Shown here: positions 1 through 64,000 of the stretch, in pieces
Numbering within the stretch: position 1 is the first letter of the stretch
How the letters are laid out: every line of letters starts with the position of its first letter
IMG/VR virus record: IMGVR_UViG_3300020685_000001
Source of the DNA: an uncultured virus (IMG/VR IMGVR_UViG_3300020685_000001)
Taxonomy: Duplodnaviria > Heunggongvirae > Uroviricota > Caudoviricetes
Length of the DNA stretch: 64,000 nt
Reading direction: 5' to 3' (one strand)
Position numbers and translations under genes: made by a program
Notes under the pieces: generated by a model
Told to the model about the DNA's origin: nothing
Database searches by the model: none
What the model saw: only the letters and a program-made list of their open reading frames with translations

Positions 1-33
1 TACGATAACGAGTGGGATTATTAAGAGGGCAAT

Positions 34-348
34 ATGGAACTCAGTATTATTAAACAACTTAAACAAACCCTGTATCAAATTAGACGAAAACCCAAGCGCA
101 TGGTGGAGCAAAAGATTGTCAAGAAAAAAGAAAAGATTGTCAAGAAAAAGCAAAAGATTGTAAAGAAAAAGCATGAGCAGATTAAAACTATTGTCGAGGG
201 GCGGGAACTGTCACTTTCTCGCATAGCCCAAATTTATAATCTCAAACCACATACAGTATATGCACGCTACCGAGTAGGCAATCGGGGCAAGCTACTCATC
301 AGACCATCAAACCGCACACCAAAAGATGACTTGACAAACATAGTATAA
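34..348 (+). CDS. Basic putative DNA-binding protein with KIVKKK repeats and C-terminal HTH-like segment
   Basis: ORF track; segment LSLSRIAQIYNLKPHTVYARYRVG is HTH-like. Confidence 0.55.
   Translation: MELSIIKQLKQTLYQIRRKPKRMVEQKIVKKKEKIVKKKQKIVKKKHEQIKTIVEGRELSLSRIAQIYNLKPHTVYARYRVGNRGKLLIRPSNRTPKDDLTNIV
110..172 (+). repeat. 3 x 21-nt tandem repeat (AAAAGATTGTCAAGAAAAAGC-like)
   Basis: Units at 110-130, 131-151, 152-172 encoding (Q/E)KIVKKK. Confidence 0.9.
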
Positions 349-359
349 GGGCGTATAAT
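331..359 (+). promoter_or_regulatory. Consensus sigma70 early promoter P1
   Basis: TTGACA (331-336), 17-bp spacer, TATAAT (354-359). Confidence 0.92.
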
Positions 360-399
360 GTAGTTATAGATGGAGTATTAGGTTGTAGGTAAGAGGTAT

Positions 400-414
400 T
401 CGGGACAGTCCAGA
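400..414. promoter_or_regulatory. Palindromic motif copy 1 (TCGGGACAGTCCAGA)
   Basis: One mismatch to TCGGGACWGTCCCGA; begins 41 nt after the end of the P1 -10 box. Confidence 0.7.
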
Positions 415-478
415 TTGTTGCGAATGATGTACCGAGAGGCATGGGTTTCACCCCTTCACTTATCTACAACTTTCCATT

Positions 479-491
479 CGTTCTTTAACAA
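479..491 (+). promoter_or_regulatory. boxA-like antitermination element
   Basis: CGTTCTTTAACAA resembles rrn boxA (TGCTCTTTAACA); lies in the untranslated leader downstream of P1. Confidence 0.7.
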
Positions 492-789
492 CTTGGTAAA
501 TGCTCACGAATACAGAGTGAGTTTAGAGTAGGCGTAGGCTTATGAAGCCCATTTAAGCGGGCGGTTAGTTTCTAAGACCGAGCAGTATCTCTAAGGTTGT
601 TTATGTGTGTAGGTTATGTAAGGGTAATTACTTAGTGCGCCAAAGTGCGTCGGGAAAACCCTAGCTATCAAACCTAATGCCACTCACGATAAACTTATCC
701 CATGCCCTAACCCCTGACAAGGACTGCAAGAAACTAGCAGACGGCAAACAAAATAGATAGTAGGTTTACTGGGTGTTTGAGAAATCCTT

Positions 790-804
790 TCGGGACTGTA
801 CCGA
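790..804. promoter_or_regulatory. Palindromic motif copy 2 (TCGGGACTGTACCGA)
   Basis: One mismatch to consensus; upstream of ATG at 840. Confidence 0.7.
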
Positions 805-839
805 ATACCCAACTAAATCAATTACAAAAAGGACACACA

Positions 840-1016
840 ATGCCAGAGTATTACAAAGGACAACGAATCACCGAGCTACTAAACCAAGTAGCACAAGCAG
901 AAAAGAAATTAAACGATTTAGGAGTAGAGGGCGCATCGCCTGAACTAGCACTAGCATATACAACAATCGCCATAGCTAAGGCGAAACTAACAGCACTACA
1001 AGGAGAGAAAAAATGA
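840..1016 (+). CDS. Hypothetical early protein
   Basis: Part of ORF 777..1016; likely start MPEYY at 840 after AAGGA RBS. Confidence 0.6.
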   Translation: MPEYYKGQRITELLNQVAQAEKKLNDLGVEGASPELALAYTTIAIAKAKLTALQGEKK

Positions 1017-1111
1017 AAGGCTTAGTTTTTATTATGTTGTTGGGTGGTAGCTGGGTCATCCTAGCTGTCTTTTTTATTATGCTTGGAAACTTTATTGGGG
1101 GTATCTTATGA
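1013..1111 (+). CDS. Small membrane peptide (32 aa)
   Basis: MKGLVFIMLLGGSWVILAVFFIMLGNFIGGIL; AGGAG RBS; ATGA overlaps with both neighbours; below the ORF-track cutoff. Confidence 0.55.
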   Translation: MKGLVFIMLLGGSWVILAVFFIMLGNFIGGIL

Positions 1112-1305
1112 GATGTCATCGCTGTGATGAGTTCGTAGCAAAGAAGCGTTGGGCATTGGGTTATCGCCTATGCCTAGATTGTGGTGACGAAGTAGCGAGC
1201 CGAGTAGTTCGTTGCGTAGTCCCGATGCACAAGTCCAACTATATGTTGGTAACAAACCAAGCCGACTTAATCGGCGTTAATCAGAAAGGTGGGTTGGTGA
1301 AATGA
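1108..1305 (+). CDS. Small C4 zinc-finger protein
   Basis: CHRC...CLDC motif. Confidence 0.65.
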   Translation: MRCHRCDEFVAKKRWALGYRLCLDCGDEVASRVVRCVVPMHKSNYMLVTNQADLIGVNQKGGLVK

Positions 1306-1541
1306 CTATAAAAATATTGAGAGATGAACGCAGTCGCATGACTGTGAAAGAACACGCACAAGCAGAAAAGAACAGTATTACCCATCTAATCAAGACCTTA
1401 GCAACAAGGCAAGAGAAGGTGGACTTGATAGCTGAGCGCAATCCCTTGCACTATATGTTTGGTGATTATTTAAGAGTAAGGAAGTACAACGAGTCGTATG
1501 AAGATTTTATTAACCGCAACTACATTGGGAGAATCAAATGA
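1302..1541 (+). CDS. Hypothetical protein
   Basis: ORF coupled by ATGA overlaps. Confidence 0.6.
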   Translation: MTIKILRDERSRMTVKEHAQAEKNSITHLIKTLATRQEKVDLIAERNPLHYMFGDYLRVRKYNESYEDFINRNYIGRIK

Positions 1542-1690
1542 CTAAGAAAATTAAACAAACCACGACAGCCATGCACACAGATAAACCCTATGTGCCACAG
1601 CCACATCCACAACAGGCAAGGATTGATGCAATCAGAGATATACCTAGCCTAGTAACACATAACCCTGAACATACACCGACAGGAAAATAA
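1538..1690 (+). CDS. Hypothetical protein (50 aa)
   Basis: MTKKIKQTTT...; GGAG RBS; fills the gap between neighbours. Confidence 0.5.
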   Translation: MTKKIKQTTTAMHTDKPYVPQPHPQQARIDAIRDIPSLVTHNPEHTPTGK

Positions 1691-1691
1691 A

Positions 1692-1979
1692 ATGAAAGTA
1701 GAACCAGTTAAACCAGTAGTAAAAACAAAACCAATAACAAAACGGACTGAGTTTATCTATCAATCCGAGATTGACCCCGCAGTTATTATCCATAGCAACA
1801 AGACACACCGCACAGTAAGCGAAGCGTTCAGAGATGCGGAGTATGCTTGCTCGATTACTAAGTTTAAGAATGATTGGCAATTAAGCCTTGAGTTCTTGGG
1901 CGAAGCGATCTACGGGTTTTGGATGGTAGGTATGTTTATAGCCATACCCGCATTATTATTTTTTTGGTTGACTAAGTAA
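1692..1979 (+). CDS. Hypothetical protein with C-terminal TM helix
   Basis: Hydrophobic C-terminus FWMVGMFIAIPALLFFWL. Confidence 0.6.
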   Translation: MKVEPVKPVVKTKPITKRTEFIYQSEIDPAVIIHSNKTHRTVSEAFRDAEYACSITKFKNDWQLSLEFLGEAIYGFWMVGMFIAIPALLFFWLTK

Positions 1980-1996
1980 GTGTAAGCTGTTATAAT
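1968..1996 (+). promoter_or_regulatory. sigma70 early promoter P2
   Basis: TTGACT (1968-1973), 17-bp spacer, TATAAT (1991-1996); followed by GTAGT as in P1. Confidence 0.88.
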
Positions 1997-2035
1997 GTAG
2001 TATAAGTAGTAGATGTTTAATGTAGTTAAACCTAT

Positions 2036-2050
2036 TCGGGACAGTCCCGA
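2036..2050. promoter_or_regulatory. Palindromic motif copy 3 (TCGGGACAGTCCCGA, perfect)
   Basis: Perfect inverted repeat beginning 40 nt after the end of the P2 -10 box. Confidence 0.8.
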
Positions 2051-2071
2051 CTTTATTATTTGGAGAGAATC

Positions 2072-2977
2072 ATGGAAACAAATCAAATGCAATTAAACCT
2101 AGAAGTACCAAGCGATTATGCCTACTCAAAAATTAGCAGTAGTGCGATGCTCGTAGACTTATCTTTATCTGTATGGACAGGGCGCAAGCTAGATAAGACT
2201 GTCAGCGCAGAGGTAGATGCAAGCAAGAACACAAAGGGTCGGGCTGGCAATTACCACAAGAATCTTTTGGCGGGCTCGGAGAAACTTGCGGAGATAGGGA
2301 AACTATCATCAACAATCCGTAACTGGAGCTATTCCCAAACAAGTCCTTGGTCAGACGCTGGCACTCGGTTGCTTCCATCTACTTTATTCTTTGAATACAA
2401 ATCGAAGCTATCAGAATACGAAAAGATGTTTACCGATAAGGTTACAGAATTTCTAGCTGAGTACGATGTCCTTGTTTCTAAAGCAGCTTTTCAGCTAGGC
2501 GACCTATTTAACAGGGAGGATTACCCTGTTGTAGAAAAGATACAAAGTAAATTCGGTATGTACTATACATTCAGCCCTGTCCCCGAAGCGGGTGATTTTA
2601 GGGTGGATATTGGTGAAGCTGGCATGAAGGAATTGCAAGATAGATACAGCCAAGCCTATAAAACCCGACTTGATGGCGCAATGAAAGATGTATGGGAACG
2701 CTTACATGATGCGCTAAGCAAGATGTCCGAACGCTTTGACTACGATGGCTCAGGCACTAAAAAGATATTTAGGGATAGCCTAGTTGAGAACGCACAAGAA
2801 CTCACAGGACTACTCAAACACCTTAACTTAACCAATGACTTGCAATTAGAACAGATGCGTAAGGACTTAGAGGGTAGGTTGTTGGGTGTAACCGCAGAAG
2901 ATTTTAGGGAGGATGATGCTTTGAGAACTAATACCAAAAGAGCAGTAGATGAGATGCTCAAGAAGTTTGCAATATGA
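2072..2977 (+). CDS. DUF3150-like protein
   Basis: Motifs LSVWTGRKLD, PWSDAGTRLLP, LGDLFNREDYP, PVPEAGDFR recalled from phage proteins found beside AAA/VWA genes; ATG at 2072 after GGAGAG. Confidence 0.6.
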   Translation: METNQMQLNLEVPSDYAYSKISSSAMLVDLSLSVWTGRKLDKTVSAEVDASKNTKGRAGNYHKNLLAGSEKLAEIGKLSSTIRNWSYSQTSPWSDAGTRLLPSTLFFEYKSKLSEYEKMFTDKVTEFLAEYDVLVSKAAFQLGDLFNREDYPVVEKIQSKFGMYYTFSPVPEAGDFRVDIGEAGMKELQDRYSQAYKTRLDGAMKDVWERLHDALSKMSERFDYDGSGTKKIFRDSLVENAQELTGLLKHLNLTNDLQLEQMRKDLEGRLLGVTAEDFREDDALRTNTKRAVDEMLKKFAI

Positions 2978-3174
2978 ACAAAGGTGATTGGGTATTAACA
3001 AATGGGGAGATTGGTCAGATAACCATGATTGATTACATCAACGACGGAACAGGTCGTTGGCACTTGGTTGAGGTATCCAGTCTACCCTTTGCATCATTAA
3101 GAAGTGAATCGGGAATGTCCCGAATAAAAAAACCAGTAGCAGACATTTTAACCGCAGTAAAACAAGGAGAGTAA
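2974..3174 (+). CDS. Small SH3/KOW-like protein, paralog A
   Basis: MNKGDWVLT...KPVADILTA; similar to 4254..4475. Confidence 0.55.
   Translation: MNKGDWVLTNGEIGQITMIDYINDGTGRWHLVEVSSLPFASLRSESGMSRIKKPVADILTAVKQGE
3109..3123. promoter_or_regulatory. Palindromic motif copy 4 (TCGGGAATGTCCCGA)
   Basis: One mismatch; ~54 nt upstream of the ATPase start. Confidence 0.65.
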
Positions 3175-3176
3175 AC

Positions 3177-4244
3177 ATGGAATTATATAAATCAGTATCA
3201 CTACAAGAGTGTGCAAACTTAATCGGCGCAGTAGGTAGCGAGGTTACAGTCTTAGCGCAAGGCGAAATGGGTATTGGCAAATCGTCAATGCTAAAGATGT
3301 TACAGGCTAAATTCCCTCAGCATTTTGTATGCTATGGCGATATGACTACTAAAGATGTGGGCGACTTCTTAGTACCTAAGATCAAAGACATCAATGGCAC
3401 AGAGGTAACTAGCTTTATACCTAATGAGGAGTTTGGCTTTCACCATAACAAGCCTATTGTCTTAATGCTTGACGAGATCGGCAAAGCTAGCAAAGGTGTC
3501 ATGAATGCTTGCTTACGCTTAATGTTAGAACGCAAGCTAGGTACTTACTCATTGCCCGAAGGCTCTATCGTATTCGCTACAACAAACTTAGCAAGCGAGG
3601 GTATCGGTGATATGTTGCCACCCCATGCACGCAATCGTATGTCGGTAGTGAAAGTACGCAAGCCTAGTAGTGATGAGTGGATTGAGTGGGCGTTGGATAA
3701 TGATGTAGCACCCGAGGTAATCATGACTGTAAAAGAATTCCCTATGATGCTTGCATCGTTTGAGGAGTATACAGACAGCAAGGACAATGAGTATATCTAT
3801 GACCCTCGTACACCTCGACCATCATTCGTTACCCCTCGTTCATTAGACAAGGCATCGGCAATCCTCAAGGCTACTCGCCACTTACCCGAAGATGTTATTG
3901 GTTGTGCGATCAAGGGTACGATAGGTGCTAGGGCTTGCTACGATATGTTAAACATAGTCAAACTTTCTTCAGACTTACCATCGTGGGAATCTATTATGGA
4001 CAGTCCCGAAAAGGCTCAGCTACCTGAATCACCTGCGGCTGTATGTATGCTTGTGTATTCAGCAGTTCAGCGTGTCGAGAAGGACACTATCAACAAGTGG
4101 ATTAAGTATATGTCCCGTATCAGCAAGGAAGCACAAGGTCTATTCGCTACTAGCGTAATGCGTACTCAGAAGAAGTCAGTAGTAGGTACGAGTACCGAGT
4201 TCGTTAAGTGGGCTACTGCTAATAACTATTTGTTTGCACAATAA
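3177..4244 (+). CDS. MoxR-like AAA+ ATPase
   Basis: Walker A GEMGIGKS, Walker B LMLDE, sensor ATTN, Arg finger ARNR, TPRS motif. Confidence 0.88.
   Translation: MELYKSVSLQECANLIGAVGSEVTVLAQGEMGIGKSSMLKMLQAKFPQHFVCYGDMTTKDVGDFLVPKIKDINGTEVTSFIPNEEFGFHHNKPIVLMLDEIGKASKGVMNACLRLMLERKLGTYSLPEGSIVFATTNLASEGIGDMLPPHARNRMSVVKVRKPSSDEWIEWALDNDVAPEVIMTVKEFPMMLASFEEYTDSKDNEYIYDPRTPRPSFVTPRSLDKASAILKATRHLPEDVIGCAIKGTIGARACYDMLNIVKLSSDLPSWESIMDSPEKAQLPESPAAVCMLVYSAVQRVEKDTINKWIKYMSRISKEAQGLFATSVMRTQKKSVVGTSTEFVKWATANNYLFAQ
3995..4009. promoter_or_regulatory. Degenerate palindromic motif copy 5 (TATGGACAGTCCCGA), intragenic
   Basis: Two mismatches to consensus; inside the ATPase gene. Confidence 0.4.
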
Positions 4245-4253
4245 GGAGGGAGT

Positions 4254-4475
4254 ATGTTTAAGGAAGGTGATTGGGTAATGACCAAAGGTAAGAAGTATGG
4301 GTATGTAGGATTTATAGACGACGACCCAAATATGGCGGGTAATTGTTACCTATATTTCTTTAACCCAAATGAATGTAGGTCTTATAACCCAAAAGGTCTT
4401 ACCCTAGTAGATAAACCGATTGCCGATATATTAAATGCAACATACCACGACATAATAGAAAGAGAGTGTTTATGA
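4254..4475 (+). CDS. Small SH3/KOW-like protein, paralog B
   Basis: MFKEGDWVMT...KPIADILNA; AGGAGG RBS. Confidence 0.55.
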   Translation: MFKEGDWVMTKGKKYGYVGFIDDDPNMAGNCYLYFFNPNECRSYNPKGLTLVDKPIADILNATYHDIIERECL

Positions 4476-5659
4476 GCCTAACAACAGTAAAAAACCTTAC
4501 ACAAGAACAACGCATCGAGAGATGCCATATTGACTTGATGAAGTCCCCGCAATTCGTTGCGTATAGTGGTGTGCTTATGGTGGGTAGCGTGAAGGTTGAA
4601 GATAACCCGATGAAGTGTCCGACAGCATATACCAATGGGCGTGATGTTGTTTATAGTCGGGACTTTATATCTACGCTGACCGATGCTGAGTTGCGTGCAG
4701 TTATCCTACATGAGAACAAGCACAAGATGTATAGGCATATTGCTACATGGAAACACTTATGGAAGCAAGATGCTAGTAAAGCAAATCGTGCGTGTGATTA
4801 TGTTATTAACTTGGAGATTGCAGATGAGGACAAGAAGTCGAATGGGTTTGTCAAACTACCCAAGTGTGGACTCTATGACGAGAAGTATCGAGGTCTTAAT
4901 TCAGCAGAAGTCTTTGCGTTACTTGACGACGATGATGGAGGTAGCGGGGGGTCAGGTGAAGGTATCGACCAGCATGGTTGGGAAGATGCCGACTCTATGT
5001 CCGAGGAAGAAAAGCAAGAGTTGGGTAAGCAGATAGACCAAGCCATACGACAAGGTGCAATCCTAGCTGGTAAGGTAGGCGGTGATATTGACCGATGCTT
5101 TACCGACTTGATGAGTGCTAAGGTTAATTGGAAAGATGCCTTGCGTGAATTCGTATCGTCAGTATGTAAAGGTAAAGATGATTCGACATGGGCTAAGCCT
5201 AATCGTAGATGGTTACAGCATGACATCTATATGCCTAGCACTATTAGCGAAACGATGGGTAGGTTAGTGGTTGCGGTAGATACATCAGGTTCTATTACTG
5301 GTGATGCAATCAATCGCTTTCTATCTGAAGTAGTAGGCATCATGAACAATGTGAACCCCGAACTAGTTGATCTATTGTATTGGGATGGCGAGGTTGCAGG
5401 TCATGAGGTCTATGGTCAGGGCGATGGCGATAAGCTAATGGCTTCTACTAAACCTAAGGGCGGTGGCGGTACATCACCTAGTTGCATAACCAAATACTTA
5501 AAAGACAACAACATTGTCCCCGAGTGTGTCGTTGTGCTTACCGATGGTTATGTAGGCGGTGATTGGGGCGGTACATGGTCTAGCCCTGTGTTGTGGTGCA
5601 TTGTCGGTGGTTGTAAGGATGTACCAAGTGTAGGTCAATCAATTCATATGGAGGATTAA
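4472..5659 (+). CDS. Metallopeptidase-VWA protein (DUF2201-like)
   Basis: PTAYTNG, HENKH (HExxH), NRACDYVIN; MIDAS DTSGS, GGGGT, LTDGY. Confidence 0.88.
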   Translation: MSLTTVKNLTQEQRIERCHIDLMKSPQFVAYSGVLMVGSVKVEDNPMKCPTAYTNGRDVVYSRDFISTLTDAELRAVILHENKHKMYRHIATWKHLWKQDASKANRACDYVINLEIADEDKKSNGFVKLPKCGLYDEKYRGLNSAEVFALLDDDDGGSGGSGEGIDQHGWEDADSMSEEEKQELGKQIDQAIRQGAILAGKVGGDIDRCFTDLMSAKVNWKDALREFVSSVCKGKDDSTWAKPNRRWLQHDIYMPSTISETMGRLVVAVDTSGSITGDAINRFLSEVVGIMNNVNPELVDLLYWDGEVAGHEVYGQGDGDKLMASTKPKGGGGTSPSCITKYLKDNNIVPECVVVLTDGYVGGDWGGTWSSPVLWCIVGGCKDVPSVGQSIHMED

Positions 5660-5917
5660 ATGAGTGATGTTGAACAGATAGGTAATTTAGAACAAAAGGT
5701 TTATGAATTAGAAGATGAGGTCAAACATTTAGAGGACTTAGTAAACGATAAGGACTTACAGCTTGACCTAGCATATGAACGAGAGAATGACCTAGAGAAT
5801 CAGCGTGATAACTTGAAGTCCGAAATAAATGAGATGGAAGAAGTATTGGGGTGGATAGAAGAAGTTTATCCGCATATATTAAAAGAGTTTAAAGCAGTTC
5901 AAGATATAAGGAGGTAG
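5660..5917 (+). CDS. Acidic coiled-coil protein
   Basis: Leu heptad pattern, very acidic. Confidence 0.6.
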   Translation: MSDVEQIGNLEQKVYELEDEVKHLEDLVNDKDLQLDLAYERENDLENQRDNLKSEINEMEEVLGWIEEVYPHILKEFKAVQDIRR

Positions 5918-5919
5918 TT

Positions 5920-6306
5920 ATGGGATATAGGTCAGACATTGCATACAAGATTAAGTTCGCTAAGAAGGAGGACTTTTGGGGGTTCATAGCGGAAGCTAAG
6001 TTAGACCCTGAAACAGCTTTATGTTTTGACAGTGAGGAGAACGAAGATAAGTTTGAAGTAGATGAAATTGGTTACGAGATTCGTTTTCTTGCAGAGGGTT
6101 GGAAATGGTATGACGAATACCCCGAAGTTAAATGCCATGGAGCATTATGGGATAAGGCAAGTGAACGAGATGATGAAGGTGTAGAAGTAGAGGGCGCATG
6201 GTGTCGTATAGGTGAGGAGTCAGATGATAACGAGGAGAAATACTTTGGCACAGACCCTTACGATATGGTGCGTATTAGTAGACAAGTAATATGTGATTGG
6301 GCTTAA
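5920..6306 (+). CDS. Hypothetical acidic phage protein
   Basis: MGYRSD start and RIGEESDDNE motif; GGAGG RBS. Confidence 0.7.
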   Translation: MGYRSDIAYKIKFAKKEDFWGFIAEAKLDPETALCFDSEENEDKFEVDEIGYEIRFLAEGWKWYDEYPEVKCHGALWDKASERDDEGVEVEGAWCRIGEESDDNEEKYFGTDPYDMVRISRQVICDWA

Positions 6307-6321
6307 TCGGGACTGTCCCGA
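6307..6321. promoter_or_regulatory. Palindromic motif copy 6 (TCGGGACTGTCCCGA, perfect)
   Basis: Perfect inverted repeat, intergenic, immediately after a stop codon. Confidence 0.8.
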
Positions 6322-6348
6322 ATATAAACTAAACTGAAAGGAAACAAA

Positions 6349-7272
6349 ATGAGTTACGGAAATTGGAATGCACGCAGTCCTTATGAAGTTCAGCGTCAAA
6401 ATGGTAAACCAACAGACTTTGCTACGGCAGTTCAAAGGTACGAGAGCATCAAGCCGTTGATTGGTAAACGCAAAGCGTTAGATGTCAGACCCCTTGGTGT
6501 GCATGACCGCAACAGAGCGCATGAACGCATTGTTAAGGTTAGCGACACAGAGTATTACTTATCATGCACGCATTGGAACTGGAATGATACTCAAATATTA
6601 ACGGGTAAAGATGGAGATGACCGCCACCCTCGAGCAATCACGCTCAAGCAAGAAGGAAAAGTGGAAACTATCATCGTTCACCGCAATCGCTTTGGGTTTA
6701 TGAGTCCATCAGTTTATAATTTTTACGATTTTAATTTGCCAACAAGCATGAGCATGACCAAACATCGGGGAACTACTTATGTCAGCTTAAAAAACGAAGA
6801 AGGTAGATACAGCCACTACACACTAGACAAAGGTGATGTTACTTTCTATCGCCCTAAAGGTGGAACAATATGGACACCACTTCATGTATTTCGTGAGGTC
6901 AAGCACAAGCTAAATCGCACTAAAACTAAAGAGATTCGTGAGAAGCTCAAAACTTTTATTGATTATGCCAAAGTAATGTTTCCATTGGTTGAACCTAAAG
7001 GTGCTTCATGGGGTACTGTATTAGATACGCATTGGAAAGACTTTGTAACGCTTAAGAATCCTGATGAGATTCCTGAGTCATGGCTGACCGCAGTTGCTAA
7101 CTACAAGCAAAAGCTAAATCGTTGGAACTGGACTACAAAAGCATATGACTACAACGAAGCTGGGCTGATTCCTAAGATTCAGAAGGAAGCGTATCGTGTA
7201 GAGAAGCCGTTTGATACAGAAGTTGTGCCGTTAGGTGAGTTATCACAAGACCCATATCGTAGTTGGTTATAA
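6349..7272 (+). CDS. Hypothetical protein (307 aa)
   Basis: Long ORF with AAGGA RBS. Confidence 0.75.
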   Translation: MSYGNWNARSPYEVQRQNGKPTDFATAVQRYESIKPLIGKRKALDVRPLGVHDRNRAHERIVKVSDTEYYLSCTHWNWNDTQILTGKDGDDRHPRAITLKQEGKVETIIVHRNRFGFMSPSVYNFYDFNLPTSMSMTKHRGTTYVSLKNEEGRYSHYTLDKGDVTFYRPKGGTIWTPLHVFREVKHKLNRTKTKEIREKLKTFIDYAKVMFPLVEPKGASWGTVLDTHWKDFVTLKNPDEIPESWLTAVANYKQKLNRWNWTTKAYDYNEAGLIPKIQKEAYRVEKPFDTEVVPLGELSQDPYRSWL

Positions 7273-7279
7273 GGAGAAG

Positions 7280-7459
7280 ATGATGAATGAGATTAAAGAA
7301 GCGTTAGCAGATGTAGATTGGTATATGACATTCCATTGGTGGGTACTGATGTTTTTGTGGGTTATCTGTGGTATTCAGTTATGGAATCATGAGTTTGGTA
7401 ATGTATTGTGTATAGCAGTTGCTATATGCGCATGGAAAATGAAAGGAGTTGAGGAATGA
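7280..7459 (+). CDS. Small membrane protein
   Basis: Two hydrophobic segments; start after AGGAG. Confidence 0.5.
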   Translation: MMNEIKEALADVDWYMTFHWWVLMFLWVICGIQLWNHEFGNVLCIAVAICAWKMKGVEE

Positions 7460-7620
7460 CTACGTTTACTACACAAGACCGCTTAGAAGCAAAAATAAAA
7501 GAACTCGAAGCGGAAATAGAAGCATTAAAAGCTGAGCTACAAGAAAGGTTTAATGCTGGTAAATCATTAGGATTTGCGGAGGGTATATCTAGAGCATTTG
7601 GGAAAGGAATGGAGTTATGA
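7456..7620 (+). CDS. Small coiled-coil protein (54 aa)
   Basis: MTTFTTQDRLEAKIKELEAEIEALK...; ATGA overlaps; not in ORF track. Confidence 0.55.
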   Translation: MTTFTTQDRLEAKIKELEAEIEALKAELQERFNAGKSLGFAEGISRAFGKGMEL

Positions 7621-7808
7621 CAAGCAATCGTGATGGTGGTAAGGGTGATACGCCCCGCCCATTAGGTGTAAGTTTGGAGCAGTTTGATGCTAATTTTGAT
7701 GCTATTTTTGGTAAAAAGGAAGAAAAGAAACCCGATGACTTGCAAATCGAGGTAGATGCTGACACAGATGGACAACAAATAACCATTACTAAAACATGGG
7801 AGTTCTAA
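7617..7808 (+). CDS. Hypothetical small phage protein
   Basis: GKGDTPRP...FDANFDAIFG motif. Confidence 0.65.
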   Translation: MTSNRDGGKGDTPRPLGVSLEQFDANFDAIFGKKEEKKPDDLQIEVDADTDGQQITITKTWEF

Positions 7809-8612
7809 ATGATTAAATATAAAGAATTTCTAGATGGGAATGTAGCAGTACAAGTCCTAGATTTAATGGAAGCAATCAAACTTAAAAACCCCTTGCTTAC
7901 ATTCCAACTAGGTGGTAACAGGACTAGCTTTTTTGATGATGCGACACCGCCTAATCGAATAGAAGTAAAGATGTCTTTAAAAGTCTTTCACACTAGCGAC
8001 CCCGAAGCAGAGATTGGTAGTATTGGCTATGACACAGATGAGAAGTATTGGGTGCGTAGTCGATTGATTCAGAACGAAAAGTATGGGCATTGGAACAGAA
8101 GTCAGTTCGAGTCTAAGTTTTCCAAGCATATGAAGAACATAGTTAAGGAAGCTGGCAAACATTTAAAGCCACTAAGCTATGAAGAAATAAAAGCTGAGAA
8201 AGAAGGTGGGGTAGATAGAGCCATTACTGCTAGAGGTAATCAGACTGTATCTAGAACAAACCAAAAAGTTCGTATGAATTTTACCGATATTTTTCCTGAA
8301 CTGTTACATATGCACAACATAGGGTATACCCCAGCTACCCCCAAAATGGCTGAGGCTATTGCGTATGCCATAGAGAATAAAGAAGAAATTGAAAAGTACT
8401 ATGACTATAAACCAAAAAAGGTTATGATATGGGTAAGACCTAACAATGTAGTGTATGAGATTGATAAGGTATTAAACCAAGTTAATAGTACTGCTGAGTT
8501 ACCCGAAGAACTGCGTGGAAAGTTGTTTGTATTAGATGTAACCGACAAGGGGCAATTCGTTGAGGATGTTGGGATTAAACAAGATACAGGCATCTACTGG
8601 GTGCTACTTTGA
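7809..8612 (+). CDS. Hypothetical protein (267 aa)
   Basis: ORF in operon context. Confidence 0.75.
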   Translation: MIKYKEFLDGNVAVQVLDLMEAIKLKNPLLTFQLGGNRTSFFDDATPPNRIEVKMSLKVFHTSDPEAEIGSIGYDTDEKYWVRSRLIQNEKYGHWNRSQFESKFSKHMKNIVKEAGKHLKPLSYEEIKAEKEGGVDRAITARGNQTVSRTNQKVRMNFTDIFPELLHMHNIGYTPATPKMAEAIAYAIENKEEIEKYYDYKPKKVMIWVRPNNVVYEIDKVLNQVNSTAELPEELRGKLFVLDVTDKGQFVEDVGIKQDTGIYWVLL

Positions 8613-8621
8613 GGAGAAGTG

Positions 8622-9050
8622 ATGACAACAGTTGGACAGCTGTACGTGCATACGGCAGAGGAAACAAAAAATTGGGGTTGGATGCACTTAGATGATGTAC
8701 TTTTTGGGGGGGGTCGTAAGTATTTTTCGGGTAATCTTGGGGGTGGTATAGAAGAAGTTGCTATAAAGATGGTTCAAGAACAATTCAATCTACCCTTAAC
8801 TAATGTATGGCGAGTCCATATGTTACCTACTGGTTTAGTTGAACTAAATGACTTCACATTGCCAAGTGGTAGTGGTAAAATAAGGGAAACTTTTAAGCAG
8901 GAGGATTTGCCATTGTGGGTACAAGACTCGCTCTCCGTACTCATGATTGTAGACCAAGGAACGACAGTTGAGGGGCTTGGAAAGAAAATAACTGAAGATA
9001 TTTTTTATATCTTGGAAACACCTGATTTGGAGAAAGCATATGGCAGATAA
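8622..9050 (+). CDS. Hypothetical protein
   Basis: C-terminus (DLPLWVQDSLSVLMIVDQG..VEGLG) resembles the C-terminus of the preceding ORF. Confidence 0.7.
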   Translation: MTTVGQLYVHTAEETKNWGWMHLDDVLFGGGRKYFSGNLGGGIEEVAIKMVQEQFNLPLTNVWRVHMLPTGLVELNDFTLPSGSGKIRETFKQEDLPLWVQDSLSVLMIVDQGTTVEGLGKKITEDIFYILETPDLEKAYGR

Positions 9051-9384
9051 GCCTGAAGTAGCCGTCAAGAAAAAGATTAAAGCACTACTTGAAAAACATG
9101 GGGCGTATTATTTTACACCAGTTACGAGTGGTTTTGGGAGTAGCGGAGTACCTGATTTTGTCGCTTGTATTAAGGGTAAGTTTATAGGTATCGAAGCTAA
9201 AGCTGGTAAAGGAAAGACCACTGCATTACAAGACAAGAACCTTACTCAAATTATGAACGCTGGTGGGGTTGCTGTCATCGTAAATGAAAGTGGGCTGGAA
9301 AATTTGCAGTTGTTGTTAGAAGTAGGTTTGCCAACGCAAGGGGCGTTGTTTGATATGTTGTTAAATACAGGAGAGTTAAAATGA
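9040..9384 (+). CDS. VRR-NUC / Holliday junction resolvase-like nuclease
   Basis: GVPDFVAC...FIGIEAKAG..TTALQ (PD-(D/E)XK). Confidence 0.88.
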   Translation: MADKPEVAVKKKIKALLEKHGAYYFTPVTSGFGSSGVPDFVACIKGKFIGIEAKAGKGKTTALQDKNLTQIMNAGGVAVIVNESGLENLQLLLEVGLPTQGALFDMLLNTGELK

Positions 9385-9797
9385 GTTGGACACAAGTAGA
9401 AGTTGATGCGACACAAGCAACAGAAGCAAAAGTAGTTGAAATAGGAGAGTTGCTAACCAAAGAAATAAATAAACCAAAGGTAGAAGTAAATAAAAAACCT
9501 AAGGTTATGAAGCCTAAGGTATCTGTATTAGAAGAAGCGCAAACCATTGTATATGGCGATAGGGAAAAGACTTATGGACATCCCGCTAAGAACCTTAAGA
9601 CAATAGCCGCTATGTGGACTGCCTATATGAACAACATGGACGATGGTAACTTTAATGTTACTGCTAAAGATGTAGCCGCAATGATGATGCTAGTTAAGGT
9701 TGCACGCTTTGCCAATGACCCTAGCCATCGTGATAACTTGGTTGATGTGTGTGGCTATGCCGCCTTGATTGAACGCTGTGATGAGGTGGCAAAATGA
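9381..9797 (+). CDS. DUF6378-like phage protein
   Basis: REKTYGHP..N..IAAMW...KVAR...HRDNLVDVCGYAAL. Confidence 0.75.
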   Translation: MSWTQVEVDATQATEAKVVEIGELLTKEINKPKVEVNKKPKVMKPKVSVLEEAQTIVYGDREKTYGHPAKNLKTIAAMWTAYMNNMDDGNFNVTAKDVAAMMMLVKVARFANDPSHRDNLVDVCGYAALIERCDEVAK

Positions 9798-11258
9798 GTG
9801 TTATCGGATATTGGGAAGCAAGCTGTGCCGTTGAGGAAATAGGATATAAGATAAGCAGTATTAAAAGTGTAGTAGAGATACTTGCTGAACGAGAGTCTAG
9901 TAACTTAGAAAGTGCGGCATTGTGGGCAGTAACTGAGATGCTCGAAGTATATGAAGAAAAGCTAGATATGCTAAGCGCAAGACTAATGGAATCACATAAA
10001 GAAGTAAAAGAAATAAACGCTAAGAAGGAGAAAAAGAAATGACCGATGAGATTATTCAAGGGGCAAGCGGTCAAAAGTATCGTGCCTTTAAAGTACCTAT
10101 CTATGTAGGCTATTGGTCTATGTTAGATGGTATGATGAAAACCCCAGCCGAAGTTAGACCTAGCCTATGGAAGCGTGTTACTCATAGACTGGCGTTTGGT
10201 TGGACATGGCATGATGGGTTGGAGGGATTATGAGTGAAGCTGAAAAAGCAAAACAGTTTGAAATTAAAGACAGCATAACAATCGAAGGAATAACCCCTGA
10301 CTTTGTTTCCTATAATGCCAAACTTCTTGTAAAGGATATGGATTTATGGAAGTTTAAATTTGAGCGCATTGTTAAAGTAATGGAAGACCGACATGAGGAA
10401 CACCTTAAAATGATTAGTGACCTACTTACGGAAAATCATGCTTTAAAAAGAAAGCTAACAAAAGATGAATGAACAAGACCTAAGAGATTGTTTTGCTATG
10501 TTTATAGTGAATGGGTTACTTAGTAGGGCTAGTGTGTTTGATGCTAAAGAAGTATGGGAGATAGCAGACGCTATGCTCGAAGCACGCAAACCAAAAGAAG
10601 AAACAGGAATCGTAGCAGTTAAACGAGGGAGAAAGAAAAATGAAGTTAATGACAGCAGTATGGAACGGTGAAGAAGCCAAAGTCTTATTTAGTAATGTGT
10701 TTGAGAATGCCAATTGGATATTAAAAGCTGATGCTTTGCAGGATATTATTGTTGAACTAGAACACCGATATGAACTTCTAATGGCAGAGAATAAAAAACA
10801 TGAAGAATTTGATATGGATGGGAGATGTTAATGAATAGAGATCATATGTATTGGGTAGCAGTTGGCTGTATATTTGTAGGGTTATTGATTGAAGGCTTTT
10901 TGTTTTTACACCAAGCCAAGGCTGACATCATTATCATTCAAGGTCCGGGCGGTGTACAAGAAGGCACAATCATTACCTTTCCTACTGTACCCATCTACGC
11001 ACCAGCGAGGTAATTATGAGGATGAAAAAGTGGTGGGGGCAACATGAATGGCGAGAACCCGTAGGTACATGGGGTGAAGATACAAAAGCCGCTTATAAAG
11101 ATTGGGTTGATGAAACTTTTGGCGACCATAACCCCAATAACTTTTTTAAATATGCTGAACAATATCGTGCGGTTAAGTTTGTCGAAGCTAGTGTAGAAGA
11201 ACCTGAGAGATATAACTTTGGATGGACAGATGCACGAGGAATATACGGAAACAAATGA
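9794..11258 (+). CDS. Run of seven small hypothetical ORFs (9794-10042, 10039-10233, 10230-10472, 10465-10671, 10640-10831, 10831-11013, 11016-11258)
   Basis: Tightly overlapping, co-oriented small ORFs; 10465 has RDCFAM...ADAMLEAR; 10831 has an N-terminal TM/signal. Confidence 0.6.
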
Positions 11259-13075
11259 ACATAATCAGTCTTGATTTTGAAACATACTATGACCAGCAGT
11301 TTTCGCTTAGCAAGATAACAACAGAAGAATACATACGAAGCCCATTGTTTCAAACCATTGGGGTAGGAGTAAAAGTAAATGAAGATGAAACCCTTTGGTA
11401 CACTGGGAGCGATGATGGAGTTGCTAGCTTTTTGGGTAATTTTGACTGGAGCAATTCTGCTTTACTTGCCCATAATGCTATGTTCGATGCTGCAATTCTT
11501 AATTGGCGCTATGGTATTAAGCCTAAAGCAATTCTGGATACGCTGAGTATGGCTCGTGCTATTCATGGCACAGAGGTTGGTAACTCATTGGCAAAGCTAT
11601 CTTTATTCTACGAGCTTGGTGTCAAGGGTACTGAGGTTGTCGATGCTCGAGGTAAACGCCTAGAAGACTTTGAGCCGCAAGACCTTGCGCAGTATGGTGA
11701 GTATTGTAAGAATGATGTGGAGCTTACACGAAAACTTTTTATGAAGTTAGCCCCGCACTATACTTTCTCTGAACTTAAACTTATAGATATAACCATAAGG
11801 ATGTTTTCAGAACCTAGTTTGGTTTTGGATTCTAATTTGTTGAGGCAGCATTTGGCAGAGGTGAAGTACCGCAAGCAGTTGCTACTCGAGGAAGCTGGGG
11901 TTGAAACTCGTGATGACCTGATGTCTAACATTAAATTTGCTGAGATGTTACGGGGCCTGGGAGTTGAACCTCCTACCAAAATATCTTTAATGACAGGTAA
12001 GGAAACGCTGGCTATGGCTAAGTCAGACGAGGAGTTCAAAGCCTTACTAGAACATGAGAATTTCCAAGTACAAGCGTTAGTTGCGGCAAGACTTGGAAAC
12101 AAATCTACGCTAGAGGAAACTCGTACCGAAAGGTTTATGGGTATCGCTAGTCGTGGGTTGATGCCTGTCCCCCTACAATACTATGCGGCTCATACAGGGC
12201 GTTGGGGCGGTGCAGATAAAATTAACTTACAGAATCTACCTAGTCGTGGCAACAACGCTAACAGACTTAAATTTTCAATCAAAGCTCCCGAAGGTTATGT
12301 GTTAATTGATAGCGACTCATCTCAGATTGAGGCTAGGGTGCTGGCTTGGTTGTCAGGGCAAGATGATTTGGTAGAAGCATTTAAGAAAGGTGAAGATGTA
12401 TACAAGATCATGGCGAGTGCCATCTATTCAAAAGCCATTGACGAAGTTATGCCTAACGAGAGGTTCGTCGGGAAAACCACGATTCTTGGGGCTGGCTATG
12501 GCATGGGGGCTAAGAAATTTGGGGTACAACTCAAAACCTTTGGCACAGAAATTACGGAGCCGGAAGCTATCCATATCGTTCAAACTTATCGTCAAACATA
12601 TCCACAGATCCCGTTATTGTGGACACAAGGTAAACACGCAATCGAGGCGATGGCGAAGGGGCAGAACACCCCGTTTGGTAATGGCTGTGTAGAGGTATGT
12701 GGTAAGGATGGAATCTTGCTACCTAATGGGCTATATCAACGCTATCCAAACCTACGCAAGTTGCGTACAGAAAATGGTGAGCAGTATGTATACGATGCTA
12801 GGCGTGGCGCAGTTAAAATCTATGGCGGTAAGCTAGTAGAGAACATTTGCCAAGCCCTTGCTCGTTGTATTATCGGTGAGCAGATGTTACGTATATCCAA
12901 GCGTTATAAGCCTGTCCTAACTGTGCATGATGCGGTAGCTTGTATAGCCCCTAAGGAAGAAGTAGAAGAAGCTATGGCATATGTACAAGAGTGTATGAAA
13001 TGGACACCTGACTGGGCTAAAGGTTTGCCAGTAAACTGTGAGGCTGGGTATGGAGAAAGCTATGGAGATTGTTAA
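11255..13075 (+). CDS. polA: Family A DNA polymerase with 3'-5' exonuclease domain
   Basis: Exo motifs DFETY, HNAMFD, YCKND; HTGRWGG, INLQNLP; motif A DSSQIEAR; motif B RFVGKTTILGAGYGMG; motif C TVHDA. Confidence 0.95.
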   Translation: MNIISLDFETYYDQQFSLSKITTEEYIRSPLFQTIGVGVKVNEDETLWYTGSDDGVASFLGNFDWSNSALLAHNAMFDAAILNWRYGIKPKAILDTLSMARAIHGTEVGNSLAKLSLFYELGVKGTEVVDARGKRLEDFEPQDLAQYGEYCKNDVELTRKLFMKLAPHYTFSELKLIDITIRMFSEPSLVLDSNLLRQHLAEVKYRKQLLLEEAGVETRDDLMSNIKFAEMLRGLGVEPPTKISLMTGKETLAMAKSDEEFKALLEHENFQVQALVAARLGNKSTLEETRTERFMGIASRGLMPVPLQYYAAHTGRWGGADKINLQNLPSRGNNANRLKFSIKAPEGYVLIDSDSSQIEARVLAWLSGQDDLVEAFKKGEDVYKIMASAIYSKAIDEVMPNERFVGKTTILGAGYGMGAKKFGVQLKTFGTEITEPEAIHIVQTYRQTYPQIPLLWTQGKHAIEAMAKGQNTPFGNGCVEVCGKDGILLPNGLYQRYPNLRKLRTENGEQYVYDARRGAVKIYGGKLVENICQALARCIIGEQMLRISKRYKPVLTVHDAVACIAPKEEVEEAMAYVQECMKWTPDWAKGLPVNCEAGYGESYGDC

Positions 13076-13266
13076 TGAACGCAAATGAACTAGCTGATTG
13101 GTGCGATGAAGCATCACAGGAATATGGTAATAAACCACTTGTTGAGGTAGCCATCCTACTACGCCAGCAACAAGAAAAGCTAACCAAGTACGAACTACGC
13201 CACCAAGCACAGCGTGACAGGATTGCCATATTGGAAGCGCAACTAAAGAAAGCAAGTGATAAATGA
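13075..13266 (+). CDS. Hypothetical protein
   Basis: MNANELAD start; coupled to pol stop. Confidence 0.6.
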   Translation: MNANELADWCDEASQEYGNKPLVEVAILLRQQQEKLTKYELRHQAQRDRIAILEAQLKKASDK

Positions 13267-13508
13267 ACAATGAACCAGTAGCGTGGATGCTTACATTACC
13301 TGACGGAACGCATGATTGGATATTAGATGGCAACGGATGTGAAGGCTATATTCCACTCTACACCCATCCAGCAAAGACACTAACAAATGCTGTAGTAAAC
13401 GAATTGTGGGCAGAATCACAGGAAGATGGTATTGCTATGCAACAAGGTTTTACTACACAACAACATTATTTTGCCCATCTAATACTAAGAAAGGCACAAG
13501 AGAAATGA
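13263..13508 (+). CDS. Hypothetical protein (EPVAW...PLYTHP type)
   Basis: Motif common in small phage proteins. Confidence 0.65.
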   Translation: MNNEPVAWMLTLPDGTHDWILDGNGCEGYIPLYTHPAKTLTNAVVNELWAESQEDGIAMQQGFTTQQHYFAHLILRKAQEK

Positions 13509-13924
13509 GGAAGCCTTTTGAGCAAGACCTACACGATAAGTACGATGCGCCAGCTAAAGAAGCGGTGTCTAGCTATTTGGAAAAGACTTGGGGGGTGCTA
13601 GTTGAACCTAACCTAAATCAATACGGGGTTGACCTATTAGTGTTTAAGGATGCTGAAGTAATTGGTAGCATAGAGGTAGAGGTAAGGCAATGGAGTCCTA
13701 ACTGCCCATACCCTACCATCCATGTGCCTGAGAGAAAGACTAAGTTCTTTGGCGACAAGGTATTATTCTTTGCTCTTACAAGAGATATGCAACACGCATA
13801 CTGGATAGAAACAAATAAGATTAAGGAATACCCTATCAAAGAAGTGCGTAATATTAAAGTAGCAGAGGGTGAGATGTTTTATGATGTACCTACTAACCAA
13901 TTTGGGTTTGTAGATTTAATTTAA
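13505..13924 (+). CDS. PD-(D/E)XK-like putative nuclease
   Basis: YGVDLL...IEVEVR; start MRKPF at 13505. Confidence 0.6.
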   Translation: MRKPFEQDLHDKYDAPAKEAVSSYLEKTWGVLVEPNLNQYGVDLLVFKDAEVIGSIEVEVRQWSPNCPYPTIHVPERKTKFFGDKVLFFALTRDMQHAYWIETNKIKEYPIKEVRNIKVAEGEMFYDVPTNQFGFVDLI

Positions 13925-13933
13925 AGGAAAGCA

Positions 13934-14530
13934 ATGGAGATTGTTGAGGAATATAGATTAAAAGTATCAGTCAGAAACAATTTAATATTAAAAGCTATTG
14001 AGGGGCATGGGTATACCAACATGGCTAAATTTGCCAAAGATGAAGGTATGTCTTTGACGGGGTTATATGAGTTAGTAAACCTAAAGACTGCCCCTATTGG
14101 TGTAGAAGGTGAATTTATAAAAGCCGCTAAAGAATTGATGGAAATACTTGGTGCTTGCCCAATTGACTTATGGACTACCGAACAATTAACTCTAGCGTTA
14201 AGAAAAAATTCGATAGAAAAAGAGCTTAGTAAAGAAGCTTTGCAAATAGCCTTGCAATCTGATGCTAGAAGTTTAATTGGTTTACCATACGAAGAAGTTT
14301 CTGAACAAGAGCAAACCGAGTTAGTAAAAGATGTTTTAGATTCACTAACACCTAGAGAAGCAAAAGTATTACGTATACGGTTTGGAATAGGTGATGAGGA
14401 AGAACATTCGCTTGAAGAAGCGGGTAAACGATTCAACGTATCTAAAGAGCGTATTCGCCAGATTGAGTCTAAAGCCCTCCGCCATATGCGCCATCCAAGT
14501 CGTAGCGACAAACTCAAAAAACTTTTGTAA
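13934..14530 (+). CDS. HTH + sigma70 region-4 protein
   Basis: [15 protein letters not shown]...[33 protein letters not shown] closely matches RpoD region 4; no region 2 seen. Confidence 0.88.
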
Positions 14531-14540
14531 AAGGAAAATA

Positions 14541-14711
14541 ATGGACTACTCCACATATTATTTAGAAGCACTAAAAGAAATCAAAGCAGCACATGAAGCG
14601 CTGTTAAAAAGAAACTTTGAAGAAGCCCATGACCATTGCCTTAATGCGCAAGCAGAGATTAGGTTGATGAGTGTTAATGTTAAAAGCTGGATACCTGTGG
14701 AGGAAGAATGA
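14541..14711 (+). CDS. Hypothetical protein
   Basis: Start MDYSTYY after AAGGA. Confidence 0.6.
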   Translation: MDYSTYYLEALKEIKAAHEALLKRNFEEAHDHCLNAQAEIRLMSVNVKSWIPVEEE

Positions 14712-15037
14712 CTTTGAACAAAGGAATAGATTTAGAAGAAGATATCCAAAATGTTTGGTCAGTTAAGGAAGACATTGAGCTATTAATTTGGCGTTATGTA
14801 GACCACCCTAAGCATATGACTGAGGATGAAGTATGGAATCATTTAGCTGGTATTGCTAATAGGCTTGACTTATGCTGCGAAAAACTGTGGGATACCTACT
14901 GTAAGAAGTTTGAGCTTGATGATTATGCAACACCTGAGAAGATAGCTTATCGTAGTGCTATGTTAAACAAGTGGAAAGAAATGCTAGCCGAGGGAAACAA
15001 AGCTGGTGCTAAAACTAAAAAGAAAGCAAAGAAATGA
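14708..15037 (+). CDS. Hypothetical protein
   Basis: ORF with ATGA overlaps. Confidence 0.65.
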   Translation: MTLNKGIDLEEDIQNVWSVKEDIELLIWRYVDHPKHMTEDEVWNHLAGIANRLDLCCEKLWDTYCKKFELDDYATPEKIAYRSAMLNKWKEMLAEGNKAGAKTKKKAKK

Positions 15038-15585
15038 TATATATTAAATATATACTTTTAGTACCTATAAGTCTTGTGCTTACATTGATTGCGCTTATTA
15101 CAGCGCCTGTAATGGTGTTGTTTGCAGAGCAACGAGATGGCTGGTTAGATAACGGCTCTATATGGGGAATCGGTCCACGTCTACCAACATGGCTTAACTG
15201 GTTCATGACACCTGACAACAGTTTAGATGGTGACTATAGTTTTGAGCAGATTAACGGAAGAAGCTATTGGTCTAAGGTTAAGTGGCTATGGCGTAACCCC
15301 GCATATGCGTTTGCATTAGAGACTCTGTTTGTACCATATGAAACGTCAGTAAGTGGGGATAAGACTATTAAGGACAACAACAATGCGAAAGAAGGCTGGT
15401 GCTTGGTTCATGCTAATGGACTCTTTCAGTTTACTTATGTTAAGCGGATTTTTTCTAGCAGTCGGTGTATTTATGTCAATTTGGGCTGGAATATTAGGGG
15501 CTTGGTGGATGATAACGTTATGCCTAAACCTCTTAATTGGCAAGCCACTTTCGTATTTTCACCACGTATTTCGGGGTTCAGATAA
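15034..15585 (+). CDS. Putative membrane-anchored phage protein
   Basis: N-terminal TM; WFMTPDNSLDGD and WLWRNPAY motifs. Confidence 0.7.
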   Translation: MIYIKYILLVPISLVLTLIALITAPVMVLFAEQRDGWLDNGSIWGIGPRLPTWLNWFMTPDNSLDGDYSFEQINGRSYWSKVKWLWRNPAYAFALETLFVPYETSVSGDKTIKDNNNAKEGWCLVHANGLFQFTYVKRIFSSSRCIYVNLGWNIRGLVDDNVMPKPLNWQATFVFSPRISGFR

Positions 15586-15708
15586 ATGAGTTTTACAATC
15601 ATGCAGCATGATGGCATGAAAGTAATTCAATGGTTCCAAACTATTGATGATCTGTTAAAATCTATGTTAGCAAACCCTAACGACGCATACCATAGGAATA
15701 AATTATGA
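15586..15708 (+). CDS. Hypothetical protein (40 aa)
   Basis: MSFTIMQHDG...; abuts both neighbours. Confidence 0.45.
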   Translation: MSFTIMQHDGMKVIQWFQTIDDLLKSMLANPNDAYHRNKL

Positions 15709-16382
15709 CTGCATGGTCTTACAGTAGTATCACCTTATTCGATCAATGCCCTAAAAAGTATTACCACTTGCGGGTGGCTAAGGATATTAAAGAGCCTGAA
15801 TCTGATGCGATGAACTATGGTAAAGACCTGCACCTTGCCGCTGAGGAATACATAAGGGATGGCAAGCCACTCCCCGAAAAATACATTTATATTAAAGAAC
15901 TCTTGGATAAGCTAAATCTTATTAAAGGAGAAAAGCTTTGTGAAAACAAGTTAGCAGTTAAACTTACCCCCGATAACCGGTTAGTTCCCTGTGACTTCTT
16001 TGATAAAGATGTTTGGTATAGGGGTATAGCTGACCTAATTATTCTAGACCGAGAAAATCAAGAAGCTAGAATCATTGACTATAAAACAGGCAAGTCGGCT
16101 AAGTATGCGGATACTAAACAGTTAAAGCTACTAGCCGCCTGTGTATTTACTCATTACCCTGAGGTTAAAGTAATCAAAGCTGGCTTGTTATTTGTGGTGT
16201 CTAAGGAGTTTATTAAAGAGGAATATACCACCCATCATAGGCTAGCTTATTTTGAGCAGTTTAAGCCCCTTGTGAACCAGCTAGATGCCTGTATTGAGAA
16301 TGGGGTTTGGAACCCAAAGCGTAACTTCACTTGCCCTAAGCATTGTCCTGTGCTATCCTGCACACATAATGGAAGAGGTTAA
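15705..16382 (+). CDS. PD-(D/E)XK exonuclease (Cas4/RecB-like)
   Basis: WSYSS..FDQCP, RGIADL, IIDYKTGK, Q..L, C-terminal CPKHCPVLSC. Confidence 0.9.
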   Translation: MTAWSYSSITLFDQCPKKYYHLRVAKDIKEPESDAMNYGKDLHLAAEEYIRDGKPLPEKYIYIKELLDKLNLIKGEKLCENKLAVKLTPDNRLVPCDFFDKDVWYRGIADLIILDRENQEARIIDYKTGKSAKYADTKQLKLLAACVFTHYPEVKVIKAGLLFVVSKEFIKEEYTTHHRLAYFEQFKPLVNQLDACIENGVWNPKRNFTCPKHCPVLSCTHNGRG

Positions 16383-16384
16383 AT

Positions 16385-16681
16385 ATGCCGTATAAAAACA
16401 AAGCAGATCGTAAGTATACAAACGCTGTTAAATATGAAGATAGCCCTCAACAGATTAAGAATCGTGAGGAGCGTAATAAAGCTCGTGCTAAGCTAATGAA
16501 AGCTGGTAAGGTAAGTAAAGGTGATGGGAAAGATGTAGCCCACATTGTAGCGGCAGATAAGGGTGGTTCAATTAAAGATGGCGTAAGAGTAGAAAGCGCC
16601 AGTAAGAATCGTAGTTTTAAAAGAGATTCAAAGCATAACTTAGTATCAGAAACAAGTACTAAAGAGCGTAAAAAGAAATAG
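16385..16681 (+). CDS. HNH-like small endonuclease (degenerate)
   Basis: RNKARAKL...KGDGKDVAHI...GGS...SASKNRSF. Confidence 0.7.
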   Translation: MPYKNKADRKYTNAVKYEDSPQQIKNREERNKARAKLMKAGKVSKGDGKDVAHIVAADKGGSIKDGVRVESASKNRSFKRDSKHNLVSETSTKERKKK

Positions 16682-16699
16682 TTTTTTGATAAAGTCACA

Positions 16700-16890
16700 G
16701 GATAAGGTATGAGTGCCTAGTTGACTTGGGGTTTGAATTTCCCTTTCATAGTAAACCATACCAGTTAACATGCGGTCTTTGTAGTTAGTGCTCACGTGCT
16801 AACAACCTTTCCACTGCAAGAGTTAACGGACACTGGGAAAGACTAGAACAAATTATAAAAGCTTGAAGCGGAGACCGCTTTCAGGCTATT
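16700..16890 (+). ncRNA. Putative structured RNA upstream of the helicase
   Basis: Several stems identified by eye (see findings). Confidence 0.4.
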
Positions 16891-16907
16891 CAGTATCGGA
16901 GAGAGTT

Positions 16908-18461
16908 TTGGAAATCATTGAAAACAGGGCAGTATTGATTAAGGTGCGTGACCCTGACCGCATTACGTCAGTCATTCCTAAGAGCAAACTTATCAAGTCG
17001 GAAGGAGAGAACTATCATGAAGTTCTTGTCCATTGGGGCTTAGATGAAATGCAAGTTTTAAAAAATTTAAAAATCAACAACGTACCATCACCAATCAAAG
17101 GGCAATATGTTTGGCCTGGGCAGTTCAAACCATTTGACCATCAAAAAGAAACCGCATCGTTTTTAACCCTACATCGTAGGGCGTTTGTATTTAATGAGCA
17201 AGGCACAGGCAAGACAGCCTCAGCTATATGGGCGGCTGATTATTTAATGAAGCTAGGTATGGTTAAACGGGTTCTAATCGTATGCCCGTTATCCATTATG
17301 GATGCTGCTTGGCGTGCTGACCTGTTTACGTTTGCTATACATCGCAGAGTAGATATTGCATATGGTAGTAGAGAGAAGCGTAAAAAGATTATTGAGGGTG
17401 ATGCCGAGTTCGTTATTATTAACTATGATGGGATCGAAATTGTCCATGAAGCCATTGAGAAAGCTGACTTTGATTTAATTATTGTTGACGAAGCTAACGC
17501 CTATAAAAATCCTACTACAAATCGCTGGAAGATGTTTAATGCGCTAATCAAAGCACATACTTGGTTATGGATGATGACAGGTACACCAGCGGCACAATCC
17601 CCCGTAGATGCGTATGGCATCGCTAAGCTCGTCAACCCTACTGCAGTACCTAGATTCTATTCGCATTTCAGAGATCAGGTTATGCAGAAGATTACTATGT
17701 TTAAGTGGATTCCTAGGCAGAACTCCGAGGAGATAGTCCACAAAGTATTACAGCCAGCGATACGCTATACAAAAGAACAATGTCTTGACTTACCTGAGAT
17801 TACCTACCAAACAAGGGAAGTACCGCTAACTTCACAACAGCAAAAATACTACGACTTATTACGTAAACAGATGCTGGTACGGGCGGCGGGTGAGGAAATT
17901 ACAACCATCAATGCGGCGGCAAACTTGAATAAATTACTCCAGCTTTCTTGTGGGGCAGTCTATTCAGATACAGGTGAGATTGTGGAGTTTGATGCGTCTA
18001 ACCGCTTGAAAGTATTAAAGGAAGTTATTGATGAATCTAGCCATAAGGTACTTGTATTTGTCCCCTTTAGGCACGCTATTGAGGTAATTAGGGAAAGCCT
18101 TGAACAGGATGGGTATGCAGTAGATGTAATCCATGGAGGAGTTCCTGTAAACAAACGTACAGAAGTATTTAAGAAGTTCCAAACTACCCCTGAGCCACGA
18201 GTTTTAATCATACAGCCCCAAGCGGCTAGTCATGGCGTTACCCTACATGCGGCAAATACAATCGTCTGGTGGGGTCCTATAACATCGTATGAGACATATG
18301 CACAGGCTAATGCTAGGGTGCATCGTAGTGGGCAAAAGAACCCATGTACTGTAATTAAATTACGGGGGTCAAGCGTAGAAAAGAAATTGTATGAGGCGTT
18401 ACAAAATAAACAAGACATTCAGGGTAGCATAATGGCGCTATACGGGGAACTACTTAGTTGA
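16908..18461 (+). CDS. SNF2-family helicase
   Basis: EQGTGKT, DEAN, MTGTP, SHGVTL, QANARVHRSGQ; likely TTG start at 16908 after GGAGAG. Confidence 0.92.
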   Translation: MEIIENRAVLIKVRDPDRITSVIPKSKLIKSEGENYHEVLVHWGLDEMQVLKNLKINNVPSPIKGQYVWPGQFKPFDHQKETASFLTLHRRAFVFNEQGTGKTASAIWAADYLMKLGMVKRVLIVCPLSIMDAAWRADLFTFAIHRRVDIAYGSREKRKKIIEGDAEFVIINYDGIEIVHEAIEKADFDLIIVDEANAYKNPTTNRWKMFNALIKAHTWLWMMTGTPAAQSPVDAYGIAKLVNPTAVPRFYSHFRDQVMQKITMFKWIPRQNSEEIVHKVLQPAIRYTKEQCLDLPEITYQTREVPLTSQQQKYYDLLRKQMLVRAAGEEITTINAAANLNKLLQLSCGAVYSDTGEIVEFDASNRLKVLKEVIDESSHKVLVFVPFRHAIEVIRESLEQDGYAVDVIHGGVPVNKRTEVFKKFQTTPEPRVLIIQPQAASHGVTLHAANTIVWWGPITSYETYAQANARVHRSGQKNPCTVIKLRGSSVEKKLYEALQNKQDIQGSIMALYGELLS

Positions 18462-18485
18462 CATTGTTAAGAGATGGAGTATACT
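18458..18485 (+). promoter_or_regulatory. sigma70-like promoter P3
   Basis: TTGACA (18458-63), 16-bp spacer, TATACT (18480-85). Confidence 0.65.
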
Positions 18486-18506
18486 TAAAGAAAACAAGGA
18501 GGAAAT

Positions 18507-18902
18507 ATGAGCGAAGAAGGACTAGCTGATAGACTCACAAAAGCTTATATAAAGATGCGTGATAAACGTGCTGAGCTACAAGCTGAGTTTGATGCAAAAG
18601 ATAAAGTAATAGAAGAACAGATGCAAATGGTAGAAGAAAAGCTAATGAGCATCTGCAAGGAGTTAGGTGTAGATAGTTTAAAGACCCCACATGGCACAGT
18701 ATTTAGATCAGTAAAAACTAGATACGAAACCACCGATTGGGAAAACATGTACAAGTTTATAAAGGAGCATGATATTCCTCAAGTACTAACACGAGGCATA
18801 AATACAACAAATATGAAGCAGTTTCTAGATGAAAACCCAACGCTAATGCCAGTTGGAATGAATATTAATAATCGGTATACAGTAACAGTAAGGAGAAAGT
18901 AA
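18507..18902 (+). CDS. Phage coiled-coil protein (Gam/host-nuclease-inhibitor-like)
   Basis: Helical N-terminus; SLKTPHGTVFR..DWENMYKFI; typical position between helicase and SSB. Confidence 0.6.
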   Translation: MSEEGLADRLTKAYIKMRDKRAELQAEFDAKDKVIEEQMQMVEEKLMSICKELGVDSLKTPHGTVFRSVKTRYETTDWENMYKFIKEHDIPQVLTRGINTTNMKQFLDENPTLMPVGMNINNRYTVTVRRK

Positions 18903-18904
18903 AA

Positions 18905-19084
18905 ATGCAAGACTTGCCATTGACAGTTGATGAAGTAGCGAAGATACTACGTGTCTCTCGCCAAACGATTTATGTTTTATGCAGAGAAGGAAAGATACCT
19001 CACTTTAAAGTAGGTACTAAATTACGTTTTAAAAAGCAGGACATTGAAGCACTAACTACAACACAAGGAGCAGTACATGAATAA
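18905..19084 (+). CDS. Excisionase-like winged-HTH protein (59 aa)
   Basis: MQDLPLTVDEVAKILRVSRQTIYVLCREGKIPHFKVGTKLRF; not in ORF track. Confidence 0.85.
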   Translation: MQDLPLTVDEVAKILRVSRQTIYVLCREGKIPHFKVGTKLRFKKQDIEALTTTQGAVHE

Positions 19085-19214
19085 CGACATCCAATTAAGA
19101 GCTATGGCAATGGACTTTGCAACTAAGTCTGATGTACAAGGCATTGATGCACTAATAACTTTAGCAGAACAAATCTATGTATTTTTGAAACAAGGAGAAA
19201 ATGATAATGGCTAA
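19077..19214 (+). CDS. Hypothetical protein (45 aa)
   Basis: MNNDIQLRAMAMDFA...LAEQIYVFL; AGGAG RBS. Confidence 0.55.
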   Translation: MNNDIQLRAMAMDFATKSDVQGIDALITLAEQIYVFLKQGENDNG

Positions 19215-20085
19215 TGAACTCAGTATGTTAAAAGGTAACCTACCAGCCCACTTGCGTGGCGGTGTAGACGAAACTACCAAAGCCCTGATGGGTGGTGTAT
19301 CTTCAGATGGTCAAAGCGTAAAGCGTATCTCTATTAAAGGCTCAGTCTTCCGCATGGTAGTCGGCGGTAAAGAAGTAGCTAAAAATGAAGAGCGTAGCAT
19401 GAACATCGTTATTGTCGGTGCAGCTCAACATAATTCCCGTACGTTTTACGAGGGTACATTTACAGAAGGTCAAGGCGCTAAGTTACCTGATTGCTTTTCT
19501 GATAATGGCACAAGCCCGAATCCTAAGAGTGAGAAGCCACAGTCAGCTACTTGCAAAGACTGCCCACAAAACGTAGATGGTTCACACTCAAGTGGTCGTG
19601 GTCGTGCATGTCGTTTTAGCCGTCGCCTCGCAGTTCTATTAGAGAATGACCAGCAAGGTGATGTATTCCAATTAACCCTACCAGCGCAGTCAATCTTTGG
19701 TAAGGGCGAAGATGGCAAGATGCCTTTGGAAGCCTACGTTAAAGTACTCGGTACTAACAATGTATCAGTAACTTCAGTAGTTACAGAAATGCGTTTTGAC
19801 ACATCTAGCGCTACACCAAAACTTACTTTCAAAGCAGTTCGTTATTTGGAAGAAGATGAGTTTAATAATGCAATGGCTAAAGGTAAAACAGCAGAAGCTA
19901 AAGCGGCTATTGGTCAAACAGCAGGAGCTATTGACAGTGCAGTAGCAATTGCAGCCCCTAAACCAGTAGCTAAAGCAGAACCAGCTGTGTCGGAAGAAGT
20001 CACACCTGAGCCAGTAAAGCGTGCTAAGAAAACTGAAGCGGAAACGCCTAAAGATATTAACGCTGTCCTAGACGACTGGGCATAA
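19207..20085 (+). CDS. Single-stranded DNA-binding / annealing protein
   Basis: RISIKGSVFR, PDCFSDNG, CKDCPQN, GRACRFSRRLAV; acidic-aromatic tail DDWA. Confidence 0.7.
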   Translation: MANELSMLKGNLPAHLRGGVDETTKALMGGVSSDGQSVKRISIKGSVFRMVVGGKEVAKNEERSMNIVIVGAAQHNSRTFYEGTFTEGQGAKLPDCFSDNGTSPNPKSEKPQSATCKDCPQNVDGSHSSGRGRACRFSRRLAVLLENDQQGDVFQLTLPAQSIFGKGEDGKMPLEAYVKVLGTNNVSVTSVVTEMRFDTSSATPKLTFKAVRYLEEDEFNNAMAKGKTAEAKAAIGQTAGAIDSAVAIAAPKPVAKAEPAVSEEVTPEPVKRAKKTEAETPKDINAVLDDWA

Positions 20086-20156
20086 TAGTAACAGGGTGTT
20101 TGAATACTTAAATAGCGAAATAAACGACCGCTAGCCCTACCTAATATAAGAATAAT

Positions 20157-20384
20157 ATGACTGGATATTCCGTAAAATTTGCTAAGGCTGTAGCTAAAGC
20201 TAACCAAGACCTAGTAGGGGTAATGTTAGGCAGGTTATGTATTGATAAAGATATTTCCGTAATAGAAGTTGCAAAGCATTTTGGCGTATCTCGCACTGCT
20301 ATATACGCTTGGTTTTTAGGTAAAAGTGTCCCTAATAAAATCCATGAAGTAAAGATTTATAAGTATTTAAAAAAGAAGGCGTGA
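20157..20384 (+). CDS. Cro/XRE-like HTH protein
   Basis: VIEVAKHFGVSRTAIYAWFLG. Confidence 0.8.
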   Translation: MTGYSVKFAKAVAKANQDLVGVMLGRLCIDKDISVIEVAKHFGVSRTAIYAWFLGKSVPNKIHEVKIYKYLKKKA

Positions 20385-20450
20385 GCCAACTAGATAGCTA
20401 GGCGCCACCTAGCTTGATAGGATTATTGTCGGCGTAATTTGAGGATGTAA

Positions 20451-23300
20451 ATGACCTCGTGGAATAAGTTTCTCTCTACGGTACTACCTGAGGAAGGTCT
20501 CGGCTGGTATTGTATAGCGACGTACAAGAAAAAAACCACCCCGATTACACACTTTGCACAAACGATTGAAGAAGCTGAGAAATTAATTCAAAAACTACTT
20601 GATGAAAAGAAAGATGTGTATTTCGGATGCTCGAAATTTATCACTAATGAAAACAGGAAAGCAATAAATGCAGGTTGGCAGAAGTCATTTTGGTTAGATA
20701 TAGATTGTGGTGAGAAGTATGTTAGTGACCCTGACAAGATTACAGGGTATGCAACAAGAGAAGCAGCATTAGAAGATATTAAGCGTTTACGTAGAGAATT
20801 AGATTTACCCATCCCTAACGTAGTTTTCTCGGGTAATGGCTTGCATGTCCATTGGGCTATGGATAAAGCTATTGAGAAAGAGGAATGGTTAAAGACCTGC
20901 CAGTTTTGGAAGGCTCAACTCAAGCGTTTAAATATTATCGCTGATGCTTCTAAGATTACTGATGTAGCTTGTGTATTACGTATTCCTGATACCCTTAACT
21001 TTAAGGCTGATCCTCCTTTGCCTGTGGAATGGAAAGTTAAACAGCCATCCATGGACTACGAGGATTTTCGGGTAAAGGTAATGCAGGGTATTGAAATAGA
21101 GCTAGACCTTACCAAAGCACCTCGTCGCCCTATGGATGAGACTACCCGTAGATTGTTGGGTAATAAGATCACCTACTTCAAAGAGATCATGCGGTCTCAA
21201 GAGTGTCCACAGCTTACATACTTCTACGAGAACCAGCAGACTATTGATTATAACCAATGGCGTGCAGGGCTATCTATTGCACAGTTTTGTGAGGATAGGG
21301 ATTTTGCTATCCATGCTATGTCTAAGAATCACCCTGAGTATACGTTCCAAGATACTGAGAATAAAGCTAATGACATAGGTGGGCCTTATCACTGCAAGAC
21401 TATTCAAGAGCAAAGCCCCGGCTTATGCGATGGTTGCAAGCATAAAGGTAAGATCACAAGCCCTATATCTATTAACGCTAAGATTGCTAAGGCTACTGAG
21501 GAAGAAAACATTGTTACATTACCTAGCGCAGAAATTGCTGGGGAAGTTACATATAAGATTCCTGAACTACCATACCCATATTTTAGAGGTAGACAGGGTG
21601 GTATCTACAAACAAGGCTTTAGCAAGGAAGATACTGGTGAAGAAGTAGAGAAAGATAAGTTAATTTTTAAGCATGACTTCTATGTAGTTAAACGTATGGT
21701 TGACCCTGATTTAGGCGATATGGTTTGGATGAGAGTCCACATGCCTAAAGACGGTGTAAGAGAGTTCGCTTGTTCTAACCAAGCCTTGATGACTTCAGAT
21801 GAGTTTAAGAAAACCGTATCTAAGCATGGAGTCATTGGCACTAGTAATGAAATGAAGGAGATTATGGATTACATAACTAGTTTTACTAAAGAGTTACAGG
21901 ATAGAGATGTATCGGAAAAGATGCGCACCCAGTTCGGTTGGTGTGATAACGATACCAAATTTATTATCGGAGATAGAGAGATTTCATCTGCAGGTATCAA
22001 CTATTCCCCACCATCTAACTCGACTATGTTCTTTGTACCTATGCTTAAACCAAAAGGTACCATAGAGGAGTGGCAACGGGTAGTTAATACTTATGGCAGA
22101 CCCGACCAAGAGGCTAGGGCATTCCTGTTTTTTGCAGGGCTAGGCGCACCATTACTAAAGTTCACAAATCAAAGGGGTTTAATTTACTCCATTATGGAGA
22201 ACGAATCGGGTACTGGTAAGACTACTATCCAAAAAGTTATTAATAGTATTTGGGGTAATCCTACAGATATGATGTTAATTGCAGGTGATACATTGAAGTC
22301 TCAGTTCCATCAAATGGGGGTATATAACAATATCGCTGTTTGTACGGATGAGGTTACCAATATGGAAAATGACCGAGTCAGTAACATTTCTTATGGTGTA
22401 TCGCAAGGGCGCTCTAATAACCGCATGAAGTCTAATGCTAACGAGATGCGCATTAACAATACTACATGGTCATTACCAGCTTTCTTTTCAGGCAACTCCA
22501 GTATGCACGATAAGATGGCTACGCTGAAAGCTACTCCTGAATCTGAGCAACTACGTATTGTCGAGATTGGTATTTCAGCAGACAAGAGCATGGATAAGGA
22601 AACTAGCGATGAGATATTTGAGCACGCATTGCCGGAAAACTATGGACATGCTGGACCAATTTTAATTCAGTATATGGTCAATAACCTAGATGCAGTTAAA
22701 AAACTCCTAACTGAAACACAGAAGAAGTTTGATGCCGAAGCTAAGTTACAGCAAAAGCAACGTTTCTATTCCGCTGGTGCAGCTACAGCTTTTACTGCAG
22801 CTATGATTGCTGATGAGCTTGGTCTGATTAAGATTGACATCCCTAAGGTTTGGGCTTGGGCTGTTACATACTTTAGCGAGTTGCGTGAAAGCGTTAAACC
22901 TGCTGAGCGTGATGGCAAAGGTAGTATTGGTACATTCCTCAACGAATTCCAAAGTAGACATATGTTGGTAGTAGATGATGCGAATGATAAACGCACTGGC
23001 TTAAGTCATGCACCGATGGTTACACCCTATGGGTCGCTTATTATTCGCTATGAACCTGATACAAGCCTTATTTGGATTGCTGTAGATAAGTTTCGTGAGT
23101 GGTGTACAGAACGTCAAATCGGCTACAAAGGGGTAGTTGATGATCTGAAGAAGTATGACCCTGAATGCTGCGTCAAGAAAAAAGGGATGGCAAAAGGTAC
23201 TGCGTTAAATACTCCGGCTATTAGCGCCCTACGCATTGATAAAAATAAACTTGGTATTGAAATAACCATCCCACCAGTACCCGCCGATGGTTCGAAATGA
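20451..23300 (+). CDS. Primase-helicase (AEP/RepB-like primase + DUF927-like helicase)
   Basis: WLDID, SGNGLHVHW, VLRIPDT; Cys cluster; Walker A ESGTGKT, Walker B CTDE. Confidence 0.88.
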   Translation: MTSWNKFLSTVLPEEGLGWYCIATYKKKTTPITHFAQTIEEAEKLIQKLLDEKKDVYFGCSKFITNENRKAINAGWQKSFWLDIDCGEKYVSDPDKITGYATREAALEDIKRLRRELDLPIPNVVFSGNGLHVHWAMDKAIEKEEWLKTCQFWKAQLKRLNIIADASKITDVACVLRIPDTLNFKADPPLPVEWKVKQPSMDYEDFRVKVMQGIEIELDLTKAPRRPMDETTRRLLGNKITYFKEIMRSQECPQLTYFYENQQTIDYNQWRAGLSIAQFCEDRDFAIHAMSKNHPEYTFQDTENKANDIGGPYHCKTIQEQSPGLCDGCKHKGKITSPISINAKIAKATEEENIVTLPSAEIAGEVTYKIPELPYPYFRGRQGGIYKQGFSKEDTGEEVEKDKLIFKHDFYVVKRMVDPDLGDMVWMRVHMPKDGVREFACSNQALMTSDEFKKTVSKHGVIGTSNEMKEIMDYITSFTKELQDRDVSEKMRTQFGWCDNDTKFIIGDREISSAGINYSPPSNSTMFFVPMLKPKGTIEEWQRVVNTYGRPDQEARAFLFFAGLGAPLLKFTNQRGLIYSIMENESGTGKTTIQKVINSIWGNPTDMMLIAGDTLKSQFHQMGVYNNIAVCTDEVTNMENDRVSNISYGVSQGRSNNRMKSNANEMRINNTTWSLPAFFSGNSSMHDKMATLKATPESEQLRIVEIGISADKSMDKETSDEIFEHALPENYGHAGPILIQYMVNNLDAVKKLLTETQKKFDAEAKLQQKQRFYSAGAATAFTAAMIADELGLIKIDIPKVWAWAVTYFSELRESVKPAERDGKGSIGTFLNEFQSRHMLVVDDANDKRTGLSHAPMVTPYGSLIIRYEPDTSLIWIAVDKFREWCTERQIGYKGVVDDLKKYDPECCVKKKGMAKGTALNTPAISALRIDKNKLGIEITIPPVPADGSK

Positions 23301-23487
23301 AGGAATCCCAGTCATCATTGAGTGGCGCTTGATGGGGCTGGGAGCTTCTTTTTTCATTCCTGCTTTAGATACTGAACCACTTATCGAAGAAATTTTAGTA
23401 GAAGCTAAACAACATCGTATAAGTTTGGTATATAAAGAAGTAATTGAAAACGAAAAAATTGGTATAAGATTCTGGCGTATTAAGTAG
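23287..23487 (+). CDS. Hypothetical protein
   Basis: GASFFIP...GIRFWR motif. Confidence 0.65.
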   Translation: MVRNEGIPVIIEWRLMGLGASFFIPALDTEPLIEEILVEAKQHRISLVYKEVIENEKIGIRFWRIK

Positions 23488-23551
23488 TTTCTAGTGTATA
23501 TTTGAGTCAGCAAATGTTTCTTGTTTGCTCTCTCCTTGTATAACTCTTTAG

Positions 23552-23578
23552 TCCCCGGTTCCCTCCGGGGATTTTTTT
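23552..23578 (+). terminator. Rho-independent terminator at the convergence of the two arms
   Basis: TCCCCGG-TTCCCT-CCGGGGA followed by T7. Confidence 0.85.
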
Positions 23579-26500
23579 ATTTCTCGTTATAGAGCTTTTG
23601 CCTTATTTTATTTATAGGTGCAGCTAGAGATTCTCTCTTACGTTCAATCTCTTTAATCTTTGCAGCCTTTTCATCAGGACCCATTTGGGTATCAGGCATA
23701 TTACGGATGATATTTTCTGCTGTATTTAGATTGCCTAATGCACGTTCGATACCTTGGGTATTAACATTGATCTTATCTTTGTTCTTTTCTAAACGAGCTT
23801 TTGCACCTTCACGATCATACTTAGCCTGATTCTTAATGCTATTAACAATAGTATCTACCCCTTGTGCCGCTTCATAAAAATCAGATAGTGCACCATTAGC
23901 ATCTTCTTTAGTTACGAAGCTACCCACACCTGGAAGGTTCATTAGGAAGTCTTTTGTAGGGTGCTCAGAAGTTGGGCGAGATACCCCACGTTCTTTAGCA
24001 ATGCTGTCATTCGTAAGAGCGATTAGACTCGCATACTGGCCTAGATAGGATTTAAATAGGTAGTCTAGTTGCAATGGAGAAACACCTGATTGCGCCCCTA
24101 ATACTTTTGATAGCTCAGTTGTATTTTTAGTGAACTGTAGCTCAGGTGTTAGCTTACGTTGGGTAGCGTTGACAATTTCACGATTGTAGAAGAAGTCATG
24201 GTTAGTAGCTAAGCCGATAGCAGGTAGAATAGCGCCACCAATAGGGGGTTCAAATTGCTGTTTAACTGCACGAGCCATAGCACTCTTGAACATTTGTGGA
24301 TCTGTATATCCTTTATCTGCAATACTATGGTATAAGTATTCACCTATTAATTTAGGCATAGTAAGCAAGCCCATACGGATAGGAATACGAAGTCCACCTG
24401 TACCCGGAATAACAAAAGACGAATCCCGTTGTATACGGTTCATTTTCTTATAGTCATCATCGTCAGATACACTAGTGGCGTACATAAACGAAAGCATACC
24501 TAGAACTGCGGATGTAGTTGCTAATGTAGATAGCCCAGCCGCTCTTGTCTGTGGTGAAAGACCTGACCCTGAGAGCGTCTTAATAGTGATACGCTGCATC
24601 TGTCCAAAGGCGTTCATAAATGGGATAATCTGGCTAGCCATCTGCATACCAACGTTACCACTTTGACGGCGGAAGTTAAATATCTCAACTGCTTTTTCCA
24701 TTGCTTGGGCGTGCGTGCCACCCTCTGCTATAGTTTGTGCATAGACAGCTTGGCGTAACATATTATCATTAAGAGCTGCCCATTTATCTAAAGCACGCAT
24801 AGTCTTGCGGTAGACATTTGGGTCTTTTAAATTTAATTTAGTAGCTGTATCGTTTGCATCACCTAAAAATGGTGTGTCGTGGGTGGATAAAACACCCGCT
24901 TCTGACAAAGCTTTACGAGCTTCACTCGTACCCATTATAGTTTTTCCAATCTCAGCAGGGATTTGCTTTAGGAGCATCCAAGGGTGTTTTAACCCCGATG
25001 TAAGCATCGCTTCCCATGTATCTTTAAATACTAACTGAGCTGTAGGGAATAATGGCAAGCGAGTAAATGCGTGCGTAAATGCAGTTTTAAACCCACGAAA
25101 AGCCCCAATACCAGGGAACATAATTGTAGGAATACCCATAAAGGCTTGTGCAATAGCCGGATTAGCTACATGGTACTGGCGCCTTACCCCATCTTGATAC
25201 ACTGTAAATGTATTACCCCTGCTACCTTCACCTTCACGTACTTCTTCAGGGGCTACAGACTTATAAGAATCTAGCATTACGTTTAATTGCTGATTACTGA
25301 TAGCCCTAGAAATAGACCATTGCATCCATTGATACATATTACCAATAGTATTATCAACCTCAAGCATAGAACCTTTCATACGCTTGTCAGTCATATTTTC
25401 GTTAATACCTTTTCTAGATGTAACTAACCCTAAAGCTTCATCCTCATCCATAACACGTTGGAATGGTACATAGGCTATAGAGTCTAGCCAGTCTTGGGCT
25501 TGTTCTTCAGTCTTAACTCCAGTACGTACAAGCCAATCAATAGTACGCTTACGCATAGTATTCCAAACCTGAGTACCTTCACCAATTTCAGGATTAGCGT
25601 TATAAAGCTGCATACCGATAAGCGCTTGTTGGCGGGTCATGTGCATAGTCTTATGCTCTAAGTCTTCCGCTTTTTTCTTAAGCTCTTTTAGTAGTTCTCG
25701 TTTTTTATCTAAGTCTTTAGACTCAGCTTTAGTACGTTTTTTATTAGCAGATAGTTCTTTAATCTTTTTATCGGTACGAGTAATCTCTGCACGAGTATTA
25801 GCTAAGCTATTATAAAACTCCATAACCCTACTAGCTTCATATGCTTTAGACATTTGATCTAAGGCAGTATCCACATCAACACCTGTGCGGGTAGCAAAAG
25901 ATTTAATTAAGTCCTGAAACTTATTCATGTTTACTGCGTCATTAACTGCAGTCCAGCGGTTAGTCATAGCATCATAGGCTAAATTACCCATAGACATGAA
26001 CTTATGCGCTATCTCAGAACGATACAGAGCCTGTGTCATGGACGCCCGTAGCATCGCATTTTTAAATTGCTCTAGACTAATTTCGCCCTTATCAACTAGA
26101 TTCATAAACCCAGCACGTAGGCGGTTATTAAACCCGTCGTCAAAAGAAAATAAGTTTTGACCCCTGCCAAACATCTGGGTACTAATTAGTTGATTATTTT
26201 CATAAGCATCTGCCCATGACTTTAGTTTGCTTATAGTATTAGAAATAACTCTAGAGATAAATTTAGGTTTAGTTTTACCACCAGCAGCTTGAAAAAGAAC
26301 CGCATTATCTACTTCATTTATAGGTTGTGCAACGGGGGTTGCGGCAGGGGTTGCACCCGTAGTAGCTTGTATAGCCTGAGCTGGTGTAGCTTGTGCAACA
26401 GGGGTTGCGGTAGGGGTTGCGGCTAATGCAGGAGTCCCAGTTTCTCCACTAGGCGCCGCTCCTCCATCAAGTTGCTCAGTAGTTCCGACAGCGCTTCCCA

Positions 26501-28538
26501 CTCCTGTAGGTGCAGGTGTTGTAGTTCCTGGGGCGGTCTGTATCCCAGTGCTAGGCAGTTGAAGGCTTCGCTCAGTTGCTCCGTTGACATCTCCAGTATG
26601 TCCGTCATTTTGTATCTCCTGATTAGGGGAAAACCAACTAAAATAATTGCTTACTGCTTTATCGTTTATTTTAGCGCCTTTTATAGCATGTTTATTTATC
26701 TCATTGATAAATGTTTCTCTATCTTCAGGGCTATTCATATCTAACCCATTTAGCGCTTTACGGATAGGAGCTTTCTTAGTTAAACCAAAACCTTCCATTA
26801 TCTTGTTATCAATAATTGCAGCTGGTTTAGCTAATGCCCATAAATCCTCTGCCGCCATGGTTTGTTTAGCGGGTTCAGCAGTAGTAATTTTCTTTGCAAA
26901 TTCACCGCCTTGTTTTAAAAGCTCTTGTTGCCTATTAGCAATAGTTTCAATCTGGCTATCAATAGCTTTAATCTGCTCAGTAATAGGAGCTTTCTCCGCT
27001 AACTTAGGCGTATTATCCCGAAGGTCAATAAGCGTTTGCTTTTGTGCTTGTAATGCTTCACCTTTGTTACCAAGTGTAGTAAATTCCTGTTTTAGGATGT
27101 CGAGTGTTTCCCCCGGACCCTTAGGTAATTGCTCTTGCAATGCAGCGATTTGCTCTTTAACTTTAGGCGTTTGTTCTTGCTGTTGTAAGGCAAAAATACT
27201 ACGCTCAATCTCAGCTTGTGCACGCTCAGGTGCTTGGAGTGCTTCAATCTCTACAGGCTTACCAGCTTCAGTCTGCCCAGTTAAAGTATCAGGAGTTAGT
27301 GTTTTATTAGTTGCAGGCAGTTCTTCAGGTGTGAATAAGCTACTTTGTGCATTTGTGGGAATAGGAGTAACTGGCGTAGTCGCAGGCTGCTTAGTAGATG
27401 TATTTTGTAATGGGTTAGGAACTAAAGCACCTTGCGCATTTACTACCATAGATGGTTGAGTAGAGGCTTGTGTGGGGGTAGCAATAGGTTGCCCAGTATT
27501 GTCTAATCCTTGCTTTGCTAATTCACCCCTTGCAGCTCTAGTTTCAAGGGTACCAGTAACAGGACCCATTGCAAAACCGGCAAGAGCACCTTGATACATA
27601 GACTCGCCATAGCCTTTAAGGGCTTCTTTAGAGAATAAGTCTTCTCCTGCCTGTGCTCTAGAAAGTATGTCCTGTGCAGGGTTAACGAAAGCTTCTTCAG
27701 CAGAACCACGTACCATACCAGCACCTACATTTTTTAGCGTAGATTCTGCAGCTTTAACTAGCTCATCAGTAGCAAGGGCTTTTGCTGCTTTAGTAGTAGG
27801 TATCTTACCTAGCATTGATGTAAGTAAGTTCTTACCAATAGCATAGCCTTTACCCGCTTCTTCTAGGAGAGCCTGCCCTGTAGCTGCAGCTGCTGCTTTA
27901 CCTGCGCTAATATCTTTAGGAATACCTGATTCTTGCATTGCTTCTGATTGTTCAGCAATGTTTTGGCTAAAAAACTGTGGGTATAGGGCAGCAAATCCAC
28001 CCATAATCGCTCCAGCAGCCATACCACCAGGCACAGGAGTAGCAAGTCCTAATGCAGCACCAGTAGCAGCACCTGCGGCAACCTCACCCATTTGAGGTAA
28101 GCTACTAGCAATAAACCCTGGAGCTTGTGTAGCAACTTCTTTAGCTGCTCCTAAAATACCTGATTTATCATAGGCTTCGCCTACTTCTTTACTACCACGA
28201 GTTTGCCCTATTTCTTTACTAATCGCACGTTGTTTATCTAAAGATTCTGCTGCAAGGCGATTAAGCTCTTCTTGGGGGGCACCAATAGTTTGAAGATAAG
28301 TTTTATAGTCTTCATAAGACTGCTTTAACCCTCCAGCAATCCGGCTACCAATAGTAGCTTCTGGAACACCCTCAACAGATACATTACCTTTAGGCTCCTC
28401 AGATGCAAATCCGACTTTAGCATGAAACTCATCTAACGGTATATCGGAATAAAACTTTTTATGAAGCCCATCTACTAACTGTTGGTCAGATAGGTCCGAG
28501 TACTGGGGGTACTTTTCCCGTATAGTATTAATATCCAT
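23577..28538 (-). CDS. Large internal virion / DNA ejection protein (1653 aa), C-terminal LPD38-like region
   Basis: Size; last gene of the late arm; IREKYPQYSDLSD N-terminus; TM-like Ala/Gly stretches; NHDFFYNREIV, SPLQLDYLFKSYLG. Confidence 0.75.
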   Translation of the reverse strand: MDINTIREKYPQYSDLSDQQLVDGLHKKFYSDIPLDEFHAKVGFASEEPKGNVSVEGVPEATIGSRIAGGLKQSYEDYKTYLQTIGAPQEELNRLAAESLDKQRAISKEIGQTRGSKEVGEAYDKSGILGAAKEVATQAPGFIASSLPQMGEVAAGAATGAALGLATPVPGGMAAGAIMGGFAALYPQFFSQNIAEQSEAMQESGIPKDISAGKAAAAATGQALLEEAGKGYAIGKNLLTSMLGKIPTTKAAKALATDELVKAAESTLKNVGAGMVRGSAEEAFVNPAQDILSRAQAGEDLFSKEALKGYGESMYQGALAGFAMGPVTGTLETRAARGELAKQGLDNTGQPIATPTQASTQPSMVVNAQGALVPNPLQNTSTKQPATTPVTPIPTNAQSSLFTPEELPATNKTLTPDTLTGQTEAGKPVEIEALQAPERAQAEIERSIFALQQQEQTPKVKEQIAALQEQLPKGPGETLDILKQEFTTLGNKGEALQAQKQTLIDLRDNTPKLAEKAPITEQIKAIDSQIETIANRQQELLKQGGEFAKKITTAEPAKQTMAAEDLWALAKPAAIIDNKIMEGFGLTKKAPIRKALNGLDMNSPEDRETFINEINKHAIKGAKINDKAVSNYFSWFSPNQEIQNDGHTGDVNGATERSLQLPSTGIQTAPGTTTPAPTGVGSAVGTTEQLDGGAAPSGETGTPALAATPTATPVAQATPAQAIQATTGATPAATPVAQPINEVDNAVLFQAAGGKTKPKFISRVISNTISKLKSWADAYENNQLISTQMFGRGQNLFSFDDGFNNRLRAGFMNLVDKGEISLEQFKNAMLRASMTQALYRSEIAHKFMSMGNLAYDAMTNRWTAVNDAVNMNKFQDLIKSFATRTGVDVDTALDQMSKAYEASRVMEFYNSLANTRAEITRTDKKIKELSANKKRTKAESKDLDKKRELLKELKKKAEDLEHKTMHMTRQQALIGMQLYNANPEIGEGTQVWNTMRKRTIDWLVRTGVKTEEQAQDWLDSIAYVPFQRVMDEDEALGLVTSRKGINENMTDKRMKGSMLEVDNTIGNMYQWMQWSISRAISNQQLNVMLDSYKSVAPEEVREGEGSRGNTFTVYQDGVRRQYHVANPAIAQAFMGIPTIMFPGIGAFRGFKTAFTHAFTRLPLFPTAQLVFKDTWEAMLTSGLKHPWMLLKQIPAEIGKTIMGTSEARKALSEAGVLSTHDTPFLGDANDTATKLNLKDPNVYRKTMRALDKWAALNDNMLRQAVYAQTIAEGGTHAQAMEKAVEIFNFRRQSGNVGMQMASQIIPFMNAFGQMQRITIKTLSGSGLSPQTRAAGLSTLATTSAVLGMLSFMYATSVSDDDDYKKMNRIQRDSSFVIPGTGGLRIPIRMGLLTMPKLIGEYLYHSIADKGYTDPQMFKSAMARAVKQQFEPPIGGAILPAIGLATNHDFFYNREIVNATQRKLTPELQFTKNTTELSKVLGAQSGVSPLQLDYLFKSYLGQYASLIALTNDSIAKERGVSRPTSEHPTKDFLMNLPGVGSFVTKEDANGALSDFYEAAQGVDTIVNSIKNQAKYDREGAKARLEKNKDKINVNTQGIERALGNLNTAENIIRNMPDTQMGPDEKAAKIKEIERKRESLAAPINKIRQKLYNEK

Positions 28539-28558
28539 AGGAACCTATTTTAACTTAG

Positions 28559-31048
28559 TTAGCCACGAAGACCTAGTGGATCATCATTCCCACCTTTGCC
28601 ACCTTTATCACCTGTTTTAACTGCATTTATATCGCCTACCATAGTAGCAGCTCTTTGAAGCGCTTTTTTATAAATAGCGTCTGACTGTTCGGGGGTAACT
28701 TTATCAATACCTAATTTATCTTGTGCTGCTTTTAGATCTGCGGCATATAGGTCTTTAGCGATACTTAACGTTTTAAGTTGCATACGATCCGCATTAACCC
28801 CACCAACTTGAGCCATACGTAACTTAGCGGCTTCGGTTCTAGAGGCTGCGGCATCTTCTGCAACTTGTTCAGCGCTGGAACCAGACATTGCATAATGTAA
28901 TAGGTTGTTTCTATCTGTAGCATTAAGTTTAGTAAGATCAAGTTCTCCAGCACGAAGTGCTTTAAGTTGGGTATCGTAGTCAGCATTGCCTTTAGCATAA
29001 GATTCTACGCCAGTTTCCATTAGATTACCGATTCCAGGACCAGCGAATGGGGATGTGCTTTGTAAGCCTTTACCAGCACCTTTAATTAACGCTAAAGCAA
29101 GATTGTTCTCATGGCTTTTCTCTGCATCAGCACGCTCTTTAGTAATTTGGGCACGTTGCTCTAACTCATACTCTGAAGGCTTACCATATCCATATTGGTT
29201 CTGAAGCATATCCATATAGCTGGAAAACTTCTTTGCACCTTTAGGTAATTCACCTACTGATTGAGCTGGAGGTAATGGAGTTGCACGATGTTCGCCAGCA
29301 TACATTTCTTCAGGAGTAAACGCTTCACCAGAACCTTCGCCTACTTTACCATCTTCATAAGGGCTACCACCCTGCGCAAAAGCCACAATACCACCACCTG
29401 CCATGTTCACCATACCACCAGATGCAGCACCAATGCCAGCACCCATACCACCATGCTGTCTAGCAGCCATAGCATCAGCCATCTTTTCACTATAAAGTTC
29501 AGTTGCTTTTTCACGAATAAATGGGCTAGAACTAGTTTTTATTTGGTTCCGTAATTCATCAACCGTCATATTGTCTAAAGAAGCGGCTACACCACCAATA
29601 CTATAGGATGTAATACCGCCAGCAGCCATTTTCTTTTCTTTAATCTGACCACCTTTAGCTTTAACAAGGGCAGCACCTACACCAGCAGCACCTGCGTTAA
29701 CGGCTGTATTAAGTGCACTTGGAGGCGCAGTATAGTTAGTCTGTGTTTGAGATGTTGGAACACCTGTAGTCAAGCCCAAGATATTGTAGAACTGTTGCAT
29801 TGGGTAGTTTTGAGTATTGGCGTAATTCTGAATAGCTTGATTAATAACTGCCTGTTGGTTAGCTTGTTGCTGATTGCCCATTTGATTTTGAGCATTAAGG
29901 ATACCAAGTTGTGCAGCTTGTTGTTGTGTACCAAGATTACCAAGGTTAGCAGCCGCAGTATTAGCACCAGTATATCCAGCTTGAGCTGCATTAACACCAG
30001 CAAGACCAGTATTAGCGCCTTGGATACCAGTTTGATATGCCTGATTAGCTGCGTTAACACCAGATAAACCAAGTTGCTGACCAGCTAATGCTTGACCTAC
30101 ACCTTGTAAGCCTGTGTTAGCACCTGAAATAGCCGCTTGTTGACCTTGGATACCAAGACCTGCACCTTGCATACCGAGAGCCGCAGCCTGCTGCATATTT
30201 TGGTTGGCAGTATTGTAGGCTTGGTTATACGCATTACCGACTAATTGATTCTGCGCAAGCATTTGATTCTGTTGATTTAAACCTTGAGTTACCGCTTGAC
30301 GACCACCACCAAAAGCACCAGCCGCAGTAGCCTGTCCTTGGTTTTGCGCTTGAATCTGGTTAAATTGTTGCTGTTGTAATTGCAAAGCTGGATTTAAAGT
30401 AGCTTGCAAATATGGGTTCATGTATGCTTGTACAGCACTTGGGTTAGTAGCATTTTGACCATAACTAGCACCTTGTTGTGCGCCCATGGCTCCATATCCA
30501 GCACCCATTTGTCCAGCTTGAGAACCTTGAGCACCATAACCTAGACCACCTTGGGTACCGATATTAGCACCAGCTTGACCATAGTTCATTGCATTACCAG
30601 CGAGGCCAGCAGCTTGAGTACCCATAGTAGAACCCAAATTACCATAAGCCATTGCTGGGTTTACTGTATTTAGTAATCCTTGACCAGCATTTTGAGCCAT
30701 AGTAGAAGCACTACCAAACTGACCAGGCATCTGCAAGTTAGCAACGCCTTGTTGTGCTTGTTGTTGTAATGGAGAAAAACCTGCTACAGCTGACTGGGCA
30801 GCAGCCATTTGGTTAGGGCCGATACCAGCACCGTTTTGACCGAAGGCAGTATACCCTTGAGCTTGTCCTAAATTAATTGTTCCATCAGCATTAGTAGTTT
30901 GATTTGGGTATAAATTAGCGACAGCCTGATTAACTAGGTTAGTAGCTAATGGCTGTGACCATGGAGAAACATAAGACAGGGTTTGATTTGCCGACGTTGC
31001 CGCTGGCGCAGTTGTATTTGTATTAGAAGTTCCGCAAAATGAACCCAT
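28559..31048 (-). CDS. Internal virion / DNA transfer protein (829 aa, G/A/Q-rich)
   Basis: YMNPY, AGAFGGGRQ motifs; low complexity typical of ejection proteins. Confidence 0.75.
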   Translation of the reverse strand: MGSFCGTSNTNTTAPAATSANQTLSYVSPWSQPLATNLVNQAVANLYPNQTTNADGTINLGQAQGYTAFGQNGAGIGPNQMAAAQSAVAGFSPLQQQAQQGVANLQMPGQFGSASTMAQNAGQGLLNTVNPAMAYGNLGSTMGTQAAGLAGNAMNYGQAGANIGTQGGLGYGAQGSQAGQMGAGYGAMGAQQGASYGQNATNPSAVQAYMNPYLQATLNPALQLQQQQFNQIQAQNQGQATAAGAFGGGRQAVTQGLNQQNQMLAQNQLVGNAYNQAYNTANQNMQQAAALGMQGAGLGIQGQQAAISGANTGLQGVGQALAGQQLGLSGVNAANQAYQTGIQGANTGLAGVNAAQAGYTGANTAAANLGNLGTQQQAAQLGILNAQNQMGNQQQANQQAVINQAIQNYANTQNYPMQQFYNILGLTTGVPTSQTQTNYTAPPSALNTAVNAGAAGVGAALVKAKGGQIKEKKMAAGGITSYSIGGVAASLDNMTVDELRNQIKTSSSPFIREKATELYSEKMADAMAARQHGGMGAGIGAASGGMVNMAGGGIVAFAQGGSPYEDGKVGEGSGEAFTPEEMYAGEHRATPLPPAQSVGELPKGAKKFSSYMDMLQNQYGYGKPSEYELEQRAQITKERADAEKSHENNLALALIKGAGKGLQSTSPFAGPGIGNLMETGVESYAKGNADYDTQLKALRAGELDLTKLNATDRNNLLHYAMSGSSAEQVAEDAAASRTEAAKLRMAQVGGVNADRMQLKTLSIAKDLYAADLKAAQDKLGIDKVTPEQSDAIYKKALQRAATMVGDINAVKTGDKGGKGGNDDPLGLRG

Positions 31049-31050
31049 AA

Positions 31051-31494
31051 TTAATCTCCAAATTTATACATATCGCTGGTTTTAGTATATCCAGCACGTT
31101 TCAATATAATGCCTAAATCGTTATCTACTGGGTGGCTCATATTAACCTGCTGAACTCCCATTGCTTTAAGCGTCTCACCACCAAATTTTAAAAGCTTACA
31201 TATTGCCATACTACCTCTATGTTCAGGCAACACATAGTAAAAAATATCCATTGCAATCACTAAGCCATAATAGGGAGGTTTAAATACCATCATACCTAAA
31301 TGACCTACTAACTGACCTTCTTCTGTCCGTAAAGTAAAATACTTAAATCCACCAACTGTTTCTGAATCTGAAATACCACCAAAGTCCATCCTAAATCCTC
31401 TGGCGCCATACAGTTCTTTCCAGTGCATTGCCATTAATACAGCAGAATCAGCAACGCAGTCAGCAAATAGTTCGTGTTGTACTTTTAAGTTCAC
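31051..31494 (-). CDS. GNAT-fold acetyltransferase-like protein
   Basis: YYVLPEHRGS acetyl-CoA-binding-like motif; ILKRAGY. Confidence 0.7.
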   Translation of the reverse strand: MNLKVQHELFADCVADSAVLMAMHWKELYGARGFRMDFGGISDSETVGGFKYFTLRTEEGQLVGHLGMMVFKPPYYGLVIAMDIFYYVLPEHRGSMAICKLLKFGGETLKAMGVQQVNMSHPVDNDLGIILKRAGYTKTSDMYKFGD

Positions 31495-31495
31495 C

Positions 31496-31909
31496 TTATA
31501 CTTTCAGTTCTACTACTCTATACCGTTCTTCAAACCCAAACCGATGCCATAACCGTGCTATTGATTCTCTAGCTGCACCTTGTATTTTAGTTGCTCCAAA
31601 CCCTTTTAATACTATCCCTAATTGGGCTACAACATCTTTACTAGATACTAACTTCCCACCAATAAACGTTATAAAGGCTACACGATCTTTTGGGTAATTA
31701 ATAAATGTTACCGTTGCTGCGCCGTGAATTACACCTTGTTCATCTACCGCTACTACTAGTACCCATTGGCCTGTGGATAAATATACTTGAACCTGCTCTA
31801 CTGTATAGTCATCTCCTCCGTACTGCTGGGCATCTACAATATACTTCTCAACTAAAGGCCAAGTCTGCGCAATAAACTGAACAGGAATATGGCGTACTGT
31901 TAAGATCAT
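31496..31909 (-). CDS. GNAT-like virion-associated protein
   Basis: AFITFIGG...GAARESIARLWHRFGF; lies among internal virion genes. Confidence 0.55.
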   Translation of the reverse strand: MILTVRHIPVQFIAQTWPLVEKYIVDAQQYGGDDYTVEQVQVYLSTGQWVLVVAVDEQGVIHGAATVTFINYPKDRVAFITFIGGKLVSSKDVVAQLGIVLKGFGATKIQGAARESIARLWHRFGFEERYRVVELKV

Positions 31910-33915
31910 ACTGCTTTGCGTTTACGAATTGTTGCACCTAATCCACCTCTTGCTGCTGGTACACTAGTATCTGTCGTTGTAGACGCTGTAGTAGCCGCTG
32001 GCTTATTTTTAAACTCATCAGAAGCTTGAACCTGAGCTAAGAAATTTTGTGGGGATATTGCGCCAGAAGTTAATTTTTGAATCCAAAAAGCTGCCCCACC
32101 TGGATCGGCTGGACGCCCTAAATTTCCTTGGTATACACTATTAACTAAACTTGAAGCCTGTGTCTCATTCATGCCACCAGATTGTGACTGACCCATAGCT
32201 GACCTATATTGACTTACTTTAGCTGCTTCTGGGGATTGGCTAATAGCTTGTGCTACTTGGTCCGCAGTCATTTTTCCACTGTTTAATAAATCAGTCCAAG
32301 CTGTTAAACCAGCGCTTTCTGCAGGGCGACCTAATTGCTGCATGTATTGCTGATTAACAAAGTTTGTAGCATTTGGTGCAGCTTGTTGTAGCATATTATT
32401 TCTATACGTAGCCATTTGATCTGCGGCATTAATAGGAGGGGCTGCAGCTGGGGCTGTACTTTGCGCTGGTGCTGCGGCTTGTATTGCTGCTGTATTTTGA
32501 TTCTGTAGTCCTTGGTTAGCCATTTGAGCATTTTGAGCTGCGGCTGCGATAGGGTCTACTTGTCCACCGTCCGCAAACTTAGGCATAAACTTATCGGCTT
32601 TAATTTCTTTACCTTGGGACTTTCTACCTGTACGAGCTTTACGTACATTATCCATCATGCTATGAAGTTTTTTAGCACCTGCATCAGTAGAGCCATTACC
32701 CAAATGAGAAACAACATCAGCAGGAACGACAAATTCACCATCAGCCAAACGAGCAGGCTGCTTATTAGCAATCGTAGCAGGGATATTATCTGACATACCA
32801 TCGCCAGGACCTTTTAATAAATGCGGATTACCACCAGCAGCGTAGCCACCTAGATTAGCTCGAGCAATACCACCACTTGCCATTCTTTGCTGTCCAGTAT
32901 ATGGGTCAACTGCTGTATCAGTAGCTGCGGTTAGTACGTTTCCAGGAACTGGGGTATTTGCTGGGTTAGCGTATTCATTACTATGCAGTCCAGGTTGAGG
33001 ATACATCTGATTATCACCAGTAGAAATATTGGATAACTTATCCTTAATTGGCCCACCATTTAAAGTATTTGGTTCAATAGGGCCCCCTGCAGCATAAGAA
33101 GCTGTTAGGTTCATTGGGGTATGCTGTGCTAATGTATAGTTTAAATTAGATGGAACTGCTGCATATGGGCTATTTGTAGGTACACCATATTTAGCATTTT
33201 GTTGGTTCATAGCCTTTAATAATGCTAAACCACCACCAGCAATTAACGCATTTTTAGCAGTTAATAAACTACCAAGCCCCGTAGAAGCCCCAGTAGTAGC
33301 TGCGCTAGGAGCTAAGCTAGATAAATTAGACAATGCGGAAGAACCAGCTGTAGGTGCAGCACCGCTTAGGCTACTTAAAGTACCACCTGCACCTTCGGCT
33401 GCACCAGTAGAAAGGCCATAGCCACCAGCAGTAGAAGCGCCACCATTAAGTGCGCTAACAGATGCAGGAGATAAAGAACTACCACCTAAGCTAGCGCCTG
33501 TAGAAAGACCGCTATCAAATCCTGTAAGAGCAGTATTACCCGTAGTTCCAATACCAAAACCACCACCAGCACTACCTGTTGCACTACCAACACCACCAAG
33601 CAATGAGCCACCTGAGCCAAGAACTTGGTCAGCTCCAGAGAACAAGCCACCTGCACCAGCTAGACCACCACCAAGAGCGCCTTGAAGAGCTCCAGTACCA
33701 AAGCCATGACCCATTAAAGCAGAGGTAGCTCCACCAGCTAGACCACCAATTCCAGCCCCACCAATAGCTGCTGCAGTACCAGCTTCAACACCGAGAGTAT
33801 CTGCTAACATAGGTGCCGCTGCACCATCGGTCATAACTGTAGCTGCAATCGCCGCCGCTGTAGGTAGTAGATTTTCTACAAACCCGCCAATACCACCGCC
33901 TCCGCCACCGCTCAT
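31906..33915 (-). CDS. Internal virion / pilot protein (669 aa) with two DUF4214-like repeats
   Basis: Gly-rich N-terminus; GPGDGMSDNIPA..LADGEFVVPADVV; two Y...LGRPA(E/D)..G...W...L.SG units. Confidence 0.7.
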   Translation of the reverse strand: MSGGGGGGIGGFVENLLPTAAAIAATVMTDGAAAPMLADTLGVEAGTAAAIGGAGIGGLAGGATSALMGHGFGTGALQGALGGGLAGAGGLFSGADQVLGSGGSLLGGVGSATGSAGGGFGIGTTGNTALTGFDSGLSTGASLGGSSLSPASVSALNGGASTAGGYGLSTGAAEGAGGTLSSLSGAAPTAGSSALSNLSSLAPSAATTGASTGLGSLLTAKNALIAGGGLALLKAMNQQNAKYGVPTNSPYAAVPSNLNYTLAQHTPMNLTASYAAGGPIEPNTLNGGPIKDKLSNISTGDNQMYPQPGLHSNEYANPANTPVPGNVLTAATDTAVDPYTGQQRMASGGIARANLGGYAAGGNPHLLKGPGDGMSDNIPATIANKQPARLADGEFVVPADVVSHLGNGSTDAGAKKLHSMMDNVRKARTGRKSQGKEIKADKFMPKFADGGQVDPIAAAAQNAQMANQGLQNQNTAAIQAAAPAQSTAPAAAPPINAADQMATYRNNMLQQAAPNATNFVNQQYMQQLGRPAESAGLTAWTDLLNSGKMTADQVAQAISQSPEAAKVSQYRSAMGQSQSGGMNETQASSLVNSVYQGNLGRPADPGGAAFWIQKLTSGAISPQNFLAQVQASDEFKNKPAATTASTTTDTSVPAARGGLGATIRKRKAV

Positions 33916-33926
33916 AATATATTCCT

Positions 33927-34205
33927 TTAAGTCTTAATTTTCAATACATTACCGGCACTGGTATCATAATAGACATCCCCAGTACGTAGATTAGCTAAAG
34001 ATGTCTGTGTTGGCAGAATAATAGCCTGTTTCCCAGTAACTTGATTAATTGTTGATAAGTTTAACACTGTCCCTTGTAAAGGTCCATTGTTGTCGATGCC
34101 TGTGAAGTAAAGCTGTAAAATCTTCAAAAGCTGGTCCATAAACGCCTTGTTATATTCTACGGGCGCTACAGGAAGGTTTGGTGCAATAATGTTTTGATTA
34201 GCCAT
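33927..34205 (-). CDS. Small virion protein
   Basis: APNLPVAPVEY..LQLYF; lies between stabilisation and ejection genes. Confidence 0.65.
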   Translation of the reverse strand: MANQNIIAPNLPVAPVEYNKAFMDQLLKILQLYFTGIDNNGPLQGTVLNLSTINQVTGKQAIILPTQTSLANLRTGDVYYDTSAGNVLKIKT

Positions 34206-36202
34206 TATCTTCGTCCATCAGGGCGTACTTCTAAGCGAGGGTTACCTAGCTGCCATTGAACCCCTAATTGGTTAGAACTCACTACAAGCGCCATTTGGCG
34301 GCCACGCATTCTACAATAGGCATATTGCGTAAACTGTTGAATATTATAGGTATTTTGGTTTTGATAAGACTGAGTAGCTGATACCTGTGGGTTATCGTCA
34401 TAGCCATACCCTGAACCTGGATTCTGCCTTGGTAGCATTGTAAAATTAACGCTAGGCGTAATAGATGTAGAACCATTAAAACTAACGTCGGGAATCATAC
34501 GCCATACAAAACCAAAGTTAGAACCGTCTCCAATATCAAAATCAGAAGACTGAATATAGGAAACTATAGGTGTAGGCGGGTTAGTAGTGCCGTTATCCAC
34601 ACCGTTCTCATGGTAAATTAAGCTAGGATTTAACACAACTGGGTTTGAGCCAGGAGTATTGTAGCCAGCAGCCATAGGATAAGAACGTAATGGACTATCG
34701 TACCAAGCAGTGCGGGTCATATTACCGTAATACCAAATCTGCTCAAGGTAGTTGTAGATAACATAGCGGTCAATAACTTGGCTATTTGCTGAGCAGTAGA
34801 ACCACCAGACTTCATTAAAGCCTTCATTAGTACCTGCAAAGAATTGACCAGACTGGGTAGTATTAATATCTTGGAATACATATTCCCGCAAGGTGCAAGG
34901 TAGGGTTTGTACTGTACCAGAATACATGTAGAACTTGTCGTAACCCATCCAGTACACGACGTTATTAGCGATTGCTGTAGTATTAGGCCCAATAATGGAG
35001 ATGTTATCCATCATCAAGTTAAAGCCCCAAACATAGGGGGGTCCTAGGTACTGCATAGAATAGATAGCAGAATCAGTCCAAACTACAATCTCTTGCCTGT
35101 TCTGTCTAGCAGAAATAATTTGTGACCCACGGCTAAGCGTGAAGTTACCTGCCTGGTTAGTAACGTTAGGGGTCCAAGTTGTAGGGCTTTCCTGATCTGA
35201 CCAGCTTACTAGCATAGGGTTTTGTACACCATCGCCATAGGTATCTGTACCAAAAGCAATTACAAATCGAGACGCATCCGATACCATTACATAGTTAGCT
35301 TTAGTAGGGCAAGAATTATCTGTTAACCAGTATTGAGTACCATCTTGAGTATTTGAATTGCTCTTAGATAACACTTGGGCTACGTTAAAGATATTAGGGT
35401 TAGCGCCTACTACCCAGTAATAAATTGGACCACCACGGTAGTTAAATACTAGGTTCTGACCATAGTTAGATTGACTCCATAAACGTAAAGCTTCAACTAC
35501 ACCAAGACCTGCTGGAGCTGCTTGACCCCAACCAGTATTAGGATAACCGGGGTTTACACCGCCCCAGCCACCAGCACCCCAACCTACTGCAGGGGTATTA
35601 ACTTCATTGCCTGGGGGGATTTGGTATGAGGCAGTTACAGCGCCACCGCCAGTACCCGTATCGCTTGCATTAGCTGCAACGGGGGATGTGATTGTATATA
35701 CAGATGTGCTGGTTACTGCTGTTACTACAAACCCTTGAGTTCTATTTAAAATAGCTGCAGTAATATTACCGCCAAGACTTGCAGCCCCGCTAAAAATAAC
35801 ATAGTCACCCACCTGTACACCGTTACCTGCTTGGGTTACTGTAATAGTAGTAGACCCATTAGAAGCAGCAAAAGAAGCGCTAGGAGACGATATAACTGCA
35901 CGGTAGGGGGTTACATCATATAAAGAACCACCTGTACCATTCTGGATATAGAACTTTTGATTGGTGCCTAAGCCAAGGTAGTTTTGACCGCCGATACCAT
36001 TCCATAAAAGCATAGAGCGAGCAACGCCAACATATGGACCACCACTAGATACTTTACCGGAGTCAAGAGTCCAACCACCCATTTTCTCAACCTGACCTGA
36101 ACGGAAACGCACCATATCCCCTTGGAACCAACCACCTTCGTTGGCAAGGGTAGTACCTTCACGGTTAATACCTGGGCGGAATTGTAGTTTTTGTAATGGC
36201 AT
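34205..36202 (-). CDS. Tail nozzle / packaged DNA stabilisation protein (P22 gp10-like)
   Basis: MPLQKLQFRPGINRE, WSDQE, beta-rich, ends PDGRR; 665 aa. Confidence 0.75.
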   Translation of the reverse strand: MPLQKLQFRPGINREGTTLANEGGWFQGDMVRFRSGQVEKMGGWTLDSGKVSSGGPYVGVARSMLLWNGIGGQNYLGLGTNQKFYIQNGTGGSLYDVTPYRAVISSPSASFAASNGSTTITVTQAGNGVQVGDYVIFSGAASLGGNITAAILNRTQGFVVTAVTSTSVYTITSPVAANASDTGTGGGAVTASYQIPPGNEVNTPAVGWGAGGWGGVNPGYPNTGWGQAAPAGLGVVEALRLWSQSNYGQNLVFNYRGGPIYYWVVGANPNIFNVAQVLSKSNSNTQDGTQYWLTDNSCPTKANYVMVSDASRFVIAFGTDTYGDGVQNPMLVSWSDQESPTTWTPNVTNQAGNFTLSRGSQIISARQNRQEIVVWTDSAIYSMQYLGPPYVWGFNLMMDNISIIGPNTTAIANNVVYWMGYDKFYMYSGTVQTLPCTLREYVFQDINTTQSGQFFAGTNEGFNEVWWFYCSANSQVIDRYVIYNYLEQIWYYGNMTRTAWYDSPLRSYPMAAGYNTPGSNPVVLNPSLIYHENGVDNGTTNPPTPIVSYIQSSDFDIGDGSNFGFVWRMIPDVSFNGSTSITPSVNFTMLPRQNPGSGYGYDDNPQVSATQSYQNQNTYNIQQFTQYAYCRMRGRQMALVVSSNQLGVQWQLGNPRLEVRPDGRR

Positions 36203-36205
36203 GGC

Positions 36206-36793
36206 TTACCCTAATACTTGTTTAGCATGGGCGATTTTAACTTTGCGCTGGGCAAGACCTTCTAAACCACCATTTATACGTTTTGTCATTGTCTCATAAT
36301 CACCTAAATCTGCCAATTGATTGAGGCTTTTTTTATTCCAAAACCACCCCGCAGACATAGCGGCATTTTCAGGAATAGCTAGAAGTTCTGGATAAGTTAA
36401 AGTATCAATCTTTAAGGCATTGCCACAATAAAAGTACTCATCACGCCCAGTTATCTGTATGATTCCTCTTCCTCTAAACTTATACCCATCCCCTTCTTCT
36501 CTATTACCTAGACGGCCTGCATATACTTTATTGGCTAAAAGTTGCGGTTGGTGAGCATATTTCATTGCTGTAGCTAAATCTGGAAACCGACTAGGCCATA
36601 CTTCCATTAGTCTTTCTGGGCTGTAGTTAAGGCTTTCTTCTAGACGAGTAAAGTTATTAGACTCATGAGCACACTGTCCAATGAATGCCGCCTTGCGAAG
36701 ATTAGTATTAATTTCGTATTTTTGCATAACAGCGTTAAGAGGTTCTAACCATTTCCCGTCAATACCTAAAGCAATTAACTGACTTTCAATCAT
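36206..36793 (-). CDS. Endolysin, glycoside hydrolase family 19
   Basis: FIGQCAHES, EESLNYS, FRGRGIIQITGR, SAGWFW, TKRINGG. Confidence 0.93.
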   Translation of the reverse strand: MIESQLIALGIDGKWLEPLNAVMQKYEINTNLRKAAFIGQCAHESNNFTRLEESLNYSPERLMEVWPSRFPDLATAMKYAHQPQLLANKVYAGRLGNREEGDGYKFRGRGIIQITGRDEYFYCGNALKIDTLTYPELLAIPENAAMSAGWFWNKKSLNQLADLGDYETMTKRINGGLEGLAQRKVKIAHAKQVLG

Positions 36794-37209
36794 TTAATTA
36801 GTCCGTTTTCTGTTGCCCATTCTTGCCATAGATTTACTTGGAGGGTTGTTTCAGCGCATTGTCCAGCAAGTATTGGGTAGGCGGTTTCTGCATCAGCTCC
36901 TTTGGGGGCTGGGGAAATGCCGGGCACTGAACGGCTACCGGGGTTGATGTGCATCCCACCATAATAATTGCGCAAAGCAGCAAGCTTACCTTCAAATTCA
37001 TTTTGGATTCCTTTATTTACGAGTTCCTGCTGTGACCGAATGGATTTAACTTTTTCTTCTTGCTCTTTAGCGATAGCTTCAACACTTGCCTTGTATTCCA
37101 AATATCGACTACTACCCAAATGAAACCCACCATAAAAACAAATACAAGCAGCAAGAACAGCAAGTCCAATTTTGATGTAATTAAGGTATTCATCTATAAA
37201 GCTCCACAT
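36790..37209 (-). CDS. Rz-like spanin
   Basis: N-terminal TM followed by coiled coil; adjacent to the endolysin. Confidence 0.6.
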   Translation of the reverse strand: MWSFIDEYLNYIKIGLAVLAACICFYGGFHLGSSRYLEYKASVEAIAKEQEEKVKSIRSQQELVNKGIQNEFEGKLAALRNYYGGMHINPGSRSVPGISPAPKGADAETAYPILAGQCAETTLQVNLWQEWATENGLIK

Positions 37210-37454
37210 TATGCCCCCGGTCCTGCATTATCTTCAGGTTCTGTATTTTGCTTAGCCCAAATAGCCATACCATGCGCACCTACAATAGCAGCTACACCCA
37301 TATACATTCTTTCTAAGTCAACTGCCCCTGCGTGAAGGGCGTTATAAATTACTGCCCCAAAAAATCCAAATATAGAGACAAGCAATGACCAACGCCCAAT
37401 ATCATGCGTCTTACCATCTTTACCAGTAAGAAGGTCGTTTAATACTTTATTCAT
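37209..37454 (-). CDS. Putative holin
   Basis: 81 aa with two TM segments in the lysis cassette. Confidence 0.6.
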   Translation of the reverse strand: MNKVLNDLLTGKDGKTHDIGRWSLLVSIFGFFGAVIYNALHAGAVDLERMYMGVAAIVGAHGMAIWAKQNTEPEDNAGPGA

Positions 37455-37699
37455 TTCTTTTTAATGCGGGCAGTTTTAGCTACTACAGATTTTTTAGCTG
37501 CTGGTTTTTTAGTTTTTGTGGTAGCTTTCGGAACTATCACTTTTTTCTTAGGTTTTTCAGATAAAGATGTAACTTCAACTACAGGAAAAGGCCACATTTT
37601 AAAATCAGGGGTTTGCGCATCAATCTTAGCCTTACCAACTTCCATATCAATTTTTGGCATATAGCCAAGCTTGTCGAATAACCAATTAATAATAAACAT
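37451..37699 (-). CDS. Small protein with Lys-rich tail
   Basis: WPFP motif; histone H1-like K/A/P tail. Confidence 0.6.
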   Translation of the reverse strand: MFIINWLFDKLGYMPKIDMEVGKAKIDAQTPDFKMWPFPVVEVTSLSEKPKKKVIVPKATTKTKKPAAKKSVVAKTARIKKK

Positions 37700-39864
37700 T
37701 ATTTAACTCCTAGGTTGAGAATCTGTTCTTCTAGTGCCGTTACTTTTGCACTAAGTTCTTTAACTGCGTTAACTAATAGCCAAGTAATTTCTGTAGTATC
37801 AACGTGCTTAATGTCAGTTGTCTCTGTATCTTCAGGGTTTAACTTTCCTGGAATAGTTCTAATAACACTTGGCAAAACTTGTTCAATTTCATCAGCAACT
37901 ACACCAAGACCTTCTGCACCTTGCGTAGACCCGCCTTTACCGTTGTATACCCATGTTCTAGGTTTAATTTGATTTAATAAATCAAGACCTTTTGTATAGT
38001 CTTGGATATTATTTTTAAGGCGAATGTCTGACGTAGCAATCCACGCAGTAGAACTACCACCTTTAATAGCATCAACAGCGGTTGTATATAGAGTATTATT
38101 AGCTAAACCTACAGTGCCGCTTGTAGGAGTTATTGATAAATATGTACCACTACCACCTCCAAAACCATTTAGAAAACCCACGGTATTAGTAGTTGGGTCA
38201 AATAAAACCCCAACACCATTACCAGCAAGTTGCAATGATGTAGCTGAAAGTCCAGAACTATAAGTGCTGTAAGTTACACCAATACGCAGGTTACCTGCGC
38301 TGGTTCCTGTTGCGGTTATGCTAGCTGTAGAACTATAGGTATTTGCTCCAGTAAAGTTATTTGTGCCACTTAATTGAGCATACCCAGAAAGCGCAGATGA
38401 AGTTACATAGTTTGACGGGTTTGAGCTAAGCGGATAGTAGTAAGAACTATAGTCTGTTGAAGAAGGAGTTACTGGTCCAGTACGACCATTAAAAGAAGTT
38501 ACTGCGCTTGTACCTAGTAGTGTACTAAACGGGGTTGAAGACCATACAGAACCATTAGAAGCTAGTACGTTATTTGCAAAGCTTGGAGAAATAGCTGTTG
38601 GTACACTTGTACCATTACCAACTAATACAGCTCCCGAAGTTAAAGTCGCTAAGCCTGTACCCCCAAAACTTACTGGAATTGGATTTGAAGAATTATAAGA
38701 TGTACCCCATGCAGCACCTGTTGAATTAGGAATACCAACGTTAGGGTATACAAAGCTACCGCTTGCAGATAATGCGTTCTTAACAAATGCTGTTGTAGCT
38801 ACGTTATTTGAGTTATCAGTAGTAGCAGGGGTTGTAGCAATAGCCGCAGGAGAACCAGTAATAGTTGTAGAACCTACAGTCTGTGAAATATTAACAAGGT
38901 ATGTACCTGCGCCACCTGTGCCAGAACCTAATGCTGTAATTTGGGTAGAAGGAGTAGTAACTGTAACAGCACCGCCATCGCCGGATACTGTCGAAGAAGC
39001 TGCTGCACCAGCAGTAAATGAATAACTATTAGCATTAATATAGGTAATTGAATATGTACCGTTTAAGCTTGTACTTGGAATGCCACCCGTTGCAGAAGCT
39101 CCAGCAATAGTTACAGGAGTACCATTTGAAAACCCATGACCCGCCTGGGTTACTGTTACAGTAGCGCTGCCGTTTGTAGTAGATAGGGGATTAGTTAAGT
39201 TAGTGGATGTGGCAGCGGCAATACCTGTACCGGAAATAATTTGACCAACAAAAACAGATCCTACAGAAACCCCGCCTGTTGGTACGGTTAAAGTATTACC
39301 AGAAATACTACCTGTAAACGTAGCCTGTTCAAAGGCAGCAAAAACGTTAGCAGCTGAAAAATTACCAATTTCTGTGTCGTTACCAAGTACAGTTAAATTA
39401 CCCTCTACAAGGAAGTTACCAGCCGCAGTATTAGCCGCACGGAAATTTTGACCATCAGACCAAACAGTAATTGTCGCACCAGCAGCAATAACTACACCCG
39501 CACCTGCAGGGATGGTATTACCGATAGCTGTACTATTATAGATAGTCGCAGTATATGTGGTATTGTTATAGACAACATAGGATTTTGGTGTAGGCGGTGC
39601 ATATAGGTTAAACGCCGTAGTTACCGTACCAGTAGTTAATTGTAAAAATGCAAAGACTGACTGATTAGACGCTGCTGAGGTTGTAGAACCATAAACATAG
39701 GTTAGCGCTTGATTTGATGAATTAATAGGGATAGCTTGGTACCCACTGACGGCATTCTCAAGTACGTACTGGTCAGTACCGTTGGTTGTATTTCCCCAAG
39801 TACCAGCTTGGTCGCCTGTACCGATTAGTTCGATACGTAAATTCGGTGAGTATGTTGAGGCCAT
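37699..39864 (-). CDS. Tail fibre with C-terminal intramolecular chaperone (peptidase S74-like)
   Basis: GDQAGTWGNTTN N-terminus; VATTAFV; VTSFNGRTG; SDIRLKNNI...GVVADEIEQVLP...LVNAVKELS. Confidence 0.9.
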   Translation of the reverse strand: MASTYSPNLRIELIGTGDQAGTWGNTTNGTDQYVLENAVSGYQAIPINSSNQALTYVYGSTTSAASNQSVFAFLQLTTGTVTTAFNLYAPPTPKSYVVYNNTTYTATIYNSTAIGNTIPAGAGVVIAAGATITVWSDGQNFRAANTAAGNFLVEGNLTVLGNDTEIGNFSAANVFAAFEQATFTGSISGNTLTVPTGGVSVGSVFVGQIISGTGIAAATSTNLTNPLSTTNGSATVTVTQAGHGFSNGTPVTIAGASATGGIPSTSLNGTYSITYINANSYSFTAGAAASSTVSGDGGAVTVTTPSTQITALGSGTGGAGTYLVNISQTVGSTTITGSPAAIATTPATTDNSNNVATTAFVKNALSASGSFVYPNVGIPNSTGAAWGTSYNSSNPIPVSFGGTGLATLTSGAVLVGNGTSVPTAISPSFANNVLASNGSVWSSTPFSTLLGTSAVTSFNGRTGPVTPSSTDYSSYYYPLSSNPSNYVTSSALSGYAQLSGTNNFTGANTYSSTASITATGTSAGNLRIGVTYSTYSSGLSATSLQLAGNGVGVLFDPTTNTVGFLNGFGGGSGTYLSITPTSGTVGLANNTLYTTAVDAIKGGSSTAWIATSDIRLKNNIQDYTKGLDLLNQIKPRTWVYNGKGGSTQGAEGLGVVADEIEQVLPSVIRTIPGKLNPEDTETTDIKHVDTTEITWLLVNAVKELSAKVTALEEQILNLGVK

Positions 39865-39873
39865 TTATATTCC

Positions 39874-40905
39874 TTACTGATTATCGTCTATGTCTATCCA
39901 GCCCGGATTTTGGTTATCGCCTACGCTATCCCATCCAGGGTTTTGTGCATCATTTATTCCTGTCCAGTTAGATGTCTGGTTATTACCTACTGCCTGCCAC
40001 ATTTGGACCTGGTTATTATTGACACCGTTCCAAGTTGTATCCTGATTATCGTTTATTTTAACCCATCCACGAGCAAAAGGGGAGTCTATAGCCGATACTA
40101 TTTCTTGGGTTAAACCTACAAAATTGGCTTTTGCGGTATCGGTATCGACTAAGTTAAAGTTTTCAGCAGCTGTTACAAATGCAAATCTACGACCATTTAC
40201 GGCATCTGTAAAGGTAGCTAATTCTTGGACTCGTACTGGAAAGCTTTGGAATACGTTTTCTACATCAGTAAACCTAGCTGTTTCTGGTACGGAAACCACA
40301 AATTTAGCTCGGGCAATAAGGGCTTCAACTAAAATTACTGACTCTGGTACAGTTACCCGGGCGTTTAATTTACCGGCTTCGACATCGGAAAAAGAGCTAT
40401 TTTCAGCTACGGTTTCACGGAAATTAAATTGGGATTGTTCTCTATCACTTAAAGAAAGAGTATTAGCAGATAATCCAGCAAAGGCAGCTTTTGCTGAAAC
40501 TAGGGTATTAATTGTGGCTGCTTCACTTGTAAATACGTAATAAGTATTATTACTTCGTTCTGTATCTGTTAGGGTTACGTTTTCTGCTGCCAATACAATA
40601 TAAGCAAAAGAAGACGCTAACCTATCACTAATAGTGAACATTTCATATACTGCACCACTTGCACCAAATTTAACAGCGTAGGCGTCAGCAAGGGAACTGC
40701 TTTCTGCTACAGTTTCACGGAAGTTAAATTGGGATACATCTCTATCAGATAATGCAAAAGACTCAGCATTTAATACGTTAAATTTAGCTAAACTAGAAAA
40801 AGAATCGGTTGTTGTAAAGCTTTCAGATACAGAAATCGAATAGATACTACCCCCCGGAATAGTACACCAGGGAGCCTGTGCAAATGGTGAAAACCCAAAG
40901 GTCAT
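39874..40905 (-). CDS. Repeat-containing tail-associated protein
   Basis: FGFSPFAQAP start; ~20-aa repeats; C-terminal 11-aa W..(V/I)..NQ repeats. Confidence 0.7.
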   Translation of the reverse strand: MTFGFSPFAQAPWCTIPGGSIYSISVSESFTTTDSFSSLAKFNVLNAESFALSDRDVSQFNFRETVAESSSLADAYAVKFGASGAVYEMFTISDRLASSFAYIVLAAENVTLTDTERSNNTYYVFTSEAATINTLVSAKAAFAGLSANTLSLSDREQSQFNFRETVAENSSFSDVEAGKLNARVTVPESVILVEALIARAKFVVSVPETARFTDVENVFQSFPVRVQELATFTDAVNGRRFAFVTAAENFNLVDTDTAKANFVGLTQEIVSAIDSPFARGWVKINDNQDTTWNGVNNNQVQMWQAVGNNQTSNWTGINDAQNPGWDSVGDNQNPGWIDIDDNQ

Positions 40906-40950
40906 CTGGTATATCCGTAATTAGATAGAAGCTCTAGCAGGAACGTCATT

Positions 40951-41598
40951 TTACACCTCAGGGAATAAGCATTTGTTAATAAACAATGAAACTTCATCTG
41001 GGTCTAACCCTAAAGACGCCATTACTCTAGGGGTATGTGGGTTTTTCTTTTGGTTCTGGCAGTAATAATTTTGCTTGTCCTTATAGTCGCCTTTCTCACC
41101 CATACCCATATAGTCAAGATACTGGTTAAGATTTGCTGTGGCTAGGCTAAGTACTTTAGCTAACTCTTCTTCTGTGTTGATGTTTCCGGCAGCTACCATA
41201 CTAGGGCTAAATATATTACGTGCCCATTCTGGAAGTTCTCGCTCTCTACTCCACTGGTAGCCAGCTACTTTATCTTTAAACCAGTCGTTTAATGGGTGTT
41301 CACCTATTGGGCTAAAGTCATGGAAAGCACCAGTAACCTTATTAGCTCCAGCAATAATATCAAAGCCGTATATGGGGGCAGGGCAGTCTAAATGTGGGAA
41401 TACGCACAAATGGAGCATATAGAGCTTTTTGGTTTCCCTAGCGTCTACTATGTCCAAATGCGCCCTACGAAAATTATGACCTTTATAGACATAATTAGGC
41501 CAAGTAAATTTATGTCCTTCGTCTACTTCCTCATAGTACTTAAACCGCTTTTGGAGGTAGTCAGCGAAGTTTTCAAGCTGCTGGAATATCGTGGGCAT
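40951..41598 (-). CDS. pcyX: Ferredoxin-dependent bilin reductase, PcyX-like
   Basis: FRRAHLD...YMLHLCVFP...PIYGFDIIAG..AFHDFSP, RELPEWARNIFS, YCQNQKKNPHTPRVM; Asp where PcyA has the HLE Glu. Confidence 0.88.
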   Translation of the reverse strand: MPTIFQQLENFADYLQKRFKYYEEVDEGHKFTWPNYVYKGHNFRRAHLDIVDARETKKLYMLHLCVFPHLDCPAPIYGFDIIAGANKVTGAFHDFSPIGEHPLNDWFKDKVAGYQWSRERELPEWARNIFSPSMVAAGNINTEEELAKVLSLATANLNQYLDYMGMGEKGDYKDKQNYYCQNQKKNPHTPRVMASLGLDPDEVSLFINKCLFPEV

Positions 41599-42106
41599 CG
41601 GCAATCTCATCAAATAGTCTTAGATTGAATTCTATAGCTATATTAGCCTCATCACCTAGATCATCAGATAGACGCTCACGAACTTTGTCGATTAACTCTT
41701 TGCGGTTTTCAAATTGGTACATTAATCCAGAGCCAGGTACAACCTTTTTAATCATCTGGCCACCGTATAAATCGCCAAAATGCTTAGCGTATATATGCCC
41801 CATAATCTTATCTGCAGGTATGTCTTCTATGTACTTTGCGTAGTCTGCAGTAGATTGGTATACCTTAGCCGGAGTTACTAACTCAATATAGTCCATCTCA
41901 ATCTTAGGGCCACGGCAAATACTTTCAATACCTTCTAATAAACCTTCTTTCCAAGCACGCTCTTCTAATTTTGTATAACAGAACAACTGGTTATATAAAA
42001 GGTCTGCATAGACCGGTACTGGAATTTCACCTGATAAAAGAACCTTAACAAAACGGTGGTTTTCCGCCTTATCGTGGTTATCTTTAATCAGGTCTTTAAG
42101 GCTCAT
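41573..42106 (-). CDS. hemO: Heme oxygenase
   Basis: Proximal His in HDKAE; distal helix HIYAKHFGDLYGGQMIKK; DEANIAIEFN. Confidence 0.93.
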   Translation of the reverse strand: MSLKDLIKDNHDKAENHRFVKVLLSGEIPVPVYADLLYNQLFCYTKLEERAWKEGLLEGIESICRGPKIEMDYIELVTPAKVYQSTADYAKYIEDIPADKIMGHIYAKHFGDLYGGQMIKKVVPGSGLMYQFENRKELIDKVRERLSDDLGDEANIAIEFNLRLFDEIADAHDIPAA

Positions 42107-42363
42107 TTTTTATCGGCAGCGGCAGCGGCAGCGACCAAAGCAGCAGCAGCATCGTTTTCTGCTTTTAAAATAGCAGCAGCAACTTCTTCATCTTTTTTTC
42201 CTACATAGTTATCAACTAATTCATCGTTAACTAGTGAATATCTAGGAGCAAAAGTAGATTGACCTTCTTTCAAATCAAAAGAAGCAAGATGCTCTGGTTC
42301 GTCAGATTGGTTCGTAAAATCCGCAATAAAACAATCCGTTGGAGTAGTAAAATAAATTTTCAT
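42103..42363 (-). CDS. Small hypothetical protein (possible fibre assembly factor)
   Basis: 86 aa with Ala-rich tail; stop overlaps the hemO start (ATGA). Confidence 0.6.
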   Translation of the reverse strand: MKIYFTTPTDCFIADFTNQSDEPEHLASFDLKEGQSTFAPRYSLVNDELVDNYVGKKDEEVAAAILKAENDAAAALVAAAAAADKK

Positions 42364-42374
42364 TTTTAATCCTT

Positions 42375-43739
42375 TTAAGCAGCTAATTTAGGTCCAGAAG
42401 TTCCACCTGTTAATAACATATAATCTGTTGTCATAGCAAGACCTGGATAGTTTGTTGTATTTGGGGCCGGGAATGATGGGTAATACAGGGTTGTACCTGT
42501 TTGTGTAAATCCACCAGCAGAGTTTTTAGTATATACAGCAGAAACATAATCTCCTGGATAGTTACCTGCATAACCATTACCATTAAAACCAAATGCCCAA
42601 CCATTGTTGCCATAAGGAACAACGCCATAACCAGCACTACTATCTGTATTTGAATAAGTAGAGTATGTATTATTATTTTTATCAATCATGAAAGCCTCCA
42701 CACCAGAACCATAATAGTAGTATGGGCAAAATGTGCAGACAGTTGATCCGTCACGAGATGTTATTTGACGTTGGCCATAATAAAAACCTTGGTCAAAACC
42801 ATAAGAAGTTGTAATTGACAAAGCAGTTACATAAGTACCTGTAATTGCACTTGTTCCACTTCTAGTAAATGAGTACAAAGCAAAGCTAGAACTAGTAAAC
42901 ATTACGGTAACATATACAGTTCCGTTAGCAGTTACAATTGGTTTTAAGTTGTAATATGACTCGTTATTATTAACACCCCAACTGCTAGTCAATGCAACGG
43001 TTGAGTTAACTCTAACTACGCCAGACTGTGTTAATGCAACTGATGGGTCAGGGTACAAGTTAAAATCTACGTTTTGGAATGTAATTACGTTAAAGTTACC
43101 ACCTGTACTAGCATAACTTAGAATAGTTAACTCTTTACGAGCGTAGTTATATGACGCACTACCCTGCATTGTTGTATTTAAACTTGAAACGGTATATGCA
43201 GAAGTACCATCTAATGGAGCAGTATAATTTCCGAATAAACGATCTACAGCAGTAATTTTACCGCCGTTTAAAAGGTATACAATTCTTTTGTTTGAGTGGT
43301 CACTATTAATTGCATAAGCATTTAAATAGTATTTATTGTAGTTAGAACTAGTAGCCCTTCTAGCACTACCAAAAGTACCATCACTATAAATATCAATACA
43401 AGAATTTCCAAATTCGCCTTGTGAATTAGTTGCATTCATATAGTTAGACGTACTGGTTGAAGACGCTTGGTTACTAGTATCTGATACCCAGCTAAACTGA
43501 GAAGAATAGTTTTGGTATGTTCCGCTAGTTAAATAAACTATGTTAGAGGGGCCATAGCTATTATAGTTACTTGGGTAACTCAAGTTTATTGGCTGCGCAA
43601 AGTTTTGATCGTAAAAAGCAAAGCCACCGTTTCCGTTAGATGGGTTATAGCTACATAGTGCATAGCTAAATCTGGCTCCAGTACCCGAAACACCTGGGTT
43701 GACACCACCGTTAAGAACTGTTGTAAGAAGTTGTGGCAT
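42375..43739 (-). CDS. Putative receptor-binding / fibre-tip protein
   Basis: S/T/N/Y/G-rich beta protein directly downstream of the long fibre; likely start MPQLL. Confidence 0.6.
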   Translation of the reverse strand: MPQLLTTVLNGGVNPGVSGTGARFSYALCSYNPSNGNGGFAFYDQNFAQPINLSYPSNYNSYGPSNIVYLTSGTYQNYSSQFSWVSDTSNQASSTSTSNYMNATNSQGEFGNSCIDIYSDGTFGSARRATSSNYNKYYLNAYAINSDHSNKRIVYLLNGGKITAVDRLFGNYTAPLDGTSAYTVSSLNTTMQGSASYNYARKELTILSYASTGGNFNVITFQNVDFNLYPDPSVALTQSGVVRVNSTVALTSSWGVNNNESYYNLKPIVTANGTVYVTVMFTSSSFALYSFTRSGTSAITGTYVTALSITTSYGFDQGFYYGQRQITSRDGSTVCTFCPYYYYGSGVEAFMIDKNNNTYSTYSNTDSSAGYGVVPYGNNGWAFGFNGNGYAGNYPGDYVSAVYTKNSAGGFTQTGTTLYYPSFPAPNTTNYPGLAMTTDYMLLTGGTSGPKLAA

Positions 43740-43740
43740 A

Positions 43741-46700
43741 TTAAACGAGCCTCCATCCAAAAGAAGAATTATAAGTTAAATTGACTGATGCGCCTGAAAC
43801 GTTCAGGATTAAGTTTTGACCAGAACCTTGAATACTTGCGCCATTATATCCTACAGTTACAGGATTTACCCCAAAAGTGCTATTTGCATCTGCAATCTTT
43901 ACCGAGTCATTGTTATTAGGCGATGCTGGTAAAGTAATTGTAAATGGGCTAGAAGCAGTATTGCATAGGTAATTGGTTCCTGCTACTGCAGTAGTTGCCG
44001 CTGTTGTAACTGTCCATTGTGGTGTAACAGATACAGTACCCCAAGAAGTAACTGTGCCGTTTGTAGTTAAATACTTACCACTATTTCCAGTTTGGCTTGG
44101 AACAGCCGCACTAACTTGAGTACCAACATAAGTAACAACCGCAGATTGGGTAGGAACCTTGACTGGAGAGTTCTGAGCCATTGTACCGTCAGTACTAAAC
44201 TCATTAATCTGAGCGCCTAACTGAGCGCCAATCGAACCCAAACGTAAAGATGTCAAACCAGACAGGTTAAACGAGTTAGCATTCAGTGTTGCGGCACCAG
44301 TTGCTTGGTTAACCGCAAAGTATGAACCAACTTGGAAGTTACCTGCTTGGTCAGCAGAAATATAGTAAACACGACCAGGCAATGTTTGAAGAACTTGGTT
44401 AGCCGGATTAGGTGCTTGTGTTGGGGTATTAGGGTAGTTTGTAGTTGTAATACCACCAGTACCAATATTTAAAAAGTCATGGGCAGTAATACGGCATAGA
44501 CTAAAGTTAGAACGAATCGTAACTGTAGAACCCGATGCTGAAGCCGTAGCTTTTTGTTGCGCTAATACAACAGAAATAACACTAGAGCTATTAACCCAAG
44601 AGCCAGAGGTTGCGTTAATAATATATGCAGAAGAATCTCCAGCGACTTGAACTGACTGACCGACTTGAGGTGCTGCTATCAAATTGTTCAATACAAGTAC
44701 ATAACCTTGTTGCCCACCATATGTAGATACTATACCAACACCACCGCTTGTAGCAGTAATAGTTTGGCCAGCAGTAAATGTACCACCAGTAACGTTAGTT
44801 ACATAGACAGAAGAAATCTGTACGTTAGTTACAGTTGCAGTTACACCAGCACCGTTAGATACCGTATCTCCTGGATTAATAGTACCTGTGTAATTACCGG
44901 TAAAAGTAATTAAAGTACCATATAAAGAACCAGTAATTGCGGTCTCAGCAGCGCTATATCCAGATGATACTGATCCGTATGTACCATATGAGTTATTTCC
45001 GCTAATAGAACGTAACTGACCACCATTAGTAGTTGCATATCCAAAATAAGCGTAGTAAGTAAATACGCCGACGCACTCAGATTTACCATTGTTATCAACC
45101 CAAATACCTACACCATTATCGTGAATACCTGTGAACTCATGGAAAAGAATTGAGCGATTACCAGATGAGTGTACGCTACCATTAACGTATGCGCCAATAC
45201 CACCAGAAGAGAAGCAAGCACACTCAATAACATAAGGTGATTTAACAATAATTGGGGACGCTGGGTTTAATGCGCAGTAGATACCTTTTGGCGTAGATGT
45301 AGTAATATCTGAAGGTGTTGCTCCAGGAACCCAGCCAGTCATGCCTTGGAACGATAACTTATTTAGCAAAGAACCATCCGATAACGCCCACATAGTTGCT
45401 TGGTTGTTTGGTGTTACACCATCTGCAGCAAGGCCAGAGCCAGGTTGAACAATTGTAGTACGAGTTGCATCACCTACGATAGCGCAGTTAGGAGGAACAA
45501 CCATTGGCAATAATGCTTCTTGGTAAGTACCAGATTTAACAAAAATTGCAGTCTTTTGACCAGATGGAACAGCCGCAATTGCGCCTTGAATAGTTAGCTT
45601 TGGAAGGGCTAAGCTATTTCCTGGATTTGAATCGCTACCATTTTTAGCAACATAAAGAATATTTACACCACTAGTAGCATTAAGCCAAGCTAAGTTAATG
45701 CCATCATTAGCGATTGATAATGAGTATCCATTTTGGCCAGAAGTAATTGCGGGGAATACATTATTACCAGCAGCAAAAATCTGCCACTCACCGGCAGTCA
45801 AGTCGGTATTAAAGTTTGAGCTAGATGTATTATCCTGTAAGCAAATATAAGAAGATGTTAAGTTATAAACTACATCATTAACTAAATATTGTGTAGCTGC
45901 AGCCCAAGTACCTCTCCAACGAATACCACCGTTAAAGATCTGCCACTTACCAGCAGCTAAGTCAGTAGCAAATACACCAGATGTATTTAGTGTTACGCAA
46001 GAATAAGTATTACCGCCATAAACAACAATATCGTATGGTAGATACTGAGTAGCAGTTGTCCAAGCACCACGTTGACGTAATCCTGATACAAAGATAGACC
46101 ATTTACCAGCGGCTAAGTCAGTAGCAAATACACCTGAAACGTTTTGTACTTGGCAAGCGTAAGTATTAGCGCCATACTGAACAAGGTCGTTTACGTAATA
46201 TGTAGTTGATGTAACCCATGCACCACGGTTTTGAAAGGCGGAGATAAACGGCTGCCAGTAAGCAGTATTAGTAGGTAAATTACCTGTAGTATTAGCAGTT
46301 GCAATATATAGGTTTGCGCCATAGGCTACGATATTATTAGGTACATATGCAGTAGCGGAGTTATATACACCACTAGCAGCAATACCAGAAACAAATGGGG
46401 ACCAATAAGTAGCATTTGTTGGATCATGGCCGGTTGTTGTTTGGATTGCAATATAGGCAGATGGGCCATACGTTACAACGTCATCCGGTTGATAGGCCGT
46501 AGTATTGCTATAAACCCCATTATATTGAATACCAGTTACAAACGTAGACCAAATAGCAGGGTATAAGTCAGGTTCTTTATTAATATTATCCGATAAAGAA
46601 ACGTAAACTACAGCGCCATAAGCAACAGCATCGCCAATGTGGTATTGAACAGCAGGATCCCATACACCAACGAAGTTAACGCCCTTTACCATTAATGCCC

Positions 46701-46866
46701 AGTAGGCAGTGTCTGTAGGTAGGTTACCAATAGTTTTTACAACATTAGTGTATACGTATACGTTACCACCATATTTAACAACGTCATTAAGTTCATATTG
46801 AGTTGTAATTACATAGTCGCCGGCCCAATAGAACCGTAGTTTGCCTAAGTCAAGAATTGTTGTCAT
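43741..46866 (-). CDS. Tail fibre/spike with carbohydrate-binding-like repeats and beta-helix region (1041 aa)
   Basis: ~8 W/Y...Y..(N/D)D.V.YG repeats; LYVAKNGSDSNPG, IFVKSGTYQE; INEFSTD, VPTQSAV, QTGNSGKYLTTNG. Confidence 0.85.
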   Translation of the reverse strand: MTTILDLGKLRFYWAGDYVITTQYELNDVVKYGGNVYVYTNVVKTIGNLPTDTAYWALMVKGVNFVGVWDPAVQYHIGDAVAYGAVVYVSLSDNINKEPDLYPAIWSTFVTGIQYNGVYSNTTAYQPDDVVTYGPSAYIAIQTTTGHDPTNATYWSPFVSGIAASGVYNSATAYVPNNIVAYGANLYIATANTTGNLPTNTAYWQPFISAFQNRGAWVTSTTYYVNDLVQYGANTYACQVQNVSGVFATDLAAGKWSIFVSGLRQRGAWTTATQYLPYDIVVYGGNTYSCVTLNTSGVFATDLAAGKWQIFNGGIRWRGTWAAATQYLVNDVVYNLTSSYICLQDNTSSSNFNTDLTAGEWQIFAAGNNVFPAITSGQNGYSLSIANDGINLAWLNATSGVNILYVAKNGSDSNPGNSLALPKLTIQGAIAAVPSGQKTAIFVKSGTYQEALLPMVVPPNCAIVGDATRTTIVQPGSGLAADGVTPNNQATMWALSDGSLLNKLSFQGMTGWVPGATPSDITTSTPKGIYCALNPASPIIVKSPYVIECACFSSGGIGAYVNGSVHSSGNRSILFHEFTGIHDNGVGIWVDNNGKSECVGVFTYYAYFGYATTNGGQLRSISGNNSYGTYGSVSSGYSAAETAITGSLYGTLITFTGNYTGTINPGDTVSNGAGVTATVTNVQISSVYVTNVTGGTFTAGQTITATSGGVGIVSTYGGQQGYVLVLNNLIAAPQVGQSVQVAGDSSAYIINATSGSWVNSSSVISVVLAQQKATASASGSTVTIRSNFSLCRITAHDFLNIGTGGITTTNYPNTPTQAPNPANQVLQTLPGRVYYISADQAGNFQVGSYFAVNQATGAATLNANSFNLSGLTSLRLGSIGAQLGAQINEFSTDGTMAQNSPVKVPTQSAVVTYVGTQVSAAVPSQTGNSGKYLTTNGTVTSWGTVSVTPQWTVTTAATTAVAGTNYLCNTASSPFTITLPASPNNNDSVKIADANSTFGVNPVTVGYNGASIQGSGQNLILNVSGASVNLTYNSSFGWRLV

Positions 46867-47108
46867 ACCATCACCATTAGTAAATGTCCATCATCACCCC
46901 ACTGGAACTGATATGTATCAGTTGACCAGATCCAAGCTTGATACTCGTTTGGGCCTGTAATATAAGTCGGATCAGGTATAGATACTACACCATCTCCATT
47001 TTTTATGGTATCAATATCTAATTGACCCGTTGCATTAATTAGCCTAAAACCGTAAAAAGTTTTATTTTTTAAATCCGTACCTAAATAGAACCCGCCATCT
47101 GCTGACAT
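46863..47108 (-). CDS. Small tail protein
   Basis: ORF coupled to the fibre gene. Confidence 0.6.
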   Translation of the reverse strand: MSADGGFYLGTDLKNKTFYGFRLINATGQLDIDTIKNGDGVVSIPDPTYITGPNEYQAWIWSTDTYQFQWGDDGHLLMVMV

Positions 47109-47109
47109 T

Positions 47110-47439
47110 TTATAGTCCTTCCAGAGCTGAAACGATTATATCAAAACCGTTAGTAATTCCACTAGTATACGTGGATGCAGTTAATGTGTCACCACCTAAA
47201 AGTACTAATTTATTGCCTGGAAGCAGTGCTTCTGCGGCCCCACCAGCAACATAATAATTAGATACCACAGCCGTTGTTGTTCCGCCTCGAACTAAATTAA
47301 TAGTTATAGGTAAATTTGTATAGTAAGTATTGGCTGCATTTAAACCAATAATAACGCAATTACTACCTCCAGGGGCGGTAAAAATAGTCTGGGGTGTCGT
47401 GCCTAGACCTTGAGTTTGTATGCTGGTAAATGTTGCCAT
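47110..47439 (-). CDS. Small tail protein
   Basis: Start MATFTS; GNKLVLLGGDTL motif. Confidence 0.65.
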   Translation of the reverse strand: MATFTSIQTQGLGTTPQTIFTAPGGSNCVIIGLNAANTYYTNLPITINLVRGGTTTAVVSNYYVAGGAAEALLPGNKLVLLGGDTLTASTYTSGITNGFDIIVSALEGL

Positions 47440-47440
47440 A

Positions 47441-47827
47441 TTAGCCGCCCAATGCAATTGCGTAAATTAAAGCTGACCCTGCTGGGTCGTACACCAAAGA
47501 CCCATCTACATTATTATATACTGCTCTTTCAGCGGGTAAGTCACAAAATATATCTTTTGGTCCAGTAGCAAAGTTAACTAATGCATTACTGTTTGAACTT
47601 TTAAATACTGTATCTCTGTTCAACACTAAACCAGTACTATCTAATGTACCAGCACCTGTTTCCCAAGTATTATTAGTAGAATCAGAAATTGTATAGAAAG
47701 TAGTATTGCCACCGCCGATAGCGGCGGTAAAAGTGGTAAACCCGGGGAATGCCCCCCCCAAAGTCATAGCACCTGTACCGCCTGTGCTAGTGGTTTCTCG
47801 GACTCTATCTGAGACTACAAAGGTCAT
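47441..47827 (-). CDS. Tail protein
   Basis: DRVRETTST.GTG, WETGAG, KDIFCDLPA; ends IALGG. Confidence 0.7.
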   Translation of the reverse strand: MTFVVSDRVRETTSTGGTGAMTLGGAFPGFTTFTAAIGGGNTTFYTISDSTNNTWETGAGTLDSTGLVLNRDTVFKSSNSNALVNFATGPKDIFCDLPAERAVYNNVDGSLVYDPAGSALIYAIALGG

Positions 47828-47830
47828 CTA

Positions 47831-48409
47831 TTAACCCGCTGCAGACAATGTATAGGTTACGTTAATAGTATCGCCAGCAGTAACTGTTTTAGAACCAGCA
47901 GTAAAGTCACCAGCACTAAATAACACGCCTGTTGTACTATCAATAGTAGAAGAACCACCAATATTAATAAATGCACCTGCAACAGTACCAGAACCAGTCA
48001 TTGTAAAAATTACTGCGGCGCTTGTAGATAAAACAGCTGGATTAGCATTAGTAGCAGCGCTAAATGTTGGGGTTGGGCGGGTTCCAGAATAAGTAGGGGC
48101 ATTAGCACCGCCAACTTCTAACCAAGTAGTATGGCTAGATTGCGTATCTGTGTAGGCAGGGGTACCTGTCCCCATTAAACCCATAACAATTGCGCCACCA
48201 CCAGTGTTAGCAAAGTATGAATTTAAAAGGCTTTGGCGCCCTACGTTGGTGGTCAAATTATTAATGCTATCAGACCATTTTAAGTTGCCTTGGGCATCAC
48301 GGCATTCGGCTGTATAAACACCTTCTAGGCCAAACATTTCGGTGGATCCAGCGCCACGGGCTACAGTCGCTTCTACGCTGTCTCCAAATAACGATTTTTC
48401 ATTGCTCAT
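47831..48409 (-). CDS. Tail structural protein
   Basis: NLTTNVGR; GDTINVTYTLS. Confidence 0.7.
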   Translation of the reverse strand: MSNEKSLFGDSVEATVARGAGSTEMFGLEGVYTAECRDAQGNLKWSDSINNLTTNVGRQSLLNSYFANTGGGAIVMGLMGTGTPAYTDTQSSHTTWLEVGGANAPTYSGTRPTPTFSAATNANPAVLSTSAAVIFTMTGSGTVAGAFINIGGSSTIDSTTGVLFSAGDFTAGSKTVTAGDTINVTYTLSAAG

Positions 48410-48418
48410 AAAAGTTCC

Positions 48419-48856
48419 TTAACTAATGCTTAAAATGGCGGTATTTGAAGTCGCCGTTGGAAATGTAATTGTAAATGTATTTAACCCATTTTGAGTCTTA
48501 GGACCGCCAAAATCTAAGACCGCTACAGCCGCATTTGTAGTGCTATTGTATATTAAAGCCCCTGCTGCAGTAAAGACTGCTGGGTTCCAAGTTACATTAG
48601 CAAATGAAATAAAAGCCGTATTACTAGCATTGTCAGCTATTGGGGGTTGAGAAATAGTCAGAACTTTACCCCCAGCTGTATACCCAGTACCTGTAATCTC
48701 CCCTGTTGTTGTATAGGTTAGGGTAGATGCGTTTAGGTTTGCCAGGCTTGTATATAGGGCAATCTTATATGTATATGGGGTACCAATAGCAAAGTTTTCT
48801 AACCCGCTAAGGCAGTTTTGCTTAAATACCGTTGTCTGGGTCTGTGCAATAGACAT
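48419..48856 (-). CDS. Tail structural protein
   Basis: KIALYT, GTGYTAGG, GALIYN, AVLDFG, FTITFP. Confidence 0.75.
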   Translation of the reverse strand: MSIAQTQTTVFKQNCLSGLENFAIGTPYTYKIALYTSLANLNASTLTYTTTGEITGTGYTAGGKVLTISQPPIADNASNTAFISFANVTWNPAVFTAAGALIYNSTTNAAVAVLDFGGPKTQNGLNTFTITFPTATSNTAILSIS

Positions 48857-49824
48857 TATAGAGTGTTGTAATTAAGTTTAGTTTGGCCACCACGGTAAGC
48901 ATCGCCACGCTCCAGGCCATCGCCCAAACGTTTCAATTGACCCATAGCTTCTTGGTATTTGGCAGTATATTGGGCAATAATATCTTGTTCACCCTTCATA
49001 AATGTATATGCTTCTACTAGTGTTCCGTATAACAGAACAGGGCTATAATTATCGCCAAGCCAGCTAGTACCAGTATCGTTATTTACACCTTCTACTGTAA
49101 TATAGAAATTAGTTGTAGAAGTACCGCCAAGGCTAGTAGCAGGAGCGCTTAATTGGTCTCCTACTTGATATAAAGACCCACCATCTACAAGAGTAAACGC
49201 TGTAATAGCATTACCGCTAATAGTAATATCTGCAACTGCACCGGTACCATTACCATTTGTAAGAGATACGTTGTAATAGATACCATTTACATACCCACTA
49301 CCTGCTTGGGTTACGTTATAGGCAGTAATAATACCTTTAACGATTGAAGGCGGGTAGAAGAAATAATGCAGTTCAGCTTGGTAGTTTTGGTCTGGAGTTG
49401 GTCCTAAAAGGAAAGACAACTCATTTGGATAGCTAAGCTGTGGACCAAACAATGCATAGTACTTAGGAGTACCGGTATATGACTGTGTTGGGTATGACTC
49501 ACGAATAAAGTTAACATCTTTATTTAGCAAATATGTGTAGTTACCAGTAGCATCTACAACTGCTAAAGAATAGCTAGATAAAAAGTCTGATGGGCAAGAT
49601 AAATACGGATTAGAAATAGTAAGTGTGCCCGTTACGTTTCTACGCAAAGAAGGTATCTGAACGGTGTTATAAATCCGCTCTTCAGCCTGCTGAATAAAGG
49701 TGTTAATCTGGGTTGACCCCAACGAATTAATAGTACTTTGGTTATCGTCACCAGTAAAAACCGTAGTCGGAAAATCATTCTCCGTATAGGTCTTAATAGT
49801 GTTGAATAAAGTTGTGTAATCCAT
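48856..49824 (-). CDS. Head-tail adaptor-like protein with internal beta-rich insertion
   Basis: FIQQAEERI, GTPKYYA, GPTPD, LLYGTLVEAYTFMK. Confidence 0.7.
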   Translation of the reverse strand: MDYTTLFNTIKTYTENDFPTTVFTGDDNQSTINSLGSTQINTFIQQAEERIYNTVQIPSLRRNVTGTLTISNPYLSCPSDFLSSYSLAVVDATGNYTYLLNKDVNFIRESYPTQSYTGTPKYYALFGPQLSYPNELSFLLGPTPDQNYQAELHYFFYPPSIVKGIITAYNVTQAGSGYVNGIYYNVSLTNGNGTGAVADITISGNAITAFTLVDGGSLYQVGDQLSAPATSLGGTSTTNFYITVEGVNNDTGTSWLGDNYSPVLLYGTLVEAYTFMKGEQDIIAQYTAKYQEAMGQLKRLGDGLERGDAYRGGQTKLNYNTL

Positions 49825-49839
49825 TAGGGTATACCTTTA

Positions 49840-50082
49840 TTAAGCCATCGGCCCACGTGAAGTGAAGCCTTTAGTAGCAGCGCCAGATCCACGTTGTTTA
49901 ACGCCATCAGTTTTAACTGTAGCACGGCCAGTTTTGCTGACATTACCAACAGCAATATTTGACTTATTAATAAACTCAACACCAGTTTCTGTAGACATAG
50001 CAGGTAGTTCATTACTAACAGCTTTGCCACTCATTGTATGAGGTTTAGCATATACTTCAGCAGGTTTATTGTTAATAGCCAT
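49840..50082 (-). CDS. Small basic late protein
   Basis: Ends RGSGAATKGFTSRGPMA. Confidence 0.7.
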   Translation of the reverse strand: MAINNKPAEVYAKPHTMSGKAVSNELPAMSTETGVEFINKSNIAVGNVSKTGRATVKTDGVKQRGSGAATKGFTSRGPMA

Positions 50083-50084
50083 GA

Positions 50085-50282
50085 TTAGCGTCCTTTACCT
50101 TTGAGGTTAACTGAACCAAACTGGTTAGCTAACTTAGCACGGTTACGACCATCGGCCTTCATTTCTTCATTAGTTTTACCAAGGCTTTTATTTGCCTTAT
50201 CAATTTTTGCATTAGGGCCTGAGTCACCTAGGTTTTTACCTTTGGTTGCACCCTTGCTAATAACACCATCAAATTTTGCCAT
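50085..50282 (-). CDS. Small basic late protein
   Basis: DGVISKGATKGKNLG; GGAG RBS. Confidence 0.65.
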   Translation of the reverse strand: MAKFDGVISKGATKGKNLGDSGPNAKIDKANKSLGKTNEEMKADGRNRAKLANQFGSVNLKGKGR

Positions 50283-50291
50283 GTCCTACTC

Positions 50292-50708
50292 CTAATTAAT
50301 TGTTACTTGGCCTACATTACCTACAGCTCTTAAATAATTTTGAGTTTCCCCAAAATCGTACTTCATTCCTACGGGATTCCAAGACCACTGAAACACTCGG
50401 CTACCACCACTAGGAGTACCATTTGCTAGTACGCTAGTACCCCCATTTACATTTACATCCAAACCATTGTTGCCTGATTGGTAGTAGCTATTATCTCGGC
50501 GTGGCTCCCGTACAGCTTGTGGGTCATTGACCGGATACATCCCTAATTGTAACTGAGGTTGATCCATTTCCCAACATTCTGGGCATACTTTAATACTAAC
50601 ATTCTTGGTCTTAATAGTCAGCTTTTTGAGTGTAACTAACTTATAACGAAACCCGCAACGGTCACATTCAGCAATTGCGAACCGGCCGGATGCAAACTGA
50701 GTTGTCAT
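50292..50708 (-). CDS. Zinc-ribbon late protein
   Basis: CDRCGF...VCPECW, QPQL, DPQAVREPR. Confidence 0.75.
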   Translation of the reverse strand: MTTQFASGRFAIAECDRCGFRYKLVTLKKLTIKTKNVSIKVCPECWEMDQPQLQLGMYPVNDPQAVREPRRDNSYYQSGNNGLDVNVNGGTSVLANGTPSGGSRVFQWSWNPVGMKYDFGETQNYLRAVGNVGQVTIN

Positions 50709-51454
50709 TATTTACTACCTAAGAACGTTTGACGAGGGATAAACCTAATCGGTGCCTTTTCTCTATCTTCTTGCGCTGCTAAGTCAAACTGCTCTTCATA
50801 ATCTGCTTTAAGTCCAGCAATACGCTGTAAGTCAACACCTTGTAGTTTAATAGACAAATAGTAAGCCAGTCCAGCCACCATGCAGTTTAAGAAACGGAAA
50901 GGTATATCTTGGGTAGTAACGCCCTGTCCAGCATCCTGAATACGGCGCATACGCCAGTAAACGAAGTTATAGTAAGGGTTACCTACCGTACCTTGGTCTG
51001 GAGTGGGCCAAACAGTGATTTGAGGGTGCCTATCAGGGTTATTACCAGTAGGGTATAAGGCGCCACTTTGACGGTTAATCCATACTTGAATAGGGCGCCC
51101 TTGGCTTAGCTTATTAGGGATTGTAGAGTAGGTAGATACACTGATGCGACTGATGGTGATATCAGTTTGGTTGTTAGTTTGACCAGAATTAGTTCTAATT
51201 TGGTGTTCAAGTAAGTCAATTGTGTCATCAGGTAAGTCATAAGTATTTACACCTTGAATCAAAGGAATAACGCCCTGTTCAATAGTCCACAGGTTGATAC
51301 CCCGGTTAGCCCACTCAATAGTTAATAAGTTTAAAGAACGACGTGCAGTACGCAAATCATATCCAGTGCGCAGCTCTTTTCCGCAACGCTCAAACGCCTC
51401 TTCTACGAGGTCATTTAGGTCTAGATTAAACGATGAGGTACCTGTTGTAGTCAT
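50708..51454 (-). CDS. Head-tail adaptor / tail tubular protein A-like
   Basis: EEAFERCG, ARRSLNLL..EWANRG.NLW, PNK..GRP, VWPTP, GLAYYLS. Confidence 0.75.
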   Translation of the reverse strand: MTTTGTSSFNLDLNDLVEEAFERCGKELRTGYDLRTARRSLNLLTIEWANRGINLWTIEQGVIPLIQGVNTYDLPDDTIDLLEHQIRTNSGQTNNQTDITISRISVSTYSTIPNKLSQGRPIQVWINRQSGALYPTGNNPDRHPQITVWPTPDQGTVGNPYYNFVYWRMRRIQDAGQGVTTQDIPFRFLNCMVAGLAYYLSIKLQGVDLQRIAGLKADYEEQFDLAAQEDREKAPIRFIPRQTFLGSK

Positions 51455-51660
51455 TATTTAGAGATTCCATATCCACGTTTAGCAAGTTTACCTGCTACTT
51501 TACCGCCTTTTTTCATAGCCTGCGGGGAAACCATAGGAGTATCTCCGGCTACTGGCGCTGCTGTAGAAGGCGAAGCACTTAGCTTTGGGGTAGGTACTGT
51601 TTGGACTGCCTGCATAGCTGCTGTACGGTCACTTTTTTTACGACTAGCTAGTAATGGCAT
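51454..51660 (-). CDS. Small basic protein with MKKGG motif
   Basis: ORF track; TAATG coupling. Confidence 0.6.
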   Translation of the reverse strand: MPLLASRKKSDRTAAMQAVQTVPTPKLSASPSTAAPVAGDTPMVSPQAMKKGGKVAGKLAKRGYGISK

Positions 51661-51836
51661 TATTTAAATCCTTTAAGGGTTTCCGCAAGCCTAGCCCGCT
51701 TACCCATCTTGCCGGGTTTCTTTGCAGCTGCAGCTAGTTTGCTTGACGGAATCTTTTTATCAGCAGCAACACCCAACGCCTTTTTCAAGGAGCCAGGTTT
51801 TTTAATTGCATCTTTAATCCAATTTTTAGTAGCCAT
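51660..51836 (-). CDS. Small Lys-rich protein (58 aa)
   Basis: MATKNWIKDAIKKPGSLKKALGV...KRARLAETLKGFK; TAATG-coupled on both sides; not in ORF track. Confidence 0.75.
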   Translation of the reverse strand: MATKNWIKDAIKKPGSLKKALGVAADKKIPSSKLAAAAKKPGKMGKRARLAETLKGFK

Positions 51837-52060
51837 TATTTTTTCGCAGTCTTAGCTGATTTAATAAAGTCCGCTTTAGTAGGCGCCCCTTTAGCCCCAG
51901 GCTTACGCATTTTTTCACCAGAACCAGCTGCAATATGAGCTTGCTTTTTATGAATATTTTCGTATAGCCCAACTTTACCGCCTTTTGCAAGGACGGCGGA
52001 TTCGGAACCTTTTGGAACCTTTTTAGGACTAATAGCGCCCATTCCACGGGAAGCCTTCAT
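51836..52060 (-). CDS. Small basic protein
   Basis: LAKGG; GLYENIHKK...GSGEKMRKPG.KGAPT..DF.KSAKTAKK. Confidence 0.75.
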   Translation of the reverse strand: MKASRGMGAISPKKVPKGSESAVLAKGGKVGLYENIHKKQAHIAAGSGEKMRKPGAKGAPTKADFIKSAKTAKK

Positions 52061-52254
52061 TACTTCTTAGCCTTCATAGCGCCACCAGTACAAAACGACT
52101 TGATATGGTCGTCATGTTTTTTAAAGCTAGCAGCATGTTCGCCATATACTGTAGCATGAGGCTTATAACCAGATGCGTGCATAGCTACAGACTCGGCTAA
52201 TGTTTTATGGATAATTGGCTCTACGCCAGCTTCGATTGGACCTGTCTTTTTCAT
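52060..52254 (-). CDS. Small His-rich protein
   Basis: Ends FCTGGAMKAKK. Confidence 0.6.
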   Translation of the reverse strand: MKKTGPIEAGVEPIIHKTLAESVAMHASGYKPHATVYGEHAASFKKHDDHIKSFCTGGAMKAKK

Positions 52255-52514
52255 ACTATTCTTCCTTTAGTTAAACCTTTTTGTGCAATACCGCAACCAC
52301 GTACTTTACCGCCTTTTTTCAAACCTAGTACACCACGGACTTTTTCAACACCAGTTTTAATAGACTCTTTAAACTTAGTATCTTTATCTTCCATAGCTTT
52401 TTGAGCTGATTGTTGTTGCTTTTCGTAATTAGCATAACCCTTTTGATTTTTTTGGGTTTCAGTATCATTAATAATGTTACCGTTTTCGTCTTGTTGTAGT
52501 GGTTTAGTAGCCAT
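52251..52514 (-). CDS. Small basic protein
   Basis: Ends LKKGGKVRGCGIAQKGLTKGRIV. Confidence 0.7.
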   Translation of the reverse strand: MATKPLQQDENGNIINDTETQKNQKGYANYEKQQQSAQKAMEDKDTKFKESIKTGVEKVRGVLGLKKGGKVRGCGIAQKGLTKGRIV

Positions 52515-52949
52515 TTAGCACATCCGTCCTTTAGTTTTACCCTTTTGGGCGATACCATCCCCACGTACTTTACCGCCCTTTTTAAGAGTAATCTTAGTAC
52601 CTTTACCACCTTTATGTTCTTGGGCATCATGTTCTTTAAATGCTTTTTTAATCATGGCAACGTCTTGCTTTTTGTCTTCTGCCATTTCTTTACGCATTTC
52701 CGCTTTAGATTCTTTTTCCATAGCTTTACCACCTTTTTTAAATAGCTTTGTATCACCGTGATCTGTTTTCTTTTTATTAATAGTCTGTAAATCTTCACGA
52801 ATACCACCGCCTACACCGAACTTTTTACCTTTATCCGCAGCAACAAAATCTTTACCTACGGATTGTTTAATTCCGACTTTCTTAGCAAAAGCAGGGCTAT
52901 GTGCCACGGCTTCCATTAAGTTATGCTGTTTCTTTGATGTGCTTGGCAT
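52515..52949 (-). CDS. Basic protein with multiple KGG motifs
   Basis: Start MPSTSKKQH; ends LKKGGKVRGDGIAQKGKTKGRMC. Confidence 0.75.
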   Translation of the reverse strand: MPSTSKKQHNLMEAVAHSPAFAKKVGIKQSVGKDFVAADKGKKFGVGGGIREDLQTINKKKTDHGDTKLFKKGGKAMEKESKAEMRKEMAEDKKQDVAMIKKAFKEHDAQEHKGGKGTKITLKKGGKVRGDGIAQKGKTKGRMC

Positions 52950-53197
52950 TATTTGCTCCAAAAACCTTGAAACAGATTAGCCATAATAGCGCCAATAAGT
53001 GCTGCTGCACCGCCTACGCCTAGTAATAGTCGCCAACCGCCATGAGCCTCAGCAAGCGTCTTTTGGATAGCTTGAATGGCTTCTTTGATTTCTTTCATCT
53101 CGTTAACCATCTTATCCATATCCGCTTGCAGGTGTTCAATATCGTTAGCGTGAGTTGCTAGTTCCCTAGCAGTTGAAATTGGGTCTATATCATTCAT
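52949..53197 (-). CDS. Coiled-coil protein with C-terminal TM (XhlA/holin-like)
   Basis: Heptad region followed by GGWRLLLGVGGAAALIG. Confidence 0.6.
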   Translation of the reverse strand: MNDIDPISTARELATHANDIEHLQADMDKMVNEMKEIKEAIQAIQKTLAEAHGGWRLLLGVGGAAALIGAIMANLFQGFWSK

Positions 53198-53454
53198 TAG
53201 CATTTCCACCGCTTTAAACTAGCAGCCTTCCTTGTAGGCTTGCCGTTTTCATCTTTCATCGGACCTGGCATTCCAGACATTCTTGCGCAGAACGACTTTT
53301 TGCGAGGACCCCCTTCGGGTTGTGGAGCTTTTAAATTGCTGCCAGTAGCCGCATTATACTTAGCACGACCTTTGGCAGTAAGCCCAGCGCCCTTGGATAC
53401 AGGCAACTTTTCACCACGACCAACTGCAAGCGAGACACCTTTTTTCTTAGCCAT
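53197..53454 (-). CDS. Small basic conserved phage protein
   Basis: GLTAKGR..YN, RKKSFCARM, SLKRWKC. Confidence 0.75.
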   Translation of the reverse strand: MAKKKGVSLAVGRGEKLPVSKGAGLTAKGRAKYNAATGSNLKAPQPEGGPRKKSFCARMSGMPGPMKDENGKPTRKAASLKRWKC

Positions 53455-53725
53455 AGAATACTGTAACCGTGGCGTTAGATAAAGTAGCGTAAATAGTAGT
53501 AGAAAATAATACGCCTTCTCCAGGTATCAGTACATTAAAGGGCTGCCCAGCTGCTGGTGTATTAATAACCATTTTGCTTGTACCACCAGAACCACCGTCT
53601 AGTAAAGTTACACTTCCTGCAGAAGCTCCAGGTGTTATAACTAAACCACGTACTCTAGTTCTAGCGCCATATACTGAACCACTAGAACTTAATGATGTTG
53701 ATAATACATCAGTTTGCATTGCCAT
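53447..53725 (-). CDS. Small virion structural protein
   Basis: Beta-rich; IPGEGVLF; ends TVFYG. Confidence 0.7.
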   Translation of the reverse strand: MAMQTDVLSTSLSSSGSVYGARTRVRGLVITPGASAGSVTLLDGGSGGTSKMVINTPAAGQPFNVLIPGEGVLFSTTIYATLSNATVTVFYG

Positions 53726-53775
53726 AATTAATCTCCAATAAAGTTAAACAAGGGGGACAAGCCCCCCATCAGAGA

Positions 53776-54255
53776 TTAAGCCTGATATGTTGTTGGATTA
53801 GCGTTACCGTTTGAATCACGAACTACATAAGTGATAACAACAGTAGCAGCACCAGTTGTCAAAGCAGAAGCTTCAGTAGCTGTGTAAGTAATTAACGCAT
53901 CGGTTGTGCCAACGTTTACAGATGTAGGAGCAAAACCAGCAGATAAAGCCTGGGTAATAGAACCAACAGAAGTAATAGTTGAGGCAGCAGCAAAATCAAC
54001 ACCACCAATAGTAATCTTCAAAGTAGTAGCAGCGCTAAATACTGTAGAAGTGATGATTTGAACACCAGTAACACAAGCACCTGCAGGAATAGCACCAATT
54101 GTGCCAGTCAATGCGGTATTAATACCAGTATATGTGAAAGGAATAGTCTGTGCAACTACCGTTGCGCCTGTATTACGAACAGTACCAGCTGTAGTGCCAG
54201 TTGTGTTTTTAACAGTACCTAATAGCCAAGGGCCTAAATGTGTAGCAAATCCCAT
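53776..54255 (-). CDS. Capsid decoration/cement-like protein
   Basis: T/A/G-rich beta protein; first - strand gene after the MCP. Confidence 0.6.
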   Translation of the reverse strand: MGFATHLGPWLLGTVKNTTGTTAGTVRNTGATVVAQTIPFTYTGINTALTGTIGAIPAGACVTGVQIITSTVFSAATTLKITIGGVDFAAASTITSVGSITQALSAGFAPTSVNVGTTDALITYTATEASALTTGAATVVITYVVRDSNGNANPTTYQA

Positions 54256-54261
54256 AATAAA

Positions 54262-54335
54262 TCTCCATACGATAAGGCTTACTAGTTTGTATGGTATCTG
54301 CCGGGGCAGTCTAATAAGCCGGGTTTCCCGGTTTC
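54262..54335 (-). ncRNA. Putative structured cis-regulatory leader
   Basis: Four stems, one covering the GGAG RBS of 53776..54255. Confidence 0.5.
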
Positions 54336-54424
54336 CTGTAGTTTACCCTATTTTTAATTTTTGCAACACCCTTTTTAGGTAAAATATCCAAAATCAGATA
54401 AATAATTTGGACGGGGTATGGGCA

Positions 54425-54913
54425 ATGAAATTCACAGTGAAAAAAGTCGATATAAGAAACCCAGCAATTCAGAGTCTACTTCTCTTTCTTCAGAAAAAGA
54501 TTTTGCCGGAAGACCAACCTTACCAACCGACTCGGGGCCATTGGTGGATAGCCTACGCAGAGTGTGGGAAGCCCGTGGCTTTTGCGGGTCTGGTGCGTTC
54601 GATCAAGTGGACCGATACAGGGTACTTATGCAGGGCTGGTGTAATGGGTGGCTTTACTGGTCATGGACTTCAATTGCGTTTAATTAAAGCTAGACTATCC
54701 CAAGCAAAACGACTTGGTTGGAACTGGTGTATCACAGATACAACAAATAACCCCGCATCAAGCAACTCTTTGATTAATGCTGGCTTTAAGATATATACTC
54801 CTGCAAATAAGTGGTCTTTCAGAAACGCAATATATTGGAAATATAAGGTAAATGCTGATGCCGTACAAAGACGAGAGCGTAAGAAAAGCGTATCATCAAC
54901 AACGCAGCCGTGA
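54425..54913 (+). CDS. GNAT acetyltransferase
   Basis: YLCRAGV...FTGHGLQLRLI, NPASSNSLINAGF; antisense to the late arm. Confidence 0.8.
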   Translation: MKFTVKKVDIRNPAIQSLLLFLQKKILPEDQPYQPTRGHWWIAYAECGKPVAFAGLVRSIKWTDTGYLCRAGVMGGFTGHGLQLRLIKARLSQAKRLGWNWCITDTTNNPASSNSLINAGFKIYTPANKWSFRNAIYWKYKVNADAVQRRERKKSVSSTTQP

Positions 54914-55211
54914 ATATTATTTAGCTAATAAAGAAAAAGTAATAGCCGTAAGCAAAGCTAGTAGAGCTATAGGAAAAGCAAAATGGGTAGATTTTAAAAC
55001 TTCCCTTAAGTGCACGCAGTGTGGGTTTTCCCATATTGCAGCCCTAGATTTCCACCACACAAACCCAAACGAAAAAGAAAACCTAGTCAGTAAACTAGTC
55101 AGCAGTGGTTGTTACGCTGCTGCAATGGAAGAGGTTAAAAAGTGCGTAGTCTTATGCGCTAACTGCCATAGGGTACATCACTACGAAGAAACAAAAAACC
55201 CCGCCTTGTGA
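54858..55211 (+). CDS. HNH endonuclease
   Basis: CTQCG...LDFHH...KCVVLCANCHRVHH. Confidence 0.88.
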   Translation: MPYKDESVRKAYHQQRSREYYLANKEKVIAVSKASRAIGKAKWVDFKTSLKCTQCGFSHIAALDFHHTNPNEKENLVSKLVSSGCYAAAMEEVKKCVVLCANCHRVHHYEETKNPAL

Positions 55212-55219
55212 GCGGGGTT
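55193..55219 (-). terminator. Rho-independent terminator after the major capsid gene
   Basis: Minus strand AACCCCGC-TCACAAG-GCGGGGTT followed by a T tract. Confidence 0.85.
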
Positions 55220-55240
55220 CTCATTGACTCTAGTTCTATT

Positions 55241-56158
55241 TTAGTTAGAACCGGAAGAGCCCCAGACACCGAGTGGGTCTGACCAACCGAAGCTGTAACG
55301 CTCACGGGATTTGTAACGTACGTTACCTGTGTCGAAGTCACCGTCCATAGAATTCTGGAGTGGTGTACGCTCGAAGTGCTTCAAACCGTTTGGAACGTCG
55401 GTAGTTAAGAACCAGCCGTTTGTGTCGGTCAAGAAGTGGTTAACTGTGTAACCTTCAGGAATTGTACCGTTGTTGTTGATAGCGCTAATATCGTTATCAG
55501 TTGTACCAACACGCAATTTAGTTTCGAGCAAACGAGTTGCAACGAACATCAAAGCAGGTGGAACTACCAATTTACGTGGTTTAGCAGCGATCAAAAGACC
55601 ACGCTCGTCAGTCCAAGCAGCAATTTGAATAACAGCAGCTTCCAAAGAAGTTTCATTCAAGTCGACAGGTACAGCAGCAGTGTTGCTGTTTGTGCCGCCA
55701 GAAACCAATGGGTGAGCAGTGTTGAACAAAGATACGCCGTCGCCGCCGTTGTACGAACCAGAGGTGTTGAAACCATTATTCAATACAGATGCAGCTTTAA
55801 CTTGCTTGGTGTAAGCCATAGCACGAGCCAATGCTTTAGTGTAACGAGCAGACAAGCTGTCGTACAAGTTATCTTCAATCGCTTCTTCAGTGATTGAGAA
55901 ACCTAAAGCGATGGTTTCGTGTGAGTAGCGTGTGGACCATGCTTCTTGTGCATTATCGTAAGAGATAGCGCCGCCCTCGTTTTTAACAGGGGCTGCAGAG
56001 AAACCGGACAACTTGGTTTCTTCTTCGAAAGAACGCTCAGAAGATTCAGTTTCGTAAATCTCTTTGTGCTCTTCGCCGTAGCGTGCGTATTCTAATCCGA
56101 ACAATGCATTCAGACCTGGGAGTAACTCTTTAAGGAGTTGTGAACGTGAAATAGCCAT
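55241..56158 (-). CDS. Major capsid protein (HK97 fold)
   Basis: MAISRSQLLKELLPGLNALFG, ITEEAIEDNLY, GGDGVSLF, LVVPP, RERYSFGWSDP; followed by a terminator. Confidence 0.93.
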   Translation of the reverse strand: MAISRSQLLKELLPGLNALFGLEYARYGEEHKEIYETESSERSFEEETKLSGFSAAPVKNEGGAISYDNAQEAWSTRYSHETIALGFSITEEAIEDNLYDSLSARYTKALARAMAYTKQVKAASVLNNGFNTSGSYNGGDGVSLFNTAHPLVSGGTNSNTAAVPVDLNETSLEAAVIQIAAWTDERGLLIAAKPRKLVVPPALMFVATRLLETKLRVGTTDNDISAINNNGTIPEGYTVNHFLTDTNGWFLTTDVPNGLKHFERTPLQNSMDGDFDTGNVRYKSRERYSFGWSDPLGVWGSSGSN

Positions 56159-56173
56159 TATTTAGCTCCTTAA

Positions 56174-56854
56174 TTAGTTAGCTGTACCAGCAGCTTGATA
56201 ATAAGAATGCGCACCAAAGTTGATCTTAACGATCAAATCTGTGTATGCATCGCCTGGGTTCGATGGGAAGTTACCACCGAATGTTGAGCTGGAGTTAACC
56301 AAGTCAACGATTTTTACTGCTGCTGTATTAGCATTGCTTACAGTCAAAGCGCCACTAGATAATGTACCAGTTACGTTAATTACAGAGTTACCTGTAGTTG
56401 TAGAACCAGTTGTAGAACCTGTGCCGCCTGTGAAGTTACCCAATGCTGCTGTCTTACCAATAGAACCGTAACCTACGGAACCAGCGGCTTGAACTTGATA
56501 CAACTGATCTGGGTCTTCAACTACACGAATGAAAATGTTTGTGTAGCCTGCTGTTACAGCGTTAGCTGGCAAGTATTGCGCATACAAAGGATAGCCGAGT
56601 TGTTGGCCAGCCAATTGATAACGAACACCTACGCAAACACCAACCAAACCAACTTGTGTACCAACTACTGGAGTAGCTGTAACGACTGTAGGTTGGCCAG
56701 CAGCAGATGCGCCTAATTGCACCAAGTCACCATTAAAAATAGGTGCGGTGTTATTTGTGGTCAATAAATACTCACGGATTGTGCCGCCAGTAAAGGATTG
56801 ACCGCCAATCAAACTGATTGGTTTAAGCCCGTATGGGGCCGATACTGTGCTCAT
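56174..56854 (-). CDS. Minor capsid / head decoration protein
   Basis: APYGLKP, IFNGDLV, GVCVGV, DPDQLY; directly upstream of the MCP. Confidence 0.65.
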   Translation of the reverse strand: MSTVSAPYGLKPISLIGGQSFTGGTIREYLLTTNNTAPIFNGDLVQLGASAAGQPTVVTATPVVGTQVGLVGVCVGVRYQLAGQQLGYPLYAQYLPANAVTAGYTNIFIRVVEDPDQLYQVQAAGSVGYGSIGKTAALGNFTGGTGSTTGSTTTGNSVINVTGTLSSGALTVSNANTAAVKIVDLVNSSSTFGGNFPSNPGDAYTDLIVKINFGAHSYYQAAGTAN

Positions 56855-56881
56855 AAAAAGCTCCTTAAATTAAATTAAAAA

Positions 56882-57328
56882 TTAACTTCCTTTTCCAAAA
56901 GTAACTTTAGTAGACCGCTCTTTAAACATCGGCATACGTGGGTCATTCTGGGCCATGAAGTTATTGTCTACGGACTCCATTTGAGAATTATTTAACTTGC
57001 TGTAATAAGCAGCACGTTGTTCCATAAACTCTTTTGGAGCACGACATAAAACTAAACCACCAATTTCAATTGAGCCTTTAAACTGTCCATCAACGGAAGC
57101 ATGGCTCATAAGTTCAGGATAATCCTCAGCCTTAACAGGCTCAAAACCTTCCCTACGCTTAGCTGAGACATTCATGGGATCAGCAGAGCCCATAGTAGAA
57201 GTTCTAACCCAACGATGTGCCCAGCCTTCACGAGGATCTGGCGTTGGTAACAACTGAGGCGGTGCCCAACTATCAATTGGACGTACTTCAGTTTCACGAC
57301 TTTCTAATTCACGGGTTTTCTTAACCAT
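56882..57328 (-). CDS. Conserved head-module protein
   Basis: WAPPQLLP, HRWVR, REGFEPV, GGLVLC. Confidence 0.7.
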   Translation of the reverse strand: MVKKTRELESRETEVRPIDSWAPPQLLPTPDPREGWAHRWVRTSTMGSADPMNVSAKRREGFEPVKAEDYPELMSHASVDGQFKGSIEIGGLVLCRAPKEFMEQRAAYYSKLNNSQMESVDNNFMAQNDPRMPMFKERSTKVTFGKGS

Positions 57329-58377
57329 TATCTATCTCCATTCATTTGTTCGGCAACCTTCTTGGCATAAAGATCTAGAGGCACACCTAAGCGCTTCGCA
57401 ATCTGTACCTGAGTAGGCGTAAGTTGTACTTTCTTGGGGGCAACTGAGCGAGTAGCAGGAGCTACAACACTGGCAGCGGGTTTGGCACGGGTCTTAACCG
57501 GTTTTGTTTCTTGTACTTCTTCAACTTCTTGATCGTCGCTCCCGAAATAATCGGGGAATCTTTTCCGGATTGTATCACTGATTTTTGAGTAATACTCATC
57601 GGATCCAACATATTTTTCACCAAATTCTTTTGCAAGACGGTTATGGATCGTAATAGCGAGACCAGTCATTTCATCTTCTTCAGCTGTTTCACCACCGTAC
57701 CAGTCGTTAGCATCTAGCCATTTTGTTAGCTTAGGATCCTGTGCTGGTGCTTCTGGTGCATACGTTGGAAGCTGGAATTCCTGTTCTTTTGGTTGAATTG
57801 GCTGCATAGTTTTAGCACGATCAAGCTTTAGCGTTGCTTCTGCCATTGCTTGTTGTGCATCTACTAGGGCGTCGCTATCTCCGGCCTCATAAGCCTCTTT
57901 GTACGCCTTTTTAGCCAAAATAAGAGCTGCTTCGGCACCTTCTTGACCTTGCTGAATGAATACTTTACTACCTTCATGCAGGGTATTTTGGATGCGTTTG
58001 TTCTCATCAACCAAGAATTGAGCCACTCTAAGCGCTTCTTCACGCATTTTGAGAGCTTCTTCTTTCTCACGACGGATGTCATGGTAGCCTTTGGTTAGCT
58101 TCTTAATGCGTTTTTGAACTTTCTTGTCATAACTAAGTAGTTCATCTTCATCATCAATAGCTGCTGCATCAGCTTCCATTGGTTCACGACCACGGTCTTC
58201 TGGAGGAGTATCATCAACAATCTCAATATCTACCTCAGGCGCCGCCTTTGCTTCTTTTTGTACTTCTTCTCTGGCTGCAATTTCGTCAGGGAACTCAAAA
58301 GTATCGCCCTCAGTACCACCTAGAGGGATAACCTTACCGCCCTTACCAAAAGTTACAGCCCCAAATTCTTCAGACAT
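57328..58377 (-). CDS. Capsid scaffolding protein
   Basis: Acidic coiled coil; VQKRIKKLT; ends LTPTQVQIAKRLGVPLDLYAK. Confidence 0.75.
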   Translation of the reverse strand: MSEEFGAVTFGKGGKVIPLGGTEGDTFEFPDEIAAREEVQKEAKAAPEVDIEIVDDTPPEDRGREPMEADAAAIDDEDELLSYDKKVQKRIKKLTKGYHDIRREKEEALKMREEALRVAQFLVDENKRIQNTLHEGSKVFIQQGQEGAEAALILAKKAYKEAYEAGDSDALVDAQQAMAEATLKLDRAKTMQPIQPKEQEFQLPTYAPEAPAQDPKLTKWLDANDWYGGETAEEDEMTGLAITIHNRLAKEFGEKYVGSDEYYSKISDTIRKRFPDYFGSDDQEVEEVQETKPVKTRAKPAASVVAPATRSVAPKKVQLTPTQVQIAKRLGVPLDLYAKKVAEQMNGDR

Positions 58378-58388
58378 GTAAACCTCCT

Positions 58389-58790
58389 TTATGCTCTCGT
58401 AATGCCACGAGGATCTTCTACTACGGCTTCTACGGAATCATCGTTGATAATTCTGAACTCACGGCCATGAATCTTGAGGCGTGAACCAGAACTAGGGCGA
58501 ATCAACACGAAGTCACCAACTTTGCACAGCGGACCGCTGGGAAAACGCTCTTTGTCGGCATAAGCATCAGGTCCAATGTCCATAACAAAAAGCACGGGTG
58601 TTAGGACTTCTTCGTGTTGCTGTGTTACCGCTGACTTTAATAAACCGCTTTCATACTCTTCTTCAACCTGTGGAACCATACACAAGATATGGTAGCCAGC
58701 AGCTTTTGGAAGTTGTGTTGCTTTTGCTTCAGGTTTTTCAGGTAGCTTTGAGAGATTCCCCAAGGCATCGCTGATAATGATGTCACTCAT
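58389..58790 (-). CDS. groES: GroES-like co-chaperonin
   Basis: LP..GYHIL, ESGLL, GPDAY, KVGDFVL, GREFRIINDDSVEAVV; start MSDIII. Confidence 0.85.
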   Translation of the reverse strand: MSDIIISDALGNLSKLPEKPEAKATQLPKAAGYHILCMVPQVEEEYESGLLKSAVTQQHEEVLTPVLFVMDIGPDAYADKERFPSGPLCKVGDFVLIRPSSGSRLKIHGREFRIINDDSVEAVVEDPRGITRA

Positions 58791-58971
58791 CTTCATCCTT
58801 TGTTTTTTGCTCACGGTCTTTAATAAAATCCACAGCCAGGGCAAGACCACGGATAATCCCTGTTGTGTGTTTGTACTCATCGTACGCTTTGCAGCTGCCA
58901 TCGGCAACGGATTGTGCTCTAGACTCGATCATTAGATTTAACTCTCGGACTAGGTATTCATACTCGGTCAC
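58783..58971 (-). CDS. Small head-module protein
   Basis: YDEYK...GIIRGL; lies between portal and GroES. Confidence 0.7.
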   Translation of the reverse strand: MTEYEYLVRELNLMIESRAQSVADGSCKAYDEYKHTTGIIRGLALAVDFIKDREQKTKDEDE

Positions 58972-61496
58972 TCTTTAGTTTCCTTTTTTGGTTGTGCTGG
59001 TTGCATCTCAGCTAGTTGTTCAGTCTTCATCATCTCGTGGAGGTGTTGGCGTCCTTGAGCGTTTTTCTCATGTCTAAGCTGGGCATCTTTTTCTACTGCC
59101 TTACCTAAAATCTCGCCACCTTTTTGGATACGTTGGGCTTTAAGTTTAGCCTGGCTCATGCCTGCCTGATTAATAGCATTACCTGCAGCAATCAAAGCCT
59201 GAGACTTGATACGCTCTTCTTCGATACGTAACTGTTCTTGCTTGAGCTGGAAGTCCTGTTGGTCTTTAGTAGCTTTACGCTGTTGCTCTTGTTGCTTGAT
59301 TTGCAGCTCTTGCATTTGGATCTGGATAATCGGATCTTGTTGTTGCTGAGCATTTTGCTGGGCTTGTTGAGCTTGCTGGTTTTGCTGTAGCAATTTCTGT
59401 GCAGCTTGGGCCATCATCGGAGCTAACTGAGCTTCCATCTCTGGAGTAAATTCAACATCTTCCTCTTCACCCCTATCATCAAGTTGCTGTGGAGGCATTG
59501 GCATACCCATCTGTTGTGCAATCTGTGCACGATACGCATAACCTAAGTGCTCATTGACGTGAGCCATCATAGCCGAGCCAATCTGCTGAGCTTGTGGGTT
59601 ATTTTGTAGTAACGCTTGGATCTTAGGATCTTGCATTGCCGCCATGTGGACCTGGATATGCGCTTCATGGTCTTGGTAGCTAAACGCCTTAACCGGCTTC
59701 ATCATGAGAATATTTTGATTCTCTGTGACTGGGTCAGCAGGTTTTTGGTCTTCTGCCATTGGTACAAGTTTTTGAGCATTCTTGATACCAAGAACTTCAA
59801 TCATCTGGCGGTGGAGGAGCGGGAGGTTGTAGAGTTGCGGTGCCGATTGAGCCAGTTGGAGCACAGCTTGATACTGTACGATTTTCTGCGCCATCGTGCT
59901 CGCATTAGGGTCGCTAACCGGTAAAACCTCAACATCATCGTAATCCGATTTTTTAGCTGCTGGAGTACCATCTTCAGGTTCATATTCATAATCCTCATCT
60001 GTGTAGTCCGCAATAATTACTTTGAGGAGGTTGAACTCCTGCTTCATTGAGTAATGCAAACGGGCTTGGATAGCCGACATTACCTTGAGGGTGCGCTCCA
60101 AAATAGCCAAAGTAGTTCCAACAGGTGCATTACCACCCATATCAGATACCTGGAGATCTCCGGCGGAAACAAATGCACGACCTTCTTGAACTATTTGATT
60201 GAATAACGCCATCAAAGTTTGGCTAGGCTCCTTATACGGCAGGAGCATAATGTTGTCTTTAATGACACCTGATGGTACGTCTACATCTCGGAATTCTCCT
60301 GGGCTGATTGGGGTGTCGTCTCCCTTAACCCGTAAGCCTCGTGCTTTGAGACCGCCCGGTAAATTGCTGAGGGTCCCTGCGTCGACGAGCTGGCGAATAA
60401 TAGTAGTAGCGGAACGAGCATAACCGCCAATGAGGTGAATGAGTCCATATCCATAAAATCCAAATCCCGGTACGTATTGATAGTGCACGAAATGTGTACG
60501 TTTCAATTTAAGGTTATCACCCTCATACCAGTTGCGGCGAATCGCAAGCACTCTTCCGGTGCTCTTTTCTATAGTAATGATGTAAGGTAGTGCAATTCCG
60601 TCCTCATCTTCGTGCCCGGGTAGATCATAGTCCACGTGCATCTCAATAATTCTGAAACGATTATCTGTAGTTGCAGTAAATCCTTGCTCTTCTGCTTTGC
60701 GTTTCTCGATGTCATCAAGAATGTTTGTTGGCTCGCCCAAATCAATATCACGCCAAAAGCCAGCAGCCTGAAGCTTTTTCACATCATTCTTGGTCTTGCG
60801 CATTACGTGGCTGATGCGACCAGCGTTATCTAAGTTTGATGCGCCATAAGGAACAACTAAATCTTCTGCAGGTATAAACATTGCTACTTGACGGCCAAGG
60901 GCTGGGTCAAAATACACCTTTTTAAATGCTGAACCAGCTAAAGGCAAATTCCATAAAAGCTTTTCATGCTCTGGGCGATACTCGCTCATCTGCTCAGTCA
61001 AGCGATAATTCATATCCTCCGATACACGGTATGATGCCTCTTTCTTGCTCGTAGTCTCTTTTCCAATAATTTTTGTCTTAACGGGACCCATCGCCGGAAA
61101 GGTCTCCATAATAGCTTCGGACTGGAACTTGACCACCGCTTCAGCAAGCATTGGATGGTACACCCCGCAGGCACCCGCCCATGGTTCAGTAGTTTCCTCA
61201 TACTTTAATCCCAATAGTTTTAGACCTTCGACATAGGTATCAGCCCAATCTTTACGAGCAGACACGTCTGCATCAAACAAACCAATTAATTCACTAGCAA
61301 TAGACTGAAGTTCACGTTCATCCATGTCCTCAGCAAGGTTTTCATTAAACTTGTCGGAACCTGTGTCCTCTTCTTCGATACCACTCTCGGTGTCACCGAT
61401 TTCATCACCTGGGCCAAGAATCTCAATCTCGAGTGCTGGCTCTTGTGTATCTGCGATCCCTGCCGGGGCTTGGTAAATGCCTTTATCTATTGCCAT
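58968..61496 (-). CDS. Portal protein
   Basis: 842 aa downstream of the terminase; GSAFKKVY, GFYGYGL, Gln-rich helical C-terminus (P22-like barrel). Confidence 0.9.
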   Translation of the reverse strand: MAIDKGIYQAPAGIADTQEPALEIEILGPGDEIGDTESGIEEEDTGSDKFNENLAEDMDERELQSIASELIGLFDADVSARKDWADTYVEGLKLLGLKYEETTEPWAGACGVYHPMLAEAVVKFQSEAIMETFPAMGPVKTKIIGKETTSKKEASYRVSEDMNYRLTEQMSEYRPEHEKLLWNLPLAGSAFKKVYFDPALGRQVAMFIPAEDLVVPYGASNLDNAGRISHVMRKTKNDVKKLQAAGFWRDIDLGEPTNILDDIEKRKAEEQGFTATTDNRFRIIEMHVDYDLPGHEDEDGIALPYIITIEKSTGRVLAIRRNWYEGDNLKLKRTHFVHYQYVPGFGFYGYGLIHLIGGYARSATTIIRQLVDAGTLSNLPGGLKARGLRVKGDDTPISPGEFRDVDVPSGVIKDNIMLLPYKEPSQTLMALFNQIVQEGRAFVSAGDLQVSDMGGNAPVGTTLAILERTLKVMSAIQARLHYSMKQEFNLLKVIIADYTDEDYEYEPEDGTPAAKKSDYDDVEVLPVSDPNASTMAQKIVQYQAVLQLAQSAPQLYNLPLLHRQMIEVLGIKNAQKLVPMAEDQKPADPVTENQNILMMKPVKAFSYQDHEAHIQVHMAAMQDPKIQALLQNNPQAQQIGSAMMAHVNEHLGYAYRAQIAQQMGMPMPPQQLDDRGEEEDVEFTPEMEAQLAPMMAQAAQKLLQQNQQAQQAQQNAQQQQDPIIQIQMQELQIKQQEQQRKATKDQQDFQLKQEQLRIEEERIKSQALIAAGNAINQAGMSQAKLKAQRIQKGGEILGKAVEKDAQLRHEKNAQGRQHLHEMMKTEQLAEMQPAQPKKETKE

Positions 61497-61507
61497 GTCG
61501 TTTGTCC

Positions 61508-63070
61508 TTAAACGTTATAATACCCAGCGCCTCTTTTAGATTTGAACCATTTAATCTCTTCTGGTTCGTCGGTAGGTAAGCGCAAAAAGCCCCCCTGCCT
61601 AAATCTCATTAGCGCTAATGTCATTGAGTCCACTAAGTCGTCGTGTTCGCCCGAAGGGAATGCCGCAACCTCGTCTATCAGCTCTTCTGCCCAGCGTGTA
61701 GCTGGAGCCCATACTTTACCAGATGCAAAGAAATCTGCAACTGAATTTAACCTCGAAATCTTGTCCTGACCTTTCCCCGGACTAAATTCCCCGACAGGGA
61801 TTCCCATCCTTCTAAGTTCTTGAATGAGAGGCGCACCAGCCGCCTTTTTCTCAACAATAAGAGAGTCCGGCTCATACGCTTCGTATAGTTCATACGCTTT
61901 CGCCTTGAGGTCCGGAAATTCCAAGCGCTCCTTATAGGAGTCCAAAAGGATAATGTTTGGTAGGTTGTGGTCTTCCTCATTGTAGAAAACACCCCAGGTT
62001 GTGCAAGTTGAGAAGTCATTTACGGTTTTCTTTTCGTGGGCCGTATCCCAAGACTGAATAATATATTCACAAGCGGGAGGTCTTTCGGCTTCCCAAATTT
62101 TCCACCACTCTCTCTTCACAATCGCCGAGCTATCGCTCGTCGGCTGTTGCATATATTGTGCCATCCATTTGGCGTTAGGTAATTCAGTATGTAGGGCTTC
62201 AAGTTCTTTAAGGGACCAAAACTCTGGCCAAAGCGGTTTGCCGCTATCCAAAATGGCTGGCAACTCAATCACACGCCATTCATCCCCACCACGCTGGGCT
62301 GCACTTTTTACTACCTGAGCAGTCAAGTCCCGCATCGACCAGCGGGTCATCACGATTACAATAGAGCCTCCAGGTTGTAAACGCTGACGAGGACCAGAGG
62401 TAAACCACTCATAAACTTTATCGTAGACTTCTGGATTGAATGCAGCTATGGCAGCCTCTTGCTCAGAATGTGGATCGTCAATGATGAGAAGATCAGCTCC
62501 CTTACCAGTAACAGCACCGCCCACACCGATAGCGAAATAATCACCGCCAAAATTAGTATTCCAACGGCCTGCCGCCTTTGAGTCTGACTGGAGTTCAATA
62601 GCAGGGAAAAGGCGTCTATACAGAGGGTTGTCCACCAGGTTCCTAACTTTACGGCCAAAGCCCACAGCCAGCTCAGCGGTGTGCGAAGTTTGGATAACTT
62701 TCTTCTGAGGAAACTTCCCGAGGAACCAAGCTGGTAGCAAATAAGAAGCAAACTCAGACTTAGTGTGACGGGGAGGCATATTAATGATGAGACGTTTACA
62801 TGTACCATTGGCTACATCCTCAAAAGCCTTTGCCATTTTCTCATGGTGCCTTCCATGAATAAACTCAGGCCAGACGCTGTTAACAAATTTCATGAAGTCT
62901 TGCTGGACTTCTTCCCTTGCATCCCGAGTATCTAGTTCTTCTAGTATTTCTAACGTAGATGCAGCTTCTTCAGCCGGCATGTCCTTTAAAAAACGGGCAC
63001 GTTCTTCCGGAGATAGACTTTTTAGAATCTCAATCGGGTCTAATTCAGCTTGGATAACGGTATCAGTCAT
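61508..63070 (-). CDS. terL: Terminase large subunit
   Basis: NMPPRHTKS, LLIIDDP, VMTRW, QSWDTA, HDDLVDS. Confidence 0.95.
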   Translation of the reverse strand: MTDTVIQAELDPIEILKSLSPEERARFLKDMPAEEAASTLEILEELDTRDAREEVQQDFMKFVNSVWPEFIHGRHHEKMAKAFEDVANGTCKRLIINMPPRHTKSEFASYLLPAWFLGKFPQKKVIQTSHTAELAVGFGRKVRNLVDNPLYRRLFPAIELQSDSKAAGRWNTNFGGDYFAIGVGGAVTGKGADLLIIDDPHSEQEAAIAAFNPEVYDKVYEWFTSGPRQRLQPGGSIVIVMTRWSMRDLTAQVVKSAAQRGGDEWRVIELPAILDSGKPLWPEFWSLKELEALHTELPNAKWMAQYMQQPTSDSSAIVKREWWKIWEAERPPACEYIIQSWDTAHEKKTVNDFSTCTTWGVFYNEEDHNLPNIILLDSYKERLEFPDLKAKAYELYEAYEPDSLIVEKKAAGAPLIQELRRMGIPVGEFSPGKGQDKISRLNSVADFFASGKVWAPATRWAEELIDEVAAFPSGEHDDLVDSMTLALMRFRQGGFLRLPTDEPEEIKWFKSKRGAGYYNV

Positions 63071-63710
63071 CTAATTCCACAATATCATCACCGCCACCTA
63101 GCTCAACTTTACCTAATTTCTTGTTCAGATCAATAGTTATCGGCTTTTTTTCTTCTATTTGTTTAATTTCCTGCGCTGGAACTTCTTCTGCTAGGCCCAT
63201 ATACCTGTTTAATTTCTTAGCAAGCTCTTGTTTTAGCTCATCTGTACTCTTATGGGACACATTTACTTCTAGTTTGTCTGCAAACATACCCAATTGTGTG
63301 AGTCGGCCTAGACTTTCTAGCGCTCTTAGCCTGTCTCCAGCCTTTTGACCCAACGAAACGGGGTCTGATTCCTCAACTAAGCGTGTAGTTACGTAGGTTT
63401 TGAGGCGAATCGTATCTTCTACTACAGCATTGTTGTATTTATCCAACAGATCATTCAACCACAAAGCTGTTTTGGCATTAAATGGTCGGCGTTGTGCATC
63501 TGGACTGCCCGTTGCTTGTTTAGCCGCTTCACGTTGCGCAGCCTGGTCTTCTTTTTTATCGGGTCTTAGCTTTAAACCATTGGAGTATAGAAACTCTGCC
63601 GTATTAAATGCGGCTTTAGCCTGTTCATACAATGACTTAGCTTCCTGCGGAGTTAGATCCACTGGAATAGGAACAGTTAATTCTGGTGATACATGTATCT
63701 CAGTTGTCAT
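63063..63710 (-). CDS. terS: Putative terminase small subunit
   Basis: Directly upstream of terL; RLRALESLGR..GMF. Confidence 0.65.
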   Translation of the reverse strand: MTTEIHVSPELTVPIPVDLTPQEAKSLYEQAKAAFNTAEFLYSNGLKLRPDKKEDQAAQREAAKQATGSPDAQRRPFNAKTALWLNDLLDKYNNAVVEDTIRLKTYVTTRLVEESDPVSLGQKAGDRLRALESLGRLTQLGMFADKLEVNVSHKSTDELKQELAKKLNRYMGLAEEVPAQEIKQIEEKKPITIDLNKKLGKVELGGGDDIVELDD

Positions 63711-63810
63711 AGGAGGAAAAGTTTGGGTGCACTCCGGTTATGTGAAGTGTAACACAAAGATTTTTTAACGTGTAGTTATAACGTTATTTCCGGGGGGTAC
63801 TTGTAACTAC

Positions 63811-63831
63811 AAAAAAGGGCCCGAAGGCCCT
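63811..63831 (-). terminator. Rho-independent terminator with UUCG loop
   Basis: Minus strand AGGGCC-TTCG-GGCCCT followed by a T tract. Confidence 0.88.
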
Positions 63832-63836
63832 AGGTA

Positions 63837-63965
63837 TTACTTAGTTTTGTATAGCTTGAGGGTATCAATCGCAACGTCTAACCAAAAATGGTATGCGTCT
63901 TTAATTGCTTTTTCGGTTTGCTGATAGGTCTTGTTTAATTCAATTGGTTTAAAAAAGTCATACAT
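63837..63965 (-). CDS. Small hypothetical protein (42 aa)
   Basis: MYDFFKPIEL...; AGGAGA RBS; followed by its own terminator. Confidence 0.55.
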   Translation of the reverse strand: MYDFFKPIELNKTYQQTEKAIKDAYHFWLDVAIDTLKLYKTK

Positions 63966-64000
63966 AGGGTTTCTCCTAATAGGGGTTAATAATGTATATT

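Follow-up and report, generated by a model that had tools for sequence, protein, structure and literature searches.

A heme oxygenase–bilin reductase gene pair probably linked to a mobile fibre-tip module in an apparent HTVC023P/SU10-like podophage

A 64,000-nucleotide stretch of DNA from an uncultured member of the Caudoviricetes (IMG/VR IMGVR_UViG_3300020685_000001; hereafter the window) carries adjacent genes for heme oxygenase and a bilin reductase between tail-fibre genes. The hemO-pcyX pair is an already known two-gene auxiliary metabolic cassette; its carrier is new, being of the HTVC023P/SU10-like podophage type as far as its genes indicate, in contrast to the myophages described previously. 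Overall, the locus is probably best read as a host-directed metabolic pair in genetic linkage with a mobile host-range module. In the ORF calls, the minus-strand order is 1041-aa fibre, 454-aa, 86-aa, hemO, pcyX, 343-aa, and 721-aa fibre, and the features discussed below are as follows.

47110..47457, minus strand: 115-aa gene, first of two small genes leading the fibre module.
46863..47108, minus strand: 81-aa gene, directly upstream of the 1041-aa fibre gene.
43741..46866, minus strand: 1041-aa tail fibre (PHROG 9851, 2e-201; CBM_5_12, 6e-10).
42375..43739, minus strand: 454-aa predicted beta-propeller protein, ATG 1 nt after the fibre stop, GGAGG upstream.
42103..42363, minus strand: 86-aa protein, accessory to the 454-aa module, with its TGA overlapping the hemO ATG (ATGA).
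41573..42106, minus strand: hemO, heme oxygenase, 177 aa (PF01126, 5.5e-13).
41570..41600, no strand: approximate position of the putative recombination breakpoint on the right-hand side, where hemO meets pcyX.
40951..41598, minus strand: pcyX-type bilin reductase, 215 aa (PF05996, 3.1e-19), with a 26-nt overlap with hemO.
39874..40905, minus strand: 343-aa repeat protein, starting 45 nt after pcyX and conserved together with the 721-aa fibre.
37699..39864, minus strand: second fibre, 721 aa, bearing an intramolecular chaperone domain (C-terminal Peptidase_S74, 5.7e-11; fibre PHROGs).

The ORF layout and profile matches confirmed the gene order and overlaps given in a preliminary description of this DNA, which had placed the bilin gene pair between fibre genes in the late arm; both of the junctions it claimed, the ATGA overlap of the 86-aa gene with hemO and the overlap of ~26 nt between hemO and pcyX, are present. 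The cassette sits within a long minus-strand string of structural genes. Neighbouring genes of the locus overlap or stand no more than 45 nt apart, and because the upstream intergenic space is too small for a promoter, the cassette would most likely be read through with the fibre genes and translated by coupling. Late co-transcription of the cassette with the fibre genes is thus suggested by gene packing. A scan of the region from 36 to 48 kb found 20 sigma-70-like sites (34.1 expected) and 12 terminator-like sites (9.0 expected); a sigma-like protein is among the products encoded by the phage. A search for tRNA genes gave none. The 115-aa protein had no Pfam or PHROG match, and its homologues (28–49% identity) precede the 81-aa gene and a fibre gene in other lineages; 81-aa homologues (38–68%) immediately precede fibre homologues in phages with and without the cassette. 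On the other side of the cassette, the 343-aa protein had no Pfam match and a word-indexed search was also empty; a full scan gave 366 distant matches, many of them on the C-terminal ends of proteins of 1.2–2.8k aa, with no PHROG in the eight that were scanned. Homologues of the 343-aa protein are present in the related contigs L006–L009.

The reductase ORF (40951–41613) matched the Fe_bilin_red profile over residues 20–218 and profile positions 19–228 of 228, scoring 70 bits (cut-off 31). The protein has 215 residues from ATG 41598 or 220 from TTG 41613, and its relatives start at ATG 41598. In the 220-aa form, the HLD, MLHLC, and GFD motifs supply Asp54, His68, and Asp85, a spacing of 14/17; Asp/His/Asp was found in 62 of 62 PcyX-like rows and Glu/His/Asp in all four cyanophage PcyA rows. 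The catalytic residues given for PcyX are Asp72/His86/Asp103, as compared with Glu76/His88/Asp105 in PcyA (PMC13446030, Table 2). In a tree from a quick search, built without the reference EBK42635, bacterial PcyA, or PebS, the 62 PcyX-like rows, which include the Pelagibacter phage Mosig, split from the four PcyA rows with an SH-aLRT of 100. The best PcyA structure, 2d1e_A, matched the reductase with an E-value of 5.8e-16 (62 bits), whereas the PcyX structure 5owg_A matched residues 32–219 at 1e-62 (215 bits), which together with the Asp/His/Asp spacing and the clade with Mosig upholds the earlier assignment to PcyX rather than PcyA. PcyX produces phycoerythrobilin (PEB) according to PMC13446030, and one intermediate PcyA/X enzyme, described in PMC11480375, produces PCB but does so without the Asp. 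The product of the window reductase is predicted to be PEB rather than PCB.

Identification of the upstream gene as a heme oxygenase was likewise borne out. HemO matched the Pfam Heme_oxygenase family (PF01126, 5.5e-13) at 49.6 bits (cut-off 23) and aligned with HO-1 and HO-2 structures in the PDB (best 3e-10), including the His and the GDLxGGQ motif. In the alignment with HO-2, His11 and GDLYGGQ fall on the His and GDLSGGQ of that enzyme; we take these to be the proximal histidine and the glycine motif of the distal helix. The protein is short (177 aa; relatives have 168–212). Both frames are intact and under purifying selection, with dN/dS values of 0.09–0.10 for hemO and 0.05–0.09 for pcyX. 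As the preliminary description had claimed, a Pfam search of 67 window proteins (ORFs of at least 75 aa) gave no match to a ferredoxin, a bilin lyase, or any photosynthesis family at E ≤ 1e-3.

What kind of phage carries these genes? Its TerL is 49–58% identical to those of DSL-LC04, 023Pt_psg01, HTVC027P, and HTVC023P, it has two SU10_adaptor domains and a PolA, and a scan of 33 structural-arm proteins found no neck, sheath, or tube PHROG of the gp13–15 type. From genes alone, the carrier would be assigned to the HTVC023P/SU10-like podophage type of roughly 66 kb. In five partial records of a ~105-kb class of contigs (a CheckV estimate), neither a match to the window TerL nor one to a sheath was found. 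Genome bins were rejected as a guide to the host: PcyX-like genes lie on short contigs from bins of six different groups, and since six of eight binned loci have phage neck/sheath genes or other previously seen phage-context neighbours, we read these contigs as phage. A cyanobacterial host, whose phycobiliproteins would receive the phycoerythrobilin (the role proposed for PebS and PcyA of cyanophages), could be entertained from matches of the fibre to the cyanomyophages S-CAM1, P-SSM2, and S-CAM3 (34–43%) and from the 46% identity of TerL to those of Synechococcus phage MinM2 and Planktothrix phages. However, TerL is closest to those of a lake phage, recorded with Gammaproteobacteria as host, and of SAR11 phages; the reductase groups with that of the SAR11 phage Mosig and stands well apart from cyanophage PcyA; and psbA, hli, cpeT, and other photosynthesis families were not found among the 67 window proteins scanned. 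We regard such a host as very unlikely.

Several comparisons bear on the linkage of the cassette with fibre-tip genes. First, in two relatives with reductases 93–95% identical to that of the window (L006 and L007), the places of the 454-aa and 86-aa genes are taken by one gene for a tail-assembly chaperone and one for a 2OG-Fe(II) oxygenase. Homology to these contigs is lost at position 44126 and regained at the start of hemO, and because it ends at 44126, the C-terminal ~128 aa of the 1041-aa fibre belong to the swappable tip block. Nucleotide identity is 66–83% in hemO and 86–99% in pcyX, with L007 at 77% in the last 90-nt bin of pcyX, and dS is 1.88 for hemO as compared with 0.41–0.47 for pcyX. 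From these sequence comparisons, recombination breakpoints appear to link hemO with the fibre-tip block. Second, L174, a diverged phage region of 59% GC, keeps the order fibre-454-86-hemO-pcyX and the same 4-nt overlap, with its 454-aa, 86-aa, HemO, and PcyX proteins 49–65% identical to those of the window; this conserved order could also mean a functional tie. Third, T4-like contigs (L041 and Mosig) and the ~105-kb class, as sized by CheckV, also carry the cassette after a fibre of the window's family. Finally, 18 of 40 informative contexts have a fibre-family gene no more than 5 kb upstream of the cassette, which, with the recurrence of the whole order in L174, agrees with the earlier expectation that the position of the cassette is not random among relatives.

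The 454-aa protein, which has 125 homologues of about 450–475 aa and occurs in one to three tandem copies after PHROG 9851 fibres, is a probable fibre-tip or receptor-binding component. Its AF2 model (pLDDT 88.7, pTM 0.90) matched only beta-propellers (Foldseek TM 0.2–0.4; best VIA Z 8.8, which the tool rates as middling), with NirN and NirF among the tied matches, and the model is that of a generic propeller from whose predicted fold no specific function follows. Of the 13 best viral loci, 7 have a homologue of the 86-aa protein after the last 454-aa paralogue, as does L174; the model of the 86-aa protein has a small beta part and a long helix (pLDDT 72) and had no PDB match at E ≤ 0.001. Membership of the 86-aa protein in a tail-assembly chaperone family was rejected (hhalign probability 0.5%).

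The site of the cassette is a variable island. In 62 distinct contexts, the immediate upstream neighbour was a 2OG-type gene in 17, another AMG-type gene (other enzyme or chaperone families) in 18, and a fibre-family gene in 6, and the immediate downstream neighbour was a neck gene in 17, an AMG-type gene in 15, and a fibre or the 343-aa protein in 7. In three related isolates a 2OG oxygenase, with or without ferrochelatase, lies among the fibre genes and the cassette is absent. These observations bear on a reading in which the island would work with the fibres, with Fe(II) from HemO supplying Fe(II)/2OG oxygenases that modify fibre or host-surface components, so that the heme genes would serve fibre maturation. 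A 2OG oxygenase immediately upstream of the cassette in those 17 contexts, ferrochelatase and 2OG oxygenases sharing the fibre region in relatives, and the pairing of these two enzymes noted in PMC9599517 are in keeping with it, but the window phage has no 2OG oxygenase among its scanned proteins and yet keeps the cassette under purifying selection, and there is no known substrate. We consider this reading very unlikely.

From late co-location, the preliminary description had argued that the bilin serves the virion, a claim that the comparative evidence did not support. Late synthesis of the bilin would then supply the particle with a ligand or chromophore, bound to the 454-aa propeller, the 86-aa protein, or a fibre, and photoprotection or light-dependent adsorption would be its possible uses. 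The cassette does lie tightly packed among fibre genes and shares an overlap with the 86-aa gene, the gene order is conserved in L174 at the identities given above, hemO has a recombination history in common with the tip block, and the modelled propeller fold, with NirN and NirF among its matches, would be compatible with tetrapyrrole binding. However, the 454-aa and 86-aa genes are replaced in L006/L007, whose reductases are 93–95% identical to that of the window; these proposed virion partners are dispensable for cassette retention. Outside the window, the cassette is missing from 75 of 75 viral loci that have 454-aa relatives (hemO or pcyX in 0 of 75), where the 454/86 module stands without it. 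In addition, soluble enzymes (2OG oxygenases and ferrochelatase) occupy the equivalent slot in relatives, the cassette is found elsewhere next to non-structural genes, either DnaK-Hsp20-ClpS (seven distinct contexts) or an AlaS-like gene, and no bilin lyase or known bilin-binding domain (GAF, phycobiliprotein, or lipocalin-like) was found by Pfam in the 67 window proteins scanned. Moreover, cpeT-pcyA of cyanophage P-SSM7 likewise abuts the baseplate gene gp5, and adjacency to structural genes is thus common for such genes. A virion role is very unlikely.

In the preferred reading, a host-directed pair linked to a host-range module, HemO would open host heme to biliverdin IXα with release of iron and CO, and the PcyX-type reductase, using host ferredoxin, would carry out a four-electron reduction to the pink bilin phycoerythrobilin, both steps being assigned by homology. 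The HemO and PcyX products would act in the infected cell, outside the particle. The place of the cassette right after the fibre-tip module would reflect genetic linkage: fibre-tip blocks would be exchanged by recombination ending in or beside the cassette, which would thus travel with host-range modules between phage lineages. Iron release has been discussed in the literature as a purpose of such genes; heme turnover with iron release is our guess for the cassette here, and a tentative one. The locus does not answer why phages make phycoerythrobilin in non-cyanobacterial hosts. It does document a recurring linkage of the cassette with exchangeable fibre-tip modules, which gives a testable evolutionary idea, that metabolic genes spread with host-range genes. 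A more far-reaching version, which we think rather unlikely, is that cassette and fibre-tip genes form one mobile host-adaptation block, swapped together among unrelated lineages that share hosts, with the cassette as its conserved right-hand anchor; bolder still, a particle protein would bind the bilin. Such a block would keep a host-range determinant (fibre tip plus accessory genes) beside a host-specific metabolic pair. The lineages named for its exchange are the 66-kb podophage type, the ~105-kb class (CheckV), T4-like myophages, and the 59% GC lineage.

Cyanobacterial and cyanophage PcyA share with the window reductase the Pfam family, the fold lineage, the His, and the second Asp, but differ in having Glu as the first catalytic residue, in a 12/17 spacing, in making phycocyanobilin, and in standing apart on a long branch in the tree. 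The AMG islands of HTVC023P-type pelagiphages (PMC9599517) resemble the present locus in phage group, as judged by TerL, and in having enzyme genes among fibre genes; they differ in that 2OG oxygenases, ferrochelatase, and T8SS genes are reported there, the words "bilin" and "ferredoxin" being absent from the main text. The same paper also describes multigene transfer between myophages and podophages. Among isolates, Pelagibacter phage Mosig EXVC030M (MT647606) is the best match (51.6% over 85% of the reductase), with hemO directly upstream of the reductase and a homologous fibre gene upstream on the same strand. However, Mosig is a 141-kb T4-like myophage in which four 2OG oxygenases and ferrochelatase, plus an annotated endonuclease V, lie between fibre and cassette and in which neck genes follow. 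The marine viral HemO-PcyX cassette (PcyX_EBK42635, PDB 5OWG; Ledermann et al., 2016, 2018, as cited in PMC11480375 and PMC13446030) has the same adjacent hemO and reductase in that order and the same Asp/His/Asp with 14/17 spacing. By gp13, the published contigs with this cassette were assigned to myophage-type pelagiphages, according to PMC11480375, whereas TerL, adaptor, and PolA point to the HTVC023P/SU10 type for the window carrier, and the cassette now extends to a second, abundant phage architecture.

The genes of interest all lay on the minus strand, in a single tightly packed string running from the terminase gene (61508-63070) to the gene for a 1653-aa protein (23577-28538). Genes for 115-aa and 81-aa proteins were followed by those listed below, and beyond the last of these came two small genes, a 139-aa gene and a GH19 endolysin.

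Genes around the cassette, in order of transcription
43741-46866, minus strand: 1041-aa fibre (PHROG 9851 at 2e-201; CBM_5_12)
42375-43739, minus strand: 454-aa protein
42103-42363, minus strand: 86-aa protein
41573-42106, minus strand: heme oxygenase, hemO (PF01126, 5.5e-13)
40951-41613, minus strand: bilin reductase (PF05996, 3.1e-19); relatives use the ATG at 41598 as start
39874-40905, minus strand: 343-aa protein containing internal repeats; its Asn/Gln C-terminus is Trp-rich
37699-39864, minus strand: 721-aa fibre with a Peptidase_S74 end

Read from the sequence, the junctions were 1 nt between the 1041-aa fibre and 454-aa genes, 11 nt between the 454-aa and 86-aa genes, an ATGA overlap between the 86-aa gene and hemO, and 45 nt between the reductase and 343-aa genes; hemO and the reductase overlapped by 26 nt, measured from the ATG at 41598. 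The preliminary description of the locus was right in every particular checked, including the order from the 1041-aa fibre to the reductase and the two overlaps. The 343-aa protein had 366 distant relatives, largely C-terminal ends of 1.2-2.8k-aa proteins, with no PHROG match among the eight scanned. The 1653-aa protein, whose gene closes the structural string, carried an LPD38 domain (4e-21), and the adjoining 829-aa protein matched a DNA-ejection protein weakly.

Multiple results bear out the earlier assignment of the reductase to PcyX over PcyA. First, it matched the solved PcyX structure (5owg_A) at E 1e-62 and the best PcyA at 5.8e-16. Second, its HLD, H(LC) and GFD residues paired with PcyX residues in the 5owg_A alignment, where the first site of PcyA is Glu, and the motif spacings of 14 and 17 were those of PcyX. 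A 2026 paper (PMC13446030) gives Asp72/His86/Asp103 of PcyX and Glu76/His88/Asp105 of PcyA as equivalent, with PcyX members having Asp at the first site and phycoerythrobilin as product. Third, when 66 distinct sequences were aligned, Asp/His/Asp occurred in all 62 PcyX-like rows and Glu/His/Asp in all four cyanophage PcyA rows. Finally, a phylogeny of these reductases, which the preliminary description had called for, split the PcyX-like and cyanophage PcyA groups with SH-aLRT 100 in a quick maximum-likelihood tree that left out reference PcyX, bacterial PcyA and PebS. The heme oxygenase was short (177 aa; relatives 168-212 aa), and its His11 and GDLYGGQ aligned with the corresponding residues of HO-2. 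Both genes had intact frames, with dN/dS of 0.05-0.10 against close relatives. We infer the cassette's product and its use of host ferredoxin; as noted before, ferredoxin, lyase and photosynthesis families were absent, here from the 67 scanned window proteins of at least 75 aa.

The terminase of the carrier was 58.5% identical to that of lake phage DSL-LC04, 54-55% to those of 023Pt_psg01 and Pelagibacter phage HTVC027P, and 49% to that of HTVC023P. SU10_adaptor domains were seen in two window proteins, alongside a DNA polymerase of family A and a protein with sigma-70 region 4; a scan of 33 structural-arm proteins gave no match to any sheath or tube family. The region-4 protein (Sigma70_r4, 13934-14530, plus strand, 2.4e-18) is phage-encoded, and late promoters may therefore differ from host sigma-70 sites. 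One 201,057-bp metagenome contig, apparently a concatemer of a single phage genome, contained the window locus three times at a spacing of exactly 66,090 bp. This sets the genome unit at ~66.1 kb, nearly all of which the window spans. Published cassette contigs were placed with myophage-type pelagiphages by gp13 phylogeny (PMC11480375). A 2022 survey of 80 HTVC023P-type genomes (PMC9599517) reports 2OG-Fe(II) oxygenases accompanied by ferrochelatase, and transfer of several genes at once between podophages and myophages; neither "bilin" nor "ferredoxin" occurs in its main text. Because nothing in the library searched joined HTVC023P with heme oxygenase, and one review came up for heme oxygenase, bilin reductase and podoviruses together, we take an HTVC023P-type carrier to be unreported as far as that library goes.

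The cassette was linked to the fibre tip. Scanning metagenomes with the 454-aa protein turned up a 59% GC region of a 631-kb record (L174) that contained homologues of the 115-aa and 81-aa proteins, then of the fibre (51%), 454-aa protein (55%), 86-aa protein (52%), hemO (49%) and reductase (65%), with the window's gene order, again a 4-nt 86-aa/hemO overlap, and endolysin and virion genes after the reductase. DNA homology to L006 and L007, the closest cassette-bearing relatives (reductase 93-95% identical), ended within the fibre gene at 44126 and resumed at the hemO start. Nucleotide identity to them was 66-83% in hemO and 86-99% in the reductase, save for the final 90-nt bin of the reductase, where it was 77% to L007; synonymous divergence was 1.88 in hemO versus 0.41-0.47 in the reductase. 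The exchanged block therefore most likely comprised fibre tip, 454-aa gene, 86-aa gene and hemO, with its right crossover close to where hemO meets the reductase gene. Genetically, the cassette is thus linked to the tip module and participates in the exchange of that module. The 115/81/fibre leader also preceded the cassette in the T4-like contig L041 and in a contig class of ~105 kb (CheckV estimate), the available parts of which lacked the window-type terminase.

Late co-expression with fibre genes had suggested a bilin serving the virion, with neighbouring tip proteins as partners. The 454-aa protein had 125 homologues of very uniform length, and its predicted model (pLDDT 88.7, pTM 0.90) matched beta-propellers only, lectins being among them; NirN and NirF, which bind tetrapyrroles, were two of many tied matches. 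Such matches speak to the fold only. In other phages, one to three tandem homologues followed a PHROG 9851 fibre, with an 86-aa homologue next in 7 of the 13 best viral loci and, in one locus (L094), neck, sheath-stabiliser, TerL and sheath genes directly. Two loci (L091, 7001-11428; L093, 7001-11465) had three tandem paralogues, 52-57% identical to the window's, between a short fibre end related to PHROG 9851 and one 86-aa homologue. The 86-aa protein's predicted model had no fold match, and the protein showed no similarity to the tail-assembly chaperone family PF16778, considered as a relative. In L006 and L007, a PF16778 chaperone and a 2OG oxygenase replaced the 454-aa and 86-aa genes, and none of 75 non-window viral loci with 454-aa relatives matched hemO or the reductase; both results argue against obligate bilin pairing with either protein.

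A viral contig scan gave 285 loci with a reductase relative. Among the best 80, 69 had a hemO match; of the other 11, two began at a contig end and nine had an AlaS-like PF00155 gene upstream instead. Collapsing identical reductases left 62 distinct contexts, including the window and Mosig. Upstream neighbours were 2OG-oxygenase-type (17), other enzyme or chaperone families grouped as auxiliary-metabolic-gene type (18), fibre-family (6), contig end (5) or other (16); downstream neighbours included neck genes (17), the same auxiliary-metabolic group (15) and fibre or 343-aa protein genes (7). Of the 40 contexts with enough sequence, 18 had a same-strand fibre-family gene no more than 5 kb upstream; at 9 kb the figure was 19 of 30. 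Where both flanks were present (32 contexts), 16 had a structural gene close by on one side or the other. In seven distinct contexts, exonuclease, Hsp70, Hsp20 and ClpS genes preceded the cassette with no recognisable structural gene, a proteostasis-type island separate from the fibre setting. Cassette position is therefore clearly non-random, yet without a fibre tie in some lineages. The order exonuclease, Hsp70 (DnaK-like, 5e-261), Hsp20, ClpS, hemO, reductase was seen in L017-L023, L040, L043, L048, L076, L178 and L182. In contig L008 (8890-10648), a 2OG-Fe(II) oxygenase gene separates hemO from the reductase, and the pair is therefore not always contiguous. PcyX-like genes also occurred on short contigs in genome bins (L175-L182: Verrucomicrobiales, Polynucleobacter, Anaerolineales, Coraliomargarita, an archaeon, Rhodobacteraceae, Rickettsiales); six of these eight loci carried phage genes for neck, sheath or TerL, or had other neighbours known from the phage contexts, and we read them as probable phage sequences swept into the bins.

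We take hemO-pcyX to be a host-directed metabolic cassette. Its place would be the structural arm's variable host-range region, with which it would move, and it would be expressed by read-through with late genes; a first guess at its purpose would be iron release from heme, which PMC11480375 discusses. The fibre-454-86-hemO-reductase order and 4-nt overlap kept in L174, and exchange of hemO with the tip block, would also fit the bilin as a virion pigment, an unlikely role for which our analysis gave no positive evidence and which several observations make unnecessary. The slot that the cassette fills is a variable island. Three related isolates without the cassette have enzymes encoded within their fibre regions: in 023Pt_psg01 a 2OG oxygenase, a ferrochelatase/oxygenase and an endonuclease-V-like gene, and in HTVC027P and DSL-LC04 one 2OG oxygenase each. 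In the T4-like Pelagibacter phage Mosig, fibres are followed by four annotated 2OG oxygenases interspersed with a ferrochelatase and an endonuclease V, then hemO, pcyX and neck genes. In the Prochlorococcus cyanophage P-SSM7 (L166) cpeT and pcyA stand directly upstream of gp5, the baseplate hub gene, a further instance of bilin genes next to structural ones. For phages of these kinds, it is thus nothing unusual to find enzyme genes inside a structural region.
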